NCBI GenBank assembly: GCA_028877275.1 | Contig: JAPPFP010000006.1 | Span: 576,775 to 640,774, forward strand | Direction: 5' to 3' | From: Acidobacteriota bacterium | GTDB lineage: Bacteria > Acidobacteriota > Thermoanaerobaculia > Multivoradales > Multivoraceae | DNA: 64,000 bases | Shown here: positions 1 through 64,000 of the stretch, in pieces | Layout: the number at the start of each line of letters is the position of its first letter | Numbering within the stretch: position 1 is the first letter of the stretch | Position numbers and translations under genes: made by a program | Notes under the pieces: generated by a model | Databases searched by the model: none | Seen by the model: the letters and a program-made list of their open reading frames with translations, nothing else | What the model was told of the DNA's origin: nothing

Positions 1-164
1 GGCGAGTAGCGGGTGAAGGCGTGGTCGCGGCCATGATGGGGCCACTCGGCACTTCCCTCGCCTGACTGGGCGAAGGCGCCGGTTGCCGTCGAGGCGGCTG
101 CCAGCAGTGCCAGGACGAGGCGGGGCCGGCAGAGGGTGGGGCGTCGGCGTACGTTCCTGTTCAC
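1..164 (-). CDS. PQQ-dependent dehydrogenase paralog, N-terminal ~50 codons only (gene continues beyond window start)
   Basis: Minus-strand translation of 1-140 reads ..LALLAAASTATGAFAQSGEGSAEWPHHGRDHAFTRYSP, almost identical to the N-terminus of the 2387..4381 quinoprotein. Nucleotides 1-140 visibly match 4241-4381. A GTG at 162-164 overlaps the sulfatase stop (GTGA). Confidence 0.5.
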   Translation of the reverse strand, partial: MNRNVRRRPTLCRPRLVLALLAAASTATGAFAQSGEGSAEWPHHGRDHAFTRYS

Positions 165-2350
165 TGGGCTCGCTGCAAGGCCGCTTCGGTGAGGATTCGC
201 AACTGGTCGACACCGTCGGCGCCGGCGGCCAGGTCGATGACGATCGTCGCCCCGTCGGCGAGGATCTCCCAGCCGTCGGCGTCGGACTCGCCGGCGAGAG
301 TGCCGCGATCTGGCGAACGGCCGAACTCGGGGTTGGCGAAGGCGAGGAAGTCGCTGGCGGCGAGGCTTTCCGAACTCGCGGCAACGCCGAGGATCGGATC
401 GTCGAACGTGATCTCGACGTCATTGAGGTCGCCTGTCGCGGTGGGGGCGAAGTGAAGGAGATAGCTGTGGACGACGGTGCCCGCGGGTACGGTCGCGCCG
501 GGCGGCGAATTGCCGCCGTCGTAGGCGGCGGGGGCGCCGCCGCTTTCGACCACGAGGTCCTCGCCGAGGGTGGCGAACTGCCGCTCGACGACCAGTTCCG
601 GACGATCTGCTGAGGTCCGGCGAGCGGCCGAGAAGTCGCCCGGGACGGTCTCGTCGCCGACGTCGCCGAGAAGGTCGACGCCGTCGGCGGCGGCGATGCG
701 GGTGTCGTAGTCGGCGCCCTCGCGGCTGGCCGCCGTGTCCACCTCGTACCAGGTCGTGATCTCGTCCAGAAGCGAGGTGAAGATCTCCTGGATCTCCTGC
801 GGCTTCGAGTCGACGTCGGCGTTGGTGGCGACCGGGGTCTGTTCGCGTGGGTCTTCGAGCAGGTCGAACAGCTCCCATTCCCGGCCGCTGGTCACCGAGA
901 TCAGCTTGTAGCGGTCGTCGAGGATGGAGCGCCCGCCGCCCAGCCTCATCAGGCCCCTGCCGCCGCGGCCCCGGCCGGCGCTGTCGCAGTCCTCGGGCTC
1001 GCCGGCGGCGCGTTCCGGAACGGGATCGTCGCAGTCGTCGAACCGGAGGCGGCCGAGGCGGAGCGCCGAGCGATCACCAAAGAGGACCTCGGACATCGAC
1101 TCGCCGTCGAGCGGCCGCGAGTCGGGCAGGTCGACGTCCCAGATGTCCAGGAGGGTCGGCAGGTAGTCGCTGGTGATCATCGGCGTGGAGGTTTCGCCGG
1201 GAGGGATCCGTCCCGGCCACTCGACGATGCCCGGTACGCGGACCCCGCCCTCCCAGATGGAGCCCTTGAATCCTCGCAGGCCGGCCTTTGCTTCGTCCCG
1301 GTCGTCGAGTCTCACGGACCCCGAAAGCCCGTTGTCGGAGGTGAAGGCCACCAGCGTGTCGTCTTCGATGCCGAGCGTTCGCAGGTGGGCGCGCAGACGG
1401 CCGATCTCCTTGTCCATCGCCGTGATGCCGGAGTAGTAGGCCTTCTCGTAGTCGTTCATTTCCGCCTGCTCTTCGGAGGAGTAGAACTCGTCGAGAGTGG
1501 CCTGGTCGAGGCGATGGGGGCTGTGCGGCGGATGGAACCAGACGACGGCGAAGAAGGGGCGGTCGGCCGCAACGGCATCGTCGATGAACCGCGTCGTTTC
1601 CCGGACCAGGATGGCGGAGGCGTCGCCGGCGAGCGTGGGGGAGTCGATGTCGATGTGCTGCTCGTGGCCGGTCCAGTAGTGCGCCCCGATGTGGTTGCCT
1701 TCGCTCGGGAGGGGGCCCGCGGGGTCGATGCGCATCGGCTCGAAGGTCGGCAGCGCCTGCGGGGACGCCCAGGCGCGCTCGTAGCCGTGGTGCCAAGGCG
1801 CGGAGTAGAAGTCGCCTCCGCTCCGGCCGAAGCAACGGCCGCCGCAACGCGCGAGGTCGTCCGCGTCGGGTTCGGGTGTCCGGTTCAGGTTGCCGAGGTG
1901 CCACTTGCCGAAGTGTCCGGTCATGTAGCCCTGGGTCTGGGCCAGTTCGGCGATCGTCAGTTCCAGGTTGCGGAGACCGTCGTTGTAGGCCATGTCGACG
2001 TGGTTGCGCCGCGGCGAGCGGCCGGTGACGAAGGACGACCGGGTCGGACTGCAGTTCGAACCGTGCGAGTACATGCGATGGAACTGGAGGCCGGCCGCCG
2101 CCATCGCGCGCAGTTCGGGCGTCTTGACCTCGCTGTGGCCCGGAAAGACGTCGCCGGGGGCGAGTTGCTGGGGATACTCGACGTCGCCCCAGCCCTGGTC
2201 GTCGCTCATCATCAGGATGATGTTCGGCCGTGGCGGACCCGACGACGGTCCGGCGTCCTCGCCCGAGGGAGCGGCGCAACCGCAGGCTACGAGGCCGAGG
2301 ACGAGCGCGCCCGGCCGGTGGGAGAAGGAGCGTGCGACGTTCCTGATCAT
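161..2350 (-). CDS. Formylglycine-dependent sulfatase (arylsulfatase family) with C-terminal extension; lipoprotein signal
   Basis: The N-terminal lipobox is LVACGC. Sulfatase signature CSPTRSSFVTGR and GKWHLG are present. A GAGGAGG ribosome-binding site lies upstream of the ATG. Confidence 0.9.
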   Translation of the reverse strand: MIRNVARSFSHRPGALVLGLVACGCAAPSGEDAGPSSGPPRPNIILMMSDDQGWGDVEYPQQLAPGDVFPGHSEVKTPELRAMAAAGLQFHRMYSHGSNCSPTRSSFVTGRSPRRNHVDMAYNDGLRNLELTIAELAQTQGYMTGHFGKWHLGNLNRTPEPDADDLARCGGRCFGRSGGDFYSAPWHHGYERAWASPQALPTFEPMRIDPAGPLPSEGNHIGAHYWTGHEQHIDIDSPTLAGDASAILVRETTRFIDDAVAADRPFFAVVWFHPPHSPHRLDQATLDEFYSSEEQAEMNDYEKAYYSGITAMDKEIGRLRAHLRTLGIEDDTLVAFTSDNGLSGSVRLDDRDEAKAGLRGFKGSIWEGGVRVPGIVEWPGRIPPGETSTPMITSDYLPTLLDIWDVDLPDSRPLDGESMSEVLFGDRSALRLGRLRFDDCDDPVPERAAGEPEDCDSAGRGRGGRGLMRLGGGRSILDDRYKLISVTSGREWELFDLLEDPREQTPVATNADVDSKPQEIQEIFTSLLDEITTWYEVDTAASREGADYDTRIAAADGVDLLGDVGDETVPGDFSAARRTSADRPELVVERQFATLGEDLVVESGGAPAAYDGGNSPPGATVPAGTVVHSYLLHFAPTATGDLNDVEITFDDPILGVAASSESLAASDFLAFANPEFGRSPDRGTLAGESDADGWEILADGATIVIDLAAGADGVDQLRILTEAALQRAQ

Positions 2351-2386
2351 CTCGTGGACCTCCTCATCCCGCCGATAGCGCGATCG

Positions 2387-4381
2387 TCAGTCCTCTCGGG
2401 GCAGAGCGAAGGCCACAAGTTCCGCCGTCGCCGCCTGGACGTTCGCGTTCCTGCCCACCGCCCTGCCGCCCGGCCTGCCGCCTGCAGGGACCACGATGTA
2501 CTGGCGGCCCTCATGCCGGTAGGTGACCGGCACTCCGTGCAGCGCGGTGTCGGTCTCGATCTGCGCCAGCACCTTGCCGGTCGCCTTGTCGTAGGCGGTG
2601 AGGTAGCTGGCTGTCGCCGTCGGGGCGTCCCAGCTCTCCCTCTTCGGCGAATGGGTGATCAGCAGCGTCCTGGTGACGAGTAGTCCGCCTTCGCGGGTGC
2701 CGCTCGAAGGGCGGCTGCCGAGGGGGCCGAGGTCGAGATGGCGGATCGCGGGGTGATCCGTCGGGCCTTCTCCCAGCGGCACCTGCCAGGCGTGCTCGCC
2801 GGTCTTCAGGTCGATCGCCGTGATGCGCCGGTAGGGCGGTTTCGTCAGGGGCAGCCCCTGGGGGATCTTGAGTCCTCCCGCTCCTCCCGTCGACTTCTTC
2901 ACGTAGCGGAACTCGCTGCGGGCGGGGTCCGGCTTCGCCAGTCCCCAGGCGCCGAGCTGGGTCGTCGACTGGACGTAGACGATCCCGGTCAGGGGATCGA
3001 ACGAGGCGCCGGGATGGTTGGCCCCGCCGCCTGGGCCGGGCGAGACGATCGTGCCGAGCTTGCCTCCTTCGCCGGCGACGATCGAGGGCGTGAAGATCGG
3101 GCCGGTGACAAACGATTCGATGACCTCAAGCGCCTCCCGGCGCAGCCCCGGCGTGAAGTCGACCAGATCGTCGACGGTCAGGCCCTGAAGATCGAATGCC
3201 GGCGGTTTGGTCGGAAACGGCTGGGTCGGCGAGAGCTTCTCGCCGGGCACCGTGGACGGGGGAACCGGCCGCTCGTCGATCGGCCACAGCGGCTCGCCGG
3301 TGACCCGATCGAAGACGTAGAGGAAGGCGGTCTTCGACGCCATGGCCACGGCCTTGCGCAGCCGGCCTTCGACGACCACGTCGACCAGGTTCGGGGCCGA
3401 GGCGTTGTCGTAGTCCCAGATGCCGTGATGCACGGTCTGGAAGTGCCAGACGCGCTCGCCGGTCTCGGCGTCCGCGCAGACCAGGCTCTCGCCGTAGACG
3501 TTGTCACCGTGGCGGTCGCCGCCGTAATAGTCGCTCGACGGTGTCGACGTGGCGAAGTAGACGTAGCCGAGCTCCTCGTCGGCGGCGAGCGGCGCCCACA
3601 CGTTCGTGTTGCCCATCCACTTCCAGGAGTTGTTCTCCCACGTCTCGGTGAAGTCGTCGCCTTCCTGCGGAATCGTGTGGAAGCGCCACTTCTGCTCGCC
3701 GGTGCGCACGTCGTAGGCGCGCACGTGGCCCGGCGGGATGCCCGTCCTCTTCGACGGCACGTCGAAGATCCGCGAGCCGACGATGTACGTGTCGCCGACG
3801 ACGATCCCGGGCGAGCCGGCGCTGATGTCGCGCAGCCGGATCCCCGGGCGGCCGAGGTCGTCGAGCGCCATGTGGACGAAGCCCTCCTCGCCGAAGTCGG
3901 GATCGGGTTGCCCGGTCGCAAGGTCGATCGAGATCAGCAGCTTGCCGGAGGTGGCGAACAGGATGCGCTCCTCGTCGCCGTCGGTCCAGTACTCGATCCC
4001 CCGGGGACTCGAGTACGCGGCCCTGGGCGCCTCGTACGCTTCGGAGTCGTACACCCAGATCTCCTCGCCGGTGGCGGCATCGAGTGCCGCGAGCTGCCAC
4101 AGCGTGGTCATCATGTAGACCCGCCCGCCTACCATGAGCGCCGAGCCGGAGAAGGCGCCGGGTACCTCCCTCACGCGGTGGTCGGCGGACTTCCAGCGCC
4201 AGGCCACGTCGAGCTGGGAGAAGTTCCCGCCGTCGATGTCCGCTAGCGGCGAGTAGCGGCTGAAGGCGTGGTCGCGGCCGTGATGCGGCCACTCCACGTC
4301 CGGGGCGCCGGACTCGGCGAAGGCGGTGGGGCCTGCCAGGGCGGCCGCCACTGCCGCCAGTACCGTGTACGCAGCCCTCAT
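2387..4381 (-). CDS. PQQ-dependent dehydrogenase (8-bladed beta-propeller quinoprotein, methanol/ethanol-dehydrogenase superfamily), secreted
   Basis: The protein has repeated W-containing propeller motifs and GIWDYDNASAPNL (DYD) in the catalytic region. The track ORF was trimmed to the internal ATG at 4381, which gives signal peptide MRAAYTVLAAVAAALAGPTAFA. That ATG overlaps the stop of the upstream gene (ATGA). Confidence 0.85.
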   Translation of the reverse strand: MRAAYTVLAAVAAALAGPTAFAESGAPDVEWPHHGRDHAFSRYSPLADIDGGNFSQLDVAWRWKSADHRVREVPGAFSGSALMVGGRVYMMTTLWQLAALDAATGEEIWVYDSEAYEAPRAAYSSPRGIEYWTDGDEERILFATSGKLLISIDLATGQPDPDFGEEGFVHMALDDLGRPGIRLRDISAGSPGIVVGDTYIVGSRIFDVPSKRTGIPPGHVRAYDVRTGEQKWRFHTIPQEGDDFTETWENNSWKWMGNTNVWAPLAADEELGYVYFATSTPSSDYYGGDRHGDNVYGESLVCADAETGERVWHFQTVHHGIWDYDNASAPNLVDVVVEGRLRKAVAMASKTAFLYVFDRVTGEPLWPIDERPVPPSTVPGEKLSPTQPFPTKPPAFDLQGLTVDDLVDFTPGLRREALEVIESFVTGPIFTPSIVAGEGGKLGTIVSPGPGGGANHPGASFDPLTGIVYVQSTTQLGAWGLAKPDPARSEFRYVKKSTGGAGGLKIPQGLPLTKPPYRRITAIDLKTGEHAWQVPLGEGPTDHPAIRHLDLGPLGSRPSSGTREGGLLVTRTLLITHSPKRESWDAPTATASYLTAYDKATGKVLAQIETDTALHGVPVTYRHEGRQYIVVPAGGRPGGRAVGRNANVQAATAELVAFALPRED

Positions 4382-4812
4382 CGGTTCGGCGGCTCCGATG
4401 GGTCGGCCGAATCTCTCGGCGCGCCGGTGCCTGAAGAGCCGAGGAACAGCCTCTCCCCGTTGGTGTAGGTCACGGTGCGTCCCGCGCACTTGTTCGAGCG
4501 GTCCTTGGCCTGGAAGCCATCGACGACGATCTCGGTGCCCGGCATCAGCGAGTCCTTGGTGAAGCCCCGACGGAACAGGCTAGGGGGACTGCCGCTCTCG
4601 ACCATCCAGATCTCGGTCGAACCGTCTTCCTTCGCGACCTCCATGTGAATCCACGCGTGGGGATTGATCCACTCCATCCGGGTCACCTTCCCGGTGAGCT
4701 TGACCGGGCGGTCGGCATCGAACTCGGCCGCGAAGGCATGGTGCGCCATCGCCGGCGCGGCGCCCACGGCGAGAGTGAGAGCGGTTGCGGCCATGAGGAC
4801 CTTGGTGAGCAT
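4378..4812 (-). CDS. Small secreted protein (~144 aa); mature N-terminus predicted as His-His after AMA cleavage site
   Basis: AAGGAGG lies 8 nt upstream of the ATG at 4812. The signal peptide is MLTKVLMAATALTLAVGAAPAMA followed by HHAFAAEF. The stop overlaps the start of the downstream quinoprotein. GC3 looks coding. An alternative ATG at 4836 overlaps the upstream stop. Confidence 0.55.
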   Translation of the reverse strand: MLTKVLMAATALTLAVGAAPAMAHHAFAAEFDADRPVKLTGKVTRMEWINPHAWIHMEVAKEDGSTEIWMVESGSPPSLFRRGFTKDSLMPGTEIVVDGFQAKDRSNKCAGRTVTYTNGERLFLGSSGTGAPRDSADPSEPPNR

Positions 4813-4832
4813 GGCGTTGACCTCCTTCCGGG

Positions 4833-5651
4833 TCATTCGGGATCTTCACCCTTCCAGACGCCCTTGCTCAGGTGGCGGTACATCAGCTCTTCCGCGAACA
4901 CCACGCACTTGAAGTCGAGAAGCTGCATGTTCGGCTCGATCCGTCGATAGAGCGGAAAGCTCACTTTCCACGGGCGGGTGTAGGTCTTCGGGTCGGTGAT
5001 CGTCGCCTCGTAGAGGAGATGGTCCGGCCCCGTCGCCGTGTAGCGCTCGAGGACGTGGAACTCCTCGCTGTGGTGATTGCCGGAGCTGTCGAGCCAGGTG
5101 TCGGGAACCTGGGCGGAGACGTCGATCACCAGGGTTTCTCCCTCCCAGTGGCCCCGGGAGTGGCCCATCCAGTTGTCGCCGGGGCTCTCGAAGTCTGGCC
5201 GGTTCATGTAGACGATCCGGCTGGCGCTGGCGAACTCGTAGGCGAAGATCACGTTCTCGGGGGTCTGGATGATCTGGAACGGGAAGGGCATGTAGTTGGC
5301 GCGGGGGATGCCGGGCATGAAGCACTTGATCGCAGGGTCCAGCTCCCACCACCGCGCGAGGTTCTCCTGCTGCTTCGCCCTCGCCCCCGGGGTGTAGGGG
5401 ATCTCGCCGCCTTCGACGATCCCAAGGCCCCCCGGCACGGCGCCGAGCGCACCCAGTTCGACGATGGGACCCATGCGGGCGGCGTGGGCCTCGATGTCCC
5501 AGTGCGCCGTGGTCAGGGCCTGCCAGATGCCGTTCAGGTCCGGCTCGCCGTCGCTGGTGCGCGGGGCCCGGTAGTCCTGCGCCTGGACCGGTGCCGCCGC
5601 CATCACTGCCACGACGGCGGCGACCGTGGCGGAAAGACCTGCACTCCGCAT
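4833..5651 (-). CDS. Secreted protein of unassigned family, paralog A (PDLNG/WEGETLV motifs)
   Basis: The signal peptide is MRSAGLSATVAAVVAVMAAAPVQA. The protein is a paralog of 5675..6556 and 27896..28999 (shared TSDGEPDLNGIW, GHWEGETLVIDV, RPW). The track ORF was trimmed from 6053 to the ATG at 5651. Confidence 0.6.
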   Translation of the reverse strand: MRSAGLSATVAAVVAVMAAAPVQAQDYRAPRTSDGEPDLNGIWQALTTAHWDIEAHAARMGPIVELGALGAVPGGLGIVEGGEIPYTPGARAKQQENLARWWELDPAIKCFMPGIPRANYMPFPFQIIQTPENVIFAYEFASASRIVYMNRPDFESPGDNWMGHSRGHWEGETLVIDVSAQVPDTWLDSSGNHHSEEFHVLERYTATGPDHLLYEATITDPKTYTRPWKVSFPLYRRIEPNMQLLDFKCVVFAEELMYRHLSKGVWKGEDPE

Positions 5652-5674
5652 TCGGTTTCGCAGGTTCCTACCTC

Positions 5675-6556
5675 TCATTCGGGGTCCGCCGCCGCGGCCG
5701 CGGCGGCCTCCTGCTCGCTGACGCGAGCGCCGCGCAGGATGTTCGCCATGTTGTAGTTGCCCTCGTGGCAGGCGAACTCGAAGAGCGGCTCGTTGCGCTT
5801 GCCCATCGGCATCCTCACCGTCCACGGCCTGACCCAGATCGGCGGATCGTCGATCGTCACCTCGTAGAGCATCACCTTGGGGCCCACCCGGGTGAAGCGC
5901 TCGGTCACCACCAGCTCGTCCGAGTTGAGGGAGTGGAACCAGGTCTGCGGGGTCCCTCGCTGGTGGCTGCCGGCGTACCCCTTGGGCAGGTAGTTCGCGG
6001 TCTCGACGACCAGCGAGTCGCCTTCCCAGCGGCCTCGCGAGTCGCCGAGCCATAGTCCGATCCGGCGATCCGGGTGGGGCGAAGCATCAAGGGGGATGAC
6101 GCGCGCCTCGTGGTACCACTCCATGACGATGACGACATGGTCCCGGTTCTGGACGAACTTGTAGTACTGGTTGAAGTTCGCCCGCACGGGCACGCCCAGG
6201 GTCACGCAGCGCTCGCCCAGGGAGCGGTCCTTCCAGGTGTCGGCCGGATGCTCCTCCAGGTACTGCTGGAGGGCGTCCCAGTCCTTCTGCGCCTGCTCGG
6301 TCAGAGCTGGAATCCCGCCTTCCGGCGGGTCGATGACCAGGTCGGAGAGTCTGGCGCCGCCGCGGGTGCCGCCGATCTCCACCCACACGCCACGCAGGTC
6401 GGGGTGGCCGTCCACGGTGCGGGGCAGGGTCCAGCCCGCTGGCGCCTCGGGCACCTCCACGGGCCCGCGAGCCCTTCGCTGAGCCGCAGCGAGGCCAGGC
6501 AGCAGCAGTACCAACACGATTCCGGCCGCCAGGCGTCGCGATGACGATCTGCGCAT
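5675..6556 (-). CDS. Secreted protein of unassigned family, paralog B (PDLRG...ERC...WEGDSLVVE...ERF...FACHEGNY)
   Basis: The signal peptide contains RR. Conserved blocks are shared with the paralogs at 4833 and 27896. The C-terminus carries FEFACHEGNYNMANILRGAR. Confidence 0.65.
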   Translation of the reverse strand: MRRSSSRRLAAGIVLVLLLPGLAAAQRRARGPVEVPEAPAGWTLPRTVDGHPDLRGVWVEIGGTRGGARLSDLVIDPPEGGIPALTEQAQKDWDALQQYLEEHPADTWKDRSLGERCVTLGVPVRANFNQYYKFVQNRDHVVIVMEWYHEARVIPLDASPHPDRRIGLWLGDSRGRWEGDSLVVETANYLPKGYAGSHQRGTPQTWFHSLNSDELVVTERFTRVGPKVMLYEVTIDDPPIWVRPWTVRMPMGKRNEPLFEFACHEGNYNMANILRGARVSEQEAAAAAAADPE

Positions 6557-6646
6557 CGAGCAGCCTCCTGCGGGTTCTCGGCCGGCGCGCCCCGTCCGGG
6601 GCGCACTCGAAGAACGGCAGTCCGGTTTTCGCGGCGCTGCGCCCTG

Positions 6647-6669
6647 GGAGTGCGCCCTTGGTGCAGCCG
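6647..6669. repeat. 23-bp exact repeat GGAGTGCGCCCTTGGTGCAGCCG, copy 1 (upstream of paralog B gene on minus strand)
   Basis: The sequence is identical to 9106..9128. It is flanked by a 10-bp inverted repeat (GGGCGCACTC...GAGTGCGCCC) and a GCGCCCCGTCCGGGGCGC hairpin. Confidence 0.6.
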
Positions 6670-6745
6670 GCCAGCTATTGGATGGCAGTGGGTCCGTTTC
6701 TGAGACTAGTGGACCTGCCGGCTTCGGTCAAACGCCGTTTGGTCT

Positions 6746-9103
6746 TCAGACCTCCGGCACCAACGGCCATACGAGCGGAAGAACCGTCAGAACCACCATC
6801 ATCACCAGGATCAACAACGGGAAGCCGGCCTTCATGAAGTCAACGAAACGGTATCGTCCGAACCCCATCACCAACAGATTGACCGGATGACCCACCGGAC
6901 TCATGAAGGCGCAGGAACTCGCCACCGCCACCGTCATCATGAGAGCCTGGGCCGACAGCCCTTCGGTAGTGGCCGTGCTAAGGGCTATGGGCGACATGAG
7001 TACCGCGACCGCCGCCGTCGGCATGACTTGGGCCGACAGGGCTGTGATCAGAAAGAGCCCCGCCGTCACTGCCAGCGGCCCGAAGTCCGCGAGGGAACCT
7101 AGCACCGTCCTGGCCACCAGCGCAGCGGTTCCGGACTCCTGCATCGCCAGTCCCAGGCTGAGCATCCCCGCGATTAGGATGACCGCCTTCAGCTCGATGC
7201 ACCGGTAGGCCTCTTCGATCTTCAGGCAGCCCGTCAGCACCATCAGGACGGCTCCGATTGGCGCCGCGACAAAGACGGGCAGAAGGCCCGAGATCACCGA
7301 AGTCAGAACCCCCGCCATGATCAGGGCGCTGACGGGAGCCTTCTTGCTTCGTACAGCTTCTACCGTTTCTTCCGTCATGACGAGGAAGTCCGGGTGTTCC
7401 GCCAGGAGCGCGAGCTTGTTCCTTTCGCCATAGAGCAAAAGGGCATCACCCGGGAGCAGTTCCGTTTTCCGGAGCCCACTCCGGTAGATCTCTCCGTTCC
7501 GCCATATCGCGAGGATCGAGACACCGTAGTTCTGCCGGAACTTGAGTTCCTCGACCGTCCTTCCCGCGAATGTCGTGCGGGGAGACAGCGATGCCTCCGC
7601 CAGGCCGACGGCGTCGGATTCCAGTCGACTCAGATCCAGGGGGTGATCGTCGCCCACCTCCAGGTCCTGGAGCGCCTCCAGGATCCTGAGATCCTCGAGG
7701 TGTCCACGGAGCAGGAGAACGTCCCCTCCTTCCAGTTCCGTATCCGGATCGGGAACGAGAAACTCGTCATCGGTCCGCAGAATCCCGACGACCGTCAGGC
7801 CGAATGCATCGGCCAACTGGGTCTGCGCGAGCAACTGACCGGACAGTAGCGAGTCTTCCGAGATTCTGACGCTCTGAATCCTGCGCTCCATGTGGTAGCG
7901 AGAAACCAGATCTTCCGCCGGCACTGAACGAACCGCTCCCAGGCTCCCGTCCTCCGCCAGTGCGGCAAGTCGCCCGCTTTCCATCGCGATCAGCAGACGA
8001 TCCTCTGAAGCAAGAGTCATCTCCCGCAATCCCGTGCGATGCACGGTATCGCCGCGTAGAACTGCAAGCACGTGCAGGCGCCGGGTTCGGCGCAGGTTCG
8101 CTTTGCGAACCGTCTTTCCGATCAGCGACGAATCTCCCGCCAACTCCAGTTCCGCCACCCCGATCGAGGCGTTTGCGATGCGCTCCAGAGTCCGGTCTCT
8201 CGACTCGATCTCCAGGTGCTTCCATGCGCGGAGAGCTTCGAACCGCTCAAGGGTTCCTTCCACGACCATCTCGTCTGCCTCGCTGAGAACGAAGTCGTTC
8301 CCGGGAGCGAGGATCAGTTGCCCGCTTCGTCGTATCGCTACGACGTTCAGACCCAGGGCATGGCCCAACCGGCCCTGGCGAAGTGTCTTGCCGGCCAGGG
8401 CGGAATGTCTGGGTGTTCTCAGGACTCCGATGAGGCCACCCAGGTCGTAGAGTCCCCCCAGATCCACCGGGGCGGACTCCTTTGTCGGAGCGTGGTCCGG
8501 CAGCAGTCGCCGCCCCAGGAACGTCATGTAGACGACCCCTACGGCAAGCGCCGTCAAACCGACCGGTGTGAACGAGAACATCCGGAACGGCTCGAACTCG
8601 GCATCCCTCAGCGCCCCGTTCACCAGGATGTTCGGCGCCGTTCCGATCAAGGTCGTCATTCCGCCGAGCAGGGATCCGAAGGCCAGGGGCATGAGCAGTT
8701 TCGAAGGCGCGGCCCCTATGCGGCGGGCCATGTCCAGTACCACCGGAAGCATGAGCGCGGTGATTCCAATGTCGTTCATGATCCCCGACAGGAGGCCCAC
8801 CGTGGGCATCATCACCGCGATGAGACGGCCGACTCCGTCCCCCGACGCGGCCAGAACCCGTTGACCGATGAAGTGGGCCACGCCGGTCCGCGTCAGCCCG
8901 CCGCTCAAGACCAGAACGGAAGCGATTGTGATGACCGCTTCGTTGGCGAAACCCATGATCGCCTGCTCGCCCTCGAGGATGTTCGTCACCACCAGTGCGA
9001 GCATCACCATCAGGGCGACGAGATCCACCCGGACCCATTCGGTCACGAACAGGACCACCGCGACTGCGAGAATTCCCCCGACTACGAGAACCTCGAAGCT
9101 CAT
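6746..9103 (-). CDS. SLC13/DASS (divalent anion:Na+ symporter, ArsB/NhaD superfamily) permease with central tandem TrkA_C (RCK_C) domains
   Basis: Hydrophobic N- and C-terminal halves flank two soluble RCK_C-like segments. This is the typical SLC13-TrkA_C architecture. Confidence 0.85.
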   Translation of the reverse strand: MSFEVLVVGGILAVAVVLFVTEWVRVDLVALMVMLALVVTNILEGEQAIMGFANEAVITIASVLVLSGGLTRTGVAHFIGQRVLAASGDGVGRLIAVMMPTVGLLSGIMNDIGITALMLPVVLDMARRIGAAPSKLLMPLAFGSLLGGMTTLIGTAPNILVNGALRDAEFEPFRMFSFTPVGLTALAVGVVYMTFLGRRLLPDHAPTKESAPVDLGGLYDLGGLIGVLRTPRHSALAGKTLRQGRLGHALGLNVVAIRRSGQLILAPGNDFVLSEADEMVVEGTLERFEALRAWKHLEIESRDRTLERIANASIGVAELELAGDSSLIGKTVRKANLRRTRRLHVLAVLRGDTVHRTGLREMTLASEDRLLIAMESGRLAALAEDGSLGAVRSVPAEDLVSRYHMERRIQSVRISEDSLLSGQLLAQTQLADAFGLTVVGILRTDDEFLVPDPDTELEGGDVLLLRGHLEDLRILEALQDLEVGDDHPLDLSRLESDAVGLAEASLSPRTTFAGRTVEELKFRQNYGVSILAIWRNGEIYRSGLRKTELLPGDALLLYGERNKLALLAEHPDFLVMTEETVEAVRSKKAPVSALIMAGVLTSVISGLLPVFVAAPIGAVLMVLTGCLKIEEAYRCIELKAVILIAGMLSLGLAMQESGTAALVARTVLGSLADFGPLAVTAGLFLITALSAQVMPTAAVAVLMSPIALSTATTEGLSAQALMMTVAVASSCAFMSPVGHPVNLLVMGFGRYRFVDFMKAGFPLLILVMMVVLTVLPLVWPLVPEV

Positions 9104-9105
9104 CA

Positions 9106-9128
9106 GGAGTGCGCCCTTGGTGCAGCCG
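9106..9128. repeat. 23-bp exact repeat, copy 2 (ends 2 nt upstream of SLC13 ATG on minus strand)
   Basis: The sequence is identical to 6647..6669. Confidence 0.6.
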
Positions 9129-9155
9129 ACAGGAGCGTGACTCGCACGCCGTCGA

Positions 9156-10589
9156 TCAGGTCTCCTGCTGCGACGTCAGCTCGATCTGCTTGTAGCCGCC
9201 TGCCCTCCGGAAGTGGAGGATCAGGTAGAGGAACCCGAGCGCCATGAACACGGGTATCGCCGCAGTGATCCGCAAAGCGGTCTGGCCGCCGTGGAACGAC
9301 GCGTCGCGCACCGCCTGCTCGTCGGGCGGCAGGGTGATGCTGAAGTCCTTCGCCTTCTCCATGACGGGGCCGGCCTTCGTGCCGTCGAGGCCCTGAACGG
9401 GGGCGAAGAACAGGAAGCTGTTCGTGCCCTGGGCCTTGTACTCCTCGTAGACGGCGGGAGCGTTCGCCTGCAGGTCCTGCGAGGCGTGCCGGTCCTGGAG
9501 GTAGCCGATGCCGGGGCCGCCCAGCAATCCGGCCGAGAGCATGCCGACGCCGCCGACGGCGCCGAGCGTGAGGGCGCCGCCGCGCGGGAAGCGCTCCGAG
9601 ACGACGGCCAGCATGGTTGGCCAGAAGAAGGCCTTGCCGGCGCCGTAGATCGTGGCGGCGATCATGACGGTGACCGCGCCGGCCAGCGAACCGAGCGAGT
9701 AGAGGCCGATGGCGGCGACGACGGCGCTCACGAACAGCAGCCCGAGGGGATTGATCCGGTGGACGATCGGGCCGGCGAAGAAGCGCAGCACGAACATCAG
9801 GATGGACGTGTAGAGCAGGATGAACAACCCCTTGCCGCCGAGGACGGTGTCCATGATGTTGACGATCCAACTGTCGGTCCCGAGCTCGACGTAGCCGATG
9901 CAGACGTGGAGCACCAGCAGGAAGAGCAGCATGGGCGCCGCGAACTCCTTGACCATGTCCATGAACTTGACGCCGGCGGCCGCCGCCTCGGACGTGGGGA
10001 ACTTCTCCTTGACCATCATCAGGACGTAGATGAGGGTCGGAACGAGATAGAGCGCGAGGACGATCTCCCAGCGCACGCGGCCGATCAGGCCGATACCCAG
10101 GAGAGAGCCGCAGATCAGGCCGGCGGGCCATCCGGCGTGCAGGATGTTCAGGTAGTGGGTCTTCTCCTTGCGGTACAGGGTCGCGACCAGCGGGTTGATG
10201 ACCGCTTCGCAGATGCCGTTGGCGACTGCGAAGATGAAGACGCCCCAGAACAGGCAGAAGTAGGCCCCGGCGCGGGCGAAGTCCGGGTCTGTTGCGATCG
10301 ATCCGTTGTAGACGAACGTGGCCGCGACGGCCACGATGACCGACAGCACGTGCAGAACGCCCGCGCCCAGCAGGAAGGGCTTGTAGCCGTAACGGTCGAG
10401 GAAGGCGCTGGCCACGAGAATGACGAGTCCGAAGCCGACGAAGCCGCCTCCGGTGATCTGTCCGAGTTCCGTCTGCGTGAAGCCGAACGCCGTGCCCCAC
10501 TCCAGGAGGAGGCCGCCCCGGACAGCCGTGCCAAGTCCGGCAACCAGGATGGTGAGGAAGCTCGCGATCAGTAGTTTCGTCTTGTTCAT
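9156..10589 (-). CDS. MFS transporter (FucP/glucose-galactose transporter-like)
   Basis: The protein has 12 or more predicted TM helices and an MFS-like topology with a long C-terminal tail. Confidence 0.8.
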   Translation of the reverse strand: MNKTKLLIASFLTILVAGLGTAVRGGLLLEWGTAFGFTQTELGQITGGGFVGFGLVILVASAFLDRYGYKPFLLGAGVLHVLSVIVAVAATFVYNGSIATDPDFARAGAYFCLFWGVFIFAVANGICEAVINPLVATLYRKEKTHYLNILHAGWPAGLICGSLLGIGLIGRVRWEIVLALYLVPTLIYVLMMVKEKFPTSEAAAAGVKFMDMVKEFAAPMLLFLLVLHVCIGYVELGTDSWIVNIMDTVLGGKGLFILLYTSILMFVLRFFAGPIVHRINPLGLLFVSAVVAAIGLYSLGSLAGAVTVMIAATIYGAGKAFFWPTMLAVVSERFPRGGALTLGAVGGVGMLSAGLLGGPGIGYLQDRHASQDLQANAPAVYEEYKAQGTNSFLFFAPVQGLDGTKAGPVMEKAKDFSITLPPDEQAVRDASFHGGQTALRITAAIPVFMALGFLYLILHFRRAGGYKQIELTSQQET

Positions 10590-10631
10590 TGGCCCTCCTG
10601 AAGGCGGTCTAGGGTGTGGGTTCGGAAGTCG

Positions 10632-11744
10632 TTACGTCCCTAACGTGAAGTCGGGTAGCCGGACGATCTGGCCGCCCTGGAGCGCCGACTCGTGGGCGCA
10701 GATGCCGACGCAGGTCCAGTTGGCGCTGGTGACCGCATTCGGCCAGGGATCGCGGTCGTCGCTGAGCGCGCTCAGGAACTCGTGCACGAGATGGGGGTGG
10801 GAGCCGCCGTGTCCGCCGCCCTGGATGAAGGAAAGGTGCTCTGCGTCGTGGATCTCCTGCGGCAGCGTGAAGTGCCGGATCGGCTCCGGCAGGAGACGCG
10901 CGTAGTCCGGGACCTCGATCTTCTCCGGGATCTCGTGCTCGGGCTTCTTCGCGGTGTGCAGGACGTGGGGCTCGTCCTCGATCAGCGTCCACTCGAAGCT
11001 CTTCTTCGTGCCGTAGACGTCGAAGCTCTCGCGGTACTGCCGCGCGACGTCGTAGAGGAAGCGCCAGATGTGCGCGACCAGGTCGCTGTCCTTGACCTTG
11101 ATGTGGCAGGTCTCGACGGCGAAGCGGTTGCCGGACTTCCCGGCGATGTCGTCGCGCACCACGCCCGAGCCGAAGCAGCTCACGTACTCGGCAAGCCCGT
11201 CGACCAGCCCCAGGCAGGGACTGACGACGTGGGTCGCGTAGTGCATCGGGATCATCCGTTCCCAGTAGGACGGCCAGCCGTCCATGTCCTGCGGGTGCGA
11301 GGCCGCCAGGTGCTGGATGTCGCCGAGCTCGCCCTTGTCGTACAGCTCCTTGATGAACAGGAACTCGCGGCTGTAGACGACCGTCTCGGCCATCATGTAC
11401 CTGAGGCCCGTTTCCTGGACCTTCTCGACGATCCTGCGGCAGTCGTCAACGGTCGTCGCCATCGGCACAGTGCACATGACGTGCTTGCCGGCATCGAGCG
11501 CGGCCAGGGACATCCAGGCGTGGTCGGGGATCGGCGTGTTGATGTGGACGTAGTCGACATCCGGATCGGCGAGCACGTCGTCGTAGTCCGTGTACCGCCG
11601 CTCGATCCCGAACTGATCGCCGACCTTGTTCAGTTCCGCCTCGTCCCGGCGGCAGATCGCGTGGACGTTGGCGCCGGGGTAGGCCTCGTAGATGGGGATG
11701 AACTCGGCGCCGAAGCCGAGGCCGATCATGGCGACGTTCGTCAT
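10632..11744 (-). CDS. Gfo/Idh/MocA family NAD(P)-dependent oxidoreductase
   Basis: The N-terminal Rossmann motif is MIGLGFGAEFIPIYE, and HVMCTVPMATT is characteristic of the family. Confidence 0.9.
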   Translation of the reverse strand: MTNVAMIGLGFGAEFIPIYEAYPGANVHAICRRDEAELNKVGDQFGIERRYTDYDDVLADPDVDYVHINTPIPDHAWMSLAALDAGKHVMCTVPMATTVDDCRRIVEKVQETGLRYMMAETVVYSREFLFIKELYDKGELGDIQHLAASHPQDMDGWPSYWERMIPMHYATHVVSPCLGLVDGLAEYVSCFGSGVVRDDIAGKSGNRFAVETCHIKVKDSDLVAHIWRFLYDVARQYRESFDVYGTKKSFEWTLIEDEPHVLHTAKKPEHEIPEKIEVPDYARLLPEPIRHFTLPQEIHDAEHLSFIQGGGHGGSHPHLVHEFLSALSDDRDPWPNAVTSANWTCVGICAHESALQGGQIVRLPDFTLGT

Positions 11745-11764
11745 GTCCGCGTCCTCGGAGGCTC

Positions 11765-14700
11765 TCAGGGGCCCTGAGGGCTCGTCGCTTCCTGCGCGGT
11801 CATCAGGTACGCGACGAGGTTCGTCACCTCATCGTCGGAGTAGGGATCGAGCAGTCCCTCCGGCATCATCGAGAGCGGGAAGTAGTCGAACGACTGGATG
11901 TCCGACTGGGCGATGACGACTTCGTCCTGGCCGACGACGCGCAGGGTCATGGAGCGGGGGCTCTTGGTGGCGACGGTGCCGGAGTAGGTGCGGCCGTCCC
12001 GTGTGGTCACCATCAGGGTCTGGTAGACGTCCTGGATGTCGCCGCTCGGGTCGAGGATGTTCGTCAGCAGGTAGTCGAGTTCCGTGCGGTTGGAACCGGT
12101 GAGGTCGGGACCGATGAGGCCGCCTTCGCCGAACATCTGGTGGCACACGGCGCAAAGCTCGGTGAACATCTGCTCGCCGTGAGCGGTGTCGGCCGCCGCG
12201 ATCGCGTCGTCGCTCAGGATCGTCGTGTACTTCGCGATGGCCGCGGCTTTCTCGCTGGAGACCCGCGTGATCGGTCCCCAGACCTCGAGAAAGCCGCTGC
12301 CGACGACCCGGTGGAGCTGGCGGGCGACGTAGGCCGGCACGTCGCGCCGCGGGACGCTTCCCTCCTTGATCGCGCCCATCAGCACGCGCCCGTAGATGGG
12401 GCGGGAGGCGAGCGTCTGGACGGCGGCGAGCTTCTCGTCCGCGTTGAAGGAGTCGTAGCGCCCGAGCAGCAGGAAGCCCGACTCCCAGCGGCCGTCGAAC
12501 GCGGCGTAGGCGCGGAGCGCGGCGATCCGCACTTCGGGTTCGTCCAGCAGAGCCGGGAGCCGCTCGAAGAGGGCCTGGTGCTGCTGGTCGGCGAGGCCTT
12601 GGATGGCCCGCCGCCGATCTTCGGGCGGAGCGCTTTCGTCGTCGAGCGTCGCGAGGAACTGGCGCGCGACCTCGACGCCGCCAAACTGCTGCTCCACCTC
12701 GAGGGCGATGTCGGCGACGTTGCGGTCGCGCTTCAGCCGGGCGTAGACCCGTTCCCAGTTGTCCGGGGGCTCGGCGTAGACCTGACCCTCGAGTCCGGCC
12801 AGCATGCCCCGGAGCAGAGCCGGCCGGGCCTCGGACCGGTCGTCGAGCGAGGTGACGAGGAACCCGAGCTCGTCCGCGTCGACCGCGCGGCGCGCGATGT
12901 TCTCCGTGAGCATCGGGATCTGGGAGGTCCTGGCCAGCCGCAACGCGCGCTTCGGGTCCTCCGGAACCAGGGGCTCGATGCCGAACCAGATCATCTTCGG
13001 GATGTTGTGGTCGTCCGCGTCGTCGCCCTTCATCACGAGGTGCTCGGCGATCGACCAGCGCACGTCGTGGTCGACGCGCTGGAGGGCCGCCGCGAGGTAG
13101 AGGCGGACGATCGGCGAAGCGTCCCGGTCCGCCAACTCGACGAACTTCTCCGTCGCGGTAGCCGGCGCGTCGTGGTCTTCGGTCAGGAGCTGGATCGCCC
13201 AGGCCCGGACGTGCTGGTCCTCGTCGTCCAGCGCTGTCATCAGTTCGTCGGACGTGAAGCCGTCGGTGACGTGGAGCGCCCACATCGCCCGCAGGCGCAG
13301 GTCGCCGTCAGGATTCGATGCGAACATCTCGCGCAGCGCGTCGTGAACCGGGGCGTCGACTTCGCCCCTGGCCGCGCGGCCCTGCAGGACGACCCGTGCC
13401 CGCCGAGCGTGCCAGGAGCTCTTCGAGAGCTGCAGCTCCACGAGTTGCTCGTTCGACATGGCCTTGACGTCGTCGTAGCGGCCCTCCCAGTCGTCTGCCA
13501 GGGACTGCTCGGGCGTGATGCGGAAGATCCGCCCGGTCTCCTTGTGCTGGACGTCGTTGCCGCAGATGTCCGCGTCGTGCCAGTCGAGGACGTAGACGTC
13601 GCCGCCCGGCCCGATCTCCATGCTGAAGCCGACCCACTGCTTGTTGTTGGCGAGCAGGAAGTCCTCTCCGTGGTGGGCGACGAAGCCGGAGCCCTTCGGC
13701 TCGAGTTCGTCCGAGAGCACCGCGTGCTCGTGGATGTTCGCCATGAAGAGCCGGCCGTAGTGCTCCTCGGGGAAGGCGTCCGACAGGTAGACGCGCGCGC
13801 CCCCGTGCGCGGAGCGGTGCCGGTGGTTGACGATCGTGCGGATGTCGCCGTAGACGTACGGATTGAAGTGCGAGCCGCCCTGGCGGTGGTAGATGCCGCC
13901 GGGGACCACGTGGAACAGGTGGGGGATCACGCAGGCGGTGATGAAGATCTGGCCCTTCGCGTCGTAGTCGATGCCCCAGGGGTTGCTGAAGCCGTGGGCC
14001 ACGACCTCGAAGCGGTCCTTCGTCGGGTGGTAGCGCCAGACGCCGCCGTTGATGTCGACGCCGTCGTACTCGAACAGGTCATCGGGGAAGGGGTCGTTGT
14101 GGCCGTAGATCGTCTCCTCGGGTCCCGGCTTGCGGATCCTGGAGGGCGTCGCGAACCCTTCGAGGCCGTAGAGCCAGCCGTCCGGCCCCCAGTGGAAGCT
14201 GTTGATCGTCTCGTGACGGTCGCGGATGCCCCAGCCGGTCAGCAGGATTTCGGCGTCGTCCATGTCGGCGACGTCGTCGCCGTCGCGGTCGGGGAGAAAG
14301 AGGAGATGCGGCGGCGCGCCGACGAAGACGCCGTCGAAGCCGACCGCCAGCGCCGCCGGGAACGGGATACCCTCCGCGAAGACCTTCTTGCTGTCGGCTG
14401 CGCCGTCGCGGTCCGTGTCCTCCAGGATCAGGATGCGACTGTCGCCCGAACCGGAGAAACCGCGGCCGCGGGTCTCGTAGTCGCGGTTCTCGGCGATCCA
14501 TATGCGGCCGCGATCGTCCCAGGCGAAGGCCATGGGCTGGGTGATCATGGGCTCCGATGCCCAGGCGTTCACCTTGAACCCGTCGCGCACGGTCATCGCA
14601 TCGACCGCCTCTTCCGGTGTCAGGAACTTCTCCTGCTTCGCTTCCCGCTGGGCGATGCCCCATAGCGATGACGTCGAGTAGGAGCCCTCGGCAGCCCCGG

Positions 14701-15712
14701 TGTACTCCTCCCAGTCCTCCGTCAGTTCGAGATCGTTCAGTTCGCCCGTGTAGACGATGAGCCGGTGGCGGATAACCTCGGTCGCGCCCTCGGGGATGTG
14801 CCAGTCGCCCATCCGTGACCGCGCCGGGCCAACGCCGAGCTGGCCGTCGACGCGCCAGGTCTGGGGGTAGCCGGCGTTCATCGGGTGGTCGAAGATGGCG
14901 ACGTGCAGGAAGTCGTCGCGGCCCTCGACCTGCATCCCGACATCGACCCACATCGCGCGCTGACCCTCGGCCTGCCGATTGCGCTGGCGGGCCGCGTTGA
15001 CGGCCTCGCCGGGGATGTCCCTGGTCCAGGGCATGCGCAGGAACATGCCGCCGTAGGACATCTCGTTGATCGAGACGTCGGTGTGCGCTTCGCCTGACCA
15101 CTCGAGATCGAGGATGAAGCGGTCTTCCTCGGCCCGCATGGACCAGTTCTGGGTCTCCGTCATGAAGGCGTTGCCTTCGGCGTCCAGCATGCCGTAGACC
15201 GTCTGCCACTGGACCTCCGTCCCAGCCTCGGTCACCACGGAAGCCGAATCGCGTCGCCAGTAGTCGCCGCCGGGGTTGTGGAAGTAGTCCCGGCCGATGG
15301 ACTTGGCGATCTCCTCCGGCTTGTCGCGGCGGTAGAACCACTGCCGGAGCGTGTCCGCGTCCATCGGCTCGCCGTTGACCCGGGTGAAGCCCCAGTAGAG
15401 CCCGGTCTGGTGCGGGTGGTGGCCCGGGCTGTACTGCGTCGCCAGTCCCTTGCCGTCGGGAGCGACGATCGGGTGCAGGAACGGCCGGTGCTCCGCGCCG
15501 GCGTTCTGGGTGACGATCGGTTCCTCTTCGCCCTCCCGGTAGATCGAGATCGCGCCGGTTTCCTCGTCCTGAACGGCTCGTAGCGGAACGGCTTGCGCCG
15601 CTTCTTCAGCGGCCGCCTCACCGGCGCCCGTGCCTTGAGTGCAGCCGGCCACGAGCGCCGCAAGTGCCAGTAGAACAATCGGTACCCATGCCGGCGCGGC
15701 CGGAACTCTCAT
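11765..15712 (-). CDS. Giant secreted multidomain protein: PmoA-like (DUF6807) N-terminal domain + glucose/sorbosone-dehydrogenase-like beta-propeller + HEAT repeats + C-terminal cytochrome c (PVC-type heme-binding CxxCH protein)
   Basis: The N-terminal domain has SPGHHPHQTGLYWGF. The propeller segment reads DDRGRIWIAENRDYETRG. The cytochrome c motif is CAVCHQMFGEGGLIGPDLTG. The start was trimmed to the ATG at 15712 (GGAGG 7 nt upstream, lipobox LVAGC). Confidence 0.8.
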   Translation of the reverse strand: MRVPAAPAWVPIVLLALAALVAGCTQGTGAGEAAAEEAAQAVPLRAVQDEETGAISIYREGEEEPIVTQNAGAEHRPFLHPIVAPDGKGLATQYSPGHHPHQTGLYWGFTRVNGEPMDADTLRQWFYRRDKPEEIAKSIGRDYFHNPGGDYWRRDSASVVTEAGTEVQWQTVYGMLDAEGNAFMTETQNWSMRAEEDRFILDLEWSGEAHTDVSINEMSYGGMFLRMPWTRDIPGEAVNAARQRNRQAEGQRAMWVDVGMQVEGRDDFLHVAIFDHPMNAGYPQTWRVDGQLGVGPARSRMGDWHIPEGATEVIRHRLIVYTGELNDLELTEDWEEYTGAAEGSYSTSSLWGIAQREAKQEKFLTPEEAVDAMTVRDGFKVNAWASEPMITQPMAFAWDDRGRIWIAENRDYETRGRGFSGSGDSRILILEDTDRDGAADSKKVFAEGIPFPAALAVGFDGVFVGAPPHLLFLPDRDGDDVADMDDAEILLTGWGIRDRHETINSFHWGPDGWLYGLEGFATPSRIRKPGPEETIYGHNDPFPDDLFEYDGVDINGGVWRYHPTKDRFEVVAHGFSNPWGIDYDAKGQIFITACVIPHLFHVVPGGIYHRQGGSHFNPYVYGDIRTIVNHRHRSAHGGARVYLSDAFPEEHYGRLFMANIHEHAVLSDELEPKGSGFVAHHGEDFLLANNKQWVGFSMEIGPGGDVYVLDWHDADICGNDVQHKETGRIFRITPEQSLADDWEGRYDDVKAMSNEQLVELQLSKSSWHARRARVVLQGRAARGEVDAPVHDALREMFASNPDGDLRLRAMWALHVTDGFTSDELMTALDDEDQHVRAWAIQLLTEDHDAPATATEKFVELADRDASPIVRLYLAAALQRVDHDVRWSIAEHLVMKGDDADDHNIPKMIWFGIEPLVPEDPKRALRLARTSQIPMLTENIARRAVDADELGFLVTSLDDRSEARPALLRGMLAGLEGQVYAEPPDNWERVYARLKRDRNVADIALEVEQQFGGVEVARQFLATLDDESAPPEDRRRAIQGLADQQHQALFERLPALLDEPEVRIAALRAYAAFDGRWESGFLLLGRYDSFNADEKLAAVQTLASRPIYGRVLMGAIKEGSVPRRDVPAYVARQLHRVVGSGFLEVWGPITRVSSEKAAAIAKYTTILSDDAIAAADTAHGEQMFTELCAVCHQMFGEGGLIGPDLTGSNRTELDYLLTNILDPSGDIQDVYQTLMVTTRDGRTYSGTVATKSPRSMTLRVVGQDEVVIAQSDIQSFDYFPLSMMPEGLLDPYSDDEVTNLVAYLMTAQEATSPQGP

Positions 15713-15838
15713 CCGCCTTCCTCCCTCGATCCCTGAAGCCTGTCGTGGAGACAAGGGCGCATCCTATCGTCCCGCCGGGGGACTGGTCGGAGGCGTCGCT
15801 CGACGTTGCCCTGACCCGGTAGGCCCGCTGGCTCGACG

Positions 15839-15854
15839 GGAGTCCCGGGACTCC
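15839..15854. promoter_or_regulatory. Perfect 16-bp palindrome GGAGTCCCGGGACTCC ~110 bp upstream of sigma-54 promoter (candidate enhancer/UAS); second palindrome GTCCGAATCCGGAC near 15882
   Basis: The palindromes were read directly from the sequence. Their position relative to the -24/-12 element matches that of bacterial enhancer-binding-protein sites. Confidence 0.35.
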
Positions 15855-15960
15855 GCTGATGTCCAGTTCCGGGCGGTGCTGTCCGAATCCGGACGCCTGA
15901 AGTCGCCGCGGCCGGGCCGCGCCGCGAGCAATCCCCGACGTTTCGGGGGTGTCCCCGGTC

Positions 15961-15975
15961 GGCACGGGGATTGCT
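15961..15975 (+). promoter_or_regulatory. Sigma-54 (RpoN) -24/-12 promoter GGCACGGGGATTGCT
   Basis: The GG-N10-GC spacing is exact and the element lies 76 nt upstream of the HlyD ATG. The operon encodes a sigma-54-dependent activator. Confidence 0.55.
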
Positions 15976-16036
15976 GGTCTGTGGTTTCGGGTCGCCTCCT
16001 TGCGGCGGTTCCGTTCCCGAAGAGCAGACACAGTTC

Positions 16037-17398
16037 ATGACCACCCCTCTCCGTCTGAAGCGCGACGTGCAGCTCGAGATTCCAGCAGACGAGCGGCCAA
16101 GGTCAGCCCTGCGGAACTTTCCGCAGGGGGATCCGTCCTCCATGGACGTGCCCCGGAGTCGGCGGAGAAGACGCGTCCTCCAGCTTGCGGGCATTGGTGT
16201 GGCGGCCGTTGTCCTGATCGCGGCGTTCGTCTTCGTGGCGAGCCTGGAGCCCGCGCTGCCTGTTGTCGATGCGGACATGGTCTGGATCGGCACCGTGGAA
16301 CGTGGCGAGTTCGTGCGCGAGGTGCGGGGCCCCGGCAAGCTCGTGCCGATGCGACATCGCTGGATCACGGCGCTGACGCCGGGTCGAGTGGACGAGATCC
16401 TCCTTCAACCGGGAACCACGGTGTCCCCCGAGACGCCCCTGTTCCGGCTGGCAAATCCAGACGTTGCGGTCGAGCTTCTCACTGTGCGCCAGCAGCTCTC
16501 CGACGCGGAGGCGGAGCTGGTGTCCCTGGACGCTTCTCTGGAGTCTGAAGAGCTGGCGCAGCGTGCACTCGTCCTCCAGGTACGTACGCAGTACCTGGAA
16601 GCCAGACATCGGGACGAAACGAACCGCGAGCTGGAGACGAAGAGCCCCGGACTGGTGTCCAGCTTCGACATGGCGCGCGGCGTGGAGTTGGTCGCTGAGC
16701 TGGAAGATCGCCTCAGGATCGAGGGCCGGCGTCTGGCCCTGCTCGACGAGTCGGCGGCGGAGCAGATCGAGGCGCGGAGCATCCACGTGGACCGTCTGCG
16801 CTCGATCGTGCGTGCGAGCGAACAGCGGGTCGATTCGCTCGTGGCGCGTGCTGGCGTGGCCGGTGTTGTGGCCGAGATCGCGGTCGAGGAAGGCCAGTGG
16901 GTACAAGCCGGCGACACCCTCGGTCGCGTGGTCCAGCCGGAGCGGCTGAAGGCGGAGCTCCGGGTCCCGCAGAACCAGGCGGAACAGGTCCTGATCGGTC
17001 AGCGGGCAGTGATCGATACCCGGGTGGACGTGATGGACGGGCACGTAGCGCGAGTTGACCCCGCCGTTCGTGACGGAGCAGTGACTGTGGATGTCTCCCT
17101 GACCGCCGAGCTTCCTGCCAGCGCGCGGTTCAACATGAGCGTCGACGGTACCGTGGTCATCGAACGAGTCGCCGACGTGACCTACATGACCCGGCCGGTG
17201 GCAGCGAGACCGGAGGAGAGGTTGGCGCTCTTCCGTCTCGACGACGGCGGGGAGGTGGCCGAGCGGGTGAATGTGCTCGTGGGCCGAGTGTCGGTCAAGG
17301 AGGTCGAAGTTGTTGAGGGCTTGAGTCCTGGTGACCGGGTGATCCTGTCGGACATGTCCGCCTGGGACGACCACGAACGTCTTCTCCTGGAGTGGTGA
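16037..17398 (+). CDS. HlyD/MacA-family periplasmic adaptor (membrane fusion protein)
   Basis: A single N-terminal TM helix is followed by coiled-coil, biotinyl-lipoyl-like and beta-barrel segments. An alternative start is the ATG at 16142. Confidence 0.8.
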   Translation: MTTPLRLKRDVQLEIPADERPRSALRNFPQGDPSSMDVPRSRRRRRVLQLAGIGVAAVVLIAAFVFVASLEPALPVVDADMVWIGTVERGEFVREVRGPGKLVPMRHRWITALTPGRVDEILLQPGTTVSPETPLFRLANPDVAVELLTVRQQLSDAEAELVSLDASLESEELAQRALVLQVRTQYLEARHRDETNRELETKSPGLVSSFDMARGVELVAELEDRLRIEGRRLALLDESAAEQIEARSIHVDRLRSIVRASEQRVDSLVARAGVAGVVAEIAVEEGQWVQAGDTLGRVVQPERLKAELRVPQNQAEQVLIGQRAVIDTRVDVMDGHVARVDPAVRDGAVTVDVSLTAELPASARFNMSVDGTVVIERVADVTYMTRPVAARPEERLALFRLDDGGEVAERVNVLVGRVSVKEVEVVEGLSPGDRVILSDMSAWDDHERLLLEW

Positions 17399-17445
17399 AG
17401 GTGGCTGGGGCGATTTCAAGGGATAACGGAGAACGGAGAGGTGCC

Positions 17446-18141
17446 ATGGCGGAGACGGTTCCCCCCATCATTCACTTGCGGGATCTCGACAAGGTGTTCT
17501 ACACCGACGAAGTCGAGACCCACGCACTCAGCAAGGTCCACCTGGACATAGAACGCGGAGAGTTCGTGTCCATCGCCGGCCCCTCGGGTTGCGGTAAATC
17601 GACGTTGCTCAGCATCATCGGTCTGCTCGATGTCGCCACGGAAGGCAGCTACGAACTCGACGGCAGATCCGTACGGAACTTCGGGCCGTCGGTGCGTGCT
17701 CGCGTCCGTAACGAAGCGATCGGCTTCATCTTTCAGGCGTTCAATCTGATCGGTGACCTGACGGTCTACCAGAACGTCGAGCTGCCGCTGGTCTATCGGG
17801 GCAGTCCCCGCAAGGAGCGCAGGCGGCGGGTCTTCACTGCCCTGGAACGCATCGGCATGACTCATCGCGCGAACCACTTCCCGGCGCAGCTTTCCGGAGG
17901 TCAGCAGCAGCGCGTCGCGGTATCCCGGGCGATTGTCGGCGACCCGCTCATCCTGCTGGCGGACGAGCCCACCGGCAACCTGGATTCGGCCAACGGGCAG
18001 GCCGTGATGCAGCTCCTCGGCGAGCTGCATGGCGGTGGAGCCACGGTCTGCATGGTGACGCACGACCCGCGCTACGCCGGGGTAGCTGGTCGCACCGTGC
18101 ACCTGCTCGATGGTCGCATCGTCGACGAGAACGAAACCTAG
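17446..18141 (+). CDS. ABC transporter ATP-binding protein (MacB/LolD-type)
   Basis: Walker A is GPSGCGKST, the signature is LSGGQQQRV, and Walker B is [15 protein letters not shown] ribosome-binding site lies upstream. Confidence 0.9.
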   Translation: MAETVPPIIHLRDLDKVFYTDEVETHALSKVHLDIERGEFVSIAGPSGCGKSTLLSIIGLLDVATEGSYELDGRSVRNFGPSVRARVRNEAIGFIFQAFNLIGDLTVYQNVELPLVYRGSPRKERRRRVFTALERIGMTHRANHFPAQLSGGQQQRVAVSRAIVGDPLILLADEPTGNLDSANGQAVMQLLGELHGGGATVCMVTHDPRYAGVAGRTVHLLDGRIVDENET

Positions 18142-18159
18142 CCGGGGAGATCCACGAAC

Positions 18160-20673
18160 GTGTTGACTGAACTCCATCACGCGGTGCGCAGCCTGGCCCG
18201 CACGCCCGCGTTCACCGCATTGGCGGTGCTGACGCTCGGAGTCGGCATCGGAGCTGCGACGGCGGCGTACACGGTGTTGAGACAAGTAGTGTTCGACCCG
18301 CTCGACTACCCGGAGGTCGACCGACTGCTGGTGCTGCGTAGCGGTGTGCCGGGCGCCGGTCCCGAGGTGGAATGGGGACTCTCGTCGGCCCAGTTCTTCC
18401 ATCTGACAGGAAACGCCGATTCGCTCTCCGTCCTCGGTGCATACGCAACAGGGTCGCAGAGTGTGTTGGCGGGCGACGGCTTCCATCGTGCCGTGGTCGC
18501 GGAGGCGACGGCCGGAATCCTGCCGCTGATCGGCGCACGTGCTCGGCTTGGTCGTCTTATCGACGAGGCCGACGACGATCCGGGCGCCCCCCTCGTGGCC
18601 GTGCTCTCCCATGGCTACTGGCAACAGCGCCTGGGTGCCGACCCCGACATCGTCGGAAAGACGATCCGGTTCGACCCAGGGATCGTCGGGCAGCCGCTCC
18701 CCGAGGCGATCATCCTGCAGAGGTTGACGTTCGAGGTCGTCGGTGTGCTTGAGCCCGGTACGTCCATCCCGGGCACATCCACCGGCGGTGGCGCCGGACT
18801 CGAGCGTCCGGAGATCTGGATTCCATACGTCCTCGATGCCGCGGGGCCCTTCTTCAACGATCACGGTCTGAACGTCCTGGCGAGCCTCGCACCCGGCCAC
18901 ACCTTGAGAGAGGCGAGAGCGGAACTCGATCTCCTCACCGGCCAGCTCGAGGAGGCCTATCCGCAGGTCTACGACGGGGACTTCGTGGAACGGTTCGGTT
19001 TTCAGACGCGCGCCTACCGCGTGAAGGACTCGGTGTTGGGAGACATCGCCCTGAGGTTGTGGCTCCTGCAGGGAGCTGTCGCTCTCCTGCTGCTGATCGC
19101 GTGGGCGAACGCGGTCAACCTCGTGCTGGCGCGAGTCGAGACGAACCGGGCGCAGTTGGCGGTTCGAACGTCACTCGGCGCTACGCGCGTCCACGTTGTT
19201 CGCTATCTGGCCGCGCAGAGTCTTCTGCTCGCGGTTGGGGGCGCGGTGACGGGTTGGCTTGCCTCCTGGTTCGTCACAGGCTGGCTCGTTCGTGCCGCGC
19301 CGTCGCTTCCGCGGCTCGACGAGGTCACGATGGATGCCGGCGTGTTGAGTTTCGTCGTCGTCCTCTCTCTGGTAGCGGCTCTAGCTCTCGCGGTGTTCGC
19401 GGCATGGCCGCTTGGAAGGGCCATCGACCTGGCGGGGGCCGGTCGGGGCGCCACGGAAGACCGGCGCCGGCGCCGGGCTCGCGCCGCGGTGCTCGTCGCT
19501 CAGGTCACGCTGTCACTGACGTTGGTGTTTGCGGCAGGGCTCGTGCTGACCAGCTTTCGGGCCCTGGCGGATGTGGATCCCGGAATCGACGCCGACGGGG
19601 TCCTCACCGCCTCCATCTATCCGAACAGCGGTCACGTGGACGGAGCAAGCTGGTGGCGAGTCGTCCAGCAGATGCGAGAGGACCTCGAGGCCCTGCCCGG
19701 CGTCAGCGATGTCGGCGCATCTTCGGCTCTTCCCATGACGGGCCGGCTGGTTGGGTGCGTGGCCCAGGAGTTCGAAGATCCTGCAGCGAGAGAACGTCTC
19801 AGCGCTTCTGATCTCAACTCCTGTGCGGTCTTCGCGCTCGCTACTCCGGGCTGGTTCGAGGCGATGGGTGTCCCGGTCCTGAAGGGCAGGGCGTTTGAGG
19901 AGTCCGACCTGGACGACCCGGCGGTTGGCGCCGTCGTCGTCAGCCGGGCCTTTGCCGAGCGCTTCTACCCGGGCGAGGATCCGCTGGGAAAGCGAATCGC
20001 TGCCTATGGTGCGCCATGGCACTCGATCGTGGGTGTCGTTGGAGACGTCTTCGGAGGTTCGGTCAACGGCGATCCGGCTCTCGTCGTGTACTACCCGTTG
20101 ACACCGATACCTGGAGCTCGCTGGGGCAGCTACGACTTGAAACTGGCGGTCCGCACGGAACTCGCCCAGCCCGGGGCCCTGGTTCCGGAGATGGCGGCCG
20201 CGGTGGAAGCCCTGGATCCCGAGATCATCGTGCAGGATGTCGAGGCCATGGCGGCAGTCGTCCGGCGCTCGATGAGCGGCACGCGGTTTGCGCTCGCGTT
20301 GCTGGCCGGAATGGCCGCGGGCGCGCTGACCCTTGCGATGGTCGGACTGTACGGTGTCGTTGTGTATCTCGCTGCGCGGCGAACGCGCGAGGTTGGCATT
20401 CGTGTGGCCCTGGGCGCGAAGAGTGGGCAGATACGGCGCATGATGGTGGCTGAAATGTCAAGGCTCGTGGCCGCGGGACTGGTCCTTGGTTGCCTGGCCG
20501 GCCTTGCTGCCGAAACGGCTCTGCGCAGCCGGCTGTTCGGGATCGCTTCCACGGGTCCGGTGGTCCTGGTGCTCGCGGCGCTCGCACTGGCGCTTGCGGC
20601 GGGTCTGGCGACCTGGGTGGCGGCCGGGCGTGCTGCCCGTGTGTCGCCAGTGGAAGCCCTGCGAATCGAGTAG
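18160..20673 (+). CDS. ABC transporter permease, duplicated FtsX/MacB-type (ADOP-like, 837 aa)
   Basis: The protein has an N-terminal TM helix plus a MacB-like periplasmic domain, and the 4-TM FtsX module is present twice. Confidence 0.85.
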   Translation: MLTELHHAVRSLARTPAFTALAVLTLGVGIGAATAAYTVLRQVVFDPLDYPEVDRLLVLRSGVPGAGPEVEWGLSSAQFFHLTGNADSLSVLGAYATGSQSVLAGDGFHRAVVAEATAGILPLIGARARLGRLIDEADDDPGAPLVAVLSHGYWQQRLGADPDIVGKTIRFDPGIVGQPLPEAIILQRLTFEVVGVLEPGTSIPGTSTGGGAGLERPEIWIPYVLDAAGPFFNDHGLNVLASLAPGHTLREARAELDLLTGQLEEAYPQVYDGDFVERFGFQTRAYRVKDSVLGDIALRLWLLQGAVALLLLIAWANAVNLVLARVETNRAQLAVRTSLGATRVHVVRYLAAQSLLLAVGGAVTGWLASWFVTGWLVRAAPSLPRLDEVTMDAGVLSFVVVLSLVAALALAVFAAWPLGRAIDLAGAGRGATEDRRRRRARAAVLVAQVTLSLTLVFAAGLVLTSFRALADVDPGIDADGVLTASIYPNSGHVDGASWWRVVQQMREDLEALPGVSDVGASSALPMTGRLVGCVAQEFEDPAARERLSASDLNSCAVFALATPGWFEAMGVPVLKGRAFEESDLDDPAVGAVVVSRAFAERFYPGEDPLGKRIAAYGAPWHSIVGVVGDVFGGSVNGDPALVVYYPLTPIPGARWGSYDLKLAVRTELAQPGALVPEMAAAVEALDPEIIVQDVEAMAAVVRRSMSGTRFALALLAGMAAGALTLAMVGLYGVVVYLAARRTREVGIRVALGAKSGQIRRMMVAEMSRLVAAGLVLGCLAGLAAETALRSRLFGIASTGPVVLVLAALALALAAGLATWVAAGRAARVSPVEALRIE

Positions 20674-20676
20674 CGG

Positions 20677-22035
20677 ATGCCGGTCGCAAGTCCACGCGTG
20701 TTGATAGCCGACGATCAGTCAGACGTCGTTGAAGCGCTGCGGATCCTGCTGAAGAACGCGGGCTTCGAGGTGCTGACTGCCTGTTCGCCGAAAGCCGTTG
20801 TCTCGACGGTCGCCACCCGTGACCTCGACTGCGTCCTGATGGATCTCAACTACACCCGCGACACCACGTCGGGGAGCGAGGGGCTCGACCTGCTCCGGAG
20901 CATCGGAAGCCAGGATCCGCACCTGCCCGTTGTCGTCATGACCGGCTGGGGGAGCGTTGACGGCGCCGTCGAAGCGATGCGACGAGGCGCGCGCGACTAC
21001 ATTGAGAAGCCTTGGAACAACGACCGCCTCCTGGCGACGCTGGCGACGCAGGTGGAGTTCGGCAGGGCCAAGCGGCACGGAGAGCGACTCACTGGCGCCA
21101 ACCGGCGAAACGCCGCCGGCATGGCGGACTTCATTGCCGAGTCGGCGGCGATGAAGCCTGTGCTCGAACTGATGGCCAAGGTCGGGCCTTCAGACGCCAA
21201 TGTACTCATTTGCGGAGAGCACGGCACCGGCAAGGACGTGGCCGCGCGGTGGCTGCACAAGGTGTCCGACCGGTCGGGTGAGTCGTTCGTGGCGGTGAAC
21301 GCCGGTGGCTTCGGCGAAGGCGTGTTCGAGAGCGAGGTTCTGGGCCACGTAAGAGGGGCTTTCACGGACGCCAGGAACGATCGCGCCGGGTGTTTCGAAC
21401 TCGCGGATCGCGGCACCCTGTTTCTCGACGAGATCGCCAACGTTCCGTATCGGCAGCAGGCGGTGCTTCTGCGGGTTCTCGAAGCCGGTGAGATCCGGCG
21501 CGTCGGCTCGGCCAAGACCCAGCGTGTCGATGTCCGGGTGCTGTCGGCTACGAACGCGAACATCGGGGCCGCAGTCGCGAACAGCGAGTTCCGCGAGGAT
21601 CTGCTCTATCGCTTGAACACGGTCGAGATACGTCTTCCCGCGCTGCGTGACAGGCGGGAGGACATTCCCATCCTCGCCGGGCACTTCCTCACACGCCAGT
21701 CCCGTCGCTACGACAAGGAGATCGACGGATTCGAGAACGATGCCCTGAAGGCGCTGCTGGGCCATCCCTGGCCAGGCAACGTCCGCGAACTGAAGCACGC
21801 CGTCGAGCGTGCCGTGCTCGTTGCCGGTGGCGGGAGGATTGCAGCCGAGGACCTTGGCCTTCGGCCGGTAGTCGCCGGGCAGGAACGTCTTGCGACGATG
21901 ACGTTGCATGAGGCCGAGGGCCTGCTGGTGGAGAAGGCTCTCGTCCGACACGGCGGGAACGTGACGCGAGCCGCGGAGGAGCTCGGCGTGAGCCGAGCCG
22001 CCCTGTACCGCAAGATGGAGCGTCATGGGCTGTGA
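20677..22035 (+). CDS. Sigma-54-dependent response regulator (NtrC/Fis family: REC + AAA+ + HTH)
   Basis: The REC domain carries the conserved Asp (LDCVLMDLNY). The AAA+ domain has GEHGTGKD and the GAFTDA motif. The C-terminus is a Fis-type helix-turn-helix. Confidence 0.9.
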   Translation: MPVASPRVLIADDQSDVVEALRILLKNAGFEVLTACSPKAVVSTVATRDLDCVLMDLNYTRDTTSGSEGLDLLRSIGSQDPHLPVVVMTGWGSVDGAVEAMRRGARDYIEKPWNNDRLLATLATQVEFGRAKRHGERLTGANRRNAAGMADFIAESAAMKPVLELMAKVGPSDANVLICGEHGTGKDVAARWLHKVSDRSGESFVAVNAGGFGEGVFESEVLGHVRGAFTDARNDRAGCFELADRGTLFLDEIANVPYRQQAVLLRVLEAGEIRRVGSAKTQRVDVRVLSATNANIGAAVANSEFREDLLYRLNTVEIRLPALRDRREDIPILAGHFLTRQSRRYDKEIDGFENDALKALLGHPWPGNVRELKHAVERAVLVAGGGRIAAEDLGLRPVVAGQERLATMTLHEAEGLLVEKALVRHGGNVTRAAEELGVSRAALYRKMERHGL

Positions 22036-23356
22036 CCGCCGGATCCTCGCGCTCGCGCTGCTGACCGGTGCCCCCGGCGTTGCGGCGGCCATCGTCCTGT
22101 TGTGGTCCGTCGGATACCCGGCTGCACTGCGCTGGTCGGTGAGCGTGGCGATCGTGGGGATGTGGGTCCTTCTCGCTTTCTACCTGCGTGGGAGCGTGAA
22201 CCGGCAGTTGAGGGTTTTCGTGCGCTTGCTCGCCGCGCTCCGGGAGGGCGAGTACTCGGTACGCGTCCCGGGTGCAAACGGGAGGGACCGTGCGGACCGG
22301 AACGATCCCTGGACGCTCACGCTGACAGCAATCGGACAGCTCGAAGAGCGTTTCCGCGACGAGCGTTGGGGCGAGGAGGAAGCGAGCAGCCTGCTGCAGC
22401 GGGTACTGGTCGAGATCGACGTAGCGGTCTTCGCGTTCGATGCCGGCAACTGTCTCCAGTTGGTGAACCGGGCCGGCGAGCAGTTCCTCGGGGGAGAGAG
22501 CTCGGAGCTGCTTGGCAGGACGGCGGCCGAGCTCGGGCTCGATGACACGCTGGTCGGCGTCGCACCCCGGACGATCGCTCGCCGGGATCCTGCCGGCTCA
22601 CGTCAATGGCAGGTACAGCGCAGCGTGATCCGCAGAGGCGGTGAACCTCTGACGCTGGTGGCGCTCACGGACCTCTCCGTTGCGCTGCGCGAAGAGGAGC
22701 GTCAGACCTGGAGGCGTCTGATCCGCGTCCTGAGTCACGAGATCAACAACTCTCTGGCGCCGATCGGGTCGATCTCCGCGAGCCTGCGTGAAGTCATTCT
22801 CCGTCAGCCGCTTCCGAGCGACTGGCGGGGCGATGTGGAGCGCGGTCTCGAAATCGTGTCGTGCCGTTCGGAATCCCTGCAGCGCTTCATGGCGGCGTAC
22901 TCGAATCTCGCGCGACTGCCGCCGCCCGAACTCACGGAGGTCGAGATCGGACCCCTCGTGCGCCGCATCGCCGCGCTGGAGACCCGGCTGCCTGTCGCGG
23001 TTCGAGCCGGACCCGCGGTTACGCTCCGCGCCGATCCCGACCAGCTCGAACAGGCGCTCGTCAACGTGATCCGCAACGCTGCCGATGCGGCGATCGAGAC
23101 AGGCGGCGGCGTCGAGGTGGGGTGGGAACGCCGCGCCGACCGCGTGAGGATGGTCGTCGAGGATGAAGGGCCCGGGCTCGCGGAAACGGAGAACCTGTTC
23201 GTCCCCTTCTACTCGACGAAGGTCGGGGGAGCCGGGATCGGTCTGGTGTTGAGTCAACACATCGCGCAGAACCACGACGGGTCTCTGGTGCTGCAGAACC
23301 GGCCGGAGGGCGGGGGCGCCCGGGCGTGTTTCGAGCTTCCTATCGGGGGTGCGTGA
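22025..23356 (+). CDS. Sensor histidine kinase (TM + HisKA + HATPase_c)
   Basis: The H-box is LSHEINNSL. The G-box is GGAGIGLVLSQHIAQ. The gene overlaps the regulator's stop by 11 nt. Confidence 0.85.
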   Translation: MGCDRRILALALLTGAPGVAAAIVLLWSVGYPAALRWSVSVAIVGMWVLLAFYLRGSVNRQLRVFVRLLAALREGEYSVRVPGANGRDRADRNDPWTLTLTAIGQLEERFRDERWGEEEASSLLQRVLVEIDVAVFAFDAGNCLQLVNRAGEQFLGGESSELLGRTAAELGLDDTLVGVAPRTIARRDPAGSRQWQVQRSVIRRGGEPLTLVALTDLSVALREEERQTWRRLIRVLSHEINNSLAPIGSISASLREVILRQPLPSDWRGDVERGLEIVSCRSESLQRFMAAYSNLARLPPPELTEVEIGPLVRRIAALETRLPVAVRAGPAVTLRADPDQLEQALVNVIRNAADAAIETGGGVEVGWERRADRVRMVVEDEGPGLAETENLFVPFYSTKVGGAGIGLVLSQHIAQNHDGSLVLQNRPEGGGARACFELPIGGA

Positions 23357-23370
23357 CTGCCCGCGACTTT

Positions 23371-24789
23371 CTACGAGCCCTCACTCGGAAAGTAGTACGT
23401 CATCCCGTCGAAGTCGATCGTCCACGACCCCTTGGGCCAGAGGTACTGGTGCGAGATCAGGACGTCCGCCATGAAGCCGGAACTCCAGAAGAAGTCGCTT
23501 TCGACGAAGACGTTGCCGAGCGCCTGGGCCGGTCCGCTGGGCAGACCGTCGAGGCCGTGGGACGCGATCGGGGACCAGTAGTAGGGCGTTCCCTCGATCT
23601 CGGTCTTCTCGAGCTCGAGGAACTCGACGGTTTCCTCGACGATGACGAGCGGCATGCTCGCGGCAAGGCCCGAATCCAGGAAGTAGTTCATCCCCGGGTG
23701 GCCGTTCAGGCTGCCCTTCGCGAACATCAGGTGGGTGCTGGTCATGTAGAAGGGCGCTTCGACGGGCGGCGTGCCGCCGAAGGTCTCCATCACGTCGGCA
23801 AGGGCCTCGGCGCTTCGCTCGCGGAAGGTGATGCGGCGGTTGTCGTAGTCGACCGTCGTCAGGAACTGCCTGAGGATCTGCGTGGTCAGCACGCCGTCGG
23901 AGGTCTGGCCGAGGGCCTTCCAGGTCGCGCCGATGACCGGCACGTTGGAGAGCGTCACGTCGCCCATCGTGACGGTCGCGGCGACGCCTAGCGGTTCCTC
24001 GACCGTCTCGCCCCTTGTGTAGGCGTAGCGGGCTTCGCGGTTGGCGAGGGTCGGCAGGCCGAGGCGCTCGTAGATGCCCTTGTCGAGGTAGAGCCGGTCG
24101 CCGCCGGTGTCGAGGATCAGGTTGACCGCCTCGCCGTTGATCTCCAGGGTGACGATCGGCAGGGCGCCGGGTTGCGTGATGTCGTTCGTCATCGGCAGGT
24201 GGGCGATTCGCTCGTCGCCGGTCCATTCGATGCCGTAGGGCTCGCCGTCGAAGGCCTGCATGAAGGTGAGCAGGCTGGCCGAACCTTCCGCCGTGTCCGG
24301 CGCGGGAAGCTCCCGGGCCCTTGTGACGTCGTTGGTCTGGTAGTGGGCCAGCGTCAGCCCGCGGAGGGCCTGGGTGGCGGCGTCCGAGCCCTCGTCGGCG
24401 AGTTCTAGAAGGCGCTCGTTCAGGGTCACAGCCCGGTCGTAGTCGCCCAACAGGTACGCCGTTCTGGCCGCGAGCCGAAGATCGCCCGCGTGGCACGTGG
24501 TCGTCGTGCCCAGGGGTGCGATGACGTCGTTGGCCTCCCAGATGTCGCCCAGCTTGAACAGGACCTCGGCGTAGGCGCGGCGGACCTCGTCGTTGTCAGG
24601 GTCGGCCTCGAAGGCCTCCTGGCGAGAGGGAAGAGCCGCTTCGACGTCGCCCCGGAGCCTCGGATTCCACTCCTCCACGCCGGTGCCGGACAGTTCGCCG
24701 CAGGAAAGGCGGTCGCCTTGACAGCTCCAGCTGGTCAACCCGGTGGCCAACGTGACCAGCGTGACGACGAGCGGCGCAGCGTTCCTCAT
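23371..24789 (-). CDS. Secreted bilobed retropepsin-like aspartyl protease with N-terminal TPR-like region
   Basis: Two Asp-protease half-sites are present, LILDTGGD and FLDSGLAAS. There is a signal peptide. Confidence 0.7.
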   Translation of the reverse strand: MRNAAPLVVTLVTLATGLTSWSCQGDRLSCGELSGTGVEEWNPRLRGDVEAALPSRQEAFEADPDNDEVRRAYAEVLFKLGDIWEANDVIAPLGTTTTCHAGDLRLAARTAYLLGDYDRAVTLNERLLELADEGSDAATQALRGLTLAHYQTNDVTRARELPAPDTAEGSASLLTFMQAFDGEPYGIEWTGDERIAHLPMTNDITQPGALPIVTLEINGEAVNLILDTGGDRLYLDKGIYERLGLPTLANREARYAYTRGETVEEPLGVAATVTMGDVTLSNVPVIGATWKALGQTSDGVLTTQILRQFLTTVDYDNRRITFRERSAEALADVMETFGGTPPVEAPFYMTSTHLMFAKGSLNGHPGMNYFLDSGLAASMPLVIVEETVEFLELEKTEIEGTPYYWSPIASHGLDGLPSGPAQALGNVFVESDFFWSSGFMADVLISHQYLWPKGSWTIDFDGMTYYFPSEGS

Positions 24790-24855
24790 GAGCTACATTC
24801 TCCCTGGTCGGTTTCGTCCCAACTCTACGAACCGTTCCAACTTAGGGAGCCGATC

Positions 24856-25455
24856 ATGACCGACGTCGCCATAGCCGATCCGGACCTGCACACGGGCGAG
24901 GAGCCGATCCTTCGCGAGGCGACCTTCAACCCGAAGGTGCGCACCTACTGGTTGCTGACGGGTGCGTTCGTGTTGACCGTCAGCATCGTCGGAATCCCCC
25001 TTCTCATCTTCTGGTTTCCGATCGGCTACGCCCTGACGGGCCGTTACCTGGAGCGTGTTCGCTGCGTGCTGACCGAGAAGAACCTCCACGTCGCGAGGGG
25101 CGTCCTGGTCCGACAGGAGAAGACGGTTCCCCTGGACAAGATCACGGATCTCGCGATGTCCCATGGTCCGATCATGCGGCAGCTCGGCCTGCGCGGTTTG
25201 TCGGTGGAGACGGCTGGCCAGTCGGGCCCCGGCAGTCTGATCAAGCTGGTCGGCATCGAGGGGACGGAGGAGTTCCGCGCGGCCGTGCTGGCGCAGCGCG
25301 AGCGGGTCGGTGGAGCGGGCGGAGGGTCGGCTGCGCTGGCGCCCGCCACGGCCGCGGAGGGTGAGGCGAGCGTGGAGTCGGCGAAGCTGCTGAGCGAAAT
25401 CAGGGACTCGCTGCTGCGAATCGAGAAGCGGTTGGGCGACGACGGCGGAGGATAG
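24856..25455 (+). CDS. Membrane-anchored bacterial PH-domain protein (bPH_2/YdbS-like)
   Basis: The ATG at 24856 has GGGAG upstream. Two TM helices are followed by a PH-like fold and a Gly-rich tail. The track ORF was trimmed from 24490. Confidence 0.65.
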   Translation: MTDVAIADPDLHTGEEPILREATFNPKVRTYWLLTGAFVLTVSIVGIPLLIFWFPIGYALTGRYLERVRCVLTEKNLHVARGVLVRQEKTVPLDKITDLAMSHGPIMRQLGLRGLSVETAGQSGPGSLIKLVGIEGTEEFRAAVLAQRERVGGAGGGSAALAPATAAEGEASVESAKLLSEIRDSLLRIEKRLGDDGGG

Positions 25456-25510
25456 GGTGCCGCGACCGGCGGGAGGCCGGTGAACAGCCCACGATCCCCG
25501 GAGCCAGCCA

Positions 25511-26524
25511 ATGACCGAGAACCGCCAGATCATCATCGACTCGTTGCCGACGGACCGGCTCGAGCCCGGCAACTATGCGCTCCGGACCGTCGATGTGCCC
25601 GCGCCGGGCGACGGGGAAGTCCTGTGCCGCACGCTGGCAATCACGATCGGGGCAGGCCAGCGGGCCGGTCTCCAGGGCAGCGCGAGTTACGCCGGGGCGC
25701 CGCGTGCCGGCATCGTGATGAGCGGTACGGCGGTGGCGCGCATCGAGGCGTCGAACGACGACGCGGTTCCGGTGGGCTCGCTCGTCGTTTGCCCGGCCGG
25801 TTGGCAGGACTACTCGGTCCACGCGGCGGCGAAGGTGCGCGTCGTCGATGAAGGCAGCGGAGGCGGTGATCCGGCCCACCATCTGGGCGTCTACGGCACG
25901 AACGGCCTGACGGCGTACTTCGGGCTCTTCGACGTCGGGGAGCCGAAGGAAGGGCAAACCGTGCTCGTTTCGGCGGCCGCCGGTTCGGTCGGCCACCTGG
26001 TGGGCCAGATGGCGAAGGTCACCCGTTGCCGCGTCGTCGGCGTCGCCGGCGGCGAGGAGAAGTGCCGGCTGCTCACGGAGGAACTCGGCTTCGACGCCGC
26101 CGTCGACTACAAGAGCCCGAGCTTCCGGAGCGACTTCAAGGAGGCGACGCCCGATCGCATCGACATCTACTTCGACAACACGGGCGGCGAAGTCCTGGGC
26201 AGCGCGCTGCGGCGGATGAAGGTCGGTGGCCGCATCGTCTGCTGCGGCGTCGTCTCCCAGTACGACACGTCGAAGCCCGCGCCGGGGCCGTTCGGCGTCC
26301 CGGGTCTTCTGATCAACTTCCGCGTTCGCATGGAGGGCTTCCTCGTCTTCGACTACGCGAAGCGCTATCCGGAGGCCTGGACCCGGATGCGCGAGTGGGT
26401 CGAGGCCGGCAAACTGGTCCCGAAGCAGGACGTCTTCGAGGGCCTGGAGAAGGCGCCGGAGGCGTTCGTCGACCTGCTGGCCGGCGGCAACGTGGGGACG
26501 CGGATCGTGCGCGTCGCGTCGTGA
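25511..26524 (+). CDS. NADP-dependent oxidoreductase, MDR superfamily (YncB/CurA/prostaglandin reductase-like)
   Basis: The cofactor motif AAAGSVGHLVGQMAK is present, and the N-terminal domain is GroES-like. Confidence 0.85.
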   Translation: MTENRQIIIDSLPTDRLEPGNYALRTVDVPAPGDGEVLCRTLAITIGAGQRAGLQGSASYAGAPRAGIVMSGTAVARIEASNDDAVPVGSLVVCPAGWQDYSVHAAAKVRVVDEGSGGGDPAHHLGVYGTNGLTAYFGLFDVGEPKEGQTVLVSAAAGSVGHLVGQMAKVTRCRVVGVAGGEEKCRLLTEELGFDAAVDYKSPSFRSDFKEATPDRIDIYFDNTGGEVLGSALRRMKVGGRIVCCGVVSQYDTSKPAPGPFGVPGLLINFRVRMEGFLVFDYAKRYPEAWTRMREWVEAGKLVPKQDVFEGLEKAPEAFVDLLAGGNVGTRIVRVAS

Positions 26525-26541
26525 TGGGAGGGAAGGGAACC

Positions 26542-27828
26542 ATGGACCGAAGAGCACTCTCGATCGTTGCGCTCGTCGCTACTTTGTCGTTCGGTTGCGC
26601 CGCGGGTCCTCCAGGTGAGGACGCCGTGGACACCGATTCGTCGCCCGTGGCGCTCCTCGAGCAGGCTCGCGTCATCCACGAACGCGTGCTGGTCCTTGAC
26701 GCCCACGCGGACACCGAGCTTCCGGATGCGCCGTCTCCCTACGTCGGTGACGACGGCCTGTCCCAGGTCGACCCGTCCAAGCTCCACGCGGGCGGTGTCG
26801 ACGCCGTCGTCATGTCCGTCGCGGTCGGTTCGGGGCCGCGCACCGCGGAAGGCTACGCAGCCGCCCGGTCAAGGGCCGACGAGGAGGTCGCGGCGGTGCT
26901 CGGGCTGGCTGCGGACCCGGCGAACAATGCCGTAGTCGCCCGGTCGGCCGACGAGATCGTCGCTGCCCATGAGCAGGGCAAGGCAGCGCTCCTTCTCGGC
27001 TTCCAGAACGCCATGATTCTCGGCACCGATGTCGCGGCGCTGGACGACTTCTACGACGCCGGCGCGCGCGTGTTCGCTCTCACGCACCTGGGGAACAACG
27101 ACTTCGCCGATTCGTCGCGCCCGGTCTTCAACGCGGCGACGGGCACGCACGAAGCGGCCGAGCACGGCGGGCTGTCCGACCTGGGGGTTGCGGCCATCGA
27201 ACGGATCAACGCTCTCGGCGGAGTCGTCGATGTGTCCCAGTTGTCGCGGGAAGCCGCCCTCCAGGTGCTCGAAGTCTCGACTACGCCGGTCATCGCCAGC
27301 CACTCCAACGCGAGGCAACTCACCGACGTCAGCCGCAACCTGAGCGACGAGGAGATCGACGGCATCGGCGCGATCGGCGGTGTGGTCCACGTCTGTCCGT
27401 TCCGGGGCTATCTCTACGATTCGAGTGATGCCTCGCTCGACGAGGCGATCCGGGAGGCGCGGAGCGAGGCCGGCGTGCTCGAGGACTACCTCTATCCCTT
27501 CGAGCTGTACTGGGAGATCGACGATCCCGCCGCCAGGTCCACCTTCACACAGTCGATCAGCGACCTCCTCGGGCCGGGTAGCGTGGATGCAATGCTCGAC
27601 CACCTCGACTACGTCGTCGAACGGATCGGCGTGGACCACGTCGGCATCGGGTCCGACTTCAACCACGGCGGCGGAGTGGAAGGCTTCGCCGACGCCAGCG
27701 AGGCCCTGGGCGTGACCGTTGGCCTGCTCGAACGCGGCTACGACGAGGCCGACATCGAGAAGATCTGGGGCGGCAACTTCCTGCGGGTGATGCGGGCGGC
27801 GGAGGCCGCGAAGACCCCGGTGGAGTAG
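26542..27828 (+). CDS. Membrane dipeptidase (peptidase family M19), lipoprotein
   Basis: M19 motifs VLDAHADT and HSNARQL are present, with GIGSDFNHGGG near the C-terminus. The lipobox is LSFGC. The track ORF was trimmed from 26026. Confidence 0.85.
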   Translation: MDRRALSIVALVATLSFGCAAGPPGEDAVDTDSSPVALLEQARVIHERVLVLDAHADTELPDAPSPYVGDDGLSQVDPSKLHAGGVDAVVMSVAVGSGPRTAEGYAAARSRADEEVAAVLGLAADPANNAVVARSADEIVAAHEQGKAALLLGFQNAMILGTDVAALDDFYDAGARVFALTHLGNNDFADSSRPVFNAATGTHEAAEHGGLSDLGVAAIERINALGGVVDVSQLSREAALQVLEVSTTPVIASHSNARQLTDVSRNLSDEEIDGIGAIGGVVHVCPFRGYLYDSSDASLDEAIREARSEAGVLEDYLYPFELYWEIDDPAARSTFTQSISDLLGPGSVDAMLDHLDYVVERIGVDHVGIGSDFNHGGGVEGFADASEALGVTVGLLERGYDEADIEKIWGGNFLRVMRAAEAAKTPVE

Positions 27829-27895
27829 TGGCCGTTCAGCCAGTAGTGGCGTACACTAGAGACATCGATCTCATCCCGAACCGGAGGTCCTGAGA

Positions 27896-28999
27896 ATGAA
27901 GCGCACCGCGAGCTTGCTGTCGGCAGCCGTCCTCCTTCTCGTCTTTGTCCCGGCCCTTGCGGCCCAGGACGACGGGATTCCACGAACGGCCAGCGGCCGG
28001 CCCGATCTGAACGGAACCTACGACGCCGCCACGCTGACGCCGCTCGAGCGACCGGTGCATCTCGGCGAGCGGGCGTACCTGACGCCGGAGGAAGCCGCCG
28101 AGATCGCCGAGGAGGAGCGCTTGATCCAGGAGGGCGCGGTCCAGCGCTCGGACGCGAACCGCGAGGCACCGCCCGAGGGTGGCGCCAAGGTGGTCGGTCT
28201 GGAACACACCGCCGGCGGCGGCAACGAGTTCGGCGCCGGCAACGTCGGCGGCTACAACCTGTTCTGGATCGACCGGGGAACCGACACTTACCTGGTCGAC
28301 GGCCAGATCCCGACCTCGATCATCATCGATCCGCCGAACGGCCGCATGCCGCCCATGACGGATGCGGCGCAGGCGCAGTTGAGGGCCGCTCTCGCCGGCA
28401 TCATCCGCCCCAACGACGGCACCGCCTGGTGGGTCGAGCACGACGGACCCGGACCTTACGACGGCCCCGAGTCGCTCCCCACGAGCGAGCGTTGCCTCGC
28501 CGGCTTTACCGGCGCCGCACCGACGTTCCCCAGCCTGTACAACAACTACAAGCGGATCGCGCAGACCGAGACGCACGTCGTCATCCTGCTCGAGATGATC
28601 CATGATGCCCGCATCGTGCGCCTCAACTCCGAGCACCCGGGGCCCGAGGTCACGAAGTGGCTCGGTGACTCGATCGGCTGGTGGGAAGGCGACACCCTCG
28701 TCGTCGACACGACGAACTTCCGTGTCGGCGGCCGCGGGTTCCGCGGCGGCTCGGAGAACACCCACGTCGTCGAGCGCTTCTCCGTGCAGCACGATGGCAA
28801 CGTGATCTACAACTTCACCGTCGAGGACGACACCGTCTGGACCGCTCCGTGGACCGGCGAGTACCTGTGGAAGGCCGCTGAAGGCCTCGTCTACGAGTAC
28901 GCCTGCCACGAAGGCAACTACTCGATGGGCGGCACCCTCCGCGGCGCTCGTCTCCTCGAGTCGGAGGCCCTGAGCGGAGCGAGCACCGGCGCCGAGTAG
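27896..28999 (+). CDS. Secreted protein of unassigned family, paralog C (longer, 367 aa)
   Basis: There is a signal peptide. The shared motifs are SGRPDLNGTY, SERCLAG, GWWEGDTLVVDT, VVERFS, WTAPW and YEYACHEGNYSMGGTLRGAR. Confidence 0.65.
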   Translation: MKRTASLLSAAVLLLVFVPALAAQDDGIPRTASGRPDLNGTYDAATLTPLERPVHLGERAYLTPEEAAEIAEEERLIQEGAVQRSDANREAPPEGGAKVVGLEHTAGGGNEFGAGNVGGYNLFWIDRGTDTYLVDGQIPTSIIIDPPNGRMPPMTDAAQAQLRAALAGIIRPNDGTAWWVEHDGPGPYDGPESLPTSERCLAGFTGAAPTFPSLYNNYKRIAQTETHVVILLEMIHDARIVRLNSEHPGPEVTKWLGDSIGWWEGDTLVVDTTNFRVGGRGFRGGSENTHVVERFSVQHDGNVIYNFTVEDDTVWTAPWTGEYLWKAAEGLVYEYACHEGNYSMGGTLRGARLLESEALSGASTGAE

Positions 29000-29062
29000 G
29001 CGCGGCTTCGGGCCGCGTCGCGGCGCATCGCGTCACCCCTGGGTCCCACCCGCCTGCGTCGC

Positions 29063-29219
29063 TGCCGGAGGGGAGGGTCCCAGGGGACGCTTGCGCCTTC
29101 TTGGTTGAAGGGGAGGTAGGGCGCTCGCTGTTGTCGGCTGCGCTCCGTTTCGGCGGTGATCTCTGTAGGGGCGTCGGAAGTCGCTTGCCTCCGACCCCCT
29201 GGGACCCTCCCCTCCGGCA
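29063..29219. repeat. Inverted-repeat element: 24-bp perfect terminal inverted repeats (TGCCGGAGGGGAGGGTCCCAGGGG / CCCCTGGGACCCTCCCCTCCGGCA) flanking ~109 bp of internally structured sequence
   Basis: The inverted repeats were read directly. The inner sequence has nested palindromes (GCGCC..GGCGC, CCTTCTTGGTTGAAGG). A third partial copy, CCCCTGGGTCCCA, lies at 29034. Confidence 0.5.
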
Positions 29220-29352
29220 CCGCCACAGGCTGGACGGCGCCATGTCGCGGCACGACGGCGTTAGCTCTGGGTGCGCGGGTCTTCTGACCCGCGCGCGGCG
29301 GCGACTTCGCCACGGCTTCGACATAGGGTCCGCCGGGACCGCTTGTCGGTGC

Positions 29353-29370
29353 GCCGGCCTTCTGGCCGGC
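29353..29370. repeat. Palindromic box GCCGGCC-TTCT-GGCCGGC, copy 1; about 65 bp incl. downstream MRAAK start is duplicated at 42741-42807
   Basis: The aligned segments 29347-29410 and 42741-42805 share 28 of 29 core positions, plus AGCGGCGA-GCCYGAGT downstream. Confidence 0.5.
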
Positions 29371-29382
29371 ATCCGGTGAGTC

Positions 29383-29823
29383 GTGAGAGCGGCGAAGCCT
29401 GAGTTGACGGCTGGACTATCTGGCCTGGACCACGAGTGCGGCAAGGACGGTCCGGTGGGTACTCCTTGCTGTTCAAGGATCAAGGCCGATCCCAAGGTCG
29501 TCGGAGGCTTCAGTGTCCTGAACGCGCTCGACGATTTCGGCCGTGAGCGGCTCTCGAAGCAGGAGGGATGGCCACGTCACGCGGTCGAGGCTTCCTACCC
29601 AAACGGAGTCCGTGAGATCGAACCGGAGCCCGGCGAGCCCGACGACGACGACCTCGCCCAGGCGATCATCCTCGCCGAGGCTGCGATCGAGGCAGGGTCT
29701 GGCGATCTGGACGTTGAGGAAGTCGGCCGGCGGTTCTGGCTGTGGGCAGAGGAGAATGGCCGCGGTATCGGGATTCAGACCGCAGACGTCTTGTCGCTGA
29801 TCGGCGGTGCCAGGCCGCGCTGA
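29383..29823 (+). pseudogene. ADP-ribosylglycohydrolase-like N-terminal fragment (146 codons, GTG start), likely 3'-truncated remnant
   Basis: GGFSVLNALDDFG, PDDDDLAQAIILAEA and RRFWLWAEENGRGIG resemble the ARH/DraG N-terminal motifs (GxxxGDAxG, DDT, FxLW...G.G). A full ARH is about 300 aa, but this ORF stops 50 bp before the next gene. Confidence 0.35.
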
Positions 29824-29874
29824 GCGCTGTCACGACTCATGCAGCCCCGCGCTGCGTGTGGTCCTCCGTTCTGG

Positions 29875-31032
29875 TCAACGTCGCGGTTGCCGGCGCGGTG
29901 CTCGGTGCCGGAGACGGCGCCAGCTCATCGCGAGACCAGTCCAGACCAGGACGGAGACGCCGAGGGACACGACGCCGGCGATCGTCTGCCCGACCACGCC
30001 GTACACCTCTCCGGTGTGGGCAAACCGCAACCAGCGGCGAATCTTGAAGCCGCGCGTGAAGGTCGGATAGCCGGCGCGCCCGACCAACTCGCCGGTCGCC
30101 CGGTCGAACAGCAGGTCCTCGCGCTTCGACGGCTGGCGGCCCGTCCCGCGGTCGACCGTAACCACGACGGGATCGTGAGTCGACTCGGGAAGGTCGATCG
30201 TGAGCGTCCGCCATCCGGGCGTCCCGGCGCCGGCCTTCGCGGCCAGTGCCTGCAGCTCGACAAGCGGGGTCGCCGGGTCCGGCGCGGCGGATGGGGTCTT
30301 CCACACGTCCGGCTGCGGCGGCCGCGGCGACTGCTGAAACGGTGGCGTGTCGCCCGCCAACCGATGGACGAGGTCGGCGGCCCATTGATACGAGATGGTG
30401 GCCCCGCTGAAGACGATGATGACAAGCGGAACGGCCGACCAGAAGCCGATGACCTTGTGCCAGTTGTAGTCGCGCGCCCGCCCTCTGAGGCGGGGGCGAA
30501 ACCATAGGCCGTGTTTCCAGGCGGCGCGGCTGCGGGTCGACGGCCACCAGAGGTAGATCCCGCTGACGAGCAGAAACAGGAACCCGAGGTTGGCGGTTGC
30601 CACCACCGTCCGACCGATGATCCGGTGTTCCCCGTCGAGAGCGAACCACCGGTGCCAGTACATGACGCTGCGGAGGAAGCGTCGCGTCCGCGTGTCGCCG
30701 TTGCCCAGCCGCTCGCCGGTGAATCGGTCGAGGTAAACGGTGGCTCCATCGTCGAGCCCGACGACCGCGGGCTCTCGCGGATCCCTGTGCAACTCAGCGG
30801 AAGTGACGGGACCGGCGGGCGTCCCGCCGGCGACGCGCGCGATCAACTCGTCGAGCCCGAGCGGCGCGACGCCCGGGGAGGGTGGGTCGGCGCGATAGTC
30901 GCGCAGCGCCCACTCGTTGAGCTGCGCCTCGTAGGTGAGGATCACGCCGGTCACCGCCAGCATGAGGATCACGACGGCGGCAGTGACGCCGACCGCCAGA
31001 TGGATCCAGAAGAGCGCCCTGCGCAGGGACAT
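29875..31032 (-). CDS. PepSY-associated TM helix protein (PiuB-like)
   Basis: The N-terminus is MSLRRALFWIHLAVGVTAAVVILMLAVTG. The topology is 4 TM helices around periplasmic PepSY domains. Confidence 0.8.
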   Translation of the reverse strand: MSLRRALFWIHLAVGVTAAVVILMLAVTGVILTYEAQLNEWALRDYRADPPSPGVAPLGLDELIARVAGGTPAGPVTSAELHRDPREPAVVGLDDGATVYLDRFTGERLGNGDTRTRRFLRSVMYWHRWFALDGEHRIIGRTVVATANLGFLFLLVSGIYLWWPSTRSRAAWKHGLWFRPRLRGRARDYNWHKVIGFWSAVPLVIIVFSGATISYQWAADLVHRLAGDTPPFQQSPRPPQPDVWKTPSAAPDPATPLVELQALAAKAGAGTPGWRTLTIDLPESTHDPVVVTVDRGTGRQPSKREDLLFDRATGELVGRAGYPTFTRGFKIRRWLRFAHTGEVYGVVGQTIAGVVSLGVSVLVWTGLAMSWRRLRHRAPRRQPRR

Positions 31033-31057
31033 GCCCCGGGCAGTACCGCGAGCGCTC

Positions 31058-31306
31058 CTACTGCTGATCGGAGTCCGTCGCCTGCTCGGATTCGGCCGGG
31101 GCAGCGGCGTCGCCCTCGCCGTCGGAGTCGGTCCCGCCGGGGCAGGCCGTCGTCACGACGGCGGCCGCCGCGAGCGATCCGACCGCGACCGCGCGAGAAA
31201 GGAAGGAGCGGCGATCGACCCGGACAGTGGTGATGTCTTCGTCCGTCAGCGACATCGGCGTGCCGGGACGATTGGCTCCAGGCTCGCTGTTCTCCGATCT
31301 ACCCAT
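31058..31306 (-). CDS. Small protein with twin-arginine (Tat) signal and acidic tail (82 aa)
   Basis: The Tat motif is RRSFLSRAVAVGSLAAAAVV. GC3 looks coding. The gene lies 25 bp upstream of the PepSY gene. Confidence 0.4.
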   Translation of the reverse strand: MGRSENSEPGANRPGTPMSLTDEDITTVRVDRRSFLSRAVAVGSLAAAAVVTTACPGGTDSDGEGDAAAPAESEQATDSDQQ

Positions 31307-31423
31307 GACATTGCTCCTGCGTTTGGAAACTGGGACCGACTGAGTCCAGTATGGTAGAGACGCGGTCCTTAGGAGTCAAGCCGCGACCCGATTGCCGGAG
31401 CCAATGCGCGAGAACGAATCACG

Positions 31424-32722
31424 ATGGGCCACGACGCGCGGAGCGCCCAGATGACGACGGACCACACCGGGCCGGGATCGGCGAACCCTGGCGGCGCGTC
31501 CGCGCGTCACCAGCGTCACGGTCCGAGCGCCCGTCCGCGGGCGGTCGGACGTCACGACCGCGACTGGTACGCCTGGCTCCTCGATCCGCTGCCGCCGGCG
31601 GAGTTCGAAAACGACTACTACGAGCAACGGTCTCTTCACATCCGGCGCGACGAGCCGGCGTACTACGCCGGGCTTCTCTCGGTGAGCGACCTCGACATCG
31701 TGCTCGGCACCCACTCGGCCGGTCATCGCGACATCAAGCTGGTTCGTGCCGACGGCGACGTTCCCTCCCGTGAGTACGCGAACGACGCCGGCAGGGTCCA
31801 GCCGCTTGAGGTCGCCAGGCACTTCGACGACGGCGCGACCATCATCTTCAACCAGCTTCAGACGCGCGTACCGACGCTGGCCCGGCTGTGCGTCGCGCTC
31901 GGACGGCGCTTCTCGTCGCGGGCCCAGACCAACGTGTATCTCACGCCGCCCGAGGAGCAAGGCTTCGCCCCGCATTGGGACACCCACGACGTCTTCGTGT
32001 TGCAGATCAGCGGCACCAAGCGCTGGTCGATCTACGACACCAAGGTCAAACTGCCACTCCGGGGCCAGGGCTTCGAACGCGGTACGCCTCCCGGCAACGT
32101 CAGCGACGAGTTCGAACTCGGCCCGGGCAGCGCCCTTTACATCCCACGAGGTCTGATGCATTCGGCCCGTTCGACAGGGCAGACGTCGTTGCACATCACG
32201 CTCGGACTCACGGCGTTCACATGGGCCGAGTTCCTCGTCGAAAGCGTTACCGCGGCGGCGCTCGAGGAAGAATCGCTGCGCCGGAATCTCCCTCGCGACT
32301 TCGCTCGGGAGGGATTCCCCGTGGCCGAGCGAGAGCGCCTGTTCGGCGAGAAGCTGGGGTTCGTGCAGTCGCGATTCGATGCCGAGGTCGTGTGGCGCCG
32401 CTTCGCGGACGAGGTCCTGGCCGCCGACGTACCCCTGTTCACCGACCTGCTCAGCCAGCGGCTCCACGGAAACCGGCTGACGCCCCGCTCGCGGGTAAGG
32501 CGCCGAGCCGGGCTGCTCACCGAAGCCGTGACGGACAGGGAGTCGTGCCTCCTCCGGTTCGGTGGCCGGGAACTCAGGCTGCCGGCCGGCGTGTGGCCGG
32601 CGCTTCAGTTCGCGACGACGACTGACGAGTTCGCCATCGAGGACCTGCCCGACTGCCTGGATGCCGAGGGAAAGCTGACCCTGGTGGCGCGACTCGTCCG
32701 AGAGGGGGTTCTCCAGCGCTGA
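31424..32722 (+). CDS. JmjC/cupin-4 domain protein (ribosomal oxygenase YcfD/RoxA-like 2-oxoglutarate oxygenase)
   Basis: The Fe-binding HxD...H pattern is present (FAPHWDTHDVFVLQISGTKRW ... YIPRGLMHSA). Confidence 0.8.
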   Translation: MGHDARSAQMTTDHTGPGSANPGGASARHQRHGPSARPRAVGRHDRDWYAWLLDPLPPAEFENDYYEQRSLHIRRDEPAYYAGLLSVSDLDIVLGTHSAGHRDIKLVRADGDVPSREYANDAGRVQPLEVARHFDDGATIIFNQLQTRVPTLARLCVALGRRFSSRAQTNVYLTPPEEQGFAPHWDTHDVFVLQISGTKRWSIYDTKVKLPLRGQGFERGTPPGNVSDEFELGPGSALYIPRGLMHSARSTGQTSLHITLGLTAFTWAEFLVESVTAAALEEESLRRNLPRDFAREGFPVAERERLFGEKLGFVQSRFDAEVVWRRFADEVLAADVPLFTDLLSQRLHGNRLTPRSRVRRRAGLLTEAVTDRESCLLRFGGRELRLPAGVWPALQFATTTDEFAIEDLPDCLDAEGKLTLVARLVREGVLQR

Positions 32723-32767
32723 GCACGCTCAACGCTGACTGCTAGCGTCCGGAGTCGAGGTCCAGCA

Positions 32768-33967
32768 ATGAGAGTCCTGAAGATCATCGCAATCGGCGCG
32801 CTCGGCCTGGTTCTGATGCTGGCCTGTGCGGTCGGCCTGTTCTTCGCCACTGCGGGCGTCGATAGGCCGGAGGGCCAGGCGAGCCGCGAGGTGCTCGCGC
32901 GGGGGCCCTACCAGGTAAAGAGGCTTGATACCACGTTCGTCGACCGGAGCCGCCCGACGCAGGCGAACAACGACTTCGCCGGTTCGGACGTGCGGCGGCT
33001 CGTGACCTCGATCAAGTATCCGACGAATCCGAACGCACGGGGGGTGGCGCGGGAGGGCCGGCCGGCGAACGGCTTTCCGTTGATCGTCTACAGCCACGGC
33101 TTCATGTCCAGACGGTCGGAGGGCGACTACCTGGCGCGGCACTTCGCCAGCCACGGCTACTTCTTCGTTGCCGCGGACTATCCGTTGACCAACTTCGCGA
33201 GTCCGGGCGGGCCGCGTTTCGAAGACGTGGTTCACCAGCCGGCCGACGTAGGGTTCCTGATCGACAGGTTGTTGCGCTGGAACGACGACCCGACTCACGA
33301 GTTCTTCGGGACCATCGACCCTGAGCGCATCGGCGCGATGGGCCTGTCTCTTGGCGGCATGACCAGCACGCTTTCCGCCTTTCATCCGGAGCTCCGGGAC
33401 GATCGGATCGGGGCTGCCGTCTCGATTGCCGGACCCAGTGTCATGTTCACGCCCGTCTTCTTCGAGACGGCCGAAGTGCCGTTCCTGATGATCGCCGGCG
33501 ACGCCGACGCCATCGTCCCGTACGCGGAGAACGCGGCCTCGCTGCCGGAGCGGGCGCCGCGCAGCGGGCTGGTCACCTTGCGGCATGGCTCGCATGTGGG
33601 GTTCGCCGACATCGCCCGCTACACCTCCCGTTGGTCCAGGCATGGCGACTCGCTGGCGTGCGGCGCGCTCATGGGCGCGGTGGCAGAAGACGCCAACCTC
33701 GGCGACGTGGCCGGGCTGGGAGGACTGGAACAGGGAGTGGATCCCGGCCAGGCCAGCACGCCGTGCGATCCTCTCCCCACTGTGCGAGGGATGCGGCCGG
33801 CTCGCCAGCAGATGCTGACGATCCTCGCCGCCTTCTCGTTCTTCGAGAGCCGGTTCGCCGAGGAGGCCGTCGACCGCAAAGGGGCGGTCGACTATCTCGC
33901 CGCGGGACTGGCCGCCGAGAACGACGACGTGACGGTGCGACTGCCGGAAGCTCGACGCCCGGGGTGA
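32768..33967 (+). CDS. Alpha/beta hydrolase, PAF-acetylhydrolase-like lipase
   Basis: The nucleophile elbow is GLSLGG and the protein carries a signal/TM anchor. Confidence 0.75.
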   Translation: MRVLKIIAIGALGLVLMLACAVGLFFATAGVDRPEGQASREVLARGPYQVKRLDTTFVDRSRPTQANNDFAGSDVRRLVTSIKYPTNPNARGVAREGRPANGFPLIVYSHGFMSRRSEGDYLARHFASHGYFFVAADYPLTNFASPGGPRFEDVVHQPADVGFLIDRLLRWNDDPTHEFFGTIDPERIGAMGLSLGGMTSTLSAFHPELRDDRIGAAVSIAGPSVMFTPVFFETAEVPFLMIAGDADAIVPYAENAASLPERAPRSGLVTLRHGSHVGFADIARYTSRWSRHGDSLACGALMGAVAEDANLGDVAGLGGLEQGVDPGQASTPCDPLPTVRGMRPARQQMLTILAAFSFFESRFAEEAVDRKGAVDYLAAGLAAENDDVTVRLPEARRPG

Positions 33968-33978
33968 CGAAGCAGCGG

Positions 33979-35340
33979 CTAGCGAGGGGCCCCGACCAGG
34001 GCGAGCAGCGCATCGACTTCCTTCGGCACAGCCGCACTCAGGATCTCCGGTTCTCCTTCGGTGATCAGCACCGTGTCCTCGATGCGGATGTGGATGTTGC
34101 GCTCGGGGATCTCGAGGATCGGCTCGACCGCGATCACCATGCCCGGCTCGAAGGGCAGGGAGCTGTCGCCGACGTCGTGGACCGAGAGACCGACAAAGTG
34201 GCCGGCGCCGTGTGCCGGCTTGTCCTCGAAGCCCCAGCGCTCGTAGATCTCCCGGCAGATCACGGTCGTCTCGCGCCGGGTGACGCCGGGCCGCATGGCG
34301 GCGATGATCGCCTTCTGCGCTTCCAAGACGGCGCGGTAGGCGCGTTCCTGGACCTCGTCGAGCTTCCCGTTGACCGGCCAGGTGCGGGTGATGTCCATCG
34401 TCATGTAGGCGAAGGAGGCGCCGTAGTCCATGACGACCAGGTCGCCGTCCCGTAGCTGCCGGTCGTTCTTCACCCAGTGCCAGATCAGGCCGTTCGGCCC
34501 GGATCCGACGATCGCGGGGTAGGCCTCCATCTCGGCGCCGTGCTTCAGGAAGACGTGCTTGGCCGCGGCCTCCAGCTCGTACTCCCAGCCACCGGTTCGG
34601 GTGGCGCGGATGGCCGCCGCGATGCCGTCGGCGCTGACCTTGCCGGCGCGGCGCAGAACTTCGATCTCCCGCGGTGTCTTGATCATCCGCAGGCGGTCGA
34701 GGTGCGGCGTCAGGTCGCGTAGCTCTGCGTACGGATATCGGCTCCGGATCGTCGCGATCTGGTGGGCCTGCTCGGTCGGCTGGCCACCCCAGGGGTTCTG
34801 CTCGCGCCGGCCGAGGTAGAGGCCTTTCTCGCTGCGGGCGAGGTCGAGTTCGTCGCGCTCGCCCAGGCGCATCCAGAGCAGCTTCCCGGCCTCTCCCGGC
34901 ATCCGGCCACGGCGACGGGCCAGGTGCTCGGGCAGGTAGGCGAGGTGGTCGACCTCGAAGCCGCTGCCCTTGGCCTGCTCGGGGGCATGGAGCCAGTTCG
35001 GTCCGTCGATGAACTTCTCGCGATCGCCCTGGTGGGGCAGGTAGAGGCGGGCTTCGCAGCCTTCGACCTCGAGCAACAGGACGGCGTTACGACCCTCGTG
35101 CCCGGTCAGGTAGAAGAAGTCGTGGTCCTGCCGGAAGCGTGCGCCGTAGCGCGGCATCGTCTCGGAGAACATGAGCACCGCGCCGCCATCGAGACGTTCG
35201 CAGAGGCGCGCCCGTCGTTCCGCGAATTCTTCGGGCGGGTAGGTGGCTCGCTGAGCGGTCGCCACGGCGGTGACGAAGAAAACCGAAAGAAACAGGGCGA
35301 CGGGAGCGAGTCCCTTGGCGATTTTGGCTGTTCGAGTCAC
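33979..35340 (-). CDS. Xaa-Pro aminopeptidase (M24B, aminopeptidase P family), secreted
   Basis: The metal ligands of the pita-bread fold are DGDLVVMDYGASF, HGAGHFVGLSVHD and EPGMVIAVEP. The start codon is GTG. Confidence 0.85.
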   Translation of the reverse strand: MTRTAKIAKGLAPVALFLSVFFVTAVATAQRATYPPEEFAERRARLCERLDGGAVLMFSETMPRYGARFRQDHDFFYLTGHEGRNAVLLLEVEGCEARLYLPHQGDREKFIDGPNWLHAPEQAKGSGFEVDHLAYLPEHLARRRGRMPGEAGKLLWMRLGERDELDLARSEKGLYLGRREQNPWGGQPTEQAHQIATIRSRYPYAELRDLTPHLDRLRMIKTPREIEVLRRAGKVSADGIAAAIRATRTGGWEYELEAAAKHVFLKHGAEMEAYPAIVGSGPNGLIWHWVKNDRQLRDGDLVVMDYGASFAYMTMDITRTWPVNGKLDEVQERAYRAVLEAQKAIIAAMRPGVTRRETTVICREIYERWGFEDKPAHGAGHFVGLSVHDVGDSSLPFEPGMVIAVEPILEIPERNIHIRIEDTVLITEGEPEILSAAVPKEVDALLALVGAPR

Positions 35341-35346
35341 TTTTTT

Positions 35347-35383
35347 CCGGGAGAAACAGAGCGTGCTCTAGTTTTTTCTCCCG
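35347..35383. terminator. Strong hairpin flanked by T6 runs (outer stem CGGGAGAAA/TTTCTCCCG, inner AGAG-CGTG-CTCT) overlapping fumA stop codon
   Basis: This is the only T-rich stretch in about 10 kb of 70% GC sequence. A U-tract follows the inner stem on both strands. Confidence 0.35.
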
Positions 35384-37020
35384 CCCCCGATCGCCACCGC
35401 TCGAGTTTTCGCGAACGGAGCGAAGAAATCGTTCCCCTTGTCGTCGATCACGATGAAGGCGGGGAAGTTCTCGACCTCGATCTGCCAGATCGCCTCCATG
35501 CCGAGATCCTCGAACTCGCGCAGCTCGACCTTCCGGATGCTCTGTTCGGCGAGTGCCGCCGCCGGACCGCCGATCGAGCCAAGATAGAAGCCGCCGTGCT
35601 TCTCGCAGGCGCGGCGCACTTCAGGCGAGCGGTTGCCCTTGGCCAGCATGACCATGCTGCCGCCGTGGCTCTGGAACAGGTCGACGTAGGGGTCCATCCG
35701 CCCCGCGGTCGTCGGCCCGAACGACCCGGACGCTTTGCCTTCGGGCTTCTTGGCGGGGCCGGCGTAGTAGACGGGCTGGTCCTTGAAGTACGGCGGGAGG
35801 TCCTCGCCGCGGTCGAGCAGCTCCTTGAGCCGGGCGTGGGCGATGTCGCGGGCGACGACCATCGGACCCGTTAGCGCCAGGCGCGTGGCGACGGGGTACT
35901 TCGAGAGTTCGGCCCGGATCTCGTCCATCGGCCGGTTCAGGTCGATCGCAACGACCTGGCCGCTGAGTTCGTCCTCGTCGATCTCGGGCAGGTATCGGGC
36001 CGGGTTCTCCTCGAGTTGCTCCAGGAAGACCCCGTCGCGGTTGATCCGGCCCAGGATCTGGCGGTCGGCCGAGCAGGACACGCCGAGCCCGACCGGCAGC
36101 GAGGCGCCGTGGCGCGGCAGGCGGATGACCCGCACGTCGTGCGCGAAGTACTTGCCGCCGAACTGGGCGCCGATGCCGATCCGGGTGCAGAGCTCGAAGA
36201 TCCGCTCCTCCATCTCCAGGTCGCGGAACGCCCGGCCCAGTTCGTTGCCGCTCGTCGGCAGGTCGTCGAGGGCGTGGCAGGTCGCTAGCTTGAGCGTCTT
36301 CATCGTCGCCTCGGCGGACGTGCCGCCGACGACCAGGGCGATGTGGTAGGGCGGGCAGGCCGACGTGCCAAGGGTGCGCAGCTTCTCGTCGACGAAGTTC
36401 ATCAACGAGATCGGGTTCAGGATCGCCTTCGTTTCCTGGTACAGGAAGCACTTGTTCGCCGAGCCGCCGCCCTTGGCGACGAACAGGAAGCGGTACTCGT
36501 CGCCGCGCGCCGCGTAGAGGTCGACCTGGGCGGGCAGGTTGGTGCCCGTGTTCTTCTCCTCGTACATCGACAGCGGCGCCATCTGGGAGTAGCGGAGGTT
36601 GCGCTCCTGGTAGGCGTCGAAGATGCCGCGGCAGAGCTCCTCTTCGTCGTCGAAGTCGGTGTAGACGTCCTGGCCCTTGTAGCCCAGGACGATCGCGGTG
36701 CCGGTGTCCTGGCAACCGGGGAGCACCCGGCCGGCGGCGATGTTCGCGTTCTTCAATAGCTCCATCGCCACGAAGCGGTCGTTCGCCGACGACTCCGGGT
36801 CGTCCATCACGCGGCGCAACTGCTCGAGGTGGCTCGCCCGCAGGAGGTGGGCGATGTCGTCCATCGCGTCGCGGGCGATCAGCCGCAGCGCCTCGGGATC
36901 GATATGGAGGGTTTCGCGGCCGCCGGCGGTCTCGACGCGGACGTGGTCCGGCGTCAGCAGCCGGTACTCCGGCTCGTCGCCGCCGTGTTCGAACATGTGC
37001 TGGTGGCGGAAGTCATGCAT
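35368..37020 (-). CDS. fumA: Class I fumarate hydratase (Fe-S, single-chain FumA/FumB type)
   Basis: It aligns end-to-end with E. coli FumA ([43 protein letters not shown]). Confidence 0.9.
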
Positions 37021-37112
37021 GGCTGTCCTTGAGTCTGCGCGACGGACGACCGCGAAGCAAGTTGCGAAGCTGGGGCGCGCAGGCGACCCGCTGCTAGTCT
37101 GCCCGCCTGACC

Positions 37113-38309
37113 GTGCGGTCCCCCGTTTCCATCCTTCTCCTGGCTGGCGTCGGCGCGGGGGCCTGCGGGTACACGGTTCCTCCGCCCGAGATGCCCGAAG
37201 AAACAGCCGCCCTGCTTGAGGTTGTGGAAGTGACCCGGCGTCCGTGGGGCGAAGTCGACGGCAGGGAGGTCGAGATCTTCCGTCTCGCGTCGCGGACGGG
37301 GCTCCAGGCCGAGATCGCCGAGCTCGGCGGCGCCATCGTGTCCCTGACGGCCCAGGGCCGCGACGGCGAGTTCGCCGACGTCGTGCTCGGCTTCGACGAC
37401 CTCGATTCGTATCTCGCGGACACGAACCCCTACTTCGGCGTTGTCGTCGGGCGCTATGCGAATCGCATCGCCGGGGGCCGCTTCACTCTCGACGGCGAGA
37501 CCTACGCCCTGCCCCGGAACGACGGGAAGAACAGCCTCCACGGCGGCATCCAGGGGCTCAGCCGGGTGGTCTGGGAGGGCGAACCGTTCGAGAACAGCGA
37601 CGGAGCGGGCGTCATGCTCCGGTACCGGAGTCCCGATGGCGAGGAGGGCTACCCGGGCAACGTGGACTTCCAGGTGCGCTACCTGTTGACGTCCCTCGGC
37701 GACCTTCGCATTGAAGCGGAAGCGGTGACCGACGAGCCCACCGTCGTCAACCTGTCCTTCCACTCGTACTTCAACCTGAAGGGCGAGGGCGAGGGCGACA
37801 TCCTGGACCACGAACTCGTGCTCAACAGCGAGCAGTACACGCCCGTGGACGACACGTTGATTCCGACTGGCGAGGTCGCGTCCACCGAAGGCACGCCGAT
37901 GGACTTCCGGACCGCGGCGCCGATCGGCGACCGGATCGACGACGACTTCGACCAGCTTCGCTTCGGCGGCGGTTACGACCACAACTGGGTGTTGCGGCCG
38001 CCGGAGGACGACGGCGAGATGCGCCTGGCGGCCGTCGTCGTCGAACCGACGAGCGGCAGGAAGCTGGTCGTGAAGACGAGTGCCCCGGGGCTGCAGGTCT
38101 ACACCGGTAACTTCCTCGACGGCACCCTGGTCGGCAAGAGCGGTCGGCCCTACGTCCATCGGGGCGGCCTGTGCCTCGAGACGCAGCACTTTCCCGACTC
38201 CCCGAACCAGCCGTCATTCCCGAGCACGGTGCTGCGGCCCGGCGAGACCTACCGGCAGGTCACCGAATACCAGTTCCTGACAGGCGGTTCGATGCTGGAG
38301 CGAGAGTAG
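37113..38309 (+). CDS. galM: Aldose 1-epimerase (galactose mutarotase family), lipoprotein
   Basis: Family motifs are [16 protein letters not shown] and KNSLHGG. The start is GTG. The lipobox is [10 protein letters not shown]. Confidence 0.8.
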
Positions 38310-38437
38310 CGGGCACTCGCTCCGTCGCGCCCAGGCCCGAAACCAACGCGCCCACGCCGCGTAAACCACAACCATAGAATGCGCGGCATGGAACGATCGG
38401 CCGGCGGCGCCAGTCCGCCGAAGCCAGCGGTGCGCCA

Positions 38438-39673
38438 GTGAGCGCGCCGGCCAGTCAGGGCGACGGTCCCGAGATCTCGCCGCCGCGGCCGGATCTGTCG
38501 ATCCTGCGTGACGACGACGAGTACGAATACCGCCCACGGCGCGGTCGCTTCATCAAGTGGGGGATTCTGCTGGTACTAGCCGCAGCGGCGGTGTTCGCCG
38601 TCTACCGGGTGCCGCCCGATCAGTACGTGCCTTTCCTCATGCCCGAGGTCGAGACGACGACGGTGCAGCGCCTGACCCCTGAGCAGGCCTCGACCGTGCT
38701 CACCGCGACCGGCTACACCTACGCGCGGGTGCGGGCGGCGGTGGGGGCGAAGATCATCGGCCGGATCACCGAGCTCCACGTCGACGAGGGCGACGCGGTG
38801 GCGGCGGGCGACGTGATCGCGGTGCTCGACAGCGATGACCTCGAGGCGGCGGTGCGCCGCGCCCAGGCGTCGCTGATCGAGGCGGCCGCGAGGCTCTCCG
38901 ACGCGATCCGGGAAGAAGCCCGCCAGAGGCGGATCGTCGAGGCGGGCGTCGCGCCCTCCGCCGATCTGGACGCGGCGGTCACGCAGCTTCAGGTGACGCG
39001 GGCCCAGGTGGGTACGGCGCGGGCGAACCTGGAGTCGATCGAAGCGCAGCTCGCCTACACGGTGATCAGTGCTCCGGTCGACGGGGTGGTCATCGAACGG
39101 ACGGTCGAAGTGGGGGAGATGGTCGCGCCGGGAGGCTTCACCAGCCAGCAGGCCACCGGTGCGCTGGTTCGCATCGCCGATCCGACCTCGCTCGAGGTCG
39201 AGGCGGACATCAACGAGAGTTTCATCGCCCGGATCCAGCTCGGCCAGCCGGCGACGATCAAGGTCGACGCCGTGCCGGACCACGAGTACCACGGCACGCT
39301 GCGACAGATCGTGCCGACCGCCGACCGGCAGCGCGCCGTGGTCCAGGTCAAGGTGACGATCGACGACCGCGACGCGCGCCTGGTGCCCGACATGAGCTGC
39401 AGCGTCACGTTCCTGCAGGAGGGCGTCGACGAGACCGTGCTCCAGGCCGAACCGAAGATCCTGGTCGCGGCGGAGGCGATCGTGAACGACGGCGGCGGCG
39501 ACTACGTCCTGCTCCTGCGTGACGGCCAACTGGAGCGGGCGCCGATCGAACTCGGCCTGGAGCAGGACGGCAACCAGTTCGAGGTGTTGTCGGGGCTTCG
39601 CGGCGGCGAAGTCGTCGTGCGAAGTCCGACGCCGGAGCTCACACCGGGCCTGCGGGTACGCGAGGCCTCCTAG
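38438..39673 (+). CDS. Efflux periplasmic adaptor subunit (HlyD/MacA family)
   Basis: A TM anchor is followed by coiled-coil, lipoyl and beta-barrel segments. Confidence 0.8.
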   Translation: MSAPASQGDGPEISPPRPDLSILRDDDEYEYRPRRGRFIKWGILLVLAAAAVFAVYRVPPDQYVPFLMPEVETTTVQRLTPEQASTVLTATGYTYARVRAAVGAKIIGRITELHVDEGDAVAAGDVIAVLDSDDLEAAVRRAQASLIEAAARLSDAIREEARQRRIVEAGVAPSADLDAAVTQLQVTRAQVGTARANLESIEAQLAYTVISAPVDGVVIERTVEVGEMVAPGGFTSQQATGALVRIADPTSLEVEADINESFIARIQLGQPATIKVDAVPDHEYHGTLRQIVPTADRQRAVVQVKVTIDDRDARLVPDMSCSVTFLQEGVDETVLQAEPKILVAAEAIVNDGGGDYVLLLRDGQLERAPIELGLEQDGNQFEVLSGLRGGEVVVRSPTPELTPGLRVREAS

Positions 39674-39697
39674 AGAGTCCAACGAGGGAGCTGATAG

Positions 39698-40396
39698 ATG
39701 GCTGAAACCGTCGTCCAGATGCGGGACGTGACGAAGAACTACCGGCGCGACGCCTTTGAGCTGAAGGTGCTCCAGGGCATCACCCTGAACGTCGAGGCGG
39801 GCGACTTCGTCGCTCTGATGGGGCCATCCGGTTCCGGCAAGAGCACGTTGCTCAACCTGCTCGCCGGCATCGACCAGCCGAGCAGCGGGGACCTCGTCGT
39901 CGCCGGCGAACAGGTGAGCCGGATGAACGAAAGCAGGCTCGCCAGGTGGCGCCAGCGGCACATCGGCTTCATCTTCCAGTTCTACAACCTGATCCCGGTG
40001 CTGACGGCCTACGAGAACGTGGAGCTGCCGCTGACGCTGCGGCGCGGGTCACGGGCGGCGCGCAAGCGGCGGGTCGAGACCGCGCTCTCCGTGGTCGGCC
40101 TGCAGAACCGGATGAAGCACTACCCGCGGCAACTCTCGGGCGGCCAGGAACAGCGGGTGGCGATCGCCCGCGCGATCGTCACCGATCCGACCCTGCTGCT
40201 CGCCGATGAGCCGACCGGCGATCTCGACGCGGACTCGGGGCGGGAGATCCTCGACCTCCTCGGTCAACTGAACGAGCAGTTCAACAAGACGATTCTGATG
40301 GTGACCCATGACCCGAACGCGGCCGCGAGGGCGAAGCGCCTGGTGCGGCTCGACAAGGGACAACTGGTGTCGGGCGACGCGGGAGCTGGAGCATGA
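39698..40396 (+). CDS. ABC transporter ATP-binding protein (MacB/LolD-type)
   Basis: Walker A is GPSGSGKST, the signature is LSGGQEQRV, and Walker B is LLLADEPT. Confidence 0.9.
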
Positions 40397-41538
40397 TCAA
40401 GCTGATTCGACGCAATCTGCTGCGCAACAAGCGCCGCACCTTCCTGACCATGGCCAGCCTGGCGATGGCGCTGTTCATCCTGTCGCTGCTGGGCGTGGTC
40501 AACGACGCGATGAACTTCGCCGACGAGTCCGAGATTCCCGACCGGCTGGTCGTCCGCAACGCGATCTCGCTGACGTTCCCGTTGCCCGAGGCGTACGAGC
40601 AGCGGCTTCGGACGATCGACAACGTGGTCGCGGTGACGCCCCAGAACTGGTTCCAGGGCGTCTACAAGGACCAGAGACCCGAGAACTTCTTTCCCCGCTT
40701 CACCGTCGATCCGGAGACGTTCCGGAGCGTCTTCTACGACTACACCTGGAACGAGGAGGACTGGCAGGCGTTCGCGGAGCAGCGCACGGCCTTCGCCGCT
40801 GGGCGCGAGCTGACCGAGATCCAGGGCTGGTCGATCGGCGACATCATCACGATCAAGGGCGACATCTACCCGATCGACGTCGAACTCCAGTTGCGCGCGA
40901 TCTTCGACTACGACCAGCCGGGCCAGGAGCGGCAGATCTTCTTCCACCGGCGCTACGTCGAGGAGGCGATGGGCAACCCGGGCCAGAACGGCACCTACTG
41001 GCTGCTGCTGGACGACCCGGAAGCGGCGCCCGCGGTGATCACCGCCGCCGAGGCCATGTTCGAGAACTCGGACAACCAGGTGCGGGCGGAGACCGCCGAG
41101 GCGTTCGCCGCCTCGTTCACGGAAATGCTGGGCAACATCCAGTTCTTCTTCACCATGATCGGGCTCGCGATCGTCATCTCCATCTTCCTGATCACCGCGA
41201 ACACGATGGCGATGGCCGCGCGCGAGCGCACGACCGAAGTCTCCGTCCTCCGTACGCTGGGCTTCCGGCGCAACCAGGTGCTCGGCATGGTGGTCGGTGA
41301 GTCCCTGGCGGTCGGTGTGCTGGGCTCCGCGCTCGGTCTCGGCTTCACGGCGGTCGCGATCCGGGGCGCGACGCCGTTTCTGGAGCAGATGGGTTTCGGC
41401 TTCGGTGGCTTCGCGCTCGATACCCAGGTGCTGGTTACGGCGGTCACGATCGGCATCTCGGTCGGCCTGTTGAGCGGCGTCTTCCCGGCGGTCGCCGCGG
41501 CAAGGCTCAAGATCGTCGACGGACTGAGGCGGCTCTGA
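40393..41538 (+). CDS. ABC transporter permease, FtsX-like (LolC/E / MacB-type)
   Basis: TM1 is followed by a large periplasmic loop and 3 TM helices. The gene overlaps the ATPase stop by 4 nt. Confidence 0.8.
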   Translation: MIKLIRRNLLRNKRRTFLTMASLAMALFILSLLGVVNDAMNFADESEIPDRLVVRNAISLTFPLPEAYEQRLRTIDNVVAVTPQNWFQGVYKDQRPENFFPRFTVDPETFRSVFYDYTWNEEDWQAFAEQRTAFAAGRELTEIQGWSIGDIITIKGDIYPIDVELQLRAIFDYDQPGQERQIFFHRRYVEEAMGNPGQNGTYWLLLDDPEAAPAVITAAEAMFENSDNQVRAETAEAFAASFTEMLGNIQFFFTMIGLAIVISIFLITANTMAMAARERTTEVSVLRTLGFRRNQVLGMVVGESLAVGVLGSALGLGFTAVAIRGATPFLEQMGFGFGGFALDTQVLVTAVTIGISVGLLSGVFPAVAAARLKIVDGLRRL

Positions 41539-41566
41539 CGATGGGCGGCATGCGCGAGGAGACGGC

Positions 41567-42724
41567 ATGATCCCGATCAAGTACACGTACCGCAACCTGT
41601 TCGAGCGCCGGGGCGTGGCGTTCATGACGCTGGCCTCGATCGGCTTCGTCGTCCTGGTCTACATCGGCGTGCTCGCCCTTGCCGGCGGCCTGCGGGCCGC
41701 GTTCGCGGACACCGGCGATCCCTCGGTCGTCATCGTGATGCGGGACGGCACACGCGCCGAGATGGAGAGTTCCTACGCGCAGGAGAGCCACCGCCTGCTG
41801 ACCGCGATGCCCGGCATCGAGCGAACGGCCGACGGCGCGGTGATGGCCTCCGGCGAAACGGTCACGATCCAGATCTTCCAGCGGGTCGACGGTACCGAGA
41901 CGAACGTGATGGTCCGCGGCGTCGAGCCCGGAGCATTCGCCATCCGGCCGGGCTTCGAGATCACCGAGGGCCGGGTCTTCGAGCCGGGTCGCGGCGAGAT
42001 CATCGTCGGCCGCAGCCTGGCCGGCCGGCTCGGCCTGCGGGTCGGCGACGAGCGTGAGTTGGGCCGGAACAGTTTCCGGGTCGTCGGCACCTTCGCCGGC
42101 GTGGGCGCCCACGGCTCCGAGATCTGGGGGGACTACCGCGACCTGGGCGATTCGTTCCGCCGCAGCGGCTACTACTCGTCGACCCGGCTCCAGGCCGCGT
42201 CGCCGGCCGCGGCGGGCAACCTGATCGAGACGGTCAAGGCGGACCAGCGCCTGCAGGTGCAGGCCCTGACGGAACCCGAGTACTACGAACTCCAGTCGGA
42301 GACGTCATCGGGTCAGTTCATCATCCTCGGCAACGTGCTGGCCGTGCTGATGGCGATCGGCGCCTGCTTCGCCGCCGCGAACACGATGTACGCGCAGGTC
42401 GCCGCCCGCGCCCGCGAGATCGGTACTCTGCGCGCCCTCGGCTTCAAGCGGCGCTCGATCATGGGCAGCTTCTTCCTGGAGGCGGTGCTGCTCGGCGTGG
42501 TCGCCGGCGGCTTCGGCGCCCTGCTGTCGCTGCCGCTCAACGCGATCCAGACCGGCACGATGAACCAGGTGACCTTCAGCGAGATCACGTTCCAGTTGCG
42601 AACGACACCGTTCGCCCTCTTCTCGGGCATCTTCCTGGCCACCGTGACCGGCGTTCTCGGCGGCCTGCTTCCGGCCTTCGGTGCCTCACGGCAGAAGATC
42701 ACCGACCTTCTCCGCGAAGCATAA
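41567..42724 (+). CDS. ABC transporter permease, FtsX-like (second subunit)
   Basis: The topology matches 40393..41538, of which it is a paralog. Confidence 0.8.
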   Translation: MIPIKYTYRNLFERRGVAFMTLASIGFVVLVYIGVLALAGGLRAAFADTGDPSVVIVMRDGTRAEMESSYAQESHRLLTAMPGIERTADGAVMASGETVTIQIFQRVDGTETNVMVRGVEPGAFAIRPGFEITEGRVFEPGRGEIIVGRSLAGRLGLRVGDERELGRNSFRVVGTFAGVGAHGSEIWGDYRDLGDSFRRSGYYSSTRLQAASPAAAGNLIETVKADQRLQVQALTEPEYYELQSETSSGQFIILGNVLAVLMAIGACFAAANTMYAQVAARAREIGTLRALGFKRRSIMGSFFLEAVLLGVVAGGFGALLSLPLNAIQTGTMNQVTFSEITFQLRTTPFALFSGIFLATVTGVLGGLLPAFGASRQKITDLLREA

Positions 42725-42746
42725 ACACCGGGTGCCCTGCCGGTGC

Positions 42747-42764
42747 GCCGGCCTTCCGGCCGGC
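42747..42764. repeat. Palindromic box GCCGGCC-TTCC-GGCCGGC, copy 2, followed by 12-codon MRAAK... mini-ORF remnant (42769-42807)
   Basis: The box starts 22 bp after the stop of the permease gene and lies 55 bp before the sulfatase start. Confidence 0.5.
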
Positions 42765-42819
42765 ATCCATGCGAGCAGCGAAGCGGCGAGCCCGAGTGCC
42801 CGTGTAGCCTAGAAGGACG

Positions 42820-45564
42820 GTGTCCAGCCCTTCGGTCCGTCTCTCCCAGGCGTCCCTGCTAGTCGCCGCGGGTCTCCTTGTCGCCGCGTGTGGCGACTCA
42901 CCGACGCCGGCCGCACCGGCTCCAGCGCCACTCCCCAACATCGTCCTCATCGTTCCCGACGACCTGGGACGCCACGACGTCAGCTTCCACGGCGGCGAGA
43001 TCGCGACGCCGAACATCGACCGGATCGCTGCCGAGGGTGTGCGGCTGGAGCGGTTCTACAGCGCGCCCGTCTGCTCGCCGACCCGGGCCGGCCTGATGAC
43101 CGGCCGCTATCCCATCCGCTTCGGCCTGATGAGGGCGGTGATCGCACCCTGGCGGGACTATGGGATGGACACGTCGGAGGTCACGTTGCCGGAAGTGCTG
43201 GCCCGGGCCGGCTACGAGCACCGCGGCATCTTCGGCAAATGGCACCTCGGCCACTTCGCCCGCAAGTACCATCCGCTGCGCCGGGGCTTCACCGAGTTCG
43301 TCGGCCACAACACGGCGGTCGACTACTTCACGAAGGAGCGGATCGGCGAACGCGACTGGAGTCACGACTACGAGTCGGTCGACGAGGAGGGGTACGTGAC
43401 GGACCTCCTCGCGGACCACGCGGTGCGGTTCATCGATCGCCACGCCGGCGGCGACGCGCCGTTCTTCCTCTACGTCCCGTTCAGCGCGCCGCACTCGCCG
43501 CTCCAGGCGAAGGAGGAAGACCTGCCGCGCTACGCCGATCTCGAGCCGTTCGAACCTCCGCGCGGCTGGGAGGAGTCGACTGCCGGCCGGCCGCTTGCCG
43601 CCGACGAGCGCCGGCGCAACGGTCGCCGTGTCCACGCCGCGATGGTTCACTCGCTCGACGAGGGCGTCGGCCGGATCCTCGACGCAATCGACGGTCACGG
43701 CATCGCCGACAACACGCTCGTCCTGTTCTTCAGCGACAACGGCGGTTCCGTCGGCATCGGCGACAACGGCCCCTACCGTGGAGCCAAGGGCAGCGTCTTC
43801 GAGGGCGGCACACGGGTGGCCGCGGCCGCGCGCTGGCCGGCGGGGAACGTCGAGGCCGGCGGCCGGATCGAGGCGCCGGTGTCCTACGTCGACGTGCTGC
43901 CGACCCTGATGGGAATCACCGGCATCGACGATCACGGCGGCAAGCCGCTGGACGGTGTCGACGTCGGCGACCTGCTGACGGGTGAGGCCAATGCCGGTCC
44001 GGACCGTGATCTCTACTCCTTTATCGCCCAGCTCGACCCCGAGCGGGAGCAGGTCTCCGTGACCGAGGGCGAGTGGAAGCTGGTCGTCGTTGGGCCGCCG
44101 CTGGTCCGGGAGGACGCGGTGGACGCGTCGCGGATGATGCTGTTCCGGCTGGCCGAGGATCCCTTCGAAGAGCGGGACGTGTCGGCCGAACATCCCGATT
44201 TGGTGGCGCGCCTCCTCGAGAAGGCCGCGGCGTTCCGGGCGCTCCAGCCGCCCAATCCGGTGGCGCCGTTCTTCGCAGGCCGTGAAGGCTTCAAACCCCC
44301 GCCCAACTGGCAGTTCCCGCCGAAGCGACCGAACATCCTCCTCATCCTGATCGACGACCTCGGCTTCGAGGCGATCGGCGCCTACGGCGGCGCTTCGTAC
44401 GAGACGCCGAACATCGACCGTCTGGCTACGGAAGGAGTCCGCTTCACCCACGCCTACTCGACGCCGCTGTGCTCGCCGTCGCGGCTCAAGCTGATGACCG
44501 GGCGCTACAACAGCCGCAACTACACCGAGTGGGGCGTGTTGCCGCGGGACGAGGTCACGTTCGCGAACCTGCTCCAGGACGCCGGCTACGCCACATACAT
44601 GGCCGGGAAGTGGCAGCTTTCCGGGTTCCAACTGGGCTGGAAGGAGGACTGCTGCGAGGGCTTGGGGCGAACGCCCGAGGAGGCCGGTTTCGACGACTAC
44701 CTGGTCTGGCACTACCACCAGAAGGGGGAGCGCTACGCCGATCCGCTGCTCTGGGGATCGGGCGACAGAGGCGGCGTCTTTGAGGGCGAGTACGGCCCGG
44801 ACCTGTTCGCCGACTTCCTGCTCGAGAAGATCGGAGCCCTGGTCCGTGAGGGCGCCGATCGCCCGTTCGCTGCCTACCACTCGATGGCGCTGGTCCACGC
44901 TCCCTTCGAGCCGACGCCTGACAGCGTCGACTGGAACGTCGATCGCAAGGCGCAGGACCCCGCCTACTTCTCCGACATGGTGGCCTACACGGACAAGCTG
45001 GTCGGCCGCATGCTCGACGGTTTCGAGGAACTGGGCCTTCTGGACGACACGCTGATCCTGCTGACCGCCGACAACGGCACGCCCAGACAGATCACCAGCA
45101 CGCTGCTCGACGGCACGGTGATCCCCGGCGGCAAGGGCGGGACGATCGACTACGGCAGCCACGTTCCGTTCATCGCCACCTGGCCAGCCGGCGTCGACGG
45201 CGGCCGGACTTCGGACGCCCTGATCGACCTCAGCGACTTTCTGCCGTCGATGGTCGAGGCGGCCGGCGGGTCGCTGCCCACGGACCGCGTGATCGACGGC
45301 CGCAGTTTCCTGCCCGTGCTGCGGGGCGAAACGGACTCCGCCCGCGACTCGATCTTCACCGACTTTCGGCCGCGCTTCCTGAACATCCCGGAAGTGACCT
45401 TCGTCCACGACCGCCGCTACAAGCTGTACGACGACGGCCGCTTCTTCGATTTCGAGAACGATGTGCGGGAACAGAATCCCCTCGACCCTGACGACCTGAC
45501 GGAAGAGGCGGCCGCGGCCATGGCGAGACTGCGCGCGGCGATGGTGGAGGGCCTTGGCGGCTAG
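42820..45564 (+). CDS. Two-domain sulfatase fusion (two complete formylglycine-type sulfatase domains, 914 aa), lipoprotein
   Basis: Domain 1 has CSPTRAGLMTGR and GKWHLG. Domain 2 starts at PNILLILIDDLGFEA with CSPSRLKLMTGR and GKWQLSG. The start is GTG and the lipobox is LVAAC. Confidence 0.85.
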   Translation: MSSPSVRLSQASLLVAAGLLVAACGDSPTPAAPAPAPLPNIVLIVPDDLGRHDVSFHGGEIATPNIDRIAAEGVRLERFYSAPVCSPTRAGLMTGRYPIRFGLMRAVIAPWRDYGMDTSEVTLPEVLARAGYEHRGIFGKWHLGHFARKYHPLRRGFTEFVGHNTAVDYFTKERIGERDWSHDYESVDEEGYVTDLLADHAVRFIDRHAGGDAPFFLYVPFSAPHSPLQAKEEDLPRYADLEPFEPPRGWEESTAGRPLAADERRRNGRRVHAAMVHSLDEGVGRILDAIDGHGIADNTLVLFFSDNGGSVGIGDNGPYRGAKGSVFEGGTRVAAAARWPAGNVEAGGRIEAPVSYVDVLPTLMGITGIDDHGGKPLDGVDVGDLLTGEANAGPDRDLYSFIAQLDPEREQVSVTEGEWKLVVVGPPLVREDAVDASRMMLFRLAEDPFEERDVSAEHPDLVARLLEKAAAFRALQPPNPVAPFFAGREGFKPPPNWQFPPKRPNILLILIDDLGFEAIGAYGGASYETPNIDRLATEGVRFTHAYSTPLCSPSRLKLMTGRYNSRNYTEWGVLPRDEVTFANLLQDAGYATYMAGKWQLSGFQLGWKEDCCEGLGRTPEEAGFDDYLVWHYHQKGERYADPLLWGSGDRGGVFEGEYGPDLFADFLLEKIGALVREGADRPFAAYHSMALVHAPFEPTPDSVDWNVDRKAQDPAYFSDMVAYTDKLVGRMLDGFEELGLLDDTLILLTADNGTPRQITSTLLDGTVIPGGKGGTIDYGSHVPFIATWPAGVDGGRTSDALIDLSDFLPSMVEAAGGSLPTDRVIDGRSFLPVLRGETDSARDSIFTDFRPRFLNIPEVTFVHDRRYKLYDDGRFFDFENDVREQNPLDPDDLTEEAAAAMARLRAAMVEGLGG

Positions 45565-47092
45565 CCACAGCCGGCAACGACCGGCTTCCAGGCGGCTCCG
45601 CGCAGGTCTGGCCGGCGCGGCGATCCTGCTGGCTGCCTGTGGGGCGCCGGCGCCTCCGCCGGAGCCCCGGCTTCCCCACATCGTCCTGATCGTCCCGGAC
45701 GACCTGGGCCGGCATGACGTCAGCTTCCACGGCGGTGAGATCGCCACTCCGAACATCGACCGGATCGCCGCCGAGGGAGTGCTGATCGAGCGCTTCTACA
45801 CGGCGCCCATCTGCTCGCCGACCCGGGCGGGTCTGATGACGGGCCGCTATCCCATCCGCTACGGGCTGATGCGGAACGTCATCGCACCCTGGCAGGACTT
45901 CGGGCTGGACATGGAGGAAGTCACCCTTCCCGAGGTGCTTGCCGCCGCGGGCTACGAGCACCGCGCCGCCTTCGGCAAATGGCATCTGGGCCACGTCCGC
46001 CGGGAGCACCACCCGCTGCGGCGCGGCTTCACGGAGTTCGTCGGCCACAACACGTCGATCGACTACTTCACGAAGGAGCGGTTCGGCGAACGGGACTGGT
46101 TTCACGGCTACGAGCCGGCCGACGAAGAGGGTTACGTCACGGACCTGGTGGCCGGGCACGCGGTCGGCTTCATCGACCGGCACGCGAGCGACGAGACGCC
46201 GTTCTTCCTCTACGTTCCGTTCAACGCGGCGCACTCTCCGCTGCAGGCCAAGGAGGAGGACCTGCCGCGGTACGCTCACCTCGACGCCGTCGAGCCGCCG
46301 CGCAGTTGGGAGGAAGTCACCGCCGGTTGGCCTCTGGCGCCGGAGGAGCAGCGCCGCGAAGACCGCCGCGTCCACGCGGCGATGGTCCATGCGCTGGACG
46401 AGGGCGTGGGCCGGATTCTCCGGGCGATCGACGATCGCGGCATCGCGGAGAACACCCTCGTCCTCTTCTTCAGCGACAACGGCGGCGGCCTCGGCGCCGC
46501 TGACAACGGGCCCTACCGGGGCACGAAGAGCACCGTCTTCGAGGGCGGCACGCGCGTCGCGGCGGCGGCCCGCTGGCCGGCGGGCGGCTTCTCGGGCGGC
46601 GGTCGGGTGAAGGCGCCGGTCGCCTACATCGACATCCTGCCGACCCTGATGGGAATCGCGGGCATCGACCACCACGGCGGCAAGAAGCTCGACGGCCGAA
46701 ACGTCCGCGACGTCCTCGCCGGCGCGGACCCGGACGGACCGGCGCGCGACCTGTTCTCCTTCGTCGGCCAGAAGAACCCGGAGCGGGAGCAGGTGTCGGT
46801 CATGTCGGGTGCCTGGAAGCTCGTCGTCATCGGCCCGCCGCTTGACCGGCCGGGATCGGCGGCGGCGTCCGAGCAGCTTCTGTACCGGATCGAGGAAGAT
46901 CCCTTCGAGGAACGGAATCTGGCCACGGACCATCCGGACGTGAGGGCGCGACTCTTCGAAAAGGCCCGGGAGTTCCGCGCTCTGCAACCGCCGAACCCGG
47001 TGGGGTCGTTCGGCGCGGGTATGGAAGGGTTTGAGCCGCCGCCGAACTGGCAGTTCCCGGATGCCGATGCCACTGACTTGGGAGGATCCTGA
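45554..47092 (+). CDS. Sulfatase, single domain; recent duplicate of domain 1 of 42820..45564
   Basis: The signature is CSPTRAGLMTGRYPIRYG. Nucleotides 45680-46100 are about 85% identical to 42940-43360 by eye. Confidence 0.9.
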   Translation: MAASHSRQRPASRRLRAGLAGAAILLAACGAPAPPPEPRLPHIVLIVPDDLGRHDVSFHGGEIATPNIDRIAAEGVLIERFYTAPICSPTRAGLMTGRYPIRYGLMRNVIAPWQDFGLDMEEVTLPEVLAAAGYEHRAAFGKWHLGHVRREHHPLRRGFTEFVGHNTSIDYFTKERFGERDWFHGYEPADEEGYVTDLVAGHAVGFIDRHASDETPFFLYVPFNAAHSPLQAKEEDLPRYAHLDAVEPPRSWEEVTAGWPLAPEEQRREDRRVHAAMVHALDEGVGRILRAIDDRGIAENTLVLFFSDNGGGLGAADNGPYRGTKSTVFEGGTRVAAAARWPAGGFSGGGRVKAPVAYIDILPTLMGIAGIDHHGGKKLDGRNVRDVLAGADPDGPARDLFSFVGQKNPEREQVSVMSGAWKLVVIGPPLDRPGSAAASEQLLYRIEEDPFEERNLATDHPDVRARLFEKAREFRALQPPNPVGSFGAGMEGFEPPPNWQFPDADATDLGGS

Positions 47093-47094
47093 CC

Positions 47095-48051
47095 ATGCGT
47101 TCGATTCACTGTGCCCTTGCCGGCGTCGCCCTGTTGCTTGGTGGCTGTGCCAGTCCCCCCGCCGACCAGTCGCCGGCCCCGGCCGCGGCCGACGACCCGG
47201 GCGCGCCGTTTCACGGCGCCTGGGAGCTCGCGTCGATCGTCCGCTACTCGGGCGAAGGCGAAGAGCTTTCGCGCAACGAGTCGTCGACCGGCTTCATCAT
47301 GTACGACCCGGCCGGAACGATGGGTGTCGTCATCCAGGGCGCCGACCGTGCGCCTTACGCGGGTGAAGAGGCGACGCCCGAGGAGATCCTGGCGGCCTAC
47401 CGGTCGTACACGTCCTACTTCGGCGGTTTCACGGTGGACCCGGAGGCGGGTACCGTCACCCACCACCTGCGGGCGAGCATGAACCCGAGCGGCGCCGGCT
47501 CGGACTACGTGCGCCACTACGAATTCGGGGAGGACAGCCTGACGCTGCAGCCTCCGGCGGGCGCCGACGGCGGCGTCGTACGGCTGACCTGGAGGCGGCT
47601 ACCCGACCTCGCCGAACTCACGGACGAGCATCGCCGCTTCATCGGCTTCTGGGAGTTCTCCCGGCTCGACCGCACGGACGACTCGGGTGCGGCGCTGCCG
47701 GTGCAGCGGACCTACGAGGACGGCTTCATCATCTACACGGCCTCCGGCCACATGGCGGTCCACCTGGTCCGTCCGGGCCGGGAGCTCTTCGCCGACGGCC
47801 GCCCGACGGCGGAGGAGGCGGGCGCCGCGATGGGGACATACGTCAGCTACTTCGGTCCGTACACGATCCACGCGGACGAGGGATTCGTCGTCCACCAGCG
47901 GCCCGGCTGCTGGTTCCCCGGCTGCATCGGCTCGGACGCCCGGCGGGGCTACGAGTTCGGAGACGGCACGCTGACGCTGAAGCCGCCGGCGCGGGAAGTC
48001 GACGGTGGCTCGGTCCAGGACGCTTTGACGTGGGAACGTGTCGGCGAGTAG
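47095..48051 (+). CDS. Lipoprotein with two tandem lipocalin-like domains
   Basis: The lipobox is LLGGCAS. An internal repeat runs FHGAWELASIV...SYFGGFTVD...TLQPP and FIGFWEFSRL...SYFGPYTIH...TLKPP. The gene starts 3 nt after the sulfatase stop. Confidence 0.6.
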   Translation: MRSIHCALAGVALLLGGCASPPADQSPAPAAADDPGAPFHGAWELASIVRYSGEGEELSRNESSTGFIMYDPAGTMGVVIQGADRAPYAGEEATPEEILAAYRSYTSYFGGFTVDPEAGTVTHHLRASMNPSGAGSDYVRHYEFGEDSLTLQPPAGADGGVVRLTWRRLPDLAELTDEHRRFIGFWEFSRLDRTDDSGAALPVQRTYEDGFIIYTASGHMAVHLVRPGRELFADGRPTAEEAGAAMGTYVSYFGPYTIHADEGFVVHQRPGCWFPGCIGSDARRGYEFGDGTLTLKPPAREVDGGSVQDALTWERVGE

Positions 48052-48100
48052 GAGGCGGCTCGGGTCACCACCTTCCTCGCCGCTCCGCGGCTCGTTGGAT

Positions 48101-48119
48101 GCCGACGGGGACGTCGGCG
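48101..48119. terminator. GC-rich hairpin GCCGACG-GGGA-CGTCGGC between convergent genes
   Basis: The stem is 7 bp with a 4-nt loop and there is no U-tract. It lies between the stops at 48051 (+) and 48134 (-). Confidence 0.3.
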
Positions 48120-48133
48120 CACCCAGTGTGTAG

Positions 48134-49237
48134 CTACGCGGTCTTTGCGATCTTCCGTCGTAGCCAGTCGATCAGCACCTGGTTCGTCTCGGCCGGCTTC
48201 TCCTGCTGCGTCCAGTGACCGCAGTCGGCGACGGTGTACTTCTCGAAGTCGTCGATGAAGTCCTCCATGCCGTCGGCTGAAGAGGGGCGCAGGATGACGT
48301 CGTTCTCGGCGCCGATGTAGAGGCACGGCACGTCGATCTCCCACTTCGCGTTCTCGATGCCCGGGAACGGGCGACCGGCCATGCGGTACCAGTTGAGGCC
48401 GCCGGTGAAGCCGGTGATCTCGAAGGTCTCGGTGAAGTAGTCCAGGGCCTCCTCTGACAGGAACACCTCGCCCGGGTAGTCCTCCCGGTCCAGCATCCGG
48501 AGCAGGTCCATCTGCCGTTCGGGTGAGTCCGCCGGCATCGCCTTGAACGCCTCGACGTCCCAGATGTAGCCGCGCCGCAGCAGCATCTCGAAGGACTTGC
48601 GCACGTCGGCGGAGAGAGCCTTCTCGGCCCGGCCGGGCTCCTGGAACTGGACCGTGTAGTAGTTCTCGGACCGGACGATCAGGGGCTCCTCGGTCGGCTG
48701 CCGGCGGGGCATGCCGGGAGGCCGTCCGCCCGGCGTGTTCACGCCGACGATGCCGAGGCAGCGGTCCGGGTGGAGCCGCGCCATCATCCAGACCACGCCG
48801 CCGCCCCAGTCGTGGCCGACGAAGACGGCTCTGTCGATCTCGAGCGCGTCGAGCATTCCGGCCATGTCGTCGCAGAGGTGCCTCAGGCTGTACTCCGCCA
48901 CCTCCTCCGGGCGGTCGGTCAGGCCGTAGCCGCGTTGATCGGGGGCGATGGCGTGGAATCCCGCCTCGGCCAGGGCGGGGAGCTGGAACCGCCAGGAGAA
49001 GGCGAGTTCGGGGAAGCCGTGGCAGAGCACGACGGGGATGCCGGAGCCCTGTTCGTAGACCGCCATGCGGATGCCGTTCGTCTGCACGAAGCGGGGCGCT
49101 GGCATGCCGGGCGCCGCCCGCACCTCGGCGCCGCGGGCCAGGCCGGGCAGCGCCAGCGCACCGGCCAGGACACTCGTGGACTGCAGAAAGCTGCGGCGCG
49201 TCAAGGCGCCGGGGATCAGGGCGTGAGACGGGATCAT
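48134..49237 (-). CDS. Alpha/beta hydrolase (epoxide hydrolase / haloalkane dehalogenase-like) with Tat signal
   Basis: The Tat signal is RRSFLQSTSVLAGALALPGLARG. The HGFP oxyanion motif is present and the nucleophile elbow reads HDWGG. The track ORF was trimmed from 49561. Confidence 0.8.
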   Translation of the reverse strand: MIPSHALIPGALTRRSFLQSTSVLAGALALPGLARGAEVRAAPGMPAPRFVQTNGIRMAVYEQGSGIPVVLCHGFPELAFSWRFQLPALAEAGFHAIAPDQRGYGLTDRPEEVAEYSLRHLCDDMAGMLDALEIDRAVFVGHDWGGGVVWMMARLHPDRCLGIVGVNTPGGRPPGMPRRQPTEEPLIVRSENYYTVQFQEPGRAEKALSADVRKSFEMLLRRGYIWDVEAFKAMPADSPERQMDLLRMLDREDYPGEVFLSEEALDYFTETFEITGFTGGLNWYRMAGRPFPGIENAKWEIDVPCLYIGAENDVILRPSSADGMEDFIDDFEKYTVADCGHWTQQEKPAETNQVLIDWLRRKIAKTA

Positions 49238-49325
49238 CGGGACCTCCGGAATCGGGGACGGGGTGATGCGCGTTGCTTGAAGTGGCCGGAGTATCTCAGG
49301 CCGATCCGAGGAAAGGCGTACAATA

Positions 49326-49697
49326 GTGGCGATGCGCACTACCTTCAGGCTTGCGGGTTCGTTCCTGGCGCTTGCCGTTCTGGCGGCGCCGGCGGCCGGA
49401 ATCTGCGCCTCCCTCGCCGCGTCCGAGGACCCCTGTGCCATGCAGACGACCCACGAGGCGGCGTCCTGCGGCCACGAGAAGATGGTGATGACGGGCTGCT
49501 GCGCCGCAGAGTCCGTCGATCCCGCCACGGCCGGGATTCTCCCTGGCTCCGCCGGCGACATCGACCCGCCCGCCCTGGCCGGGCCAGGGCTGGACGCACC
49601 CGAACGCTGTGGCCTCGAAGCCGCGGTGCTCGCCTGCGACGGAGACCTGCCGCCCGCTGTCCCGCGCTACAGGCTGTACTCGGCCCTGTTGCTCTGA
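49326..49697 (+). CDS. Small Cys/His-rich secreted protein upstream of Cus/Czc-like operon (position analogous to czcI)
   Basis: There is a signal peptide. The motifs are CAMQTTHEAASCGHEKMVMTGCC, ERCGLEAAVLAC, and eight Cys in total. GC3 looks coding. Confidence 0.4.
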   Translation: MAMRTTFRLAGSFLALAVLAAPAAGICASLAASEDPCAMQTTHEAASCGHEKMVMTGCCAAESVDPATAGILPGSAGDIDPPALAGPGLDAPERCGLEAAVLACDGDLPPAVPRYRLYSALLL

Positions 49698-49774
49698 TCC
49701 TCCGCTGAAGCGAGTCGGAGCGGTTGCCCCCGAAGCGGGCGGCCGCGGAGAACACGTTTCCGCGGAGGAGTCAG

Positions 49775-51139
49775 ATGGTTCGACACACGCCTTGCCTGCT
49801 TGCCGCCGTCCTGCTGACGGTCGGCTGGGCAGGAACATCGATGGCCGAGACCGGCCAGGCGGCCCCGGTTCGGGCGCCGGCGGACCGGGTCACCCAGGGG
49901 ATCGCGGACGAAGCGTTGCGCGCGCTCGTCGAGGAGGTGCTGGAGCGGAATCCGGGACTGCGGGCCGGTTTCGCCCGCGCACGGGCCGCCGCGCAGAAAG
50001 CGCCGCAGGCGGCGTCACTGCCCGATCCGATGGCGGAGGCGACCGCTTTTCTCGCTCCGCCGGAAACCCGGGTCGGGCCGCAGCGGCTCATGCTCGGCTA
50101 CAGCCAGCCGTTGCCGTGGCTGCCCAAGCTCGACCTGCGGGAGGAAGCGGCGGTTCACGGAGCCGATGCCCTGGAGTACAGCGTGCAGGCGGATCGGCTC
50201 CGGCTGGTCACGGAGGCCCGGCGGCTCTACTACGAACTGGCCTTCCTCGATCGTTCGAGGGAGACCGCGGAGACCTTCCTCGAGCATCTCATCCAGCACG
50301 AGGAGGTCGCCCAGGCACGGTACGCGACCGGCGTGGGATCGACTCAGGCCGTGCTGAAGCTGCAGGCGGAGATCACGCGCGCCGAGCGGGCGCTCGTCGA
50401 CCTGGATCTCGCCGAAGCCGCCCTGCGCGCGCGGCTCAACTCGCTGCGGGACCGGCCTGCGACAGCAGCGGTCGTGAGAGGTTCCCTCCCCGCGGCAGTC
50501 GAAGAAGCCGCGCTGGAGGTCGGGAGCCTCGGGGCCCTGGCTCGATCGTCGCGCCCCGAGTTGCGCGCGGCGGAGGCCGGGCTCGCCCGGGCCGAAACGC
50601 TGGAGGATCTGGCCCGGATGGCCTCCAGGCCCGATTTCAACGTCGGCGTCACCTACACGCTGGTGACCCCGCGCGACGACGAGGCCGGCCGCCTGCTGGC
50701 CCCGGCCGGCAACGGGAACGACGTGTTCGGCGTACGCGGCGGCGTCACGCTGCCACTGCGCCGGCGCAGCCGCGCGGCGGCGGTGCAGGAGGCGCTCGAC
50801 CTGCGCTCCCAGGCGGTCGATGAGCGGCGCGCCGCGGAACTGGTCGTCGAGTCGGAGGTGGGCGACCTGACCCAGCGGCTGCCGCTGGCCTGGAGGCGGC
50901 TACGGCTGCTGGAGGACCTGCTCGTCGTGCAGGCGGAGGAGGCGCTGGAGTCGGCGGAGGCGGGGTACATCGCCGGCTCGCTCAACACACTCGACCTGTT
51001 CGACGCCGAGCACGTCCTGTTCGAGGCGCAGACGGCGACGGATCGGGCAAGGGCCGACTACCTGATCGGCCTTGCGGAACTGGAAGGAGCGATCGGCAGA
51101 CCGCTTGCGGCCACGAAGAGGGGAGGGACAAAGAGATGA
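49775..51139 (+). CDS. Outer membrane efflux protein (TolC/CusC/CzcC family)
   Basis: GGAGGAG lies upstream. There is a signal peptide and two OEP repeats. Confidence 0.85.
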   Translation: MVRHTPCLLAAVLLTVGWAGTSMAETGQAAPVRAPADRVTQGIADEALRALVEEVLERNPGLRAGFARARAAAQKAPQAASLPDPMAEATAFLAPPETRVGPQRLMLGYSQPLPWLPKLDLREEAAVHGADALEYSVQADRLRLVTEARRLYYELAFLDRSRETAETFLEHLIQHEEVAQARYATGVGSTQAVLKLQAEITRAERALVDLDLAEAALRARLNSLRDRPATAAVVRGSLPAAVEEAALEVGSLGALARSSRPELRAAEAGLARAETLEDLARMASRPDFNVGVTYTLVTPRDDEAGRLLAPAGNGNDVFGVRGGVTLPLRRRSRAAAVQEALDLRSQAVDERRAAELVVESEVGDLTQRLPLAWRRLRLLEDLLVVQAEEALESAEAGYIAGSLNTLDLFDAEHVLFEAQTATDRARADYLIGLAELEGAIGRPLAATKRGGTKR

Positions 51140-52653
51140 CGGACAACGCGAACGGATTCGGCGGACCGCTTGGGACCTGGCTGCGCGGCGTGGCCTGGGT
51201 CGTCGGGAGCTTCGTCGCCTTCTTCCTCCTGTTCTTCGATCCCCTGGAGCTGCATCCGGCGGACTCCTGGCTGCAACGCACCGTCGGCTACCACGCAGGC
51301 CCGATGACCACGGCGGCCGGGGCCGGGGAGGCTGCCTCCGCGGCCGGCGAACGGCAGGTCCTCTTTTACAGGAATCCGATGGACCCGACGATCACCTCGC
51401 CCGTGCCGGCCAAGGACGAGATGGGGATGGACTACGTGCCGGTCTACGCCGACGAGGCGGAGCGGGCGTTCGGCGCCGGCACGACGGTCTCGATCGACCC
51501 GGCGGTGGTCCAGAACATGAACGTCCGCACGGAAACGGCCACCCGGCGCGACCTGCGCCACGAGATCCGGACCGTCGGCTACCTGGAGTACGACCAGGAA
51601 CGGATGGTCACCGTGACCACGAAGTACGACGGTTGGGTGGAGAAGGTCCATGTGAATCACGTCGGCGAGCCGGTGGCCGAGGGCGCGGGCCTGTTCGAGG
51701 TCTACTCCCCCGAACTGGTCCAGACCGAGCAGGAGCTCCTCTCGGCGATCCGCTACGCGGCCCGGTTCCGGGACGCGCCGGACAGCGCCCGGCTGCGGGC
51801 CGAGGCCCTGGTCGACGCGGCGCGGGCCCGGCTCGCGTTCTGGGACATCTCTCCGGCCCAGATCGCGCGTCTCGAGGAAACGGGCGAGATCTTCCGCACC
51901 CTGACGGTTACCGCGCCGGCCGGCGGCCTGGTCATGAGGCGGATGCCGGGTCTCGAGGGAATGGCGGTGACGCCCGGAATGGAGGCGTACCACATCGCCG
52001 ACATCACCTCGCTGTGGCTTTCGGTCGAGGTGTTCGAGGACCAAGTGGTCTGGATCCGTCCGGGCACCGAAGCGGAGGTGACGTTCACCTACTTCCCGGG
52101 CGAGACGATCCGTGGGACGGTCGAGTTCATCGAGCCGGAGCTGTCGGAGCGCACCCGCACGCTGACGGTGAAGATCGCGGTGCCGAATCCGGACGGTCGG
52201 CTGCGCAAGGGGATGTTCGCCACGGTCGTCTTCGATCCGGTCCTCGTTCCGGGAGCCCTGACCATTCCTACCGAGTCCGTCTTGCGGACGGGTCGGCGGA
52301 GCGTGGTCATCGTGGCCCAGGGCGGCGGCCGTTTCGAGCCCCGCGAGGTGGAGCTGGGCCAGACGGCGGGCGGCCTGGCCGAAGTCCGCTCGGGCCTGGC
52401 TGCGGGGGAGGACGTCGTCACGTCGTCCCAGTTCCTGCTCGACTCGGAGTCCAGACTGCGGGCGGCGGTCCAGCAGATGATCGACGCGGCATCGGCGCCG
52501 GAGGGCGCGGCCCAGGGGCACGAGGGCCACGAGATGAGCCACGAGGGCCACGACATGGACGGGATGGATCACGACATGGACCACGAGGGTCATGCCGCGG
52601 CCGAGCCTGAGGCCGTCGATCCGCACGACGGCCACGGCAACCACGGCCGGTGA
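51136..52653 (+). CDS. Heavy-metal RND efflux periplasmic adaptor (CusB-like) with His-rich C-terminal tail
   Basis: The N-terminal VLFYRNPMDPTITSPVPAKDEMGMDYVP resembles the metal-binding N-terminus of CusB. The tail reads GHEGHEMSHEGHDMDGMDHDMDHEGH. Confidence 0.85.
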   Translation: MTDNANGFGGPLGTWLRGVAWVVGSFVAFFLLFFDPLELHPADSWLQRTVGYHAGPMTTAAGAGEAASAAGERQVLFYRNPMDPTITSPVPAKDEMGMDYVPVYADEAERAFGAGTTVSIDPAVVQNMNVRTETATRRDLRHEIRTVGYLEYDQERMVTVTTKYDGWVEKVHVNHVGEPVAEGAGLFEVYSPELVQTEQELLSAIRYAARFRDAPDSARLRAEALVDAARARLAFWDISPAQIARLEETGEIFRTLTVTAPAGGLVMRRMPGLEGMAVTPGMEAYHIADITSLWLSVEVFEDQVVWIRPGTEAEVTFTYFPGETIRGTVEFIEPELSERTRTLTVKIAVPNPDGRLRKGMFATVVFDPVLVPGALTIPTESVLRTGRRSVVIVAQGGGRFEPREVELGQTAGGLAEVRSGLAAGEDVVTSSQFLLDSESRLRAAVQQMIDAASAPEGAAQGHEGHEMSHEGHDMDGMDHDMDHEGHAAAEPEAVDPHDGHGNHGR

Positions 52654-52657
52654 TCCG

Positions 52658-55600
52658 ATGCTGAACCGGATCATCGAATGGTCCCTCCGCAACCAGTTGC
52701 TGGTTGCCGGGGGGCTGATCGTGGCGGTGGCGGCCGGGGTCTGGTCGGTGCGGACGACCCGCATCGACGCGATTCCGGACCTCTCGGACGTGCAGGTCAT
52801 CCTGTTCACCGAGTTTCCGGGGCAGGCGCCGCAGGTGGTCGAGGACCAGGTGACCTACCCGATCACCTCGACGATGCTCTCGGTGCCCTACGCGAAGGTG
52901 GTCCGCGGCTACTCCTTCTTCGGCTTCTCCTTCGTCTACGTCATCTTCGAGGACGGCACGGATCTCTACTGGGCGCGTTCCCGGGTGCTCGAGTCCGTGG
53001 CGGGACTCGAGGGCAGGCTGCCGCCGGGCACATCGCCGCAGCTCGGACCGGACGCGACCGGCGTCGGCTGGGCCTTCATGTACGTGCTGAACTCGGATTC
53101 CCGGTCCCTGGCGGAGCTTCGATCGCTCCAGGACTGGTACCTGAAGTACGGCCTGCTGACCGTCGAAGGGGTCTCGGAGGTCGCCTCGATCGGCGGCTTC
53201 GTGCGCCAGTACCAGGTCGAGGTGGACCCGGTCCGCCTGCGCGCCTACGGCCTCTCGCTTCCCGTCGTCCGGCAGGCGATCGAGGAATCGAACGCCGACG
53301 TGGGCGGCCGGCTGATCGAGATGGCGGAGCGGGAGTACATGGTCCGCGGGCGAGGCTACGTCCAGGAGCTGCGGGACCTGGAGACGATCGTCCTCGCATC
53401 CGCTCCGGGCGGGGTGCCGGTCCTGCTCCGGGACGTCGCGAACGTGACGATCGGACCGGAGATCCGCCGGGGCCTGGCCGACTGGAACGGCGAGGGCGAG
53501 ACGGTGGGCGGCATCGTCGTCGTGCGCTCGGGCGCCGACACGCGGGCGACGATCGAGCGGGTGAAGGAGCGCCTCGACGAACTCGGCGGCGGCATGCCGG
53601 AGGACGTGGAGATCTCGGTCGCCTACGACCGCAGCGGCCTGATCGAGCGGTCCATCGCGACGCTGACGGACACGCTGATCGTGGAGTCGATCGTCGTGGC
53701 CGTCATCTGCCTGGTCTTCCTGTTCCACTTCCGCTCGGCGCTCGTGGCGATCCTGGCGATTCCGGTCTCGGTATTGCTGGCATTCGTCGTCATGCGAGCC
53801 CAGGGACTGGGCTCGAACATCATGTCGCTGGGCGGCATCGCGATCTCGATCGGCGTGCTGGTCGATGCCGCGATCGTCATGGTCGAGAACGTGCACCGCC
53901 ACGTCGAGGAGGACGCCGAGGCGGGCGGCAAGCAGTCCCGCTTCGACCTCGTTCTGCGCGCGGCTCAGGAGGTCGGGCCGACTCTGTTCTTCTCGCTGCT
54001 GGTCATCACGGTCTCGTTCCTGCCCGTCTTCACGCTCGAGGCTCAGGAAGGCCGGCTGTTCAAACCGCTCGCTCTGACCAAGACGTACTCGATGGCGATG
54101 GCCTCGGTGGTTGCGGTGACCGTGGTGCCGGTGCTCATGTTCTGGCTCGTCCGCGGCCGGATCGTCCACGAGCATCGCAATCCGCTGCCCCGGCTCCTGC
54201 GCTTCGTCTACCGGCCGCTGGTCGCGGGCGCCGTGCGTCTGCGCTGGCTCGTCATCGTCCTCATGCTCGCGGTGCTGGGTTCGAGCCTCGTCCCGCTCAA
54301 GCGGATCGGCTCCGAGTTCATGCCGCCGCTGTGGGAGGGCGACCTGCTCTACATGCCGACGACCCTGCCCGGCGTGTCGATCACGAAGGCCAGGGAGATC
54401 GTTCAGCAGACGGACCGGATCATCCGCAGCTTCCCGGAGGTGGAGACCGTGTTCGGCAAGGTGGGCCGGGCGGAGACGGCGACCGACCCGGCGCCGCTGT
54501 CGATGCTGGAGACGACGATCGTGCTGAAGGACCAGGACGAGTGGCGTCCCGGCCTGACTCCCGACGACCTGATCGCCGAGCTCGACCGGGCGCTCCAGTT
54601 CCCCGGCGTCACGAACTCCTGGACGATGCCGATCAAGACCCGGATCGACATGCTGTCCACCGGGATCAAGACGCCGGTCGGAATCAAGCTCGGTGGCCCG
54701 GACCTGGCGACGCTGGAACGGCTGGCGGAGCAGGTCGAGGCGGTCGTGAAACCGCTTCCGGGCACGCTCACGGCCTACGCCGAACGGGTGATGGGCGGCG
54801 CCTATCTCGATTTCGACATCGATCGGGAGGCGGCCGCGCGTTTCGGTCTGCGGATCGCCGACATCCAGGACACGATCCAGTCGGCGGTCGGGGGCATGAA
54901 CGTCTCCTGGACCGTCGAGGGCCTGGAGCGCTATCCGATCAACCTCCGTTATCCGCGGGAACTGCGGGACGATCCGGAGGCCCTGGAGCAGATCCTGGTG
55001 ACCGCGCCGGGCGGAGCGCAGGTGCCGCTCGGTCAGGTGGCGGCGATCGAGTTCCGGGACGGACCGCCGGGCATCAAGTCGGAGGGCGCCAGGCCGAACG
55101 CCTGGGTCTACGTCGACCTGGAAAGCAGCGACATCGGCGGCTGGATCGGGCGCGCTCGCGAGGAGGTCGCGGACAAGGTGGCGCTGCCTCCGGGCTACAC
55201 GCTCCTCTGGTCGGGGCAGTACGAGTACATGGAGCGGGCTCGCGACCGGTTCCTGCTCATCGTGCCGCTCACCCTCGTTCTGACCTTCGCGCTCCTGTAC
55301 CTGAGCACGCGCTCGGTGATCAAGACCGCGTTCATCGTCTCGGCTGTGCCGTTCTCGCTCGTCGGCTCGGTCTGGCTGCTCGATCAGCTCAACTACAACT
55401 GGTCCGTCGCCGTGTGGGTCGGGATGATCGCACTCGCGGGTCTCGCCGCCGAGACCGGGTCCGTGATGCTGCTCTATCTCGACCTCGTCTACGGCGAACG
55501 GAGGAGCGCGGGGACGATGAACACCCTGCGCGACCTTCGGGAAGCCGTGACCGAGGCCGCCGTCCGGCGGGTGCGACCGATCACGATGACCGTGCTGACG

Positions 55601-55801
55601 ACCTTCGTCGCCCTGGTGCCCATCCTGTGGTCGACCGGCACCGGCGCCGACGTGATGAAGCGGATCGCCGCGCCGATGGTCGGCGGGCTGGTGACGGTGT
55701 TCCTCGGGGTGACGTTCGTGTTTCCTGCGATGTACTTCGTGTGGAGGTCGTTTGGTCTGAGTCAGACCGGCTCGATCAGGGACGAGTCGTCGTTGCGGTA
55801 G
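52658..55801 (+). CDS. CusA/CzcA-family heavy-metal efflux RND transporter
   Basis: The protein is 1047 aa with 12 TM helices and HME-RND periplasmic domains. The start ATG follows the adaptor gene's stop by 4 nt. Confidence 0.9.
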   Translation: MLNRIIEWSLRNQLLVAGGLIVAVAAGVWSVRTTRIDAIPDLSDVQVILFTEFPGQAPQVVEDQVTYPITSTMLSVPYAKVVRGYSFFGFSFVYVIFEDGTDLYWARSRVLESVAGLEGRLPPGTSPQLGPDATGVGWAFMYVLNSDSRSLAELRSLQDWYLKYGLLTVEGVSEVASIGGFVRQYQVEVDPVRLRAYGLSLPVVRQAIEESNADVGGRLIEMAEREYMVRGRGYVQELRDLETIVLASAPGGVPVLLRDVANVTIGPEIRRGLADWNGEGETVGGIVVVRSGADTRATIERVKERLDELGGGMPEDVEISVAYDRSGLIERSIATLTDTLIVESIVVAVICLVFLFHFRSALVAILAIPVSVLLAFVVMRAQGLGSNIMSLGGIAISIGVLVDAAIVMVENVHRHVEEDAEAGGKQSRFDLVLRAAQEVGPTLFFSLLVITVSFLPVFTLEAQEGRLFKPLALTKTYSMAMASVVAVTVVPVLMFWLVRGRIVHEHRNPLPRLLRFVYRPLVAGAVRLRWLVIVLMLAVLGSSLVPLKRIGSEFMPPLWEGDLLYMPTTLPGVSITKAREIVQQTDRIIRSFPEVETVFGKVGRAETATDPAPLSMLETTIVLKDQDEWRPGLTPDDLIAELDRALQFPGVTNSWTMPIKTRIDMLSTGIKTPVGIKLGGPDLATLERLAEQVEAVVKPLPGTLTAYAERVMGGAYLDFDIDREAAARFGLRIADIQDTIQSAVGGMNVSWTVEGLERYPINLRYPRELRDDPEALEQILVTAPGGAQVPLGQVAAIEFRDGPPGIKSEGARPNAWVYVDLESSDIGGWIGRAREEVADKVALPPGYTLLWSGQYEYMERARDRFLLIVPLTLVLTFALLYLSTRSVIKTAFIVSAVPFSLVGSVWLLDQLNYNWSVAVWVGMIALAGLAAETGSVMLLYLDLVYGERRSAGTMNTLRDLREAVTEAAVRRVRPITMTVLTTFVALVPILWSTGTGADVMKRIAAPMVGGLVTVFLGVTFVFPAMYFVWRSFGLSQTGSIRDESSLR

Positions 55802-56391
55802 TTCCCGACCCGCGTCGAGACGGGAAAGAACTCGAGTTCGCCGGTGTAGGTCTCGAGTTGCTCTCCCAGGGTGTCGGGGTCCTGTAGCGGACCGTCGAGC
55901 CACTGCTCGTACGGCGGTTGGGCGATGACCGGCATCCGGTCGTGGATCGGTGCGATCGGGGTGCTGGCGGTGCAGGTCATGATCGTGCAGGCCAGGCCGT
56001 CGGGAGTGTGGTTCCAGACGCCGGCGAAGCCGAAGGGGCCACCGCCGGGGAGCTGGAGGTAGTGGGGAAGCCGCGAGCCGTCGGGCTGCACCTGCCATTC
56101 GTACCAGCCGTCGGCGACGACGAGGCAGCGCCTGCGGCTCAGGAGAGTCCGGAACCTTGGCGCCTCGACCGCGGTGTCGTTGCGGAGGTTGATCTGGGGC
56201 CCGCCGCGCTTTCTCGGGAACCCCCATCGCATCGTGCCGAGCGCGCGGCGGCCTTCCTGGTCCAGGCCGATGACGGCCACGTCCTGGGTCGGCGCGATGT
56301 TGTATCTGGGTTCCAGGTCCGGCAGCTCGTCCAGCTCGAAGTGGGCGGCTACGGACCGAGCCTTCGAGCGGAGCGTGTAGCGGCCGCACAT
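55762..56391 (-). CDS. SOS-response-associated peptidase (SRAP/YedK/HMCES family)
   Basis: The N-terminus is MCGRY (catalytic Cys2). The track ORF was trimmed to this ATG. Confidence 0.8.
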   Translation of the reverse strand: MCGRYTLRSKARSVAAHFELDELPDLEPRYNIAPTQDVAVIGLDQEGRRALGTMRWGFPRKRGGPQINLRNDTAVEAPRFRTLLSRRRCLVVADGWYEWQVQPDGSRLPHYLQLPGGGPFGFAGVWNHTPDGLACTIMTCTASTPIAPIHDRMPVIAQPPYEQWLDGPLQDPDTLGEQLETYTGELEFFPVSTRVGNYRNDDSSLIEPV

Positions 56392-56489
56392 GGCTGGATG
56401 ATACGGATCAAAGCTCGGTAGGGTGCGTATAGCAGGTTGGCCGGGCCGGCGAGTTCCAGTCCGCGACACCAAGAAAGGGAGATTCCCGC

Positions 56490-57884
56490 ATGACCAGACA
56501 ACTCAACACCTTCTTCTTCGGACTCCTGACGGTGTCCGCGGTCTGCTTCGCGGTCCAGGATGTCGGTGCGGTCCCGGACGACGAGACCATTCGCCAGATC
56601 CTGGTGAACCGGATCGACGAGCAGAAGCGGAGCGTGGGCATTGTGGTCGGCGTTGTCGAACCAGGAGGCCGGCGGGTGGTCGCCCACGGCCAGCTTGCGA
56701 CAGACAGCCCGACCGAAGTGGATGGCGACACCGTCTACGAGATCGGCTCGATCACCAAGGTCTTCACCGCGATCCTGCTGGCCGACCTTGCGGATGAGGG
56801 CGCCCTCGAGTTCGAGACACCGGTTCATCGGTTGCTGGGGCCGGACGTCACCGTGCCGACGCGGAACGGCGCGGAGATCACGTTGCTTCACCTGACGACG
56901 CACAGTTCGGGACTGCCGCGCATGCCGAACAACTTCCGGCCGGCCGATGCGGGGAACCCGTATGCCGACTACACGGTCGCTCAGCTCTACGAGTTCCTCG
57001 CGTCTCACGAGCTGGGGCGCGACATCGGCGAGACGGTCGAGTACTCGAATCTCGGCACCGGTCTCCTCGGACACGCGCTGGCGCTGAGCCAGGAGACGGA
57101 TTACGAGAGCCTGGTGTCCGAGCGGCTTCTCGAGCCTCTCGGGATGTCGGACACTTCGATCACCATGTCACCGTCGCAACGGGAACGGCTGGCCATTGGC
57201 CACAGCGTGCAGCTCAGGCCGGTCGCGAACTGGGATCTTCCGACTCTCGCGGGCGCGGGCGCGCTGCGCTCTACGGTGAACGACATGTTGACCTTCGTCG
57301 AGACGAATCTCGGTCGGGGCGAGTCGCCGTTGCAGGAAGAGATGACGGAGACCCATCAGGCGCGCCGTGACTTTCCGGCGCCCGGCATGCGCATCGGACT
57401 CGGGTGGGTCATCCGCGGCGGCCACGGGCGTAACCTCCACTGGCACAACGGCGGCACCGGCGGCTACCGCTCTTTCCTCGGTTTCGACCTCGACGCAGGG
57501 ACCGGGGTCGTGGTGCTGTCGAACTCCGGCGACAGCGTCGACGATCTGGGCTTTCACCTGCTCGATTCGCGTTACCGGCTCGTCGTGCCTCCGGCGCTGC
57601 GGACCGCGGTCGAAGTCGATCCGGCGGTCTACGACGACTACGCCGGCCGCTATCAGCTCGCCGAGAACGTCGTCTTCACGGTTACCCGGGACGGTGACCG
57701 GCTCTTCGTCCAGCTCACCGGGCAGCCGAGCTTCGAGGTGTTTCCCGAATCCGGGACGAAGTACTTCTATCGGGTCGTGGACGCGCAGATCACGTTCGGG
57801 CGAGGCGACGACGGTGCCGTCGACCATCTGGTGCTGCACCAGAACGACATGGACCAGCGGGCCGACCGGCTGCCAGACGGCTAG
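56490..57884 (+). CDS. Serine hydrolase, beta-lactamase/PBP4-like family with C-terminal extra domain
   Basis: The SxxK motif is SITK. There is a signal peptide. Confidence 0.8.
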   Translation: MTRQLNTFFFGLLTVSAVCFAVQDVGAVPDDETIRQILVNRIDEQKRSVGIVVGVVEPGGRRVVAHGQLATDSPTEVDGDTVYEIGSITKVFTAILLADLADEGALEFETPVHRLLGPDVTVPTRNGAEITLLHLTTHSSGLPRMPNNFRPADAGNPYADYTVAQLYEFLASHELGRDIGETVEYSNLGTGLLGHALALSQETDYESLVSERLLEPLGMSDTSITMSPSQRERLAIGHSVQLRPVANWDLPTLAGAGALRSTVNDMLTFVETNLGRGESPLQEEMTETHQARRDFPAPGMRIGLGWVIRGGHGRNLHWHNGGTGGYRSFLGFDLDAGTGVVVLSNSGDSVDDLGFHLLDSRYRLVVPPALRTAVEVDPAVYDDYAGRYQLAENVVFTVTRDGDRLFVQLTGQPSFEVFPESGTKYFYRVVDAQITFGRGDDGAVDHLVLHQNDMDQRADRLPDG

Positions 57885-58813
57885 TAGGCGAGAACAGCCT
57901 CCTCGATCAGCTCCCTGACCGCGTCGACGTCGGTGTCCCAGACGATGTCGCTGGCTGGGACACCTGGCGGGCCGATCGTCTCGATCAGCTCTGCGGGCCG
58001 AAGGTCGGCCACGGTCATGCCGCGCGTGACCTCGCCGCGCACCTCGACGGTGACGGGATGACGCGATTGCTCGAACAAGTGGGGATGCGTCACCGCGATG
58101 ACGGCGGTCGCGTCGTGTAGCGGAACGACGGACTGCCCGACGTACTGGCGGAAGCGGTCGCGCAGGAAGTCGGTGACGTCGGCTGCCAGGGTGCCAGCAG
58201 GCGTGCCGGCGGCGCGCATCCGAGCGGTCTCTTCGGCGCCGAAAGCCACCTTGTTCGTCACGTCGAGACCGACCATCGCGACCGGGGCGGCCTTGTCGAA
58301 GACGATCGCCGCCGCCTCCGGGTCGGCCCAGATGTTGAACTCGGCGACGGACGTGATGTTGCCGGCGCTCGCGCTGCCGCCCATGATCGTCAGGCCGGCG
58401 AGATGGCGGCGGAGATCGGGATCCCGCTTGAGCGCCAGCGCGACGTTGGTCAGCGGACCGATGGCCAGGAGGTGCAGGTCGTCGACGGAGCGGGCCGTGT
58501 CGCAGAGGTAGGCGACCGCGTCGTCCGAAGCCTCGGACCGGTCCAGGCCGGGTAGAACCGCGTTGCCCAGACCGGTCTCGCCGTGAATCCGGCTGCCGTC
58601 CACGGGCTCCCCGACGAGCGGTTTCCCGGCGCCCCGGTGGACAGGCACCTCGAGACCGGCGAGTTGCGCGACGACGAGCGCGTTACGCGTGGTGCGGTTG
58701 ATCCCGACGTTGCCGGCGACGGTCGTGATGCCGACGAGGTCGGCGTGGTGTGCCGCAACGAGGATCGCGACTGCGTCGTCGAGTCCGGGATCGCAGTCCA
58801 GGAGGAGCTTCAA
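57881..58813 (-). CDS. Nucleoside hydrolase (inosine-uridine preferring family)
   Basis: The N-terminal DxDxxxDD motif is DCDPGLDDA. The start codon is TTG. Confidence 0.85.
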   Translation of the reverse strand: MKLLLDCDPGLDDAVAILVAAHHADLVGITTVAGNVGINRTTRNALVVAQLAGLEVPVHRGAGKPLVGEPVDGSRIHGETGLGNAVLPGLDRSEASDDAVAYLCDTARSVDDLHLLAIGPLTNVALALKRDPDLRRHLAGLTIMGGSASAGNITSVAEFNIWADPEAAAIVFDKAAPVAMVGLDVTNKVAFGAEETARMRAAGTPAGTLAADVTDFLRDRFRQYVGQSVVPLHDATAVIAVTHPHLFEQSRHPVTVEVRGEVTRGMTVADLRPAELIETIGPPGVPASDIVWDTDVDAVRELIEEAVLAY

Positions 58814-58816
58814 GAG

Positions 58817-60940
58817 CTAACGCTCGCCCTTCAACTCCAGCGCCTTCGAAATGACGAATTGGTGGATCGCGGTCGTCGCCTCCTCGTCGAAGAGTTCGGC
58901 GTAGCCGGGCATGCCGAGCGGCAGCAGTCCGTCCTGGACGATGGCCATGAAGTCGTCGTGGATCGCGGGGGACATGAAGCGCAGGTCGGGCGAGGCGGCG
59001 GCGACGATCGAGGTCTGACCAAGGCCGCGGTGGCAGAGGGCGCAGTGCTCGTGGTAGAGCGTGTTGCCGCGGTCGAGCGTCTCAGAGTCCGCGACGAGCG
59101 GCGGCTGCTCGGGGATGGAGAAGTCGCGTTCCGGCGGCTCGGCGAGAGTGGCTTCGCCGTTCAGCGAGAAGACGAGCAGTTCGCCGGGCCGGTCGTAGCC
59201 CCTGCCGCCACCGACCATCGTGGCGACGTACTGCGTGCCGCCCTCCATGTAGCTGATGATCGACGAGGAGAACTGGCCGTAGGCGTCGAACTCCCAGATC
59301 TTCTCGCCCGTGTCCTTGTCGTAGGCGTTGAAGTCGCCTCCGCCGCCGCAGTGGAAGAGCACGCCGGTAGTCGTCGCCAGAACGCCGCCGTTGAAGGCCG
59401 AGGGCAGCCGGTTCTCCCAGACCTTCTCGCCGGAAAGCGGGTCGAAGGCGACGAGGAAGCCCCTGTCCTCGGGCCGCGGGCCGGCGTCCCGCTCGAGTTC
59501 TGTGCGGTAGGCGCCGCTGGCGACGCCGAGGCTCAGGCCCCACGGTCGGATCGTGTAGGTCCCCTTCTCGACGAACTCCTCGGGCAGGGCGTAGAAGTTC
59601 GCGTAGTCGTGGTAGTAGAAGTACATGACGCCCCGCTCCTCGTCCCAGGACATGGGCTCCCAGTTGTGGGCGCCGGCGTTCGCGGGCGTGATCCACTGGG
59701 GCTTCTCCTCGAACACGACCTGCGGGTTCTCGATCGGCCGCCCGGTCTCCATGTCGACGTGGGTTGCCCAGTCGATCCTGTCGGTGTAGGGGTGCGCGCG
59801 CAGCAGTTCGCCGGTTTCGCGGTCGATCACGTAGAAAAAGCCGTTCTTGGGCGCCTGGAGCAGCACCTTTCGTTCGACGCCGTCGACGGTCATCTCACCG
59901 AGTGCGATATCCATCGCCGAGCTGTAGTCCCAGTTGTCGCCGGGAACCGTCTGGTAGTACCACTTCATCTCGGCGGTGTCCGCGTCGACGGCCACGATCG
60001 CGGTCAGGAACAGGTCGTCGCCGCCTCCGGGTGACCGGACCTGGCGCGACCAGGGCGCGCCATTGCCGACGCCGATGTAGAGCAGGTTCAGCTCCTCGTC
60101 GTAGACGAGGGAGTTCCAGGCGGTGCCGCCGCCACCCATCTTCCACCACTCGCCGCCCCAGGTCTTCGCCGCCATCTCCATCTCGGGGTGTTCGAACGGC
60201 TTGGACGGGTCACCCGGCACCAGGTAGAAGCGCCAGGCCAGTTCGCCGGTCTCGGCGTCGTAGGCGGAGACGTAGCCGCGCCGCTTGCCGCTCTCCGAGC
60301 TGCCCTGGCCGATGAACACCTTGCCCGCCGCGGCGCGGGGAGCGCCCGTGATGTTGAAGCGGCCGAGCGCCGAGGGATGCCAGGTATCGACGTCCCAGAC
60401 CTCTTCGCCGGTTGCCGCGTCGACCGCTACGAGCCGCCCGTCGAACAGGGCGACGTAGACCTTGCCCCTGTAGACCGCGACGCCGCGGTTCGCCACGCCG
60501 CCGCAGCAGGAGTACTTCACGTAGGTGCGGTCCGTCTGCGGGTCGTGGGTCCAGATCTCCTCGCCGGTGGCGGGGTCGAGCGCGTAGATCACGCCCCATC
60601 CGTTCGTCGCGTACATCACCCCGTCGACGACCAGCGGTGTGCCCTGCATCCGCTCGGATGGACCGCCGATCGGCTTGGACCAGGCGAGCTTCAGGTCCCC
60701 GACGTTCTCGCGGGTGATCTGGTCGAGCGTCGAGAAGCGCTGCTCCTTGTAGGTCTGGCCGTAGGTCAGCCAGCTCCCGGGCTCGTCCTCGGCGGCGCGC
60801 ATGATCCGCTCATCGTCGACGTTGCCGGCGGTGAGGGCCACGTCGGCGTCCCCGCCGCTGTCGCCACAGGCGGCCGCCAGCAGGACAAGGGGAAGGAGGG
60901 CGCACGCTGCCCACCGTGACGTTGCGGTCGTTTCGCTCAT
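58817..60940 (-). CDS. Quinohemoprotein alcohol dehydrogenase (PQQ propeller + C-terminal cytochrome c), lipoprotein
   Basis: The vicinal Cys pair is in KYSCCGG. The calcium-type motif is NWDYSS. The C-terminal heme site is CALCHRG. The track ORF was trimmed to the ATG at 60940 (GGAGG upstream, LAAACG lipobox). Confidence 0.85.
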   Translation of the reverse strand: MSETTATSRWAACALLPLVLLAAACGDSGGDADVALTAGNVDDERIMRAAEDEPGSWLTYGQTYKEQRFSTLDQITRENVGDLKLAWSKPIGGPSERMQGTPLVVDGVMYATNGWGVIYALDPATGEEIWTHDPQTDRTYVKYSCCGGVANRGVAVYRGKVYVALFDGRLVAVDAATGEEVWDVDTWHPSALGRFNITGAPRAAAGKVFIGQGSSESGKRRGYVSAYDAETGELAWRFYLVPGDPSKPFEHPEMEMAAKTWGGEWWKMGGGGTAWNSLVYDEELNLLYIGVGNGAPWSRQVRSPGGGDDLFLTAIVAVDADTAEMKWYYQTVPGDNWDYSSAMDIALGEMTVDGVERKVLLQAPKNGFFYVIDRETGELLRAHPYTDRIDWATHVDMETGRPIENPQVVFEEKPQWITPANAGAHNWEPMSWDEERGVMYFYYHDYANFYALPEEFVEKGTYTIRPWGLSLGVASGAYRTELERDAGPRPEDRGFLVAFDPLSGEKVWENRLPSAFNGGVLATTTGVLFHCGGGGDFNAYDKDTGEKIWEFDAYGQFSSSIISYMEGGTQYVATMVGGGRGYDRPGELLVFSLNGEATLAEPPERDFSIPEQPPLVADSETLDRGNTLYHEHCALCHRGLGQTSIVAAASPDLRFMSPAIHDDFMAIVQDGLLPLGMPGYAELFDEEATTAIHQFVISKALELKGER

Positions 60941-61031
60941 CTTGAAGTTCCTCGGAGGTTCGCCGGGCAACCTAAGCGTCTGAGGTCGGTGTGTCAACGA
61001 TGGCGAGCCTGGGGTACGGTCTCGGTGAGGT

Positions 61032-61493
61032 TTGCGGATGGCGTCCCGCGGTGACGATGTGGCTCCGACGATCACGCTCCGGTCCCGGGTGGAACGACAC
61101 CAACCTGACCTGCCTCGGTACGTGGTCGTACCCGAGTCGGCCGTGGCGCCGTGGAAGCTCGGGGGCACCACGGTCGTCGAAGGAACTGCCGGCGGCTTCG
61201 ATTTCGGCCGCCGCAGCCTGAAGCGGTGGGACGCGGACCGGTGGTTCCTGGACCTGCCCGGCAAGTGGTGCCGGGACGCCGGGGTCTCGACGGGAGACGA
61301 GGTCGAGCTGACTTTGCGTGTGGCGTCCAGTGCGCTGCCGGCGGAGCTTGCGCGCCTGATCGGCGAGTCTGCCAGCGCGCAGGCGGCCTGGCAGCGGCTC
61401 ACGGCGAGTCAGCAACGGATGCTCCGCGAGCATGTGCTGGCCGCAAAGCGATTGGAAACGCGTGAGCGCCGGGCGAGGCGTGGGCTGGGCTGA
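61032..61493 (+). CDS. DUF1905 + YdeI/OmpD-associated (OmdA) domain protein
   Basis: The domain arrangement is my estimate from the sequence pattern. The start is TTG with an alternative ATG at 61038. Confidence 0.55.
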   Translation: MRMASRGDDVAPTITLRSRVERHQPDLPRYVVVPESAVAPWKLGGTTVVEGTAGGFDFGRRSLKRWDADRWFLDLPGKWCRDAGVSTGDEVELTLRVASSALPAELARLIGESASAQAAWQRLTASQQRMLREHVLAAKRLETRERRARRGLG

Positions 61494-61528
61494 GCGCTTC
61501 CGATCAACTGCCGGGGCCAATGGCGCCG

Positions 61529-63553
61529 CTACTCGCCGCTCGCCCGGTACCAGATCGGCGACGTCCAGGCCCGTTCCTGGATCTGCCAGGGCAGGTCGGG
61601 ATCGGCGCAGGCGGCGGGCCGCTCGGTTTCGGGAAGGGCCGCGCACTGGAGCGCGTTCCAGCGACAGCTCGGGTTCTCGAGTACCCGGGCGTAGTAGACG
61701 GCCGAGCGAGACGGATCGAACTCTGCATCGGTCCAGGTCGCGCACAGGGAGGCGGCGCCGTCTCCGCTTCGTTCGCAGGTCGATCTGGACACGTCGGCTC
61801 CGCTGTCCGGGTCGCCGGCGACGTCGAAGACGCGCTCGTGAAACAGGCCGTCGTCGCCGACCCAGCCCTTGATGATCTGGATCCGCTGCAGGGGCGTTCC
61901 CGGGTGTTCGGCGGTCCCGAAGTCGGCGATCGCCGAGACGAACAGGGTCGGCGCCCCTGATCCGTCGCTGTCAGGGAGCACGTTGCCCATCGGCACCGCC
62001 GTTTCGTAGGCCTCGGCGATCATGTCCTGGCTTGAGCAGAGGTCGGGAAGGTCCCAGCCGCCGAACAGCCGCGCCTTGATCCGCACGCCGCTGGTGCCGA
62101 AGGTTTCCTTGCGCAGCATCGCGTCGAACAGGGAGTCTCTGGAATTCTCTTCGGCCCAGACGCCGATCAGGCCGCCGGGGTTGCGGAGTCGGTGGGGCGC
62201 GTAGGCGGGCGTCGTGAGCCGCTTCTCGAGGTCGGAGTCGACGTTCGCGTTCTGGCCCTGGTAGTCGTACTCGTCCGTGTCGCCCGGGAGGCCGTTGTGG
62301 CCGTCGGTCGAGGCGGTGATCCCGAACTGCATCGGGTTGACGCCAAGGCGCTCTTCCTGGGCCATCCCCTCGATCAGCGCGTAGCGGACGAAGTCGAGGC
62401 GCGACTGACAGCCCTGGCCGCGCAGTCCGCCGACACCCGTGCCGTCCTCGCAGTCGGGCGGCCGCTCCCCGTCGATATAGCGGACCTTCTCGAAGTCGCA
62501 GAACTCGTCCTCGCCGCCAACGACACCCCACATGCCGCGCCGGCACTCGGAGTCGCCCTTCGCCTGCATGATCTCGACCAGGGCGTCCATTTCGGCCTGG
62601 AGGGTCGCTCGCGCCCGTTGCTCGTCGATGGGAGCGTCGCCCCAGTCGAGGGTGAACATCTGCCCGTTCGAGATGTTCGAATTGTGTGGGATGGTCAGCG
62701 CCTGGCAGCCGGTGCCGGTGTCGTTGCAGCGGCTCTTGAGCCGGGTCCAGAGGTCCAGCGGCCGGTCGGCGTCCATCCAGGAGATCGGCAGCTCCGGCGC
62801 GATCTCGTTGCGCAGGATGACGTTGCGGTGGACCTTGGAGGCGCCCGGACTGCGGGTGTACTCCCAGCCGTGGAACGTCGTGAAGGAGCAGTCGCTCGAC
62901 CGATCGTAGTGCTGTTCGGCTGCGTCCTGGGTCAGGCCCCAGGCCGTGAGCAGGCCTGCGCGGCACCGCCTCGTGTCCTCGCCGCACAGGTCAGGTACGC
63001 GGCCTGTGATCCGGTGGTCGAACCAGGCGGCGCGCTCCTCGGCGGTGCTTCCCGGCCGCATGCCGCGGCAGGCCGGCTCGTCGTAGAGGGGTGAGGACGA
63101 GTCGGTGCAGAGGGAGACTTCGCCCAGCCACTCTGAGTGGTCGGCAACGGCCGCGAAGTCGAGGGGCCGAACGAGCTGGGCGACGCGGGTCGGTTGTCCC
63201 GCGTCGTCGAGCGGACCGAGTCCGAGCGCCTCGCCGCGGGCGAAGCGGTAGGCGTCGTCAGGGGTCTGGAAGCCTCCTCGGCCGAGGGCGTCCAGGGAGA
63301 ACGCGGTGTGGGTGTGCAGGTCGCCGAAGAACGCCTGACGCAGCGGGTCGTGGTCCGCGCACGGATCTCGCGGCGCGAGATCGCCCGGCGTAGCCGGCGC
63401 GCTCGGTGGGCTCCACTCCTGGGTGACGTATTGGGGAACTCGAGTCGGAGGCGCCGCGTCGCCGTTCGGTTCTTCCGTCTGGCCGCACGCCAACACGGTG
63501 AAGGTTGCGAGGCAGATCGCGAAGCGCTGACTCACTCCTCGGCGCCGATCCAC
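61529..63553 (-). CDS. DUF3604 family protein (predicted PHP-like metal-dependent phosphoesterase), lipoprotein
   Basis: FGDLHTHTAFSLDA near the N-terminus is characteristic of DUF3604. The lipobox is LACG. Confidence 0.7.
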   Translation of the reverse strand: MDRRRGVSQRFAICLATFTVLACGQTEEPNGDAAPPTRVPQYVTQEWSPPSAPATPGDLAPRDPCADHDPLRQAFFGDLHTHTAFSLDALGRGGFQTPDDAYRFARGEALGLGPLDDAGQPTRVAQLVRPLDFAAVADHSEWLGEVSLCTDSSSPLYDEPACRGMRPGSTAEERAAWFDHRITGRVPDLCGEDTRRCRAGLLTAWGLTQDAAEQHYDRSSDCSFTTFHGWEYTRSPGASKVHRNVILRNEIAPELPISWMDADRPLDLWTRLKSRCNDTGTGCQALTIPHNSNISNGQMFTLDWGDAPIDEQRARATLQAEMDALVEIMQAKGDSECRRGMWGVVGGEDEFCDFEKVRYIDGERPPDCEDGTGVGGLRGQGCQSRLDFVRYALIEGMAQEERLGVNPMQFGITASTDGHNGLPGDTDEYDYQGQNANVDSDLEKRLTTPAYAPHRLRNPGGLIGVWAEENSRDSLFDAMLRKETFGTSGVRIKARLFGGWDLPDLCSSQDMIAEAYETAVPMGNVLPDSDGSGAPTLFVSAIADFGTAEHPGTPLQRIQIIKGWVGDDGLFHERVFDVAGDPDSGADVSRSTCERSGDGAASLCATWTDAEFDPSRSAVYYARVLENPSCRWNALQCAALPETERPAACADPDLPWQIQERAWTSPIWYRASGE

Positions 63554-64000
63554 TCGTCGGTTGGGCCCACCAACGCGAAGTGGCCGGGCGCGCTGCGGCC
63601 GCCGTCCTCGGTCGCGGTCGTGCCGACACCGAGGTAGACGCCCTCGTCCAGCTTGCGGATCTCGTCGACGAGCGTCGTGTCGTTGAACGCTCCGTAGTCC
63701 ATGATGTAGGACGGCTGGCCGTCGATGAGCGACGGGCCCATGCGGGTCGCGAACCGCCCGTTGCGGACGATCGTGCGGTCGGCGAAGCGCCAGCGGTTGT
63801 AGCCCTCGCCCTCCGTCTCGGTCAGCGGGCGGTAGGCCTTGCCTAGCCAGTAGCCGCGGACCGAGCCCTCGTCGTACATGAAGCCGGAGGTGCGCGCCTG
63901 GCGCTCGGCGTCGCCGGCGTTCGGGACGATTCCCTGGTAGTGGCCGTCGAGCTCAGCCATGTCGGCGGCGGGGAGGGCCTTCCATAGAGCAACCGTGCTC
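63532..64000 (-). CDS. Hypothetical protein, C-terminal part (ORF open to window end)
   Basis: No stop occurs in frame upstream of the first Met up to position 64000. The gene overlaps the DUF3604 start by 22 nt. It has no recognisable motif. Confidence 0.4.
   Translation of the reverse strand, partial: STVALWKALPAADMAELDGHYQGIVPNAGDAERQARTSGFMYDEGSVRGYWLGKAYRPLTETEGEGYNRWRFADRTIVRNGRFATRMGPSLIDGQPSYIMDYGAFNDTTLVDEIRKLDEGVYLGVGTTATEDGGRSAPGHFALVGPTDEWIGAEE

Follow-up and report, generated by a model that had tools for sequence, protein, structure and literature searches.

The FABP, CRBP/CRABP and tardigrade SAHS proteins are antiparallel barrels of ∼9–10 strands with a helical element after the first strand, and are built from ∼135 residues; in lipocalins the first strand bears the signature GxW. 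YceI-like periplasmic proteins have the lipocalin fold and are paired or fused with cytochrome b561. MxaG/XoxG (cytochrome cL) and MxaJ/XoxJ are exported proteins encoded beside an eight-bladed PQQ dehydrogenase, presumably for electron output or maturation, and CusF is a periplasmic OB-fold chaperone for Cu(I)/Ag(I). The genes for eight-bladed PQQ dehydrogenases usually adjoin a cytochrome gene, and the study that describes this also reports a different small periplasmic protein, of ∼120 residues and with no conserved domain, next to TonB receptors (bioRxiv 10.64898/2026.07.10.737718).

The window analysed here, a 64,000-nucleotide stretch of an Acidobacteriota genome (GCA_028877275.1, contig JAPPFP010000006.1; GC 68%), encodes three members of one very large, unnamed family of Sec-exported proteins. 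Gene B (5675–6556, minus strand, 293 residues) is the first gene of an apparent operon and has the ribosome-binding site AGGAGG at 6569–6564. Gene A (4833–5678, minus strand, 281 residues) begins with the ATG at 5678, inside a longer mechanical ORF (4833–6053, minus strand), so that its start overlaps the stop of B in an ATGA. Gene C (27896–28999, plus strand, 367 residues) stands alone, with GGAGG upstream of its ATG, 68 nt 3′ of a same-strand gene for an M19 membrane dipeptidase, a lipoprotein with the lipobox LSFGC (26524–27828, plus strand; PF01244, E 1.3e-79). A GC3 of 0.88–0.89 in the called frames indicates that all three are real genes. Each N-terminus reads as a basic n-region, a hydrophobic h-region and an AxA-like site, and pairwise BLASTP joins the proteins far beyond chance (A/B 4e-30, B/C 3e-35, A/C 1e-13), bearing out the proposal of the initial annotation that they form a paralogous family of secreted proteins. 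Their identity is 27–33%, so the duplications must be ancient; a recent duplication or a horizontal island was rejected on this divergence, the uniform GC (65–70%) and the typical GC3.

The conserved blocks listed in that annotation are present, with variation among the copies in PDLNG, ERC, RPW and others. B has PDLRG, ERC, WEGDSLVV, ERF, RPW and ACHEGNY; C has PDLNG, ERC, WEGDTLVV, ERF, APW and ACHEGNY; A has PDLNG, IKC, WEGETLVI, ERY, RPW and DFKCVVFAEE. In these terms A keeps PDLNG, WEG.TLV, ER, PW and both cysteines, and is without ERC, H149, H264 and N267.

A profile search at E≤1e-3 collected 27,813 cluster representatives at 50% identity, and more than 4292 homologues of B were found; the family HMM gives B 376.8 bits and C 343.4 bits. 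The members come mainly from Acidobacteriota, Gemmatimonadota and Gammaproteobacteria and abound in lineages that dominate soils and marine habitats (Vicinamibacterales, Bryobacterales, Gemmatimonadales, Pseudohongiella/OM182), with many paralogues per genome and per locus (up to five). The blocks could not be assigned to a known family by the first reading, and the same holds after database searching. Neither Pfam nor NCBIfam matched A, B or C at E≤1, and a Pfam scan of 62 aligned members gave scattered chance matches only (the best being Dioxygenase_C, in four members, at 1.4e-4). Single-sequence and profile searches of the PDB likewise yielded chance matches only (E>0.1). Export by the Sec route is consistent with the hydrophobic h-region seen in 112/115 and 128/134 homologues. 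Tat export, which would imply a complex prefolded cofactor, was rejected, a Tat-like RR motif being present in 2–3% of members only.

On the alignments, the family divides into two ancient subfamilies. The B-type is defined here by a signal peptide, PRTxDGxPDLxGxW, [ED]RC, WEGD[TS]LVV, ER, PW, ACHEGN and a C-terminal helix with an invariant Arg, all of which are found in B and C but not in A. The A-type is defined as a protein of ∼275–280 residues, encoded next to a B-type gene, with DPxxKC, PFQIxQ, MGxSxGxWEGxTLV, PLYR and [EDQ][FY][KRP]CxEFxEE, and lacking ERC and CHEGN, neither of which occurs in any A-type sequence of the motif table. Gene A of the window belongs here: it adjoins B and aligns in full with 18 other A-types, its lineage having CVVF where most have CVEF. 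Such proteins occur in several phyla, almost always beside a B-type gene, so A is not, as had been supposed, a local duplicate that lost its motif through subfunctionalisation, but a member of an ancient subfamily with conserved motifs of its own.

The near-invariant polar residues of the B-type, over 324 sequences, are R116, Q136, E146, H149, R152, E219, D237, E260, C263-H264-E265-x-N267 and R278. The A-type keeps the scaffold residues and both cysteines, and is without R116, H149, H264 and N267. Conservation of the Cys-His-Glu of ACHEGNY, an open check of the initial annotation, is close to complete in the B-type (C263 100%, H264 96%, E265 100%; 320 sequences). C263 is co-invariant with C117 of ERC, which is also at 100%, and both cysteines are kept in 19/19 aligned A-types. 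Because the two are invariant together, persist in the His-less A-types and belong to exported proteins, they are more likely to form a structural disulfide than to act as a nucleophile or a metal ligand. Of the metal or catalytic site first proposed for Cys-His-Glu, the Cys is thus probably to be set aside, while the His and Glu, together with the Asn, stay as candidate site residues.

The operon continues from A into a gene for a DUF6152 protein (4378–4836, minus strand, 152 residues; PF19649, E 3e-32, 111 bits against a cut-off of 27), then into one for a soluble, eight-bladed, glucose-dehydrogenase-like PQQ-dependent dehydrogenase (2387–4381, minus strand; PF01011, E 1.7e-171, full length over profile positions 1–595), and ends with a sulfatase gene (161–2350, minus strand; PF00884, E 3e-44). 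Three ATGA start/stop overlaps join B, A, DUF6152 and the dehydrogenase, whose ATG lies at 4381; the sulfatase gene follows after 36 nt, and no terminator-like site was found. Co-transcription of A and B with the small protein, quinoprotein and sulfatase genes, as first suggested, is supported by this arrangement, and the neighbours named at the time, including the dipeptidase adjoining C, are as described. The same gene order, sulfatase included, occurs in loci L001 and L002.

What is conserved more widely is a smaller unit, a cassette defined here as same-strand genes for an A-type, a B-type and a DUF6152 protein that fall within ∼2.5 kb. The window has it in the order B-A-DUF6152, with ATGA overlaps, and it recurs in L001, L002 and ∼90 further loci. 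It was found from the family side and, independently, from the DUF6152 side: a same-strand family gene lies within 2.6 kb in 66/76 DUF6152 loci, and where these loci are well flanked, at least one family member is present in 18/18 and both an A-type and a B-type in 15/18. The three genes are inherited together, and in the window their translation is coupled to that of a soluble PQQ dehydrogenase. Physical pairing of A and B is supported by P0311, a natural protein in which one chain joins an A-type domain to a second family domain. The synteny that the initial annotation proposed to check holds in part: a PQQ dehydrogenase accompanies about one-fifth of cassettes and the conserved partner is DUF6152. 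Synteny with the sulfatase was rejected as a property of the family, matches to the sulfatase gene being confined to the window and the loci of its two closest relatives.

Several genomic associations connect the cassette with electron transport. Among the genes immediately adjoining family members, the most frequent Pfam family is the PQQ dehydrogenase (10/190). Fifteen loci encode a class II cytochrome c whose CxxCH is C-terminal, and 14 of them have a DUF6152 gene too; DUF6644 genes stand in tandem in 15 loci. Complete same-strand clusters occur in the order cytochrome c-DUF6644-DUF6644-A-B-DUF6152 (L097) and A-B-DUF6152-cytochrome c-DUF6644-DUF6644 (L113). A cytochrome, DUF6644 or PQQ dehydrogenase gene lies within 3 kb in ∼22/47 cassettes with at least 3 kb of flank, a count that includes the window and L001, both added back after an overlap filter had dropped them. 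Domain fusions point the same way. In L173 (308–1597) a signal peptide and a class II cytochrome c (CVTCH) are followed by the mature N-terminus of a B-type protein, PRTPDGQPALQGIW, with no second signal peptide; only one cluster representative, on a contig of 2.6 kb, shows this fusion. In P0308 a CxxCH-containing domain is fused to a B-type domain. In the window, the cassette occupies the position beside the PQQ dehydrogenase where a cytochrome gene is usual, and the enzyme itself has a signal peptide and HHGIWDYD, but in a motif scan neither a vicinal Cys-Cys nor CxxCH.

The resemblance to known redox systems is one of arrangement. As with YceI and cytochrome b561, a periplasmic barrel is genetically coupled to small four-helix membrane proteins and electron transport, in this case A/B with DUF6644 and cytochrome c; unlike in that system, A and B are not YceI homologues, DUF6644 weakly resembles DUF2214/UPF0093, and neither YceI (PF04264) nor cytochrome b561 gave a Pfam match in any member or in the neighbour census. 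A, B and DUF6152 are exported and encoded beside an eight-bladed PQQ dehydrogenase in the manner of MxaG/XoxG and MxaJ/XoxJ, yet they have no haem motif and no similarity to XoxG/XoxJ, and most cassettes are not beside a PQQ dehydrogenase.

The reading favoured here, although held at somewhat short of an even chance, is that A, B and DUF6152 constitute a heteromeric periplasmic module tied to electron transfer. A and B would pair as heteromeric barrels in the periplasm, with B carrying a functional site for a ligand, cofactor or metal and A serving as a partner without most of that site. The two invariant cysteines would form a disulfide that pins the C-terminal helix, and DUF6152, with its predicted mature N-terminus of His-His, may be the third subunit or may help to handle metal. 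Electrons, or else a small redox-active molecule, would pass between the module and redox proteins of the periplasm; the partner would be the cytochrome-less PQQ dehydrogenase in the window, and elsewhere a class II cytochrome c with the paired DUF6644 proteins of the membrane. The same site may serve C and other stand-alone B-types in work with different periplasmic enzymes. A more specific version is tentative and, taken whole, somewhat unlikely: calycin barrels and an OB-fold protein would make up an unrecognised redox enzyme or electron-transfer module of the periplasm, in which the invariant His, Glu, Asn and Arg of the B-type hold a metal or small cofactor. Its electron partners would be class II cytochromes c, soluble PQQ dehydrogenases that lack a cytochrome, and DUF6644 as the route towards the quinone pool. 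Against an electron-transfer role, a cytochrome, DUF6644 or PQQ dehydrogenase gene is missing nearby in about half of the well-flanked cassettes; the sequences of A, B and C contain neither the CxxCH haem-attachment motif nor any recognisable redox-cofactor motif; and stand-alone B-types have a very wide variety of neighbours (hydrolases, lactonases, CoA-transferases, peptidases). Large paralogue expansions within a genome are also seen more typically among substrate-binding proteins and enzymes than among electron carriers.

The predicted fold, which forms part of the favoured reading, also bears on a different possibility. An AlphaFold2 model of B (pLDDT 79) finds as its best Foldseek matches the SAHS, CRBP and FABP proteins (5xn9, 8gdm, 1kqw and others), at E 1e-4 to 1e-2, a probability of ∼1.0 and a target-normalised TM of 0.5–0.6. 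The fold predicted for the family is a calycin barrel, of the FABP/lipocalin-like kind, supplemented by an inserted helical element and a helix at the C-terminus; the match is one of fold only. By this prediction B would share with FABP, CRBP/CRABP and SAHS the antiparallel barrel and the helical element after the first strand. Unlike them, the window proteins are exported, are twice as large (∼290–370 residues against ∼135), and show no sequence or profile similarity; they also have a long C-terminal helix, an invariant pair of cysteines, a dense set of invariant charged residues, and A/B pairs with an OB-fold partner. The predicted barrel is constant, and the insertion, which lies after the first strand and ahead of the DPP motif, is variable: C has it in full, and the lineage of B is without ∼45–70 of its residues that most homologues have.

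Such a barrel would suit periplasmic carriers of the FABP, lipocalin or YceI kind, holding a hydrophobic or anionic ligand (a substrate, a quinone, an isoprenoid or PQQ) and handing it to enzymes or membrane proteins, with paralogues differing in ligand. The closest structural matches bind lipids and retinoids, the GxW read on the first strand resembles the lipocalin signature, the barrel stays constant where the insertion varies, and paralogues are many per genome and per locus (up to five). The three to four invariant Arg together with Trp and Tyr would suit a polyanionic one. The neighbours include outer-membrane CarboxypepD_reg/OMP barrels as well as the PQQ dehydrogenases, and there is one natural fusion of a family domain to a Lipocalin_5 domain. 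This explanation is nevertheless judged unlikely. Near-invariant Glu, Arg, His and Asn across paralogues of ∼35–50% identity exceed what is usual in simple carriers, the obligate A/B/DUF6152 trio and the cytochrome fusion are left unexplained, and neither A, B and C nor the 62 aligned members have a profile match to the Pfam Lipocalin/FABP, Lipocalin-like or YceI families.

The DUF6152 partner raises the handling of copper or another cation. This exported protein has an invariant predicted mature N-terminus, HHAFxAEFD, followed by WxNPHxWxH and a tail GSSGTGAPxDG. In the alignment the invariant H32-H33 come directly after the inferred AxA cleavage site of the signal peptide, and H60, H64, W56 and W62 are also invariant; the AlphaFold2 model (pLDDT 80) gives OB-fold matches. 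DUF6152 might accordingly bind metal through its N-terminal His-His and the NPHxWxH hairpin, in the way of CusF or the N-terminal-His sites of CopC/YcnI, with A and B binding or transferring it and DUF6644 acting as a CopD-like membrane protein. Like CusF, DUF6152 is small and exported, and has an OB fold with conserved His and Trp on a β-hairpin; unlike CusF, it is without Met ligands and has the His-His and an invariant Gly/Ser-rich C-terminal tail. CusF itself is not among the top 50 fold matches of the model. The link to CopD depends on weak, sub-threshold similarity of DUF6644 to DUF2214 and UPF0093, which we take to be members of a CopD-like clan; in the literature searched, no paper combined two of DUF2214, CopD and HemJ. 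Sec- rather than Tat-type export fits cofactor loading in the periplasm, PQQ dehydrogenases depend on Ca or a lanthanide, and the neighbours include HupE_UreJ_2, CopB, TonB_C and TonB-receptor-like barrels. Metal-related neighbours are few, however (HupE_UreJ_2 in 3/119 and CopB in 1/119), the B-type site offers two conserved His only, with no Met- or Cys-rich motif, and many paralogues per genome are unusual for metal chaperones, so that a role in metal handling seems distinctly unlikely.

That B-types are stand-alone hydrolases, lyases or isomerases using the Cys-His-Glu of ACHEGNY as a catalytic or metal site, with A as an inactive pseudoenzyme, is improbable: this triplet is highly conserved, the many other invariant charged residues are typical of active sites, and catabolic clusters containing Abhydrolase_10, M19 dipeptidases, lactonases and sulfatases include stand-alone members, but C263 is likelier to be tied to C117 than to be a free thiol in the oxidising periplasm, searches of Pfam, NCBIfam, the PDB and Foldseek revealed no similarity to a known hydrolase or lyase family or fold, and the association with cytochromes and DUF6644 is left unexplained.

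Under any of these readings, the residues for mutation and the partners for co-expression are made explicit. The family is among the larger protein families without a database model or name, and has a defined unit: a paired A/B barrel with DUF6152 and, optionally, a class II cytochrome c, two DUF6644 proteins or a PQQ dehydrogenase. DUF6152 and DUF6644, for which no paper was found in the literature searched, gain a first genomic context. If the favoured electron-transfer role is correct, it would explain the electron output of soluble cytochrome-less PQQ dehydrogenases, and the more specific redox module, if real, would be a missing link in how the many orphan PQQ dehydrogenases found in Acidobacteriota and Gemmatimonadota of soil put out their electrons. 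If carriage of a ligand or of a metal is correct instead, the proteins would represent a new periplasmic trafficking system.

Three smaller observations concern the window itself. Rfam and tRNA scans of it found no RNA genes. The WDYD of its PQQ dehydrogenase is not read as a lanthanide (DxD) signature, since the HHDxWDxD context is shared by membrane glucose dehydrogenases that depend on Ca/Mg, and it recurs in nearly all PQQ dehydrogenases of related loci. Gene C is most closely related, among genes of other loci, to a cassette-type B (54% identity).

Three paralogous exported proteins, copies A, B and C, are encoded where the initial annotation had placed them. Copy B (5675-6556, minus strand, 293 aa) and copy C (27896-28999, plus strand, 367 aa) stand in the ORF list; copy A (4833-5678, minus strand, 281 aa, starting MRGRNL) begins at an ATG at 5678 inside the mechanical ORF 4833-6053 (minus strand), and this is the biologically sensible start within the longer frame. 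Pairwise BLASTP (A/B 4e-30, B/C 3e-35, A/C 1e-13, with 27-33% identity) makes the paralogy certain and the duplications old, and a GC3 of 0.88-0.89 for the called frames, in a window that is uniformly 65-70% GC, argues for real, native genes. AGGAGG (6569-6564) lies ahead of copy B and GGAGG ahead of copy C. The conserved motif blocks recur as described with small deviations: PDLRG for PDLNG in B, APW for RPW in C, and IKC, WEGETLVI and ERY in A, which is without ACHEGNY. All three proteins appear by eye to carry typical Sec signal peptides, as had been claimed; an N-terminal hydrophobic region is found in 112/115 and 128/134 homologues of two sets, and a Tat-like motif in only 2-3% of homologues. 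A PepSY-associated TM protein gene (29875-31032, minus strand) lies convergent to copy C, ∼0.9 kb downstream.

The proteins are members of a very large family of exported proteins that has no name. A, B and C match no Pfam or NCBIfam model even at E≤1, no PDB chain is matched by sequence or by a 62-sequence family profile, and the 62 members taken one by one against Pfam give scattered chance matches only, so the earlier failure to assign a known family stands. In a 90%-identity cluster database, 8000 candidates were scored and more than 4292 proved significant homologues; every name-bearing match there is 'hypothetical'. Of 1.84 billion representatives at 50% identity, a profile search picked out 27,813 at E≤1e-3 (14,955 at E≤1e-10). 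Scanning one genome per GTDB species gave at least 592 confirmed loci, the best 80 of which are mostly from Vicinamibacterales, Bryobacterales and Terriglobia, the rest of these 80 being from Gemmatimonadales, Gammaproteobacteria (Pseudohongiella, OM182, Pseudomonadales) and one Phenylobacterium. The databases and literature searched hold no description of the sequence family, its A/B split or the two-DUF cassette. Family and cassette are a large, well-defined and testable unknown in abundant environmental bacteria.

The minus-strand gene order in the window is B, A, DUF6152 (4378-4836, PF19649, E 3e-32), PQQ dehydrogenase (2387-4381, full-length PF01011, E 1.7e-171) and sulfatase. Three ATGA stop/start overlaps, at 5678-5675 (B/A), 4836-4833 (A/DUF6152) and 4381-4378 (DUF6152/PQQ dehydrogenase), couple the cassette translationally to the dehydrogenase. 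The sulfatase gene follows after 36 nt and window positions 1-7000 contain no terminator-like site, all of which bears out the suspected co-transcription. Synteny with quinoprotein and sulfatase genes is kept in L001 and L002, loci from the two nearest relatives, which have the same order plus extra PQQ dehydrogenase and sulfatase pairs, but across 90 related loci the sole strongly recurrent further neighbour is DUF6152 (20 of 90). In L002 (4949-6890), a cassette with three copies (B, B, A) is immediately preceded by genes for an ECF sigma factor and a FecR-type anti-sigma protein, which hints at surface-signalling control.

Searching six-frame ORFs of the 90 loci with a family HMM split the matches cleanly into two old subfamilies. 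B-type proteins, including B and C, have ∼320-360 aa, score above ∼250 bits and nearly all carry CHE[GAS]N and [ED][RK]C. A-type proteins, including A, have ∼270-280 aa, score 140-200 bits and keep PDLxG and WEGxTL; neither of the two B-type motifs was ever found among the A-type matches of these loci. An alignment of 19 A-type sequences from several phyla has conserved blocks of its own: PDLNGIWQ, IPYxPxA, DPxxKC, GxPRxxYxPxPFQIxQ, MGxSxGxWEGxTLV, WxDxxGxxH, ER, YExxxxD, PW, PLYR and [EDQ][FY][KRP]CxEFxEE. Copy A had been taken for a duplicate that lost its motif; given this strong conservation across phyla, it is instead a distinct protein under purifying selection, and not a locally decayed copy.

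All A-types but one in the 90 loci directly adjoin a B-type, in either order. The converse test scanned metagenome contigs for DUF6152 and added two DUF6152 loci picked solely for being on long contigs, in each of which DUF6152 is preceded by genes for 266-280 aa and 337-361 aa without Pfam match, an A-type and a B-type. Among DUF6152 loci with 400 bp of flank or more, 66/76 have a same-strand family gene no further than 2.6 kb away. Where both flanks reach 2.3 kb, one or more family genes are present in 18/18 loci and both types in 15/18; the orders (D for DUF6152) are ABD (7), ABBD (3), ADB (2), AD (2) and four further ones seen a single time. The three genes form an obligate cassette. Cassette and stand-alone B-types tend to fall into separate groups (70+72 concordant, 35 discordant by nearest neighbour), and outside its own locus copy C is closest to a cassette-type B (54% identity).

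Cytochrome c, DUF6644 and PQQ dehydrogenase genes are enriched around cassettes. For all family genes, the immediate neighbours are diverse, the commonest Pfam family being PQQ dehydrogenase (10/190), followed by SGL and lactonase beta-propellers; two more distant stand-alone members (P0017, P0040) share a conserved cluster of CarboxypepD_reg outer-membrane protein, Abhydrolase_10, the family member, ApbA, CoA-transferase III and GMC/PQQ oxidoreductase. Next to cassettes, DUF6644 is found most often (17/119); it is a four-helix membrane protein encoded in tandem pairs, with sub-threshold similarity to DUF2214 and UPF0093/HemJ; others among the 119 are HupE_UreJ_2 (3), OMP barrels (3), CopB (1) and TonB_C. 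Searching with a locally built HMM placed a class II cytochrome c (c'-like, four-helix, C-terminal CxxCH) in 15 loci, 14 of them also encoding DUF6152, and DUF6644 in 15 loci. Complete same-strand clusters read cyt c-DUF6644-DUF6644-A-B-DUF6152 (L097, 180-4453) and A-B-DUF6152-cyt c-DUF6644-DUF6644 (L113, 1022-4724). Of the cassettes flanked by 3 kb or more, ∼22 of 47 have a class II cytochrome, DUF6644 or PQQ dehydrogenase gene within 3 kb, counting the window and L001, both added after an overlap filter had dropped them; the rest have none. L111 (1156-4444) and L061 (6775-11038) likewise combine the cassette with the cytochrome and two tandem DUF6644 genes, and in all four extended clusters the cytochrome is a lipoprotein.

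The dehydrogenase of the window has a signal peptide and is of the soluble, glucose-dehydrogenase-like type; a motif scan found no transmembrane domain, vicinal Cys-Cys, CxxCH or haem domain. Its active-site context, HHGIWDYD, is presumably shared by glucose-dehydrogenase-type enzymes, so lanthanide dependence was set aside. DxD is used as a lanthanide signature in PQQ dehydrogenases, and eight-bladed members commonly have a cytochrome gene alongside (bioRxiv 10.64898/2026.07.10.737718). In the window no cytochrome gene adjoins the dehydrogenase, and the cassette occupies that position.

Natural fusions also occur. In L173 (308-1597, P0290), a signal peptide and class II cytochrome c ending CVTCHADYRPGY are followed immediately by the mature N-terminus of a B-type, PRTPDGQPALQGIW, and a further signal peptide is lacking at the junction. 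This fusion, a single cluster representative from a short contig, is the most direct hint of electron exchange between the B-type site and haem proteins. In P0308 a B-type domain is fused to a squalene-cyclase-like toroid with CxxCH, and in P0345 to Lipocalin_5. P0311 carries an A-type domain and then a second family domain in a single chain, which supports physical pairing of two barrels. Our preferred reading, held tentatively, is that the cassette proteins are a periplasmic redox module: A and B would form a heteromer with the site on B, both types would contain a Cys-Cys disulfide, and the module would hand off electrons or a cofactor. The alternatives overlap with it in part and are not fully exclusive. 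Two of them are a carrier role, which we consider somewhat unlikely, and metal trafficking, an unlikely reading.

The family is predicted to adopt a calycin-like barrel: the AlphaFold2 model of B, built on a 62-sequence alignment (mean pLDDT 79, pTM 0.76), has a first strand (56-60), a helical insertion, eight more strands and a long C-terminal helix (262-290). Its top 37 PDB matches in Foldseek are exclusively FABP-type calycins (tardigrade SAHS, CRBP, CRABP, FABP), at E 1e-4 to 1e-2, with target-normalised TM of 0.5-0.6 and query-normalised TM of ∼0.3. We read this likeness as one of fold only; calycin-fold exported proteins are a known class, and the system as a whole is without a characterised counterpart. 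Of the helical insertion (first strand to DPPxG motif), ∼45-70 residues are missing in copy B and its nearest homologues, P0001-P0006 (294-311 aa), and present in copy C and most homologues (∼335-350 aa).

DUF6152 has more than 8000 homologues, which share an invariant HHAFxAEFD at the predicted mature N-terminus, directly after the AxA site, and a WxNPHxWxH hairpin; the C-terminal tail FLGSSGTGAPxDGxD is invariant yet of low pLDDT, and resembles a peptide that docks onto a partner. The AF2 model (pLDDT 80) predicts an OB fold, best matched by the LysRS anticodon-binding domain, PriB and SSB. Being exported, with an OB fold and His-His at the N-terminus, DUF6152 may bind metal, comparably to CusF or the N-terminal-His sites of CopC and YcnI.

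Across 324 B-type sequences, C117, C263, E219, E260 and E265 are 100% conserved, R116, R152, N267 and R278 99%, Q136 and D237 98%, E146 97%, H264 96% and H149 87%. The Cys-His-Glu triplet proposed as a metal or catalytic site is therefore well conserved, but its cysteine probably forms a disulfide with C117, since the two residues are invariant together in a protein that is exported and both cysteines (of ERC and ACHEGNY) are retained in A-types, where the histidine is gone. The candidate functional site is then made up of H264, E265 and N267 together with the remaining charged residues that are invariant. A stand-alone enzyme using Cys-His-Glu, for which this conservation would speak, is made quite improbable by the cysteine pair outlasting the histidine.

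Periplasmic sulfatase and quinoprotein genes are abundant in the window. Two more sulfatase genes overlap by 11 nt (42820-47092, plus strand), and a second PQQ dehydrogenase (58817-61402, minus strand) has a C-terminal cytochrome c domain with CxxCH. A 1329-aa exported multidomain protein (11765-15754, minus strand), with DUF6807, DUF7133, HEAT repeats and a C-terminal cytochrome c domain, is encoded beside GFO/IDH/MocA oxidoreductase and MFS transporter genes.

Follow-up and report, generated by a model that had tools for sequence, protein, structure and literature searches.

Tandem upstream activator sites accompany the sigma-54 promoters of the best-known enhancer-dependent systems, NtrC at glnAp2 and DctD at dctA, and the enhancers of the NtrC family show dyad symmetry and a two-turn spacing. 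The zraSR and atoSC-type sigma-54 systems are positively autoregulated two-component operons. Genes of the ADOP permease family are typically 'orphans' that lack an adjacent ABC ATPase. In the Bce modules of Firmicutes, the BceAB transporter goes together with BceRS and the regulator induces the transporter genes (PMC11009047). In the literature searched here, no MacB/ADOP or Bce-like module under sigma-54 control is described, and the main text of Francke et al. 2011 (PMC3162934) makes no mention of Acidobacteria, HlyD or efflux. Here we analyse the region upstream of a MacB/ADOP-type efflux operon in a window of 64,000 nucleotides (the whole stretch of DNA that was examined; 67.9% G+C) from an Acidobacteriota bacterium. 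The reading that best explains the data as a whole, to which we assign a probability of about 75%, is that positions 15860-15975 would form the control region of an operon for an HlyD adaptor, an ABC ATPase, an ADOP/MacB permease, an enhancer-binding protein (EBP) and a kinase.

The closest genome-level relatives of the window are Thermoanaerobaculia and Candidatus Multivorans MAGs, and its HlyD adaptor is identical to a protein (P0001) that NCBI assigns to an Acidobacteriota MAG. The intergenic region at the head of the operon is divergent and 324 bp long (15713-16036). On its left lies a lipoprotein-like gene of 1315 aa on the minus strand, with its start at 15712; it carries DUF6807, DUF7133 and HEAT domains and a cytochrome c domain. 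On its right, five tightly packed genes fill 16037-23356 of the plus strand. The first encodes the HlyD-family periplasmic adaptor (16037-17398; Pfam HlyD_3 and HlyD_D23), in which M36 (16142) is an alternative start and is invariant in alignment A2. It is followed by a MacB/LolD-type ABC ATPase (17392-18141 as the longest ORF, with calls in relatives ∼18 codons shorter; Pfam ABC_tran), whose NCBIfam matches to DarD and MacB both lie under their cut-offs. The third gene (18160-20673) encodes an 837-aa permease with two copies each of the Pfam domains MacB_PCD and FtsX, and its score of 636.4 bits against TIGR03434 (cut-off 622.3) makes it a member of the ADOP family. It thus passes the cut-off for a 'duplicated orphan permease' but is not an orphan, as it is flanked by the ATPase and HlyD genes and by the two-component genes. 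The latter encode an NtrC-type response regulator, which is the EBP (20677-22035; Pfam receiver, sigma-54 AAA+ and Fis-type HTH), and a histidine kinase without a periplasmic domain (22025-23356; recognised by HATPase_c, sequence and hydropathy). Our scan of 16000-23800 returned no sigma-70-like promoter within the operon and a single terminator-like match, weak and within the HlyD gene, compared to 3.4 expected. A sigma-54-like match within the permease gene, CGGCACGCGGTTTGCG at 20277-20292, might have served the regulators as an internal promoter but was dismissed as a chance match, because in relatives it varies like coding sequence (TTT/TTC, TTTTCG).

The initial annotation had proposed, from this DNA alone, a sigma-54 promoter with exact GG-N10-GC spacing 76 nt before the first gene of an operon that itself encodes a sigma-54 activator. 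These sequence features were confirmed: the activator is the product of 20677-22035, and the -24/-12 element is CGGCACGGGGATTGCT (CGGCAC-N5-TTGCT) at 15960-15975 of the plus strand. Its GG (15961-62) and GC (15973-74) are separated by exactly 10 nt, and the element lies on the correct strand, with the first in-frame ATG (16037) at a distance of 76 nt from GG and of 61 nt from TTGCT. It agrees with TGGCACG-N4-TTGCW at 11 of the 12 specified bases, and it is the sole match with at most one mismatch in the 64-kb window. By chance, 0.37 such matches are expected per window and at least one was present in 29 of 100 shuffles; the match is therefore not significant on sequence alone, and it derives its weight from its position and its conservation. 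By the usual -12 convention, we predict that transcription starts near 15986 (plus strand), 12 nt past the C of GC, which would give a leader of ∼51 nt.

To assess conservation, syntenic loci were fetched via the HlyD protein and the five window proteins were mapped onto each of them (the L-numbered loci below); column identities were taken from an alignment of eight distinct acidobacterial upstream regions. The module of HlyD, ABC ATPase, permease, EBP and kinase recurs in Acidobacteriota, in gammaproteobacterial MAGs (several of which bear sponge-style sample names) and in Gemmatimonadota, and the EBP is 60-97% identical across all module loci. All 10 distinct acidobacterial relatives retain the promoter at the operon. 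It is kept in L001-L010 and L015 despite differing upstream neighbour genes: L003 has the same divergent neighbour as the window (DUF6807/DUF7133), and in L005-L008 the neighbour is an AraC-type gene or a gene without assignment. In the eight-locus alignment, the mean identity of the promoter columns is 0.94 compared to ∼0.72 in the spacers. About 11 gammaproteobacterial loci (L011-L020 and L032) keep TGGCAC-N5-(T/C)(T/C)GC 5' of the HlyD gene, and four Gemmatimonadota loci (L021, L037, L053 and L058) have TGGCACG-N4-TT(C/T)C 5' of a TolC-like gene.

This pattern bears on the simplest objection to the promoter, namely that the -24/-12 match arose by chance and that a promoter of sigma-70 type which escaped recognition drives the operon. 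The objection draws on the 29% of shuffled windows that contain a match with at most one mismatch, and on the RpoN box, which a regular-expression search found neither in the window nor in the 89 fetched loci. On the other hand, the element is near-invariant in every acidobacterial and in most gammaproteobacterial orthologous loci while the flanking spacers drift, the scan of 15500-16300 for sigma-70 promoters returned no site, and the EBP encoded in the operon has an intact sigma-54 contact loop. We therefore consider a chance match extremely unlikely, and the conservation in orthologous loci backs the sigma-54 call of the initial annotation. Given that the EBP and the promoter are conserved, the genome presumably carries rpoN.

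Several observations concern the immediate surroundings of the promoter. In L006 (5085-5117), and also in L004, L007, L009 and L010, the stretch from TTGCT to the first ATG of the HlyD gene, which is conserved, is shorter by 47 nt, so that 14 nt are left; the predicted leader in these relatives would thus be ∼4 nt and the transcript near-leaderless, unless translation begins at the invariant M36. A terminator-like match at 15957-15979 merely overlaps the sigma-54 promoter and was set aside. There is also a perfect 11-bp inverted repeat, AGCAATCCCCG/CGGGGATTGCT (15927-15937/15965-15975), whose right arm falls on the -12 element and which surrounds a smaller hairpin, CCCCGA-CGTT-TCGGGG. We did not retain this repeat as a possible operator, or as a hairpin that covers the -12 element: conservation of the left arm is only partial (∼0.72), and the minus strand has no suitably spaced GG. 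A search of 15600-16200 against Rfam found no known RNA element and only a sub-threshold snoRNA match (E 0.44).

Upstream of the promoter, the alignment singled out two imperfect dyads. The distal one, TGTCCAGTTCCGGGCG (15860-15875, plus strand; candidate site A), is centred ∼93 bp upstream of GG and has a column identity of 0.92; the proximal one, TGTCCGAATCCGGACG (15880-15895, plus strand; candidate site B), is centred ∼73 bp upstream of GG and has an identity of 0.95. Their starts are exactly 20 bp apart. Both follow the consensus TGTCCG-N4-CGGACA, from which site B deviates at one position and site A at three, and no other tandem pair of this kind occurs in the window (0.37 expected). In all acidobacterial loci, site B and GG are 71-74 bp apart (∼seven helical turns), and the sequence of this spacer drifts. 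Of the 87 sequences scanned, 24 have sigma-54 promoters that are preceded by two copies of the same dyad at a spacing of 20-22 bp. These sequences belong to three phyla in which the rest of the intergenic DNA cannot be aligned. The proximal dyad is centred 51-87 bp upstream of GG in the gammaproteobacterial loci and in some Gemmatimonadota loci. Under strict criteria, the tandem pair was not found in most Gemmatimonadota loci, in which a TolC-like gene precedes the HlyD gene and the -12 element is altered. In L058 (1785-1920), L053, L037 and L021, tandem dyads are followed by TGGCACGGAACTT(T/C)CA, so that the -12 element has TC or CC, not GC; the Gemmatimonadota promoter that goes with the TolC-like gene sits ∼1.8 kb upstream of the HlyD gene. 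As with enhancers of NtrC type, the dyads lie in the range of ∼70-150 bp upstream and in helical phase, and they co-occur with the regulator across genomes. The conserved imperfect dyads at 15860-15895 are likely to be the enhancer sites for the activator.

In choosing these dyads we depart from the initial annotation, which had named two perfect palindromes as the activator sites. The first of them, GGAGTCCCGGGACTCC, is indeed an exact 16-bp palindrome (15839-15854). Perfect palindromes of this length, however, number three in the window compared to 2.98 expected from first-order Markov simulations, and nowhere in the region is conservation lower than in this one, with a mean column identity of 0.47 versus 0.92-0.95 for the dyads. 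A deletion of ∼22 bp removes it from the closest relatives (L001, L002 and L015, with HlyD proteins 93-94% identical) and leaves everything downstream of it intact; L003, L005 and L008 have degenerate forms of it, and L004, L006, L007, L009, L010 and the other phyla lack it. The second repeat, GTCCGAATCCGGAC (15881-15894), is not perfect: it is an imperfect dyad whose arms, GTCCG and CGGAC, measure 5 bp each and enclose four nucleotides, AATC. It stands as a conserved candidate site, since it lies within site B, but it represents only half of a tandem pair whose other member, TGTCCAGTTCCGGGCG, 20 bp upstream, had been missed. Conservation in relatives thus holds for the second of the two repeats and fails for the first.

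Could GGAGTCCCGGGACTCC still be the main activator site, with GTCCGAATCCGGAC as the second one? The palindrome is perfect and lies ∼114 bp upstream of GG, its centre is 21 bp from that of site A and hence in helical phase with both dyads, it includes GTCC and GGAC half-sites, and degenerate versions persist in L003, L005 and L008. Those half-sites, though, are arranged as GTCC-N2-GGAC, 4 bp closer than the GTCC-N6-GGAC of the conserved dyads, so that the dimer geometry of the dyads would not suit the palindrome. Together with its chance-level frequency, its low identity, its deletion in L001, L002 and L015 and its absence elsewhere, this makes such a role very unlikely. The palindrome probably lies outside the functional enhancer and is most likely incidental, and we retain the tandem dyads as the candidate sites.

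The DNA around the dyads has features of its own. Adjoining site B is a conserved block, GCCTGAAGTCG (15895-15905, plus strand), with a mean identity of 0.94 in the acidobacterial loci; it is not clearly present in the other phyla. Between enhancer and promoter, GCCTGAAGTCG and GCGAGC (15924-15929) reach identities of 0.94-0.96 among acidobacterial relatives, which matches the dyads. Farther out, the relatives show an insertion hotspot in the divergent intergenic region; the insertions are small, and all of them lie upstream of the dyads: L001 and L002 carry a HicB-like UPF0150 gene (L001, 6315-6551), and L004 carries a MazE/PIN toxin-antitoxin pair (5870-6568).

We next consider which protein would bind the dyads. 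The EBP of the operon contains a receiver, a Sigma54_activat domain (PF00158, 8e-58), an AAA lid and an HTH_8 domain, and it is the sole EBP in the window. Its sigma-54 contact loop reads GAFTDA, not GAFTGA (context GHVRGAFTDA), in 44 of 44 orthologs from three phyla. GAFTDA is among the natural variants expected to keep activation according to a study of Desulfovibrio EBPs (PMC4641369), and judged from its conservation it is a family signature of a known tolerated variant. The protein reaches the cut-off of no named NCBIfam equivalog (the best, PEP_resp_reg, gives 366 bits versus a cut-off of 503), which makes it a member of an unnamed EBP family. Its C-terminal HTH contains a segment, LG[VL]SR.ALYR[KR], that is near-invariant across the three phyla, and this is consistent with the conserved dyad.

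The most informative loci in this respect are L017 and L019, in which the module is split: the permease-EBP-kinase genes and the HlyD-ABC genes form separate operons, and both of these have tandem dyads and a promoter of their own. In the separate permease-EBP-kinase operon, the tandem dyads are followed by TGGCACGG-N3-TTGGCA. This arrangement supports both the recognition of the dyads by the module's own activator and its positive autoregulation. In L019, a third set of tandem dyads with a TGGCACG-N4-TTCGCA promoter (13323-13420) precedes another gene with an ADOP-like N-terminus, which suggests a multi-operon regulon in that gammaproteobacterial relative.

A different arrangement is conceivable, in which the promoter is sigma-54-dependent but the dyads are bound by some other protein (a repressor, a nucleoid protein or an activator whose gene lies elsewhere) and the operon's own activator acts on different targets. 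The additional conserved blocks, GCCTGAAGTCG and GCGAGC at 15924-29, would fit such an arrangement, as they extend the constraint beyond the dyads. Yet the dyads accompany the EBP-containing module across three phyla and through the operon splits, the module has no other conserved DNA-binding protein, no second EBP is encoded in the window, and the position, symmetry and two-turn spacing of the dyads are those of NtrC-family enhancers. We regard a different binder as unlikely and infer that it is the operon's own activator that binds the dyads.

With this activator as the binder, the circuit can be outlined as follows. Sigma-54 RNA polymerase would bind CGGCAC-N5-TTGCT (15960-15975) as a closed complex. 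The probable inducing signal is a compound that acts on the membrane or envelope and that the pump handles. On induction, the adjacent kinase would phosphorylate the operon's own activator, whose dimers would bind sites A and B, 20 bp apart on the same face of the DNA, and then oligomerise. The activator would reach the polymerase by looping out ∼70-90 bp and would use ATP to open the promoter, with transcription starting near 15986. Because activator and kinase are encoded on the same transcript, induction would feed back positively. The self-activating module that the initial annotation had envisaged is thus supported by the conserved dyads at enhancer distance and by the split operons of L017 and L019. 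A purely sigma-54-driven loop requires basal expression of activator and kinase to start, and no source of it was found. As for the input, the kinase has two N-terminal hydrophobic segments ∼10 residues apart without a periplasmic domain, and this hydropathy is conserved across the three phyla. By analogy with Bce modules, such a layout suggests intramembrane or transporter-coupled sensing.

An efflux operon of an uncultured Acidobacteriota (Thermoanaerobaculia-like) gains an assigned promoter, a probable enhancer and a putative autoregulatory circuit, and the upstream repeats that matter are corrected from a perfect palindrome to imperfect dyads. The motif that results is testable: two copies of the dyad TGTCCG-N4-CGGACA at a spacing of 20-22 bp, with a -24/-12 element 50-90 bp downstream. 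It accompanies an unnamed EBP family with MacB/ADOP-type exporters in three phyla, and can be used for regulon prediction in MAGs. The understanding of sigma-54 regulation is unchanged by the result. More tentatively, we raise the possibility that Acidobacteriota, sponge-associated Gammaproteobacteria and Gemmatimonadota share an undescribed module that combines a tripartite MacB/ADOP exporter, a sensor-less intramembrane kinase and a GAFTDA-bearing NtrC-type activator. If so, this module would be a diderm, sigma-54-driven counterpart of the 'flux-sensing' Bce resistance modules of Firmicutes, and the dyad occurring twice together with the -24/-12 element would be its predicted regulon motif.

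Finally, we compared the locus with the known systems. By analogy with NtrC at glnAp2 and DctD at dctA, its promoter-enhancer architecture appears to be of the standard, classical sigma-54 type: both of those systems and this operon have the GG-N10-GC core and two in-phase dyads ∼70-150 bp upstream, and the activator has, like NtrC and DctD, a receiver, an AAA+ domain, a Fis-type HTH and a histidine kinase partner. It differs from them in the sites themselves (TGTCCG-N4-CGGACA with 20-bp spacing), in the target, which is a MacB/ADOP-type efflux operon instead of nitrogen or dicarboxylate genes, and in the activator, which scores below the cut-offs of all named NCBIfam equivalogs and in which GAFTDA replaces GAFTGA. 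The operon resembles zraSR and atoSC in that regulator and kinase would be under a promoter activated by the regulator. Unlike in those systems, the structural genes of the pump and the regulators share one transcript here, and in the relatives L017 and L019 the genes are distributed over two or three operons that all have an enhancer and a promoter of their own. Unlike a typical ADOP gene, the permease gene shares its operon with an ATPase and an adaptor. With the Bce modules (PMC11009047), the locus shares the combination of an FtsX/MacB-type ABC transporter with a two-component system and a two-helix kinase with essentially no extracellular domain; correspondingly, the paired MacB_PCD and FtsX domains are those expected of an FtsX-family permease with a large extracytoplasmic domain, and they go together with a 2-TM kinase without a sensor domain. 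The regulator and the hosts, in contrast, are not those of Bce modules: in place of an OmpR-type regulator in a Firmicutes host there is an NtrC-type EBP in diderm phyla. Whereas the OmpR-type regulator of Bce modules acts at a sigma-70 promoter, the EBP would act at a sigma-54 promoter, and the exporter includes an HlyD adaptor in a diderm tripartite layout, in hosts from Acidobacteriota, Gammaproteobacteria and Gemmatimonadota.

Follow-up and report, generated by a model that had tools for sequence, protein, structure and literature searches.

Several families of bacterial intergenic repeats, including the ERIC/IRU sequences, the Correia elements and the RIMEs of Rhizobium, consist of 100–200 bp units built on long imperfect palindromes. 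They lie in transcribed intergenic regions, their copy number is low to moderate, and they influence how stable an mRNA is or how it is processed, RNase III cleavage of Correia hairpins included. In Correia elements and miniature inverted-repeat elements (MITEs), the inverted repeats are terminal and accompanied by TA duplications. REPINs number tens to hundreds of copies, with invariant 16-mers at their two ends and a RAYT gene. They form long hairpins from conserved inverted parts, and compensatory changes are common on both sides (PMC3116915).

Here we describe an inverted-repeat element that belongs to a previously undescribed family of ~190-base hairpin elements from one uncultivated Acidobacteriota group. 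It was found in a 64-kb stretch of DNA, the whole of which is referred to as the window and whose nearest named relatives are Ca. Multivorans and Thermoanaerobaculia. The stretch matches a scaffold of 1.35 Mb from an Acidobacteriota metagenome-assembled genome. With a probability of roughly 0.5, we read the element as a lineage-specific structured 3'-UTR module whose copies spread by duplication of the whole unit. It stands 3' of the stop codon of a gene for a 367-aa protein and is followed in the window by a truncated ADP-ribosylglycohydrolase (ARH) ORF and then by a convergent PepSY_TM gene. Related loci are numbered with the prefix L. The features of the region are as follows.

27896–28999, + strand: upstream gene for a 367-aa hypothetical protein without a Pfam domain (ORF call; also called on the source scaffold)
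29000–29017, + strand: small GC hairpin GCGCGGC-TTCG-GGCCGCG directly 3' of the stop codon (sequence and predicted fold)
29036–29051, + strand: 5' strand of the basal helix and, from 29047, the start of the base motif CACCCGCC
29052–29065, + strand: 5' strand of the lower stem, GCCTGCGTCGCTGC, variable (within-copy pairing, double-sided changes)
29066–29086, + strand: 5' strand of the upper stem, CGGAGGGGAGGGTCCCAGGGG, conserved (near-invariant among paralogues)
29087–29195, + strand: apical domain, 109 nt (consensus fold)
29196–29216, + strand: 3' strand of the upper stem, CCCCTGGGACCCTCCCCTCCG, conserved
29217–29230, + strand: 3' strand of the lower stem, GCACCGCCACAGGC, variable
29228–29246, + strand: 3' base motif GGCTGGA (29228–29234), then the 3' strand of the basal helix
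29273–29294, + strand: hairpin GCGCGGGTC-TTCT-GACCCGCGC (sequence and fold; kept in L003 and L018)
29344–29404, + strand: 60-nt block with a second hairpin, GCCGGCC-TTCT-GGCCGGC, at 29353–29370
29434–29561, + strand: piece of a gene found intact in L003 (353 aa), with 90% nucleotide identity to L028:4024–4151
29584–29930, + strand: decayed ADP-ribosylglycohydrolase gene, fragments in two frames (Pfam PF03747, positions 17–104 of 287)

The preliminary description had reported a 24-bp perfect inverted repeat with an adjacent hairpin, and both were confirmed. The sequence TGCCGGAGGGGAGGGTCCCAGGGG at 29063–29086 has its exact complement at 29196–29219 across a 109-nt spacer, and the hairpin is present at 29273–29294. 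The arms extend outward to 47 nt (29040–29086 and 29196–29242) with 83% complementarity, and each contains two overlapping 7-bp palindromes, GGGTCCC and CCCAGGG. The predicted fold of a 301-nt region reached −187 kcal/mol on the + strand (z = −5.4), with none of 100 shuffles folding as well, and −172 kcal/mol on the − strand. A third partial arm described at 29034 exists as a sequence (CCCCTGGGTCCCACCC, 29036–29051); it is not a separate arm but belongs to the rod itself, as the 5' strand of its basal helix. It was also considered as a switch partner of the 5' arm and rejected, as the segment is conserved only at the window's locus and elsewhere reads as basal helix. Pattern, BLAST and nhmmer searches found no further copies in the 64-kb window, where the element is single.

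The repeat had further been placed in a gene-free island of 0.9 kb. This is correct for 455 nt of intergenic DNA (29000–29454), and the rest consists of the decayed fragments at 29434–29561 and 29584–29930. According to tblastn, the first fragment represents residues 26–91 of the 353-aa protein of L003. The ARH gene remnant noted nearby was recovered both by the PF03747 match and by tblastn matches in two frames at 29584–29930, where the intact 357-aa glycohydrolase of L027 aligns through residues 39–116 and 175–224 in differing frames. The interval from 29402 to ~29930 is the true gene-decay scar, a mosaic of fragments of two genes. Homology between the window and L003 stops at 29401, ~160 nt past the element, and the DNA beside the window's copy carries different genes in the window, L003, L018, L027 and L028. 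Local GC-content is not lower, as had been stated: it is 0.70–0.75 in the element region (28900–29400) versus ~0.68 around it, and dips to 0.63–0.66 only at 29300–29600.

Three ordinary terminator-like hairpins surround the window's copy. The hairpin at 29000–29017 is retained in L003 through a compensated change (GCGCAGC...GCTGCGC). The one at 29273–29294, terminator-like in look and without a U tract, is a paralogue of the hairpin at 29353–29370, from which it differs by compensated changes. The 60-nt block that contains the latter recurs at 42738–42797 and is unrelated to the inverted-repeat element. A terminator-consensus scan of 28500–30300 returned 0 sites, a promoter consensus scan around the element found no site, and no tRNA or tmRNA was detected in the window. 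The ORFs over the element (29101–29379 on the + strand and 28918–29313 on the − strand) had no Pfam match, and a coding reading is disfavored by indels in the alignment of copies.

To define the family, 185,579 genomes, one per species, were scanned for the exact arm GGAGGNGAGGGTCCCAGGGG with a 19-of-20 pattern. The scan yielded 19 loci, nearly all in Ca. Multivorans or Thermoanaerobaculia, at 1–3 exact-arm loci per genome, including complete chromosomes of 4.4–5.4 Mb. Both arms were present at nine of these loci, 127–129 nt apart from start to start. BLAST and nhmmer identified full-length homologues with 70–98% identity, spacer included, at 16 of the scan loci and an additional one at L003. 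A scan of JGI metagenomes contributed one real locus, L026, with two more copies; L025 was a chance match. The full copies found number 18, and several others are truncated (L009, L020, L016:3974–4107 and L008:4641–4798). Searches of viral contigs, plasmids and phages returned 0, 0 and 0 matches.

Rfam produced no match at gathering score in the window and nothing overlapping the element at E ≤ 10, and seven loci bearing copies gave no match at E ≤ 1. The database check proposed in the preliminary description assigned no family name in the window or the seven related loci. No described family matches the element by sequence or model. Nor is it a single-copy, unconserved sequence, the outcome that would have indicated a simple deletion scar: copies exist in relatives, with arms 95–100% conserved. 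At the orthologous locus L003, where the upstream protein is ~91% identical, the same element follows the same gene. Its perfect repeat there is 35 bp long, and in three pairs of the window's 24-bp stem both partners are replaced (TG..CA to CA..TG and G..C to A..T).

Every full copy lies 7–47 nt 3' of the stop codon of a co-oriented gene, and all are in sense orientation relative to it. The upstream genes are unrelated to one another across contexts. They encode the 367-aa protein (the window, L003, L007, L011 and L018, with the element behind every orthologue), ribosomal protein L17 at the end of the rpoA-rplQ operon (rplQ; L006, L016 and L026), a DUF4175 protein (L008 and L012), a 376-aa protein (L013, L015, L019 and L023), the last product of the dnaK-hspR operon (L017, L021 and L022), and EF-G (fusA; L026). 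In two contexts, only 7–10 nt separate the stop codon from the unit. Since some copies are not independent, five independent contexts were counted, all sense. The two L026 copies have similar lower stems, and the rplQ and EF-G genes are convergent neighbors in relatives; the L008 copy after an acyl-CoA dehydrogenase gene has its lower stem in common with a convergent neighboring copy. No transposase was found beside any copy in the loci examined, and no RAYT (Y1 transposase) gene within the examined loci of 8–21 kb.

The unit spans ~190 nt (29047–29234 in the window), or ~210 nt with the basal helix, whose sequence is variable between loci. It consists of a conserved, mismatch-bearing base, a variable lower stem, a near-invariant upper stem and an apical domain. 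At the base, an internal loop of 5'-CACCCG and 5'-CTGGA places two C-G pairs between conserved C.U and A.A mismatches. Five of the six gene contexts preserve the motif CACCCG(C/T)C; within the sixth, L019 retains it and L013, L015 and L023 have lost it. The lower stem of 13–16 bp varies in sequence between copies and retains its pairing, and the upper stem of 21 bp is almost invariant. The rod is not followed by a U tract, the sequence there being CTGGACGGCGCC.

The apical domain measures 107–109 nt across copies and combines three conserved blocks (CGCTYGCGC, GCGCTCGCTnnnnTCGGCTGCGCTCCG and GTCGCTTGCC) with two variable hairpin regions. In the consensus fold, a helix joins 29089–29097 with 29120–29128, and long-range pairs link 29136–29138 with 29187–29189 and 29142–29143 with 29183–29184. 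Two predicted apical hairpins change register between close orthologues, and much of the domain varies freely. An alternative hairpin from the single-sequence fold, GGGCGC/GCGCTC, was rejected: it is broken in L013, L015 and L023, whereas GCGCC/GGCGC covaries. We also considered whether the lower stem could be an older terminator with a mobile unit in its loop. This is disfavored by the conserved motifs that lie outside the variable stem and by the graded similarity of the lower stems, which fits descent, as seen in the comparison with L026 and L030.

Pairing of the rod was evaluated on an alignment of mini-constructs in which, for counting only, the apical domain was swapped for GAAA. Overall, 90.5% of cells were paired. 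Double-sided changes occurred in 18 of 39 pairs versus 8.7 ± 1.7 in shuffles, none of which reached the observed value (0/500). Sliding the partner by 1–3 columns as a control lowered pairing to 41–58%. Lower stems were 82% Watson-Crick within a copy versus 41% between arms of different loci, and their 5' strands are only 39% identical between loci. In the apical helices, double-sided changes occurred in 8 of 18 pairs versus 1.6 in shuffles (0/500 reached the observed count).

A diverged copy after rplQ, L026:4413–4597, extends this result to the 'invariant' upper stem. Its strands CCGAAGGAGGGGGTCCCTGCGG and CCGCAGGGACCCCCTCCTTCGG differ in sequence from those of the other copies and are still fully complementary, which indicates that pairing is maintained there too. 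This copy was found via the base motifs and not via the arms; the upper-stem pairing is therefore no artefact of the way in which copies were found.

Conservation was compared with four-fold sites of the 367-aa gene, which are 67–69% identical between the window and L003 and L007. Against L003, L007 and L011, the identity of the window's copy was 95–100% in the upper stem, 77–82% in the apical domain and 64–85% in the lower stem, and that of the flanking intergenic DNA was 25–67%. Between the window and L018, 164 nt of the element are identical, with four-fold sites at 87%. An insertion or deletion scar had been one proposed explanation of the region. It stands for the neighboring 29402–29930 and fails for the element, whose arms are 95–100% identical against 67–69% at synonymous sites. 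At other loci, the apical domain was better conserved than four-fold sites in two comparisons (0.90 versus 0.73; 0.74 versus 0.61) and not in two others (0.63 versus 0.70; 0.80 versus 0.89). Given these mixed results, constraint is clear for the arms and blocks, not for the whole center. The absence of a U tract, and apical conservation that at some loci does not exceed that of four-fold sites, are observations that run against a 3'-UTR role.

Several properties of the apical domain are strand-specific. On the sense strand it is rich in G+U (about G46 C35 A11 T26), with a T>A skew opposite to that of the neighboring coding strand. In all 18 copies it folds better on the sense than on the antisense strand, by 3.7–18.6 kcal/mol (mean 11.8). 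Single-sided changes in the basal and apical helices are mostly G.U on the sense strand. The apical domain thus points to a sense RNA. A hand count of single mismatches in the lower and upper stems gave ~6 G.U versus ~11 A.C events on the sense strand. With no G.U bias in the stems, the rod fits strict maintenance of Watson-Crick pairs, on either strand or at the DNA level. As an observation on the 3'-UTR reading, this mismatch spectrum suits a DNA-level or strand-symmetric constraint as well as an RNA one.

The strand-symmetric mismatches of the rod are among the features expected of a DNA-level site for protein binding or recombination (a paired operator, a nucleoid-organising site or a hot spot) that would act on double-stranded or cruciform DNA. 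The strong conservation of the arm sequence itself, beyond pairing, the overlapping palindromes GGGTCCC and CCCAGGG in each arm and the rearrangement hot spot beside the window's copy agree with such a site. We nevertheless regard it as very improbable, because L026:4413–4597 destroys the CCCAGGG palindrome and keeps arm complementarity, the lower stem covaries without a fixed sequence, the apical domain is asymmetric between strands, and synteny breaks at 29401, ~160 nt past the element, rather than at the element.

The sense-strand folding advantage in 18/18 copies, the covariation of the apical helices and the retention of the blocks GCGCTCGCTnnnnTCGGCTGCGCTCCG and GTCGCTTGCC among paralogues whose lower stems are ~39% identical could instead reflect stand-alone or 3'-UTR-derived ncRNA genes. 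The rod would then be an RNase III processing stem and the excised ~108-nt apical domain the product, which would bind a protein or pair with targets via its conserved single-stranded blocks; the perfect 24–35-bp duplex does exceed the need of a terminator or stability hairpin. Several findings make this doubtful: no promoter-like site lies nearby, only 7–10 nt separate stop codon and unit in two contexts, much of the apical domain varies freely with two predicted hairpins shifting register in close orthologues, and relatives manage without the element at the same sites. In its boldest form, the idea would define a new class of bacterial ncRNA, a ~108-nt branched RNA on a 35–47-bp processing stem in rplQ, fusA and dnaK 3' UTRs, released by RNase III and served by a dedicated protein or RNA partner, with the C.U/A.A base loop as the recognition site. 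We put this forward as speculation that is rather unlikely.

The sites occupied by the family show considerable turnover. In L027, where the upstream protein is 90% identical, the element is absent and an intact gene for a 357-aa ADP-ribosylglycohydrolase begins 44 nt after the 367-aa gene. In L028 (upstream protein 88% identical), a 52-nt short form, CACCCGCCCGTCTGAGGCAGGAGGGGTCCCCTCCTGCCCCGACTGGGCTGGA, occupies that place; it retains the base motifs together with a hairpin, the tip of which is identical to the outer portion of the upper stem. In L030 and L032, two 5' halves fused head to head lie between rplQ and the EF-G gene, which is convergent with it. The rplQ operon of L031 is 93% identical, yet only plain GC hairpins follow rplQ, and L033 is likewise. 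At the same position, L034 has canonical U-tract terminators and L035 a different palindromic insertion of 220 nt. As these relatives show, no single site requires the element.

Traces of exchange are also present. In L006, a canonical 5' arm faces an L026-type 3' arm, which results in four mismatches, and L012 and the second L008 copy have an apical segment in common. Fusions, hybrid arms, common segments and turnover argue for duplication of copies and exchange between them at the DNA level. The truncated copies, the L030/L032 fusion, the hybrid arms of L006 and the presence or absence of the element at a site resemble the dynamics of repeat DNA, an observation that weighs against a 3'-UTR reading.

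Such dynamics would also be expected of selfish, non-autonomous REPIN- or MITE-like DNA that moves as a single-stranded DNA hairpin through a transposase encoded elsewhere. Sites just 3' of genes would be preferred, the arms would be conserved for recognition by the transposase, and compensation would come from hairpin-templated correction. Consistent with this, there are several loci per genome with identical 21-bp inverted arms, truncated and fused copies, presence and absence at the same gene end (the window versus L027, L030 versus L031), exchange between copies as seen in the L006 arms and the apical segment of L012 and the second L008 copy, and a rod without G.U preference. REPINs are likewise long hairpins with compensatory changes (PMC3116915). 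However, exact 19-mer-arm loci number 1–3 per genome versus hundreds for REPINs. The conserved arms are internal, with base motifs outside the variable stem and no target-site duplication, no transposase is adjacent in the loci examined, and the element is absent from the plasmids, phages and viral contigs searched. All full copies have one orientation to the upstream gene, and copies persist at orthologous sites across species with four-fold identity of only 61–70%. We therefore consider a selfish origin unlikely, though still credible.

The reading as a 3'-UTR module rests on the sense position after stop codons, the compensated pairing, the constrained arms and blocks, the sense folding advantage and the replacement of the element by terminator hairpins in relatives. 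The structured character envisaged in the preliminary description is supported, as are conservation and multiple copies: copies with covarying stems occur at several loci of related genomes, in a fixed orientation after genes. Under the 3'-UTR module reading, the element would form part of the upstream gene's mRNA, as its 3' tail, and this RNA would fold as a 35–47-bp rod capped by a 108-nt branched, G+U-rich domain. The rod itself would comprise the basal helix, the C.U/A.A internal loop, a lower stem bound to pair but free in sequence, and an upper stem whose sequence is fixed.

We infer a role as an mRNA 3'-end module, which may block transcription in the manner of a terminator, hold back 3' exonucleases or insulate convergent genes from each other. 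With three other terminator-like hairpins around the window's element, a terminator role may be redundant. A long perfect duplex is the kind of substrate cut by RNase III, and cutting could release the apical domain. New copies would arise by DNA duplication of the whole unit, including local inverted duplication between convergent genes; exchange between copies probably contributes as well, and there is no sign of a dedicated transposase.

If this is correct, core operons of an uncultivated marine Acidobacteriota lineage end in a recognisable module of conserved sequence. The module would be far larger than a terminator hairpin, absent from Rfam and amenable to modeling and searching, and it would give annotators a 3'-end marker in a clade where canonical U-tract terminators appear scarce. 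The family also provides a clean example of compensatory evolution sustained over a long time in a 40-bp duplex, and it offers a test of whether REP-like repeats serve the host primarily as RNA elements or are selfish DNA. Host function is favored here by the low copy number and the position strictly tied to gene ends. No new biological principle is claimed.

Among the described systems, the proposed identification as a MITE did not hold up: the perfect repeats are internal, target-site duplication is lacking, and there are only 1–3 exact-arm loci per genome. Rather than ending at the repeats, paralogue similarity runs past them to CACCCGCC, GGCTGGA and the basal helix. The sequences flanking the two arms pair with each other as inverted complements (82% Watson-Crick) and do not repeat directly, and the empty site in L027 has no flank in common that would define a target duplication. 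Many copies with a related IS, as in MITE families, were not observed, with one copy in the window, 1–3 exact-arm loci per genome and no adjacent transposase in the loci examined.

The element has features in common with the REP/BIME sequences and REPINs of Proteobacteria. Both they and the element are extragenic, often between convergent genes or in 3' UTRs, and both form a long hairpin in single-stranded DNA or mRNA from inverted conserved parts, with compensatory changes seen in the present family too. Copies of both remain at orthologous sites, and both include decayed or partial ones. Unlike the invariant ~16-mers of REPINs, which reach high copy number, the arms were found at 19 loci in 185,579 genomes, with ≤3 per genome. 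The invariant arms are also internal in the element, beyond them lie a variable stem and another conserved motif, and the center of 108 nt carries conserved blocks. A REPIN model fails on copy number and on the placement of the conserved parts.

An intrinsic terminator likewise has a GC-rich stem-loop directly 3' of a gene. The element shares this position after the stop codon, and at these gene ends relatives have either a plain hairpin or a canonical terminator. It differs in having no U tract after the stem, a rod of 35–47 bp versus 5–15 bp, and a conserved 108-nt domain instead of a loop. Integron attC sites, too, are structure-defined imperfect palindromes at the 3' end of an ORF, with fixed orientation and conserved unpaired stem bases. 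However, the genes upstream of the element are core, syntenic housekeeping genes and not cassettes, and no arrays are formed. The attC core sites RYYYAAC/GTTRRRY are absent, the base motifs being CACCCGCC and GGCTGGA, and no integrase was among the neighboring genes listed.

Compared with ERIC, Correia and RIME sequences, the element has no known sequence similarity to them, possesses neither terminal repeats nor TA duplications, and is placed in fixed sense orientation directly after stop codons. By kind, it sits with the intergenic palindromic repeats and 3'-UTR hairpins (REP/BIME, REPIN, ERIC, Correia, RIME). It is set apart from them by its architecture of internal invariant arms, outer covarying stem, mismatch loop and branched center, and also by its low copy number and strict placement.

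The intergenic region that follows the 367-aa gene (27896-28999, + strand; a hypothetical protein) contains, besides the element itself, a small hairpin at the stop codon:

29000-29017: small hairpin GCGCGGC-TTCG-GGCCGCG, immediately 3' of the stop codon that ends the 367-aa reading frame

This hairpin is maintained in L003, a locus with an orthologue of the gene and the element, through a compensated change from G-C to A-T. A 60-nt block present in two copies in the window (29344-29404 and 42738-42797; 82% identity) holds the hairpin GCCGGCC-TTC(T/C)-GGCCGGC. Such hairpins probably represent an ordinary terminator-type family of the lineage, without a U tract. The window hairpins at 29270-29292 and 29348-29370, both 3' of the element, are paralogues (83% identity) with a common TTCT loop and compensated stem differences (GCGCGGGTC/GACCCGC versus GCGCCGGCC/GGCCGGC). 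With respect to genomic position, both copies of the 60-nt block were placed shortly 3' of a + strand gene, and a similar hairpin was located 3' of rplQ in L031.

Further downstream, the called 122-aa 'ADP-ribosylglycohydrolase' ORF (29434-29561 and 29584-29930) is a chimera that fuses part of a gene encoding 353 aa, which L003 retains in intact form, to two glycohydrolase-gene fragments in different frames. The gene decay at 29434-29930 is recent, since L018, from the same species, retains approximately 1 kb of extra DNA there.

A decayed relative of the element was detected at L005:5697-5870 (nhmmer E = 0.002), 3' of a 1110-aa gene and upstream of the 367-aa gene orthologue. Its arms are complementary only in part, and it folded no better than shuffled sequences (z = -1.4).

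At two loci with the element after a 376-aa gene (L013:671-729 and L023:1652-1710), a rough ORF call carried the convergent ABC-2/CAAX protease gene into the element's 3' arm, where it runs for about 20 codons before a stop; in L019 this gene stops short of the element. The element may have changed the C-terminus of this protein.

L016 has, about 2 kb away from its true rplQ, a partial rpoA'-rplQ duplicate (3421-4107) that shares 88% identity with the copy in L030. A truncated copy of the element and an arm remnant of 30 nt border this duplicate, which points to local rearrangement around the elements. The genomes of L035 and L034 are near-identical, with flanks 96-98% identical, but in the stretch separating rplQ from the convergent gene L035 (2400-2650) has about 220 nt of inserted DNA. 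A different long palindrome lies in this insertion, together with two ~30-nt repeats in tandem (CGGAGGGCACCCTGACCTCCGCCCGCCAGC). The insertion represents a hairpin-repeat family of its own, at the same kind of site.
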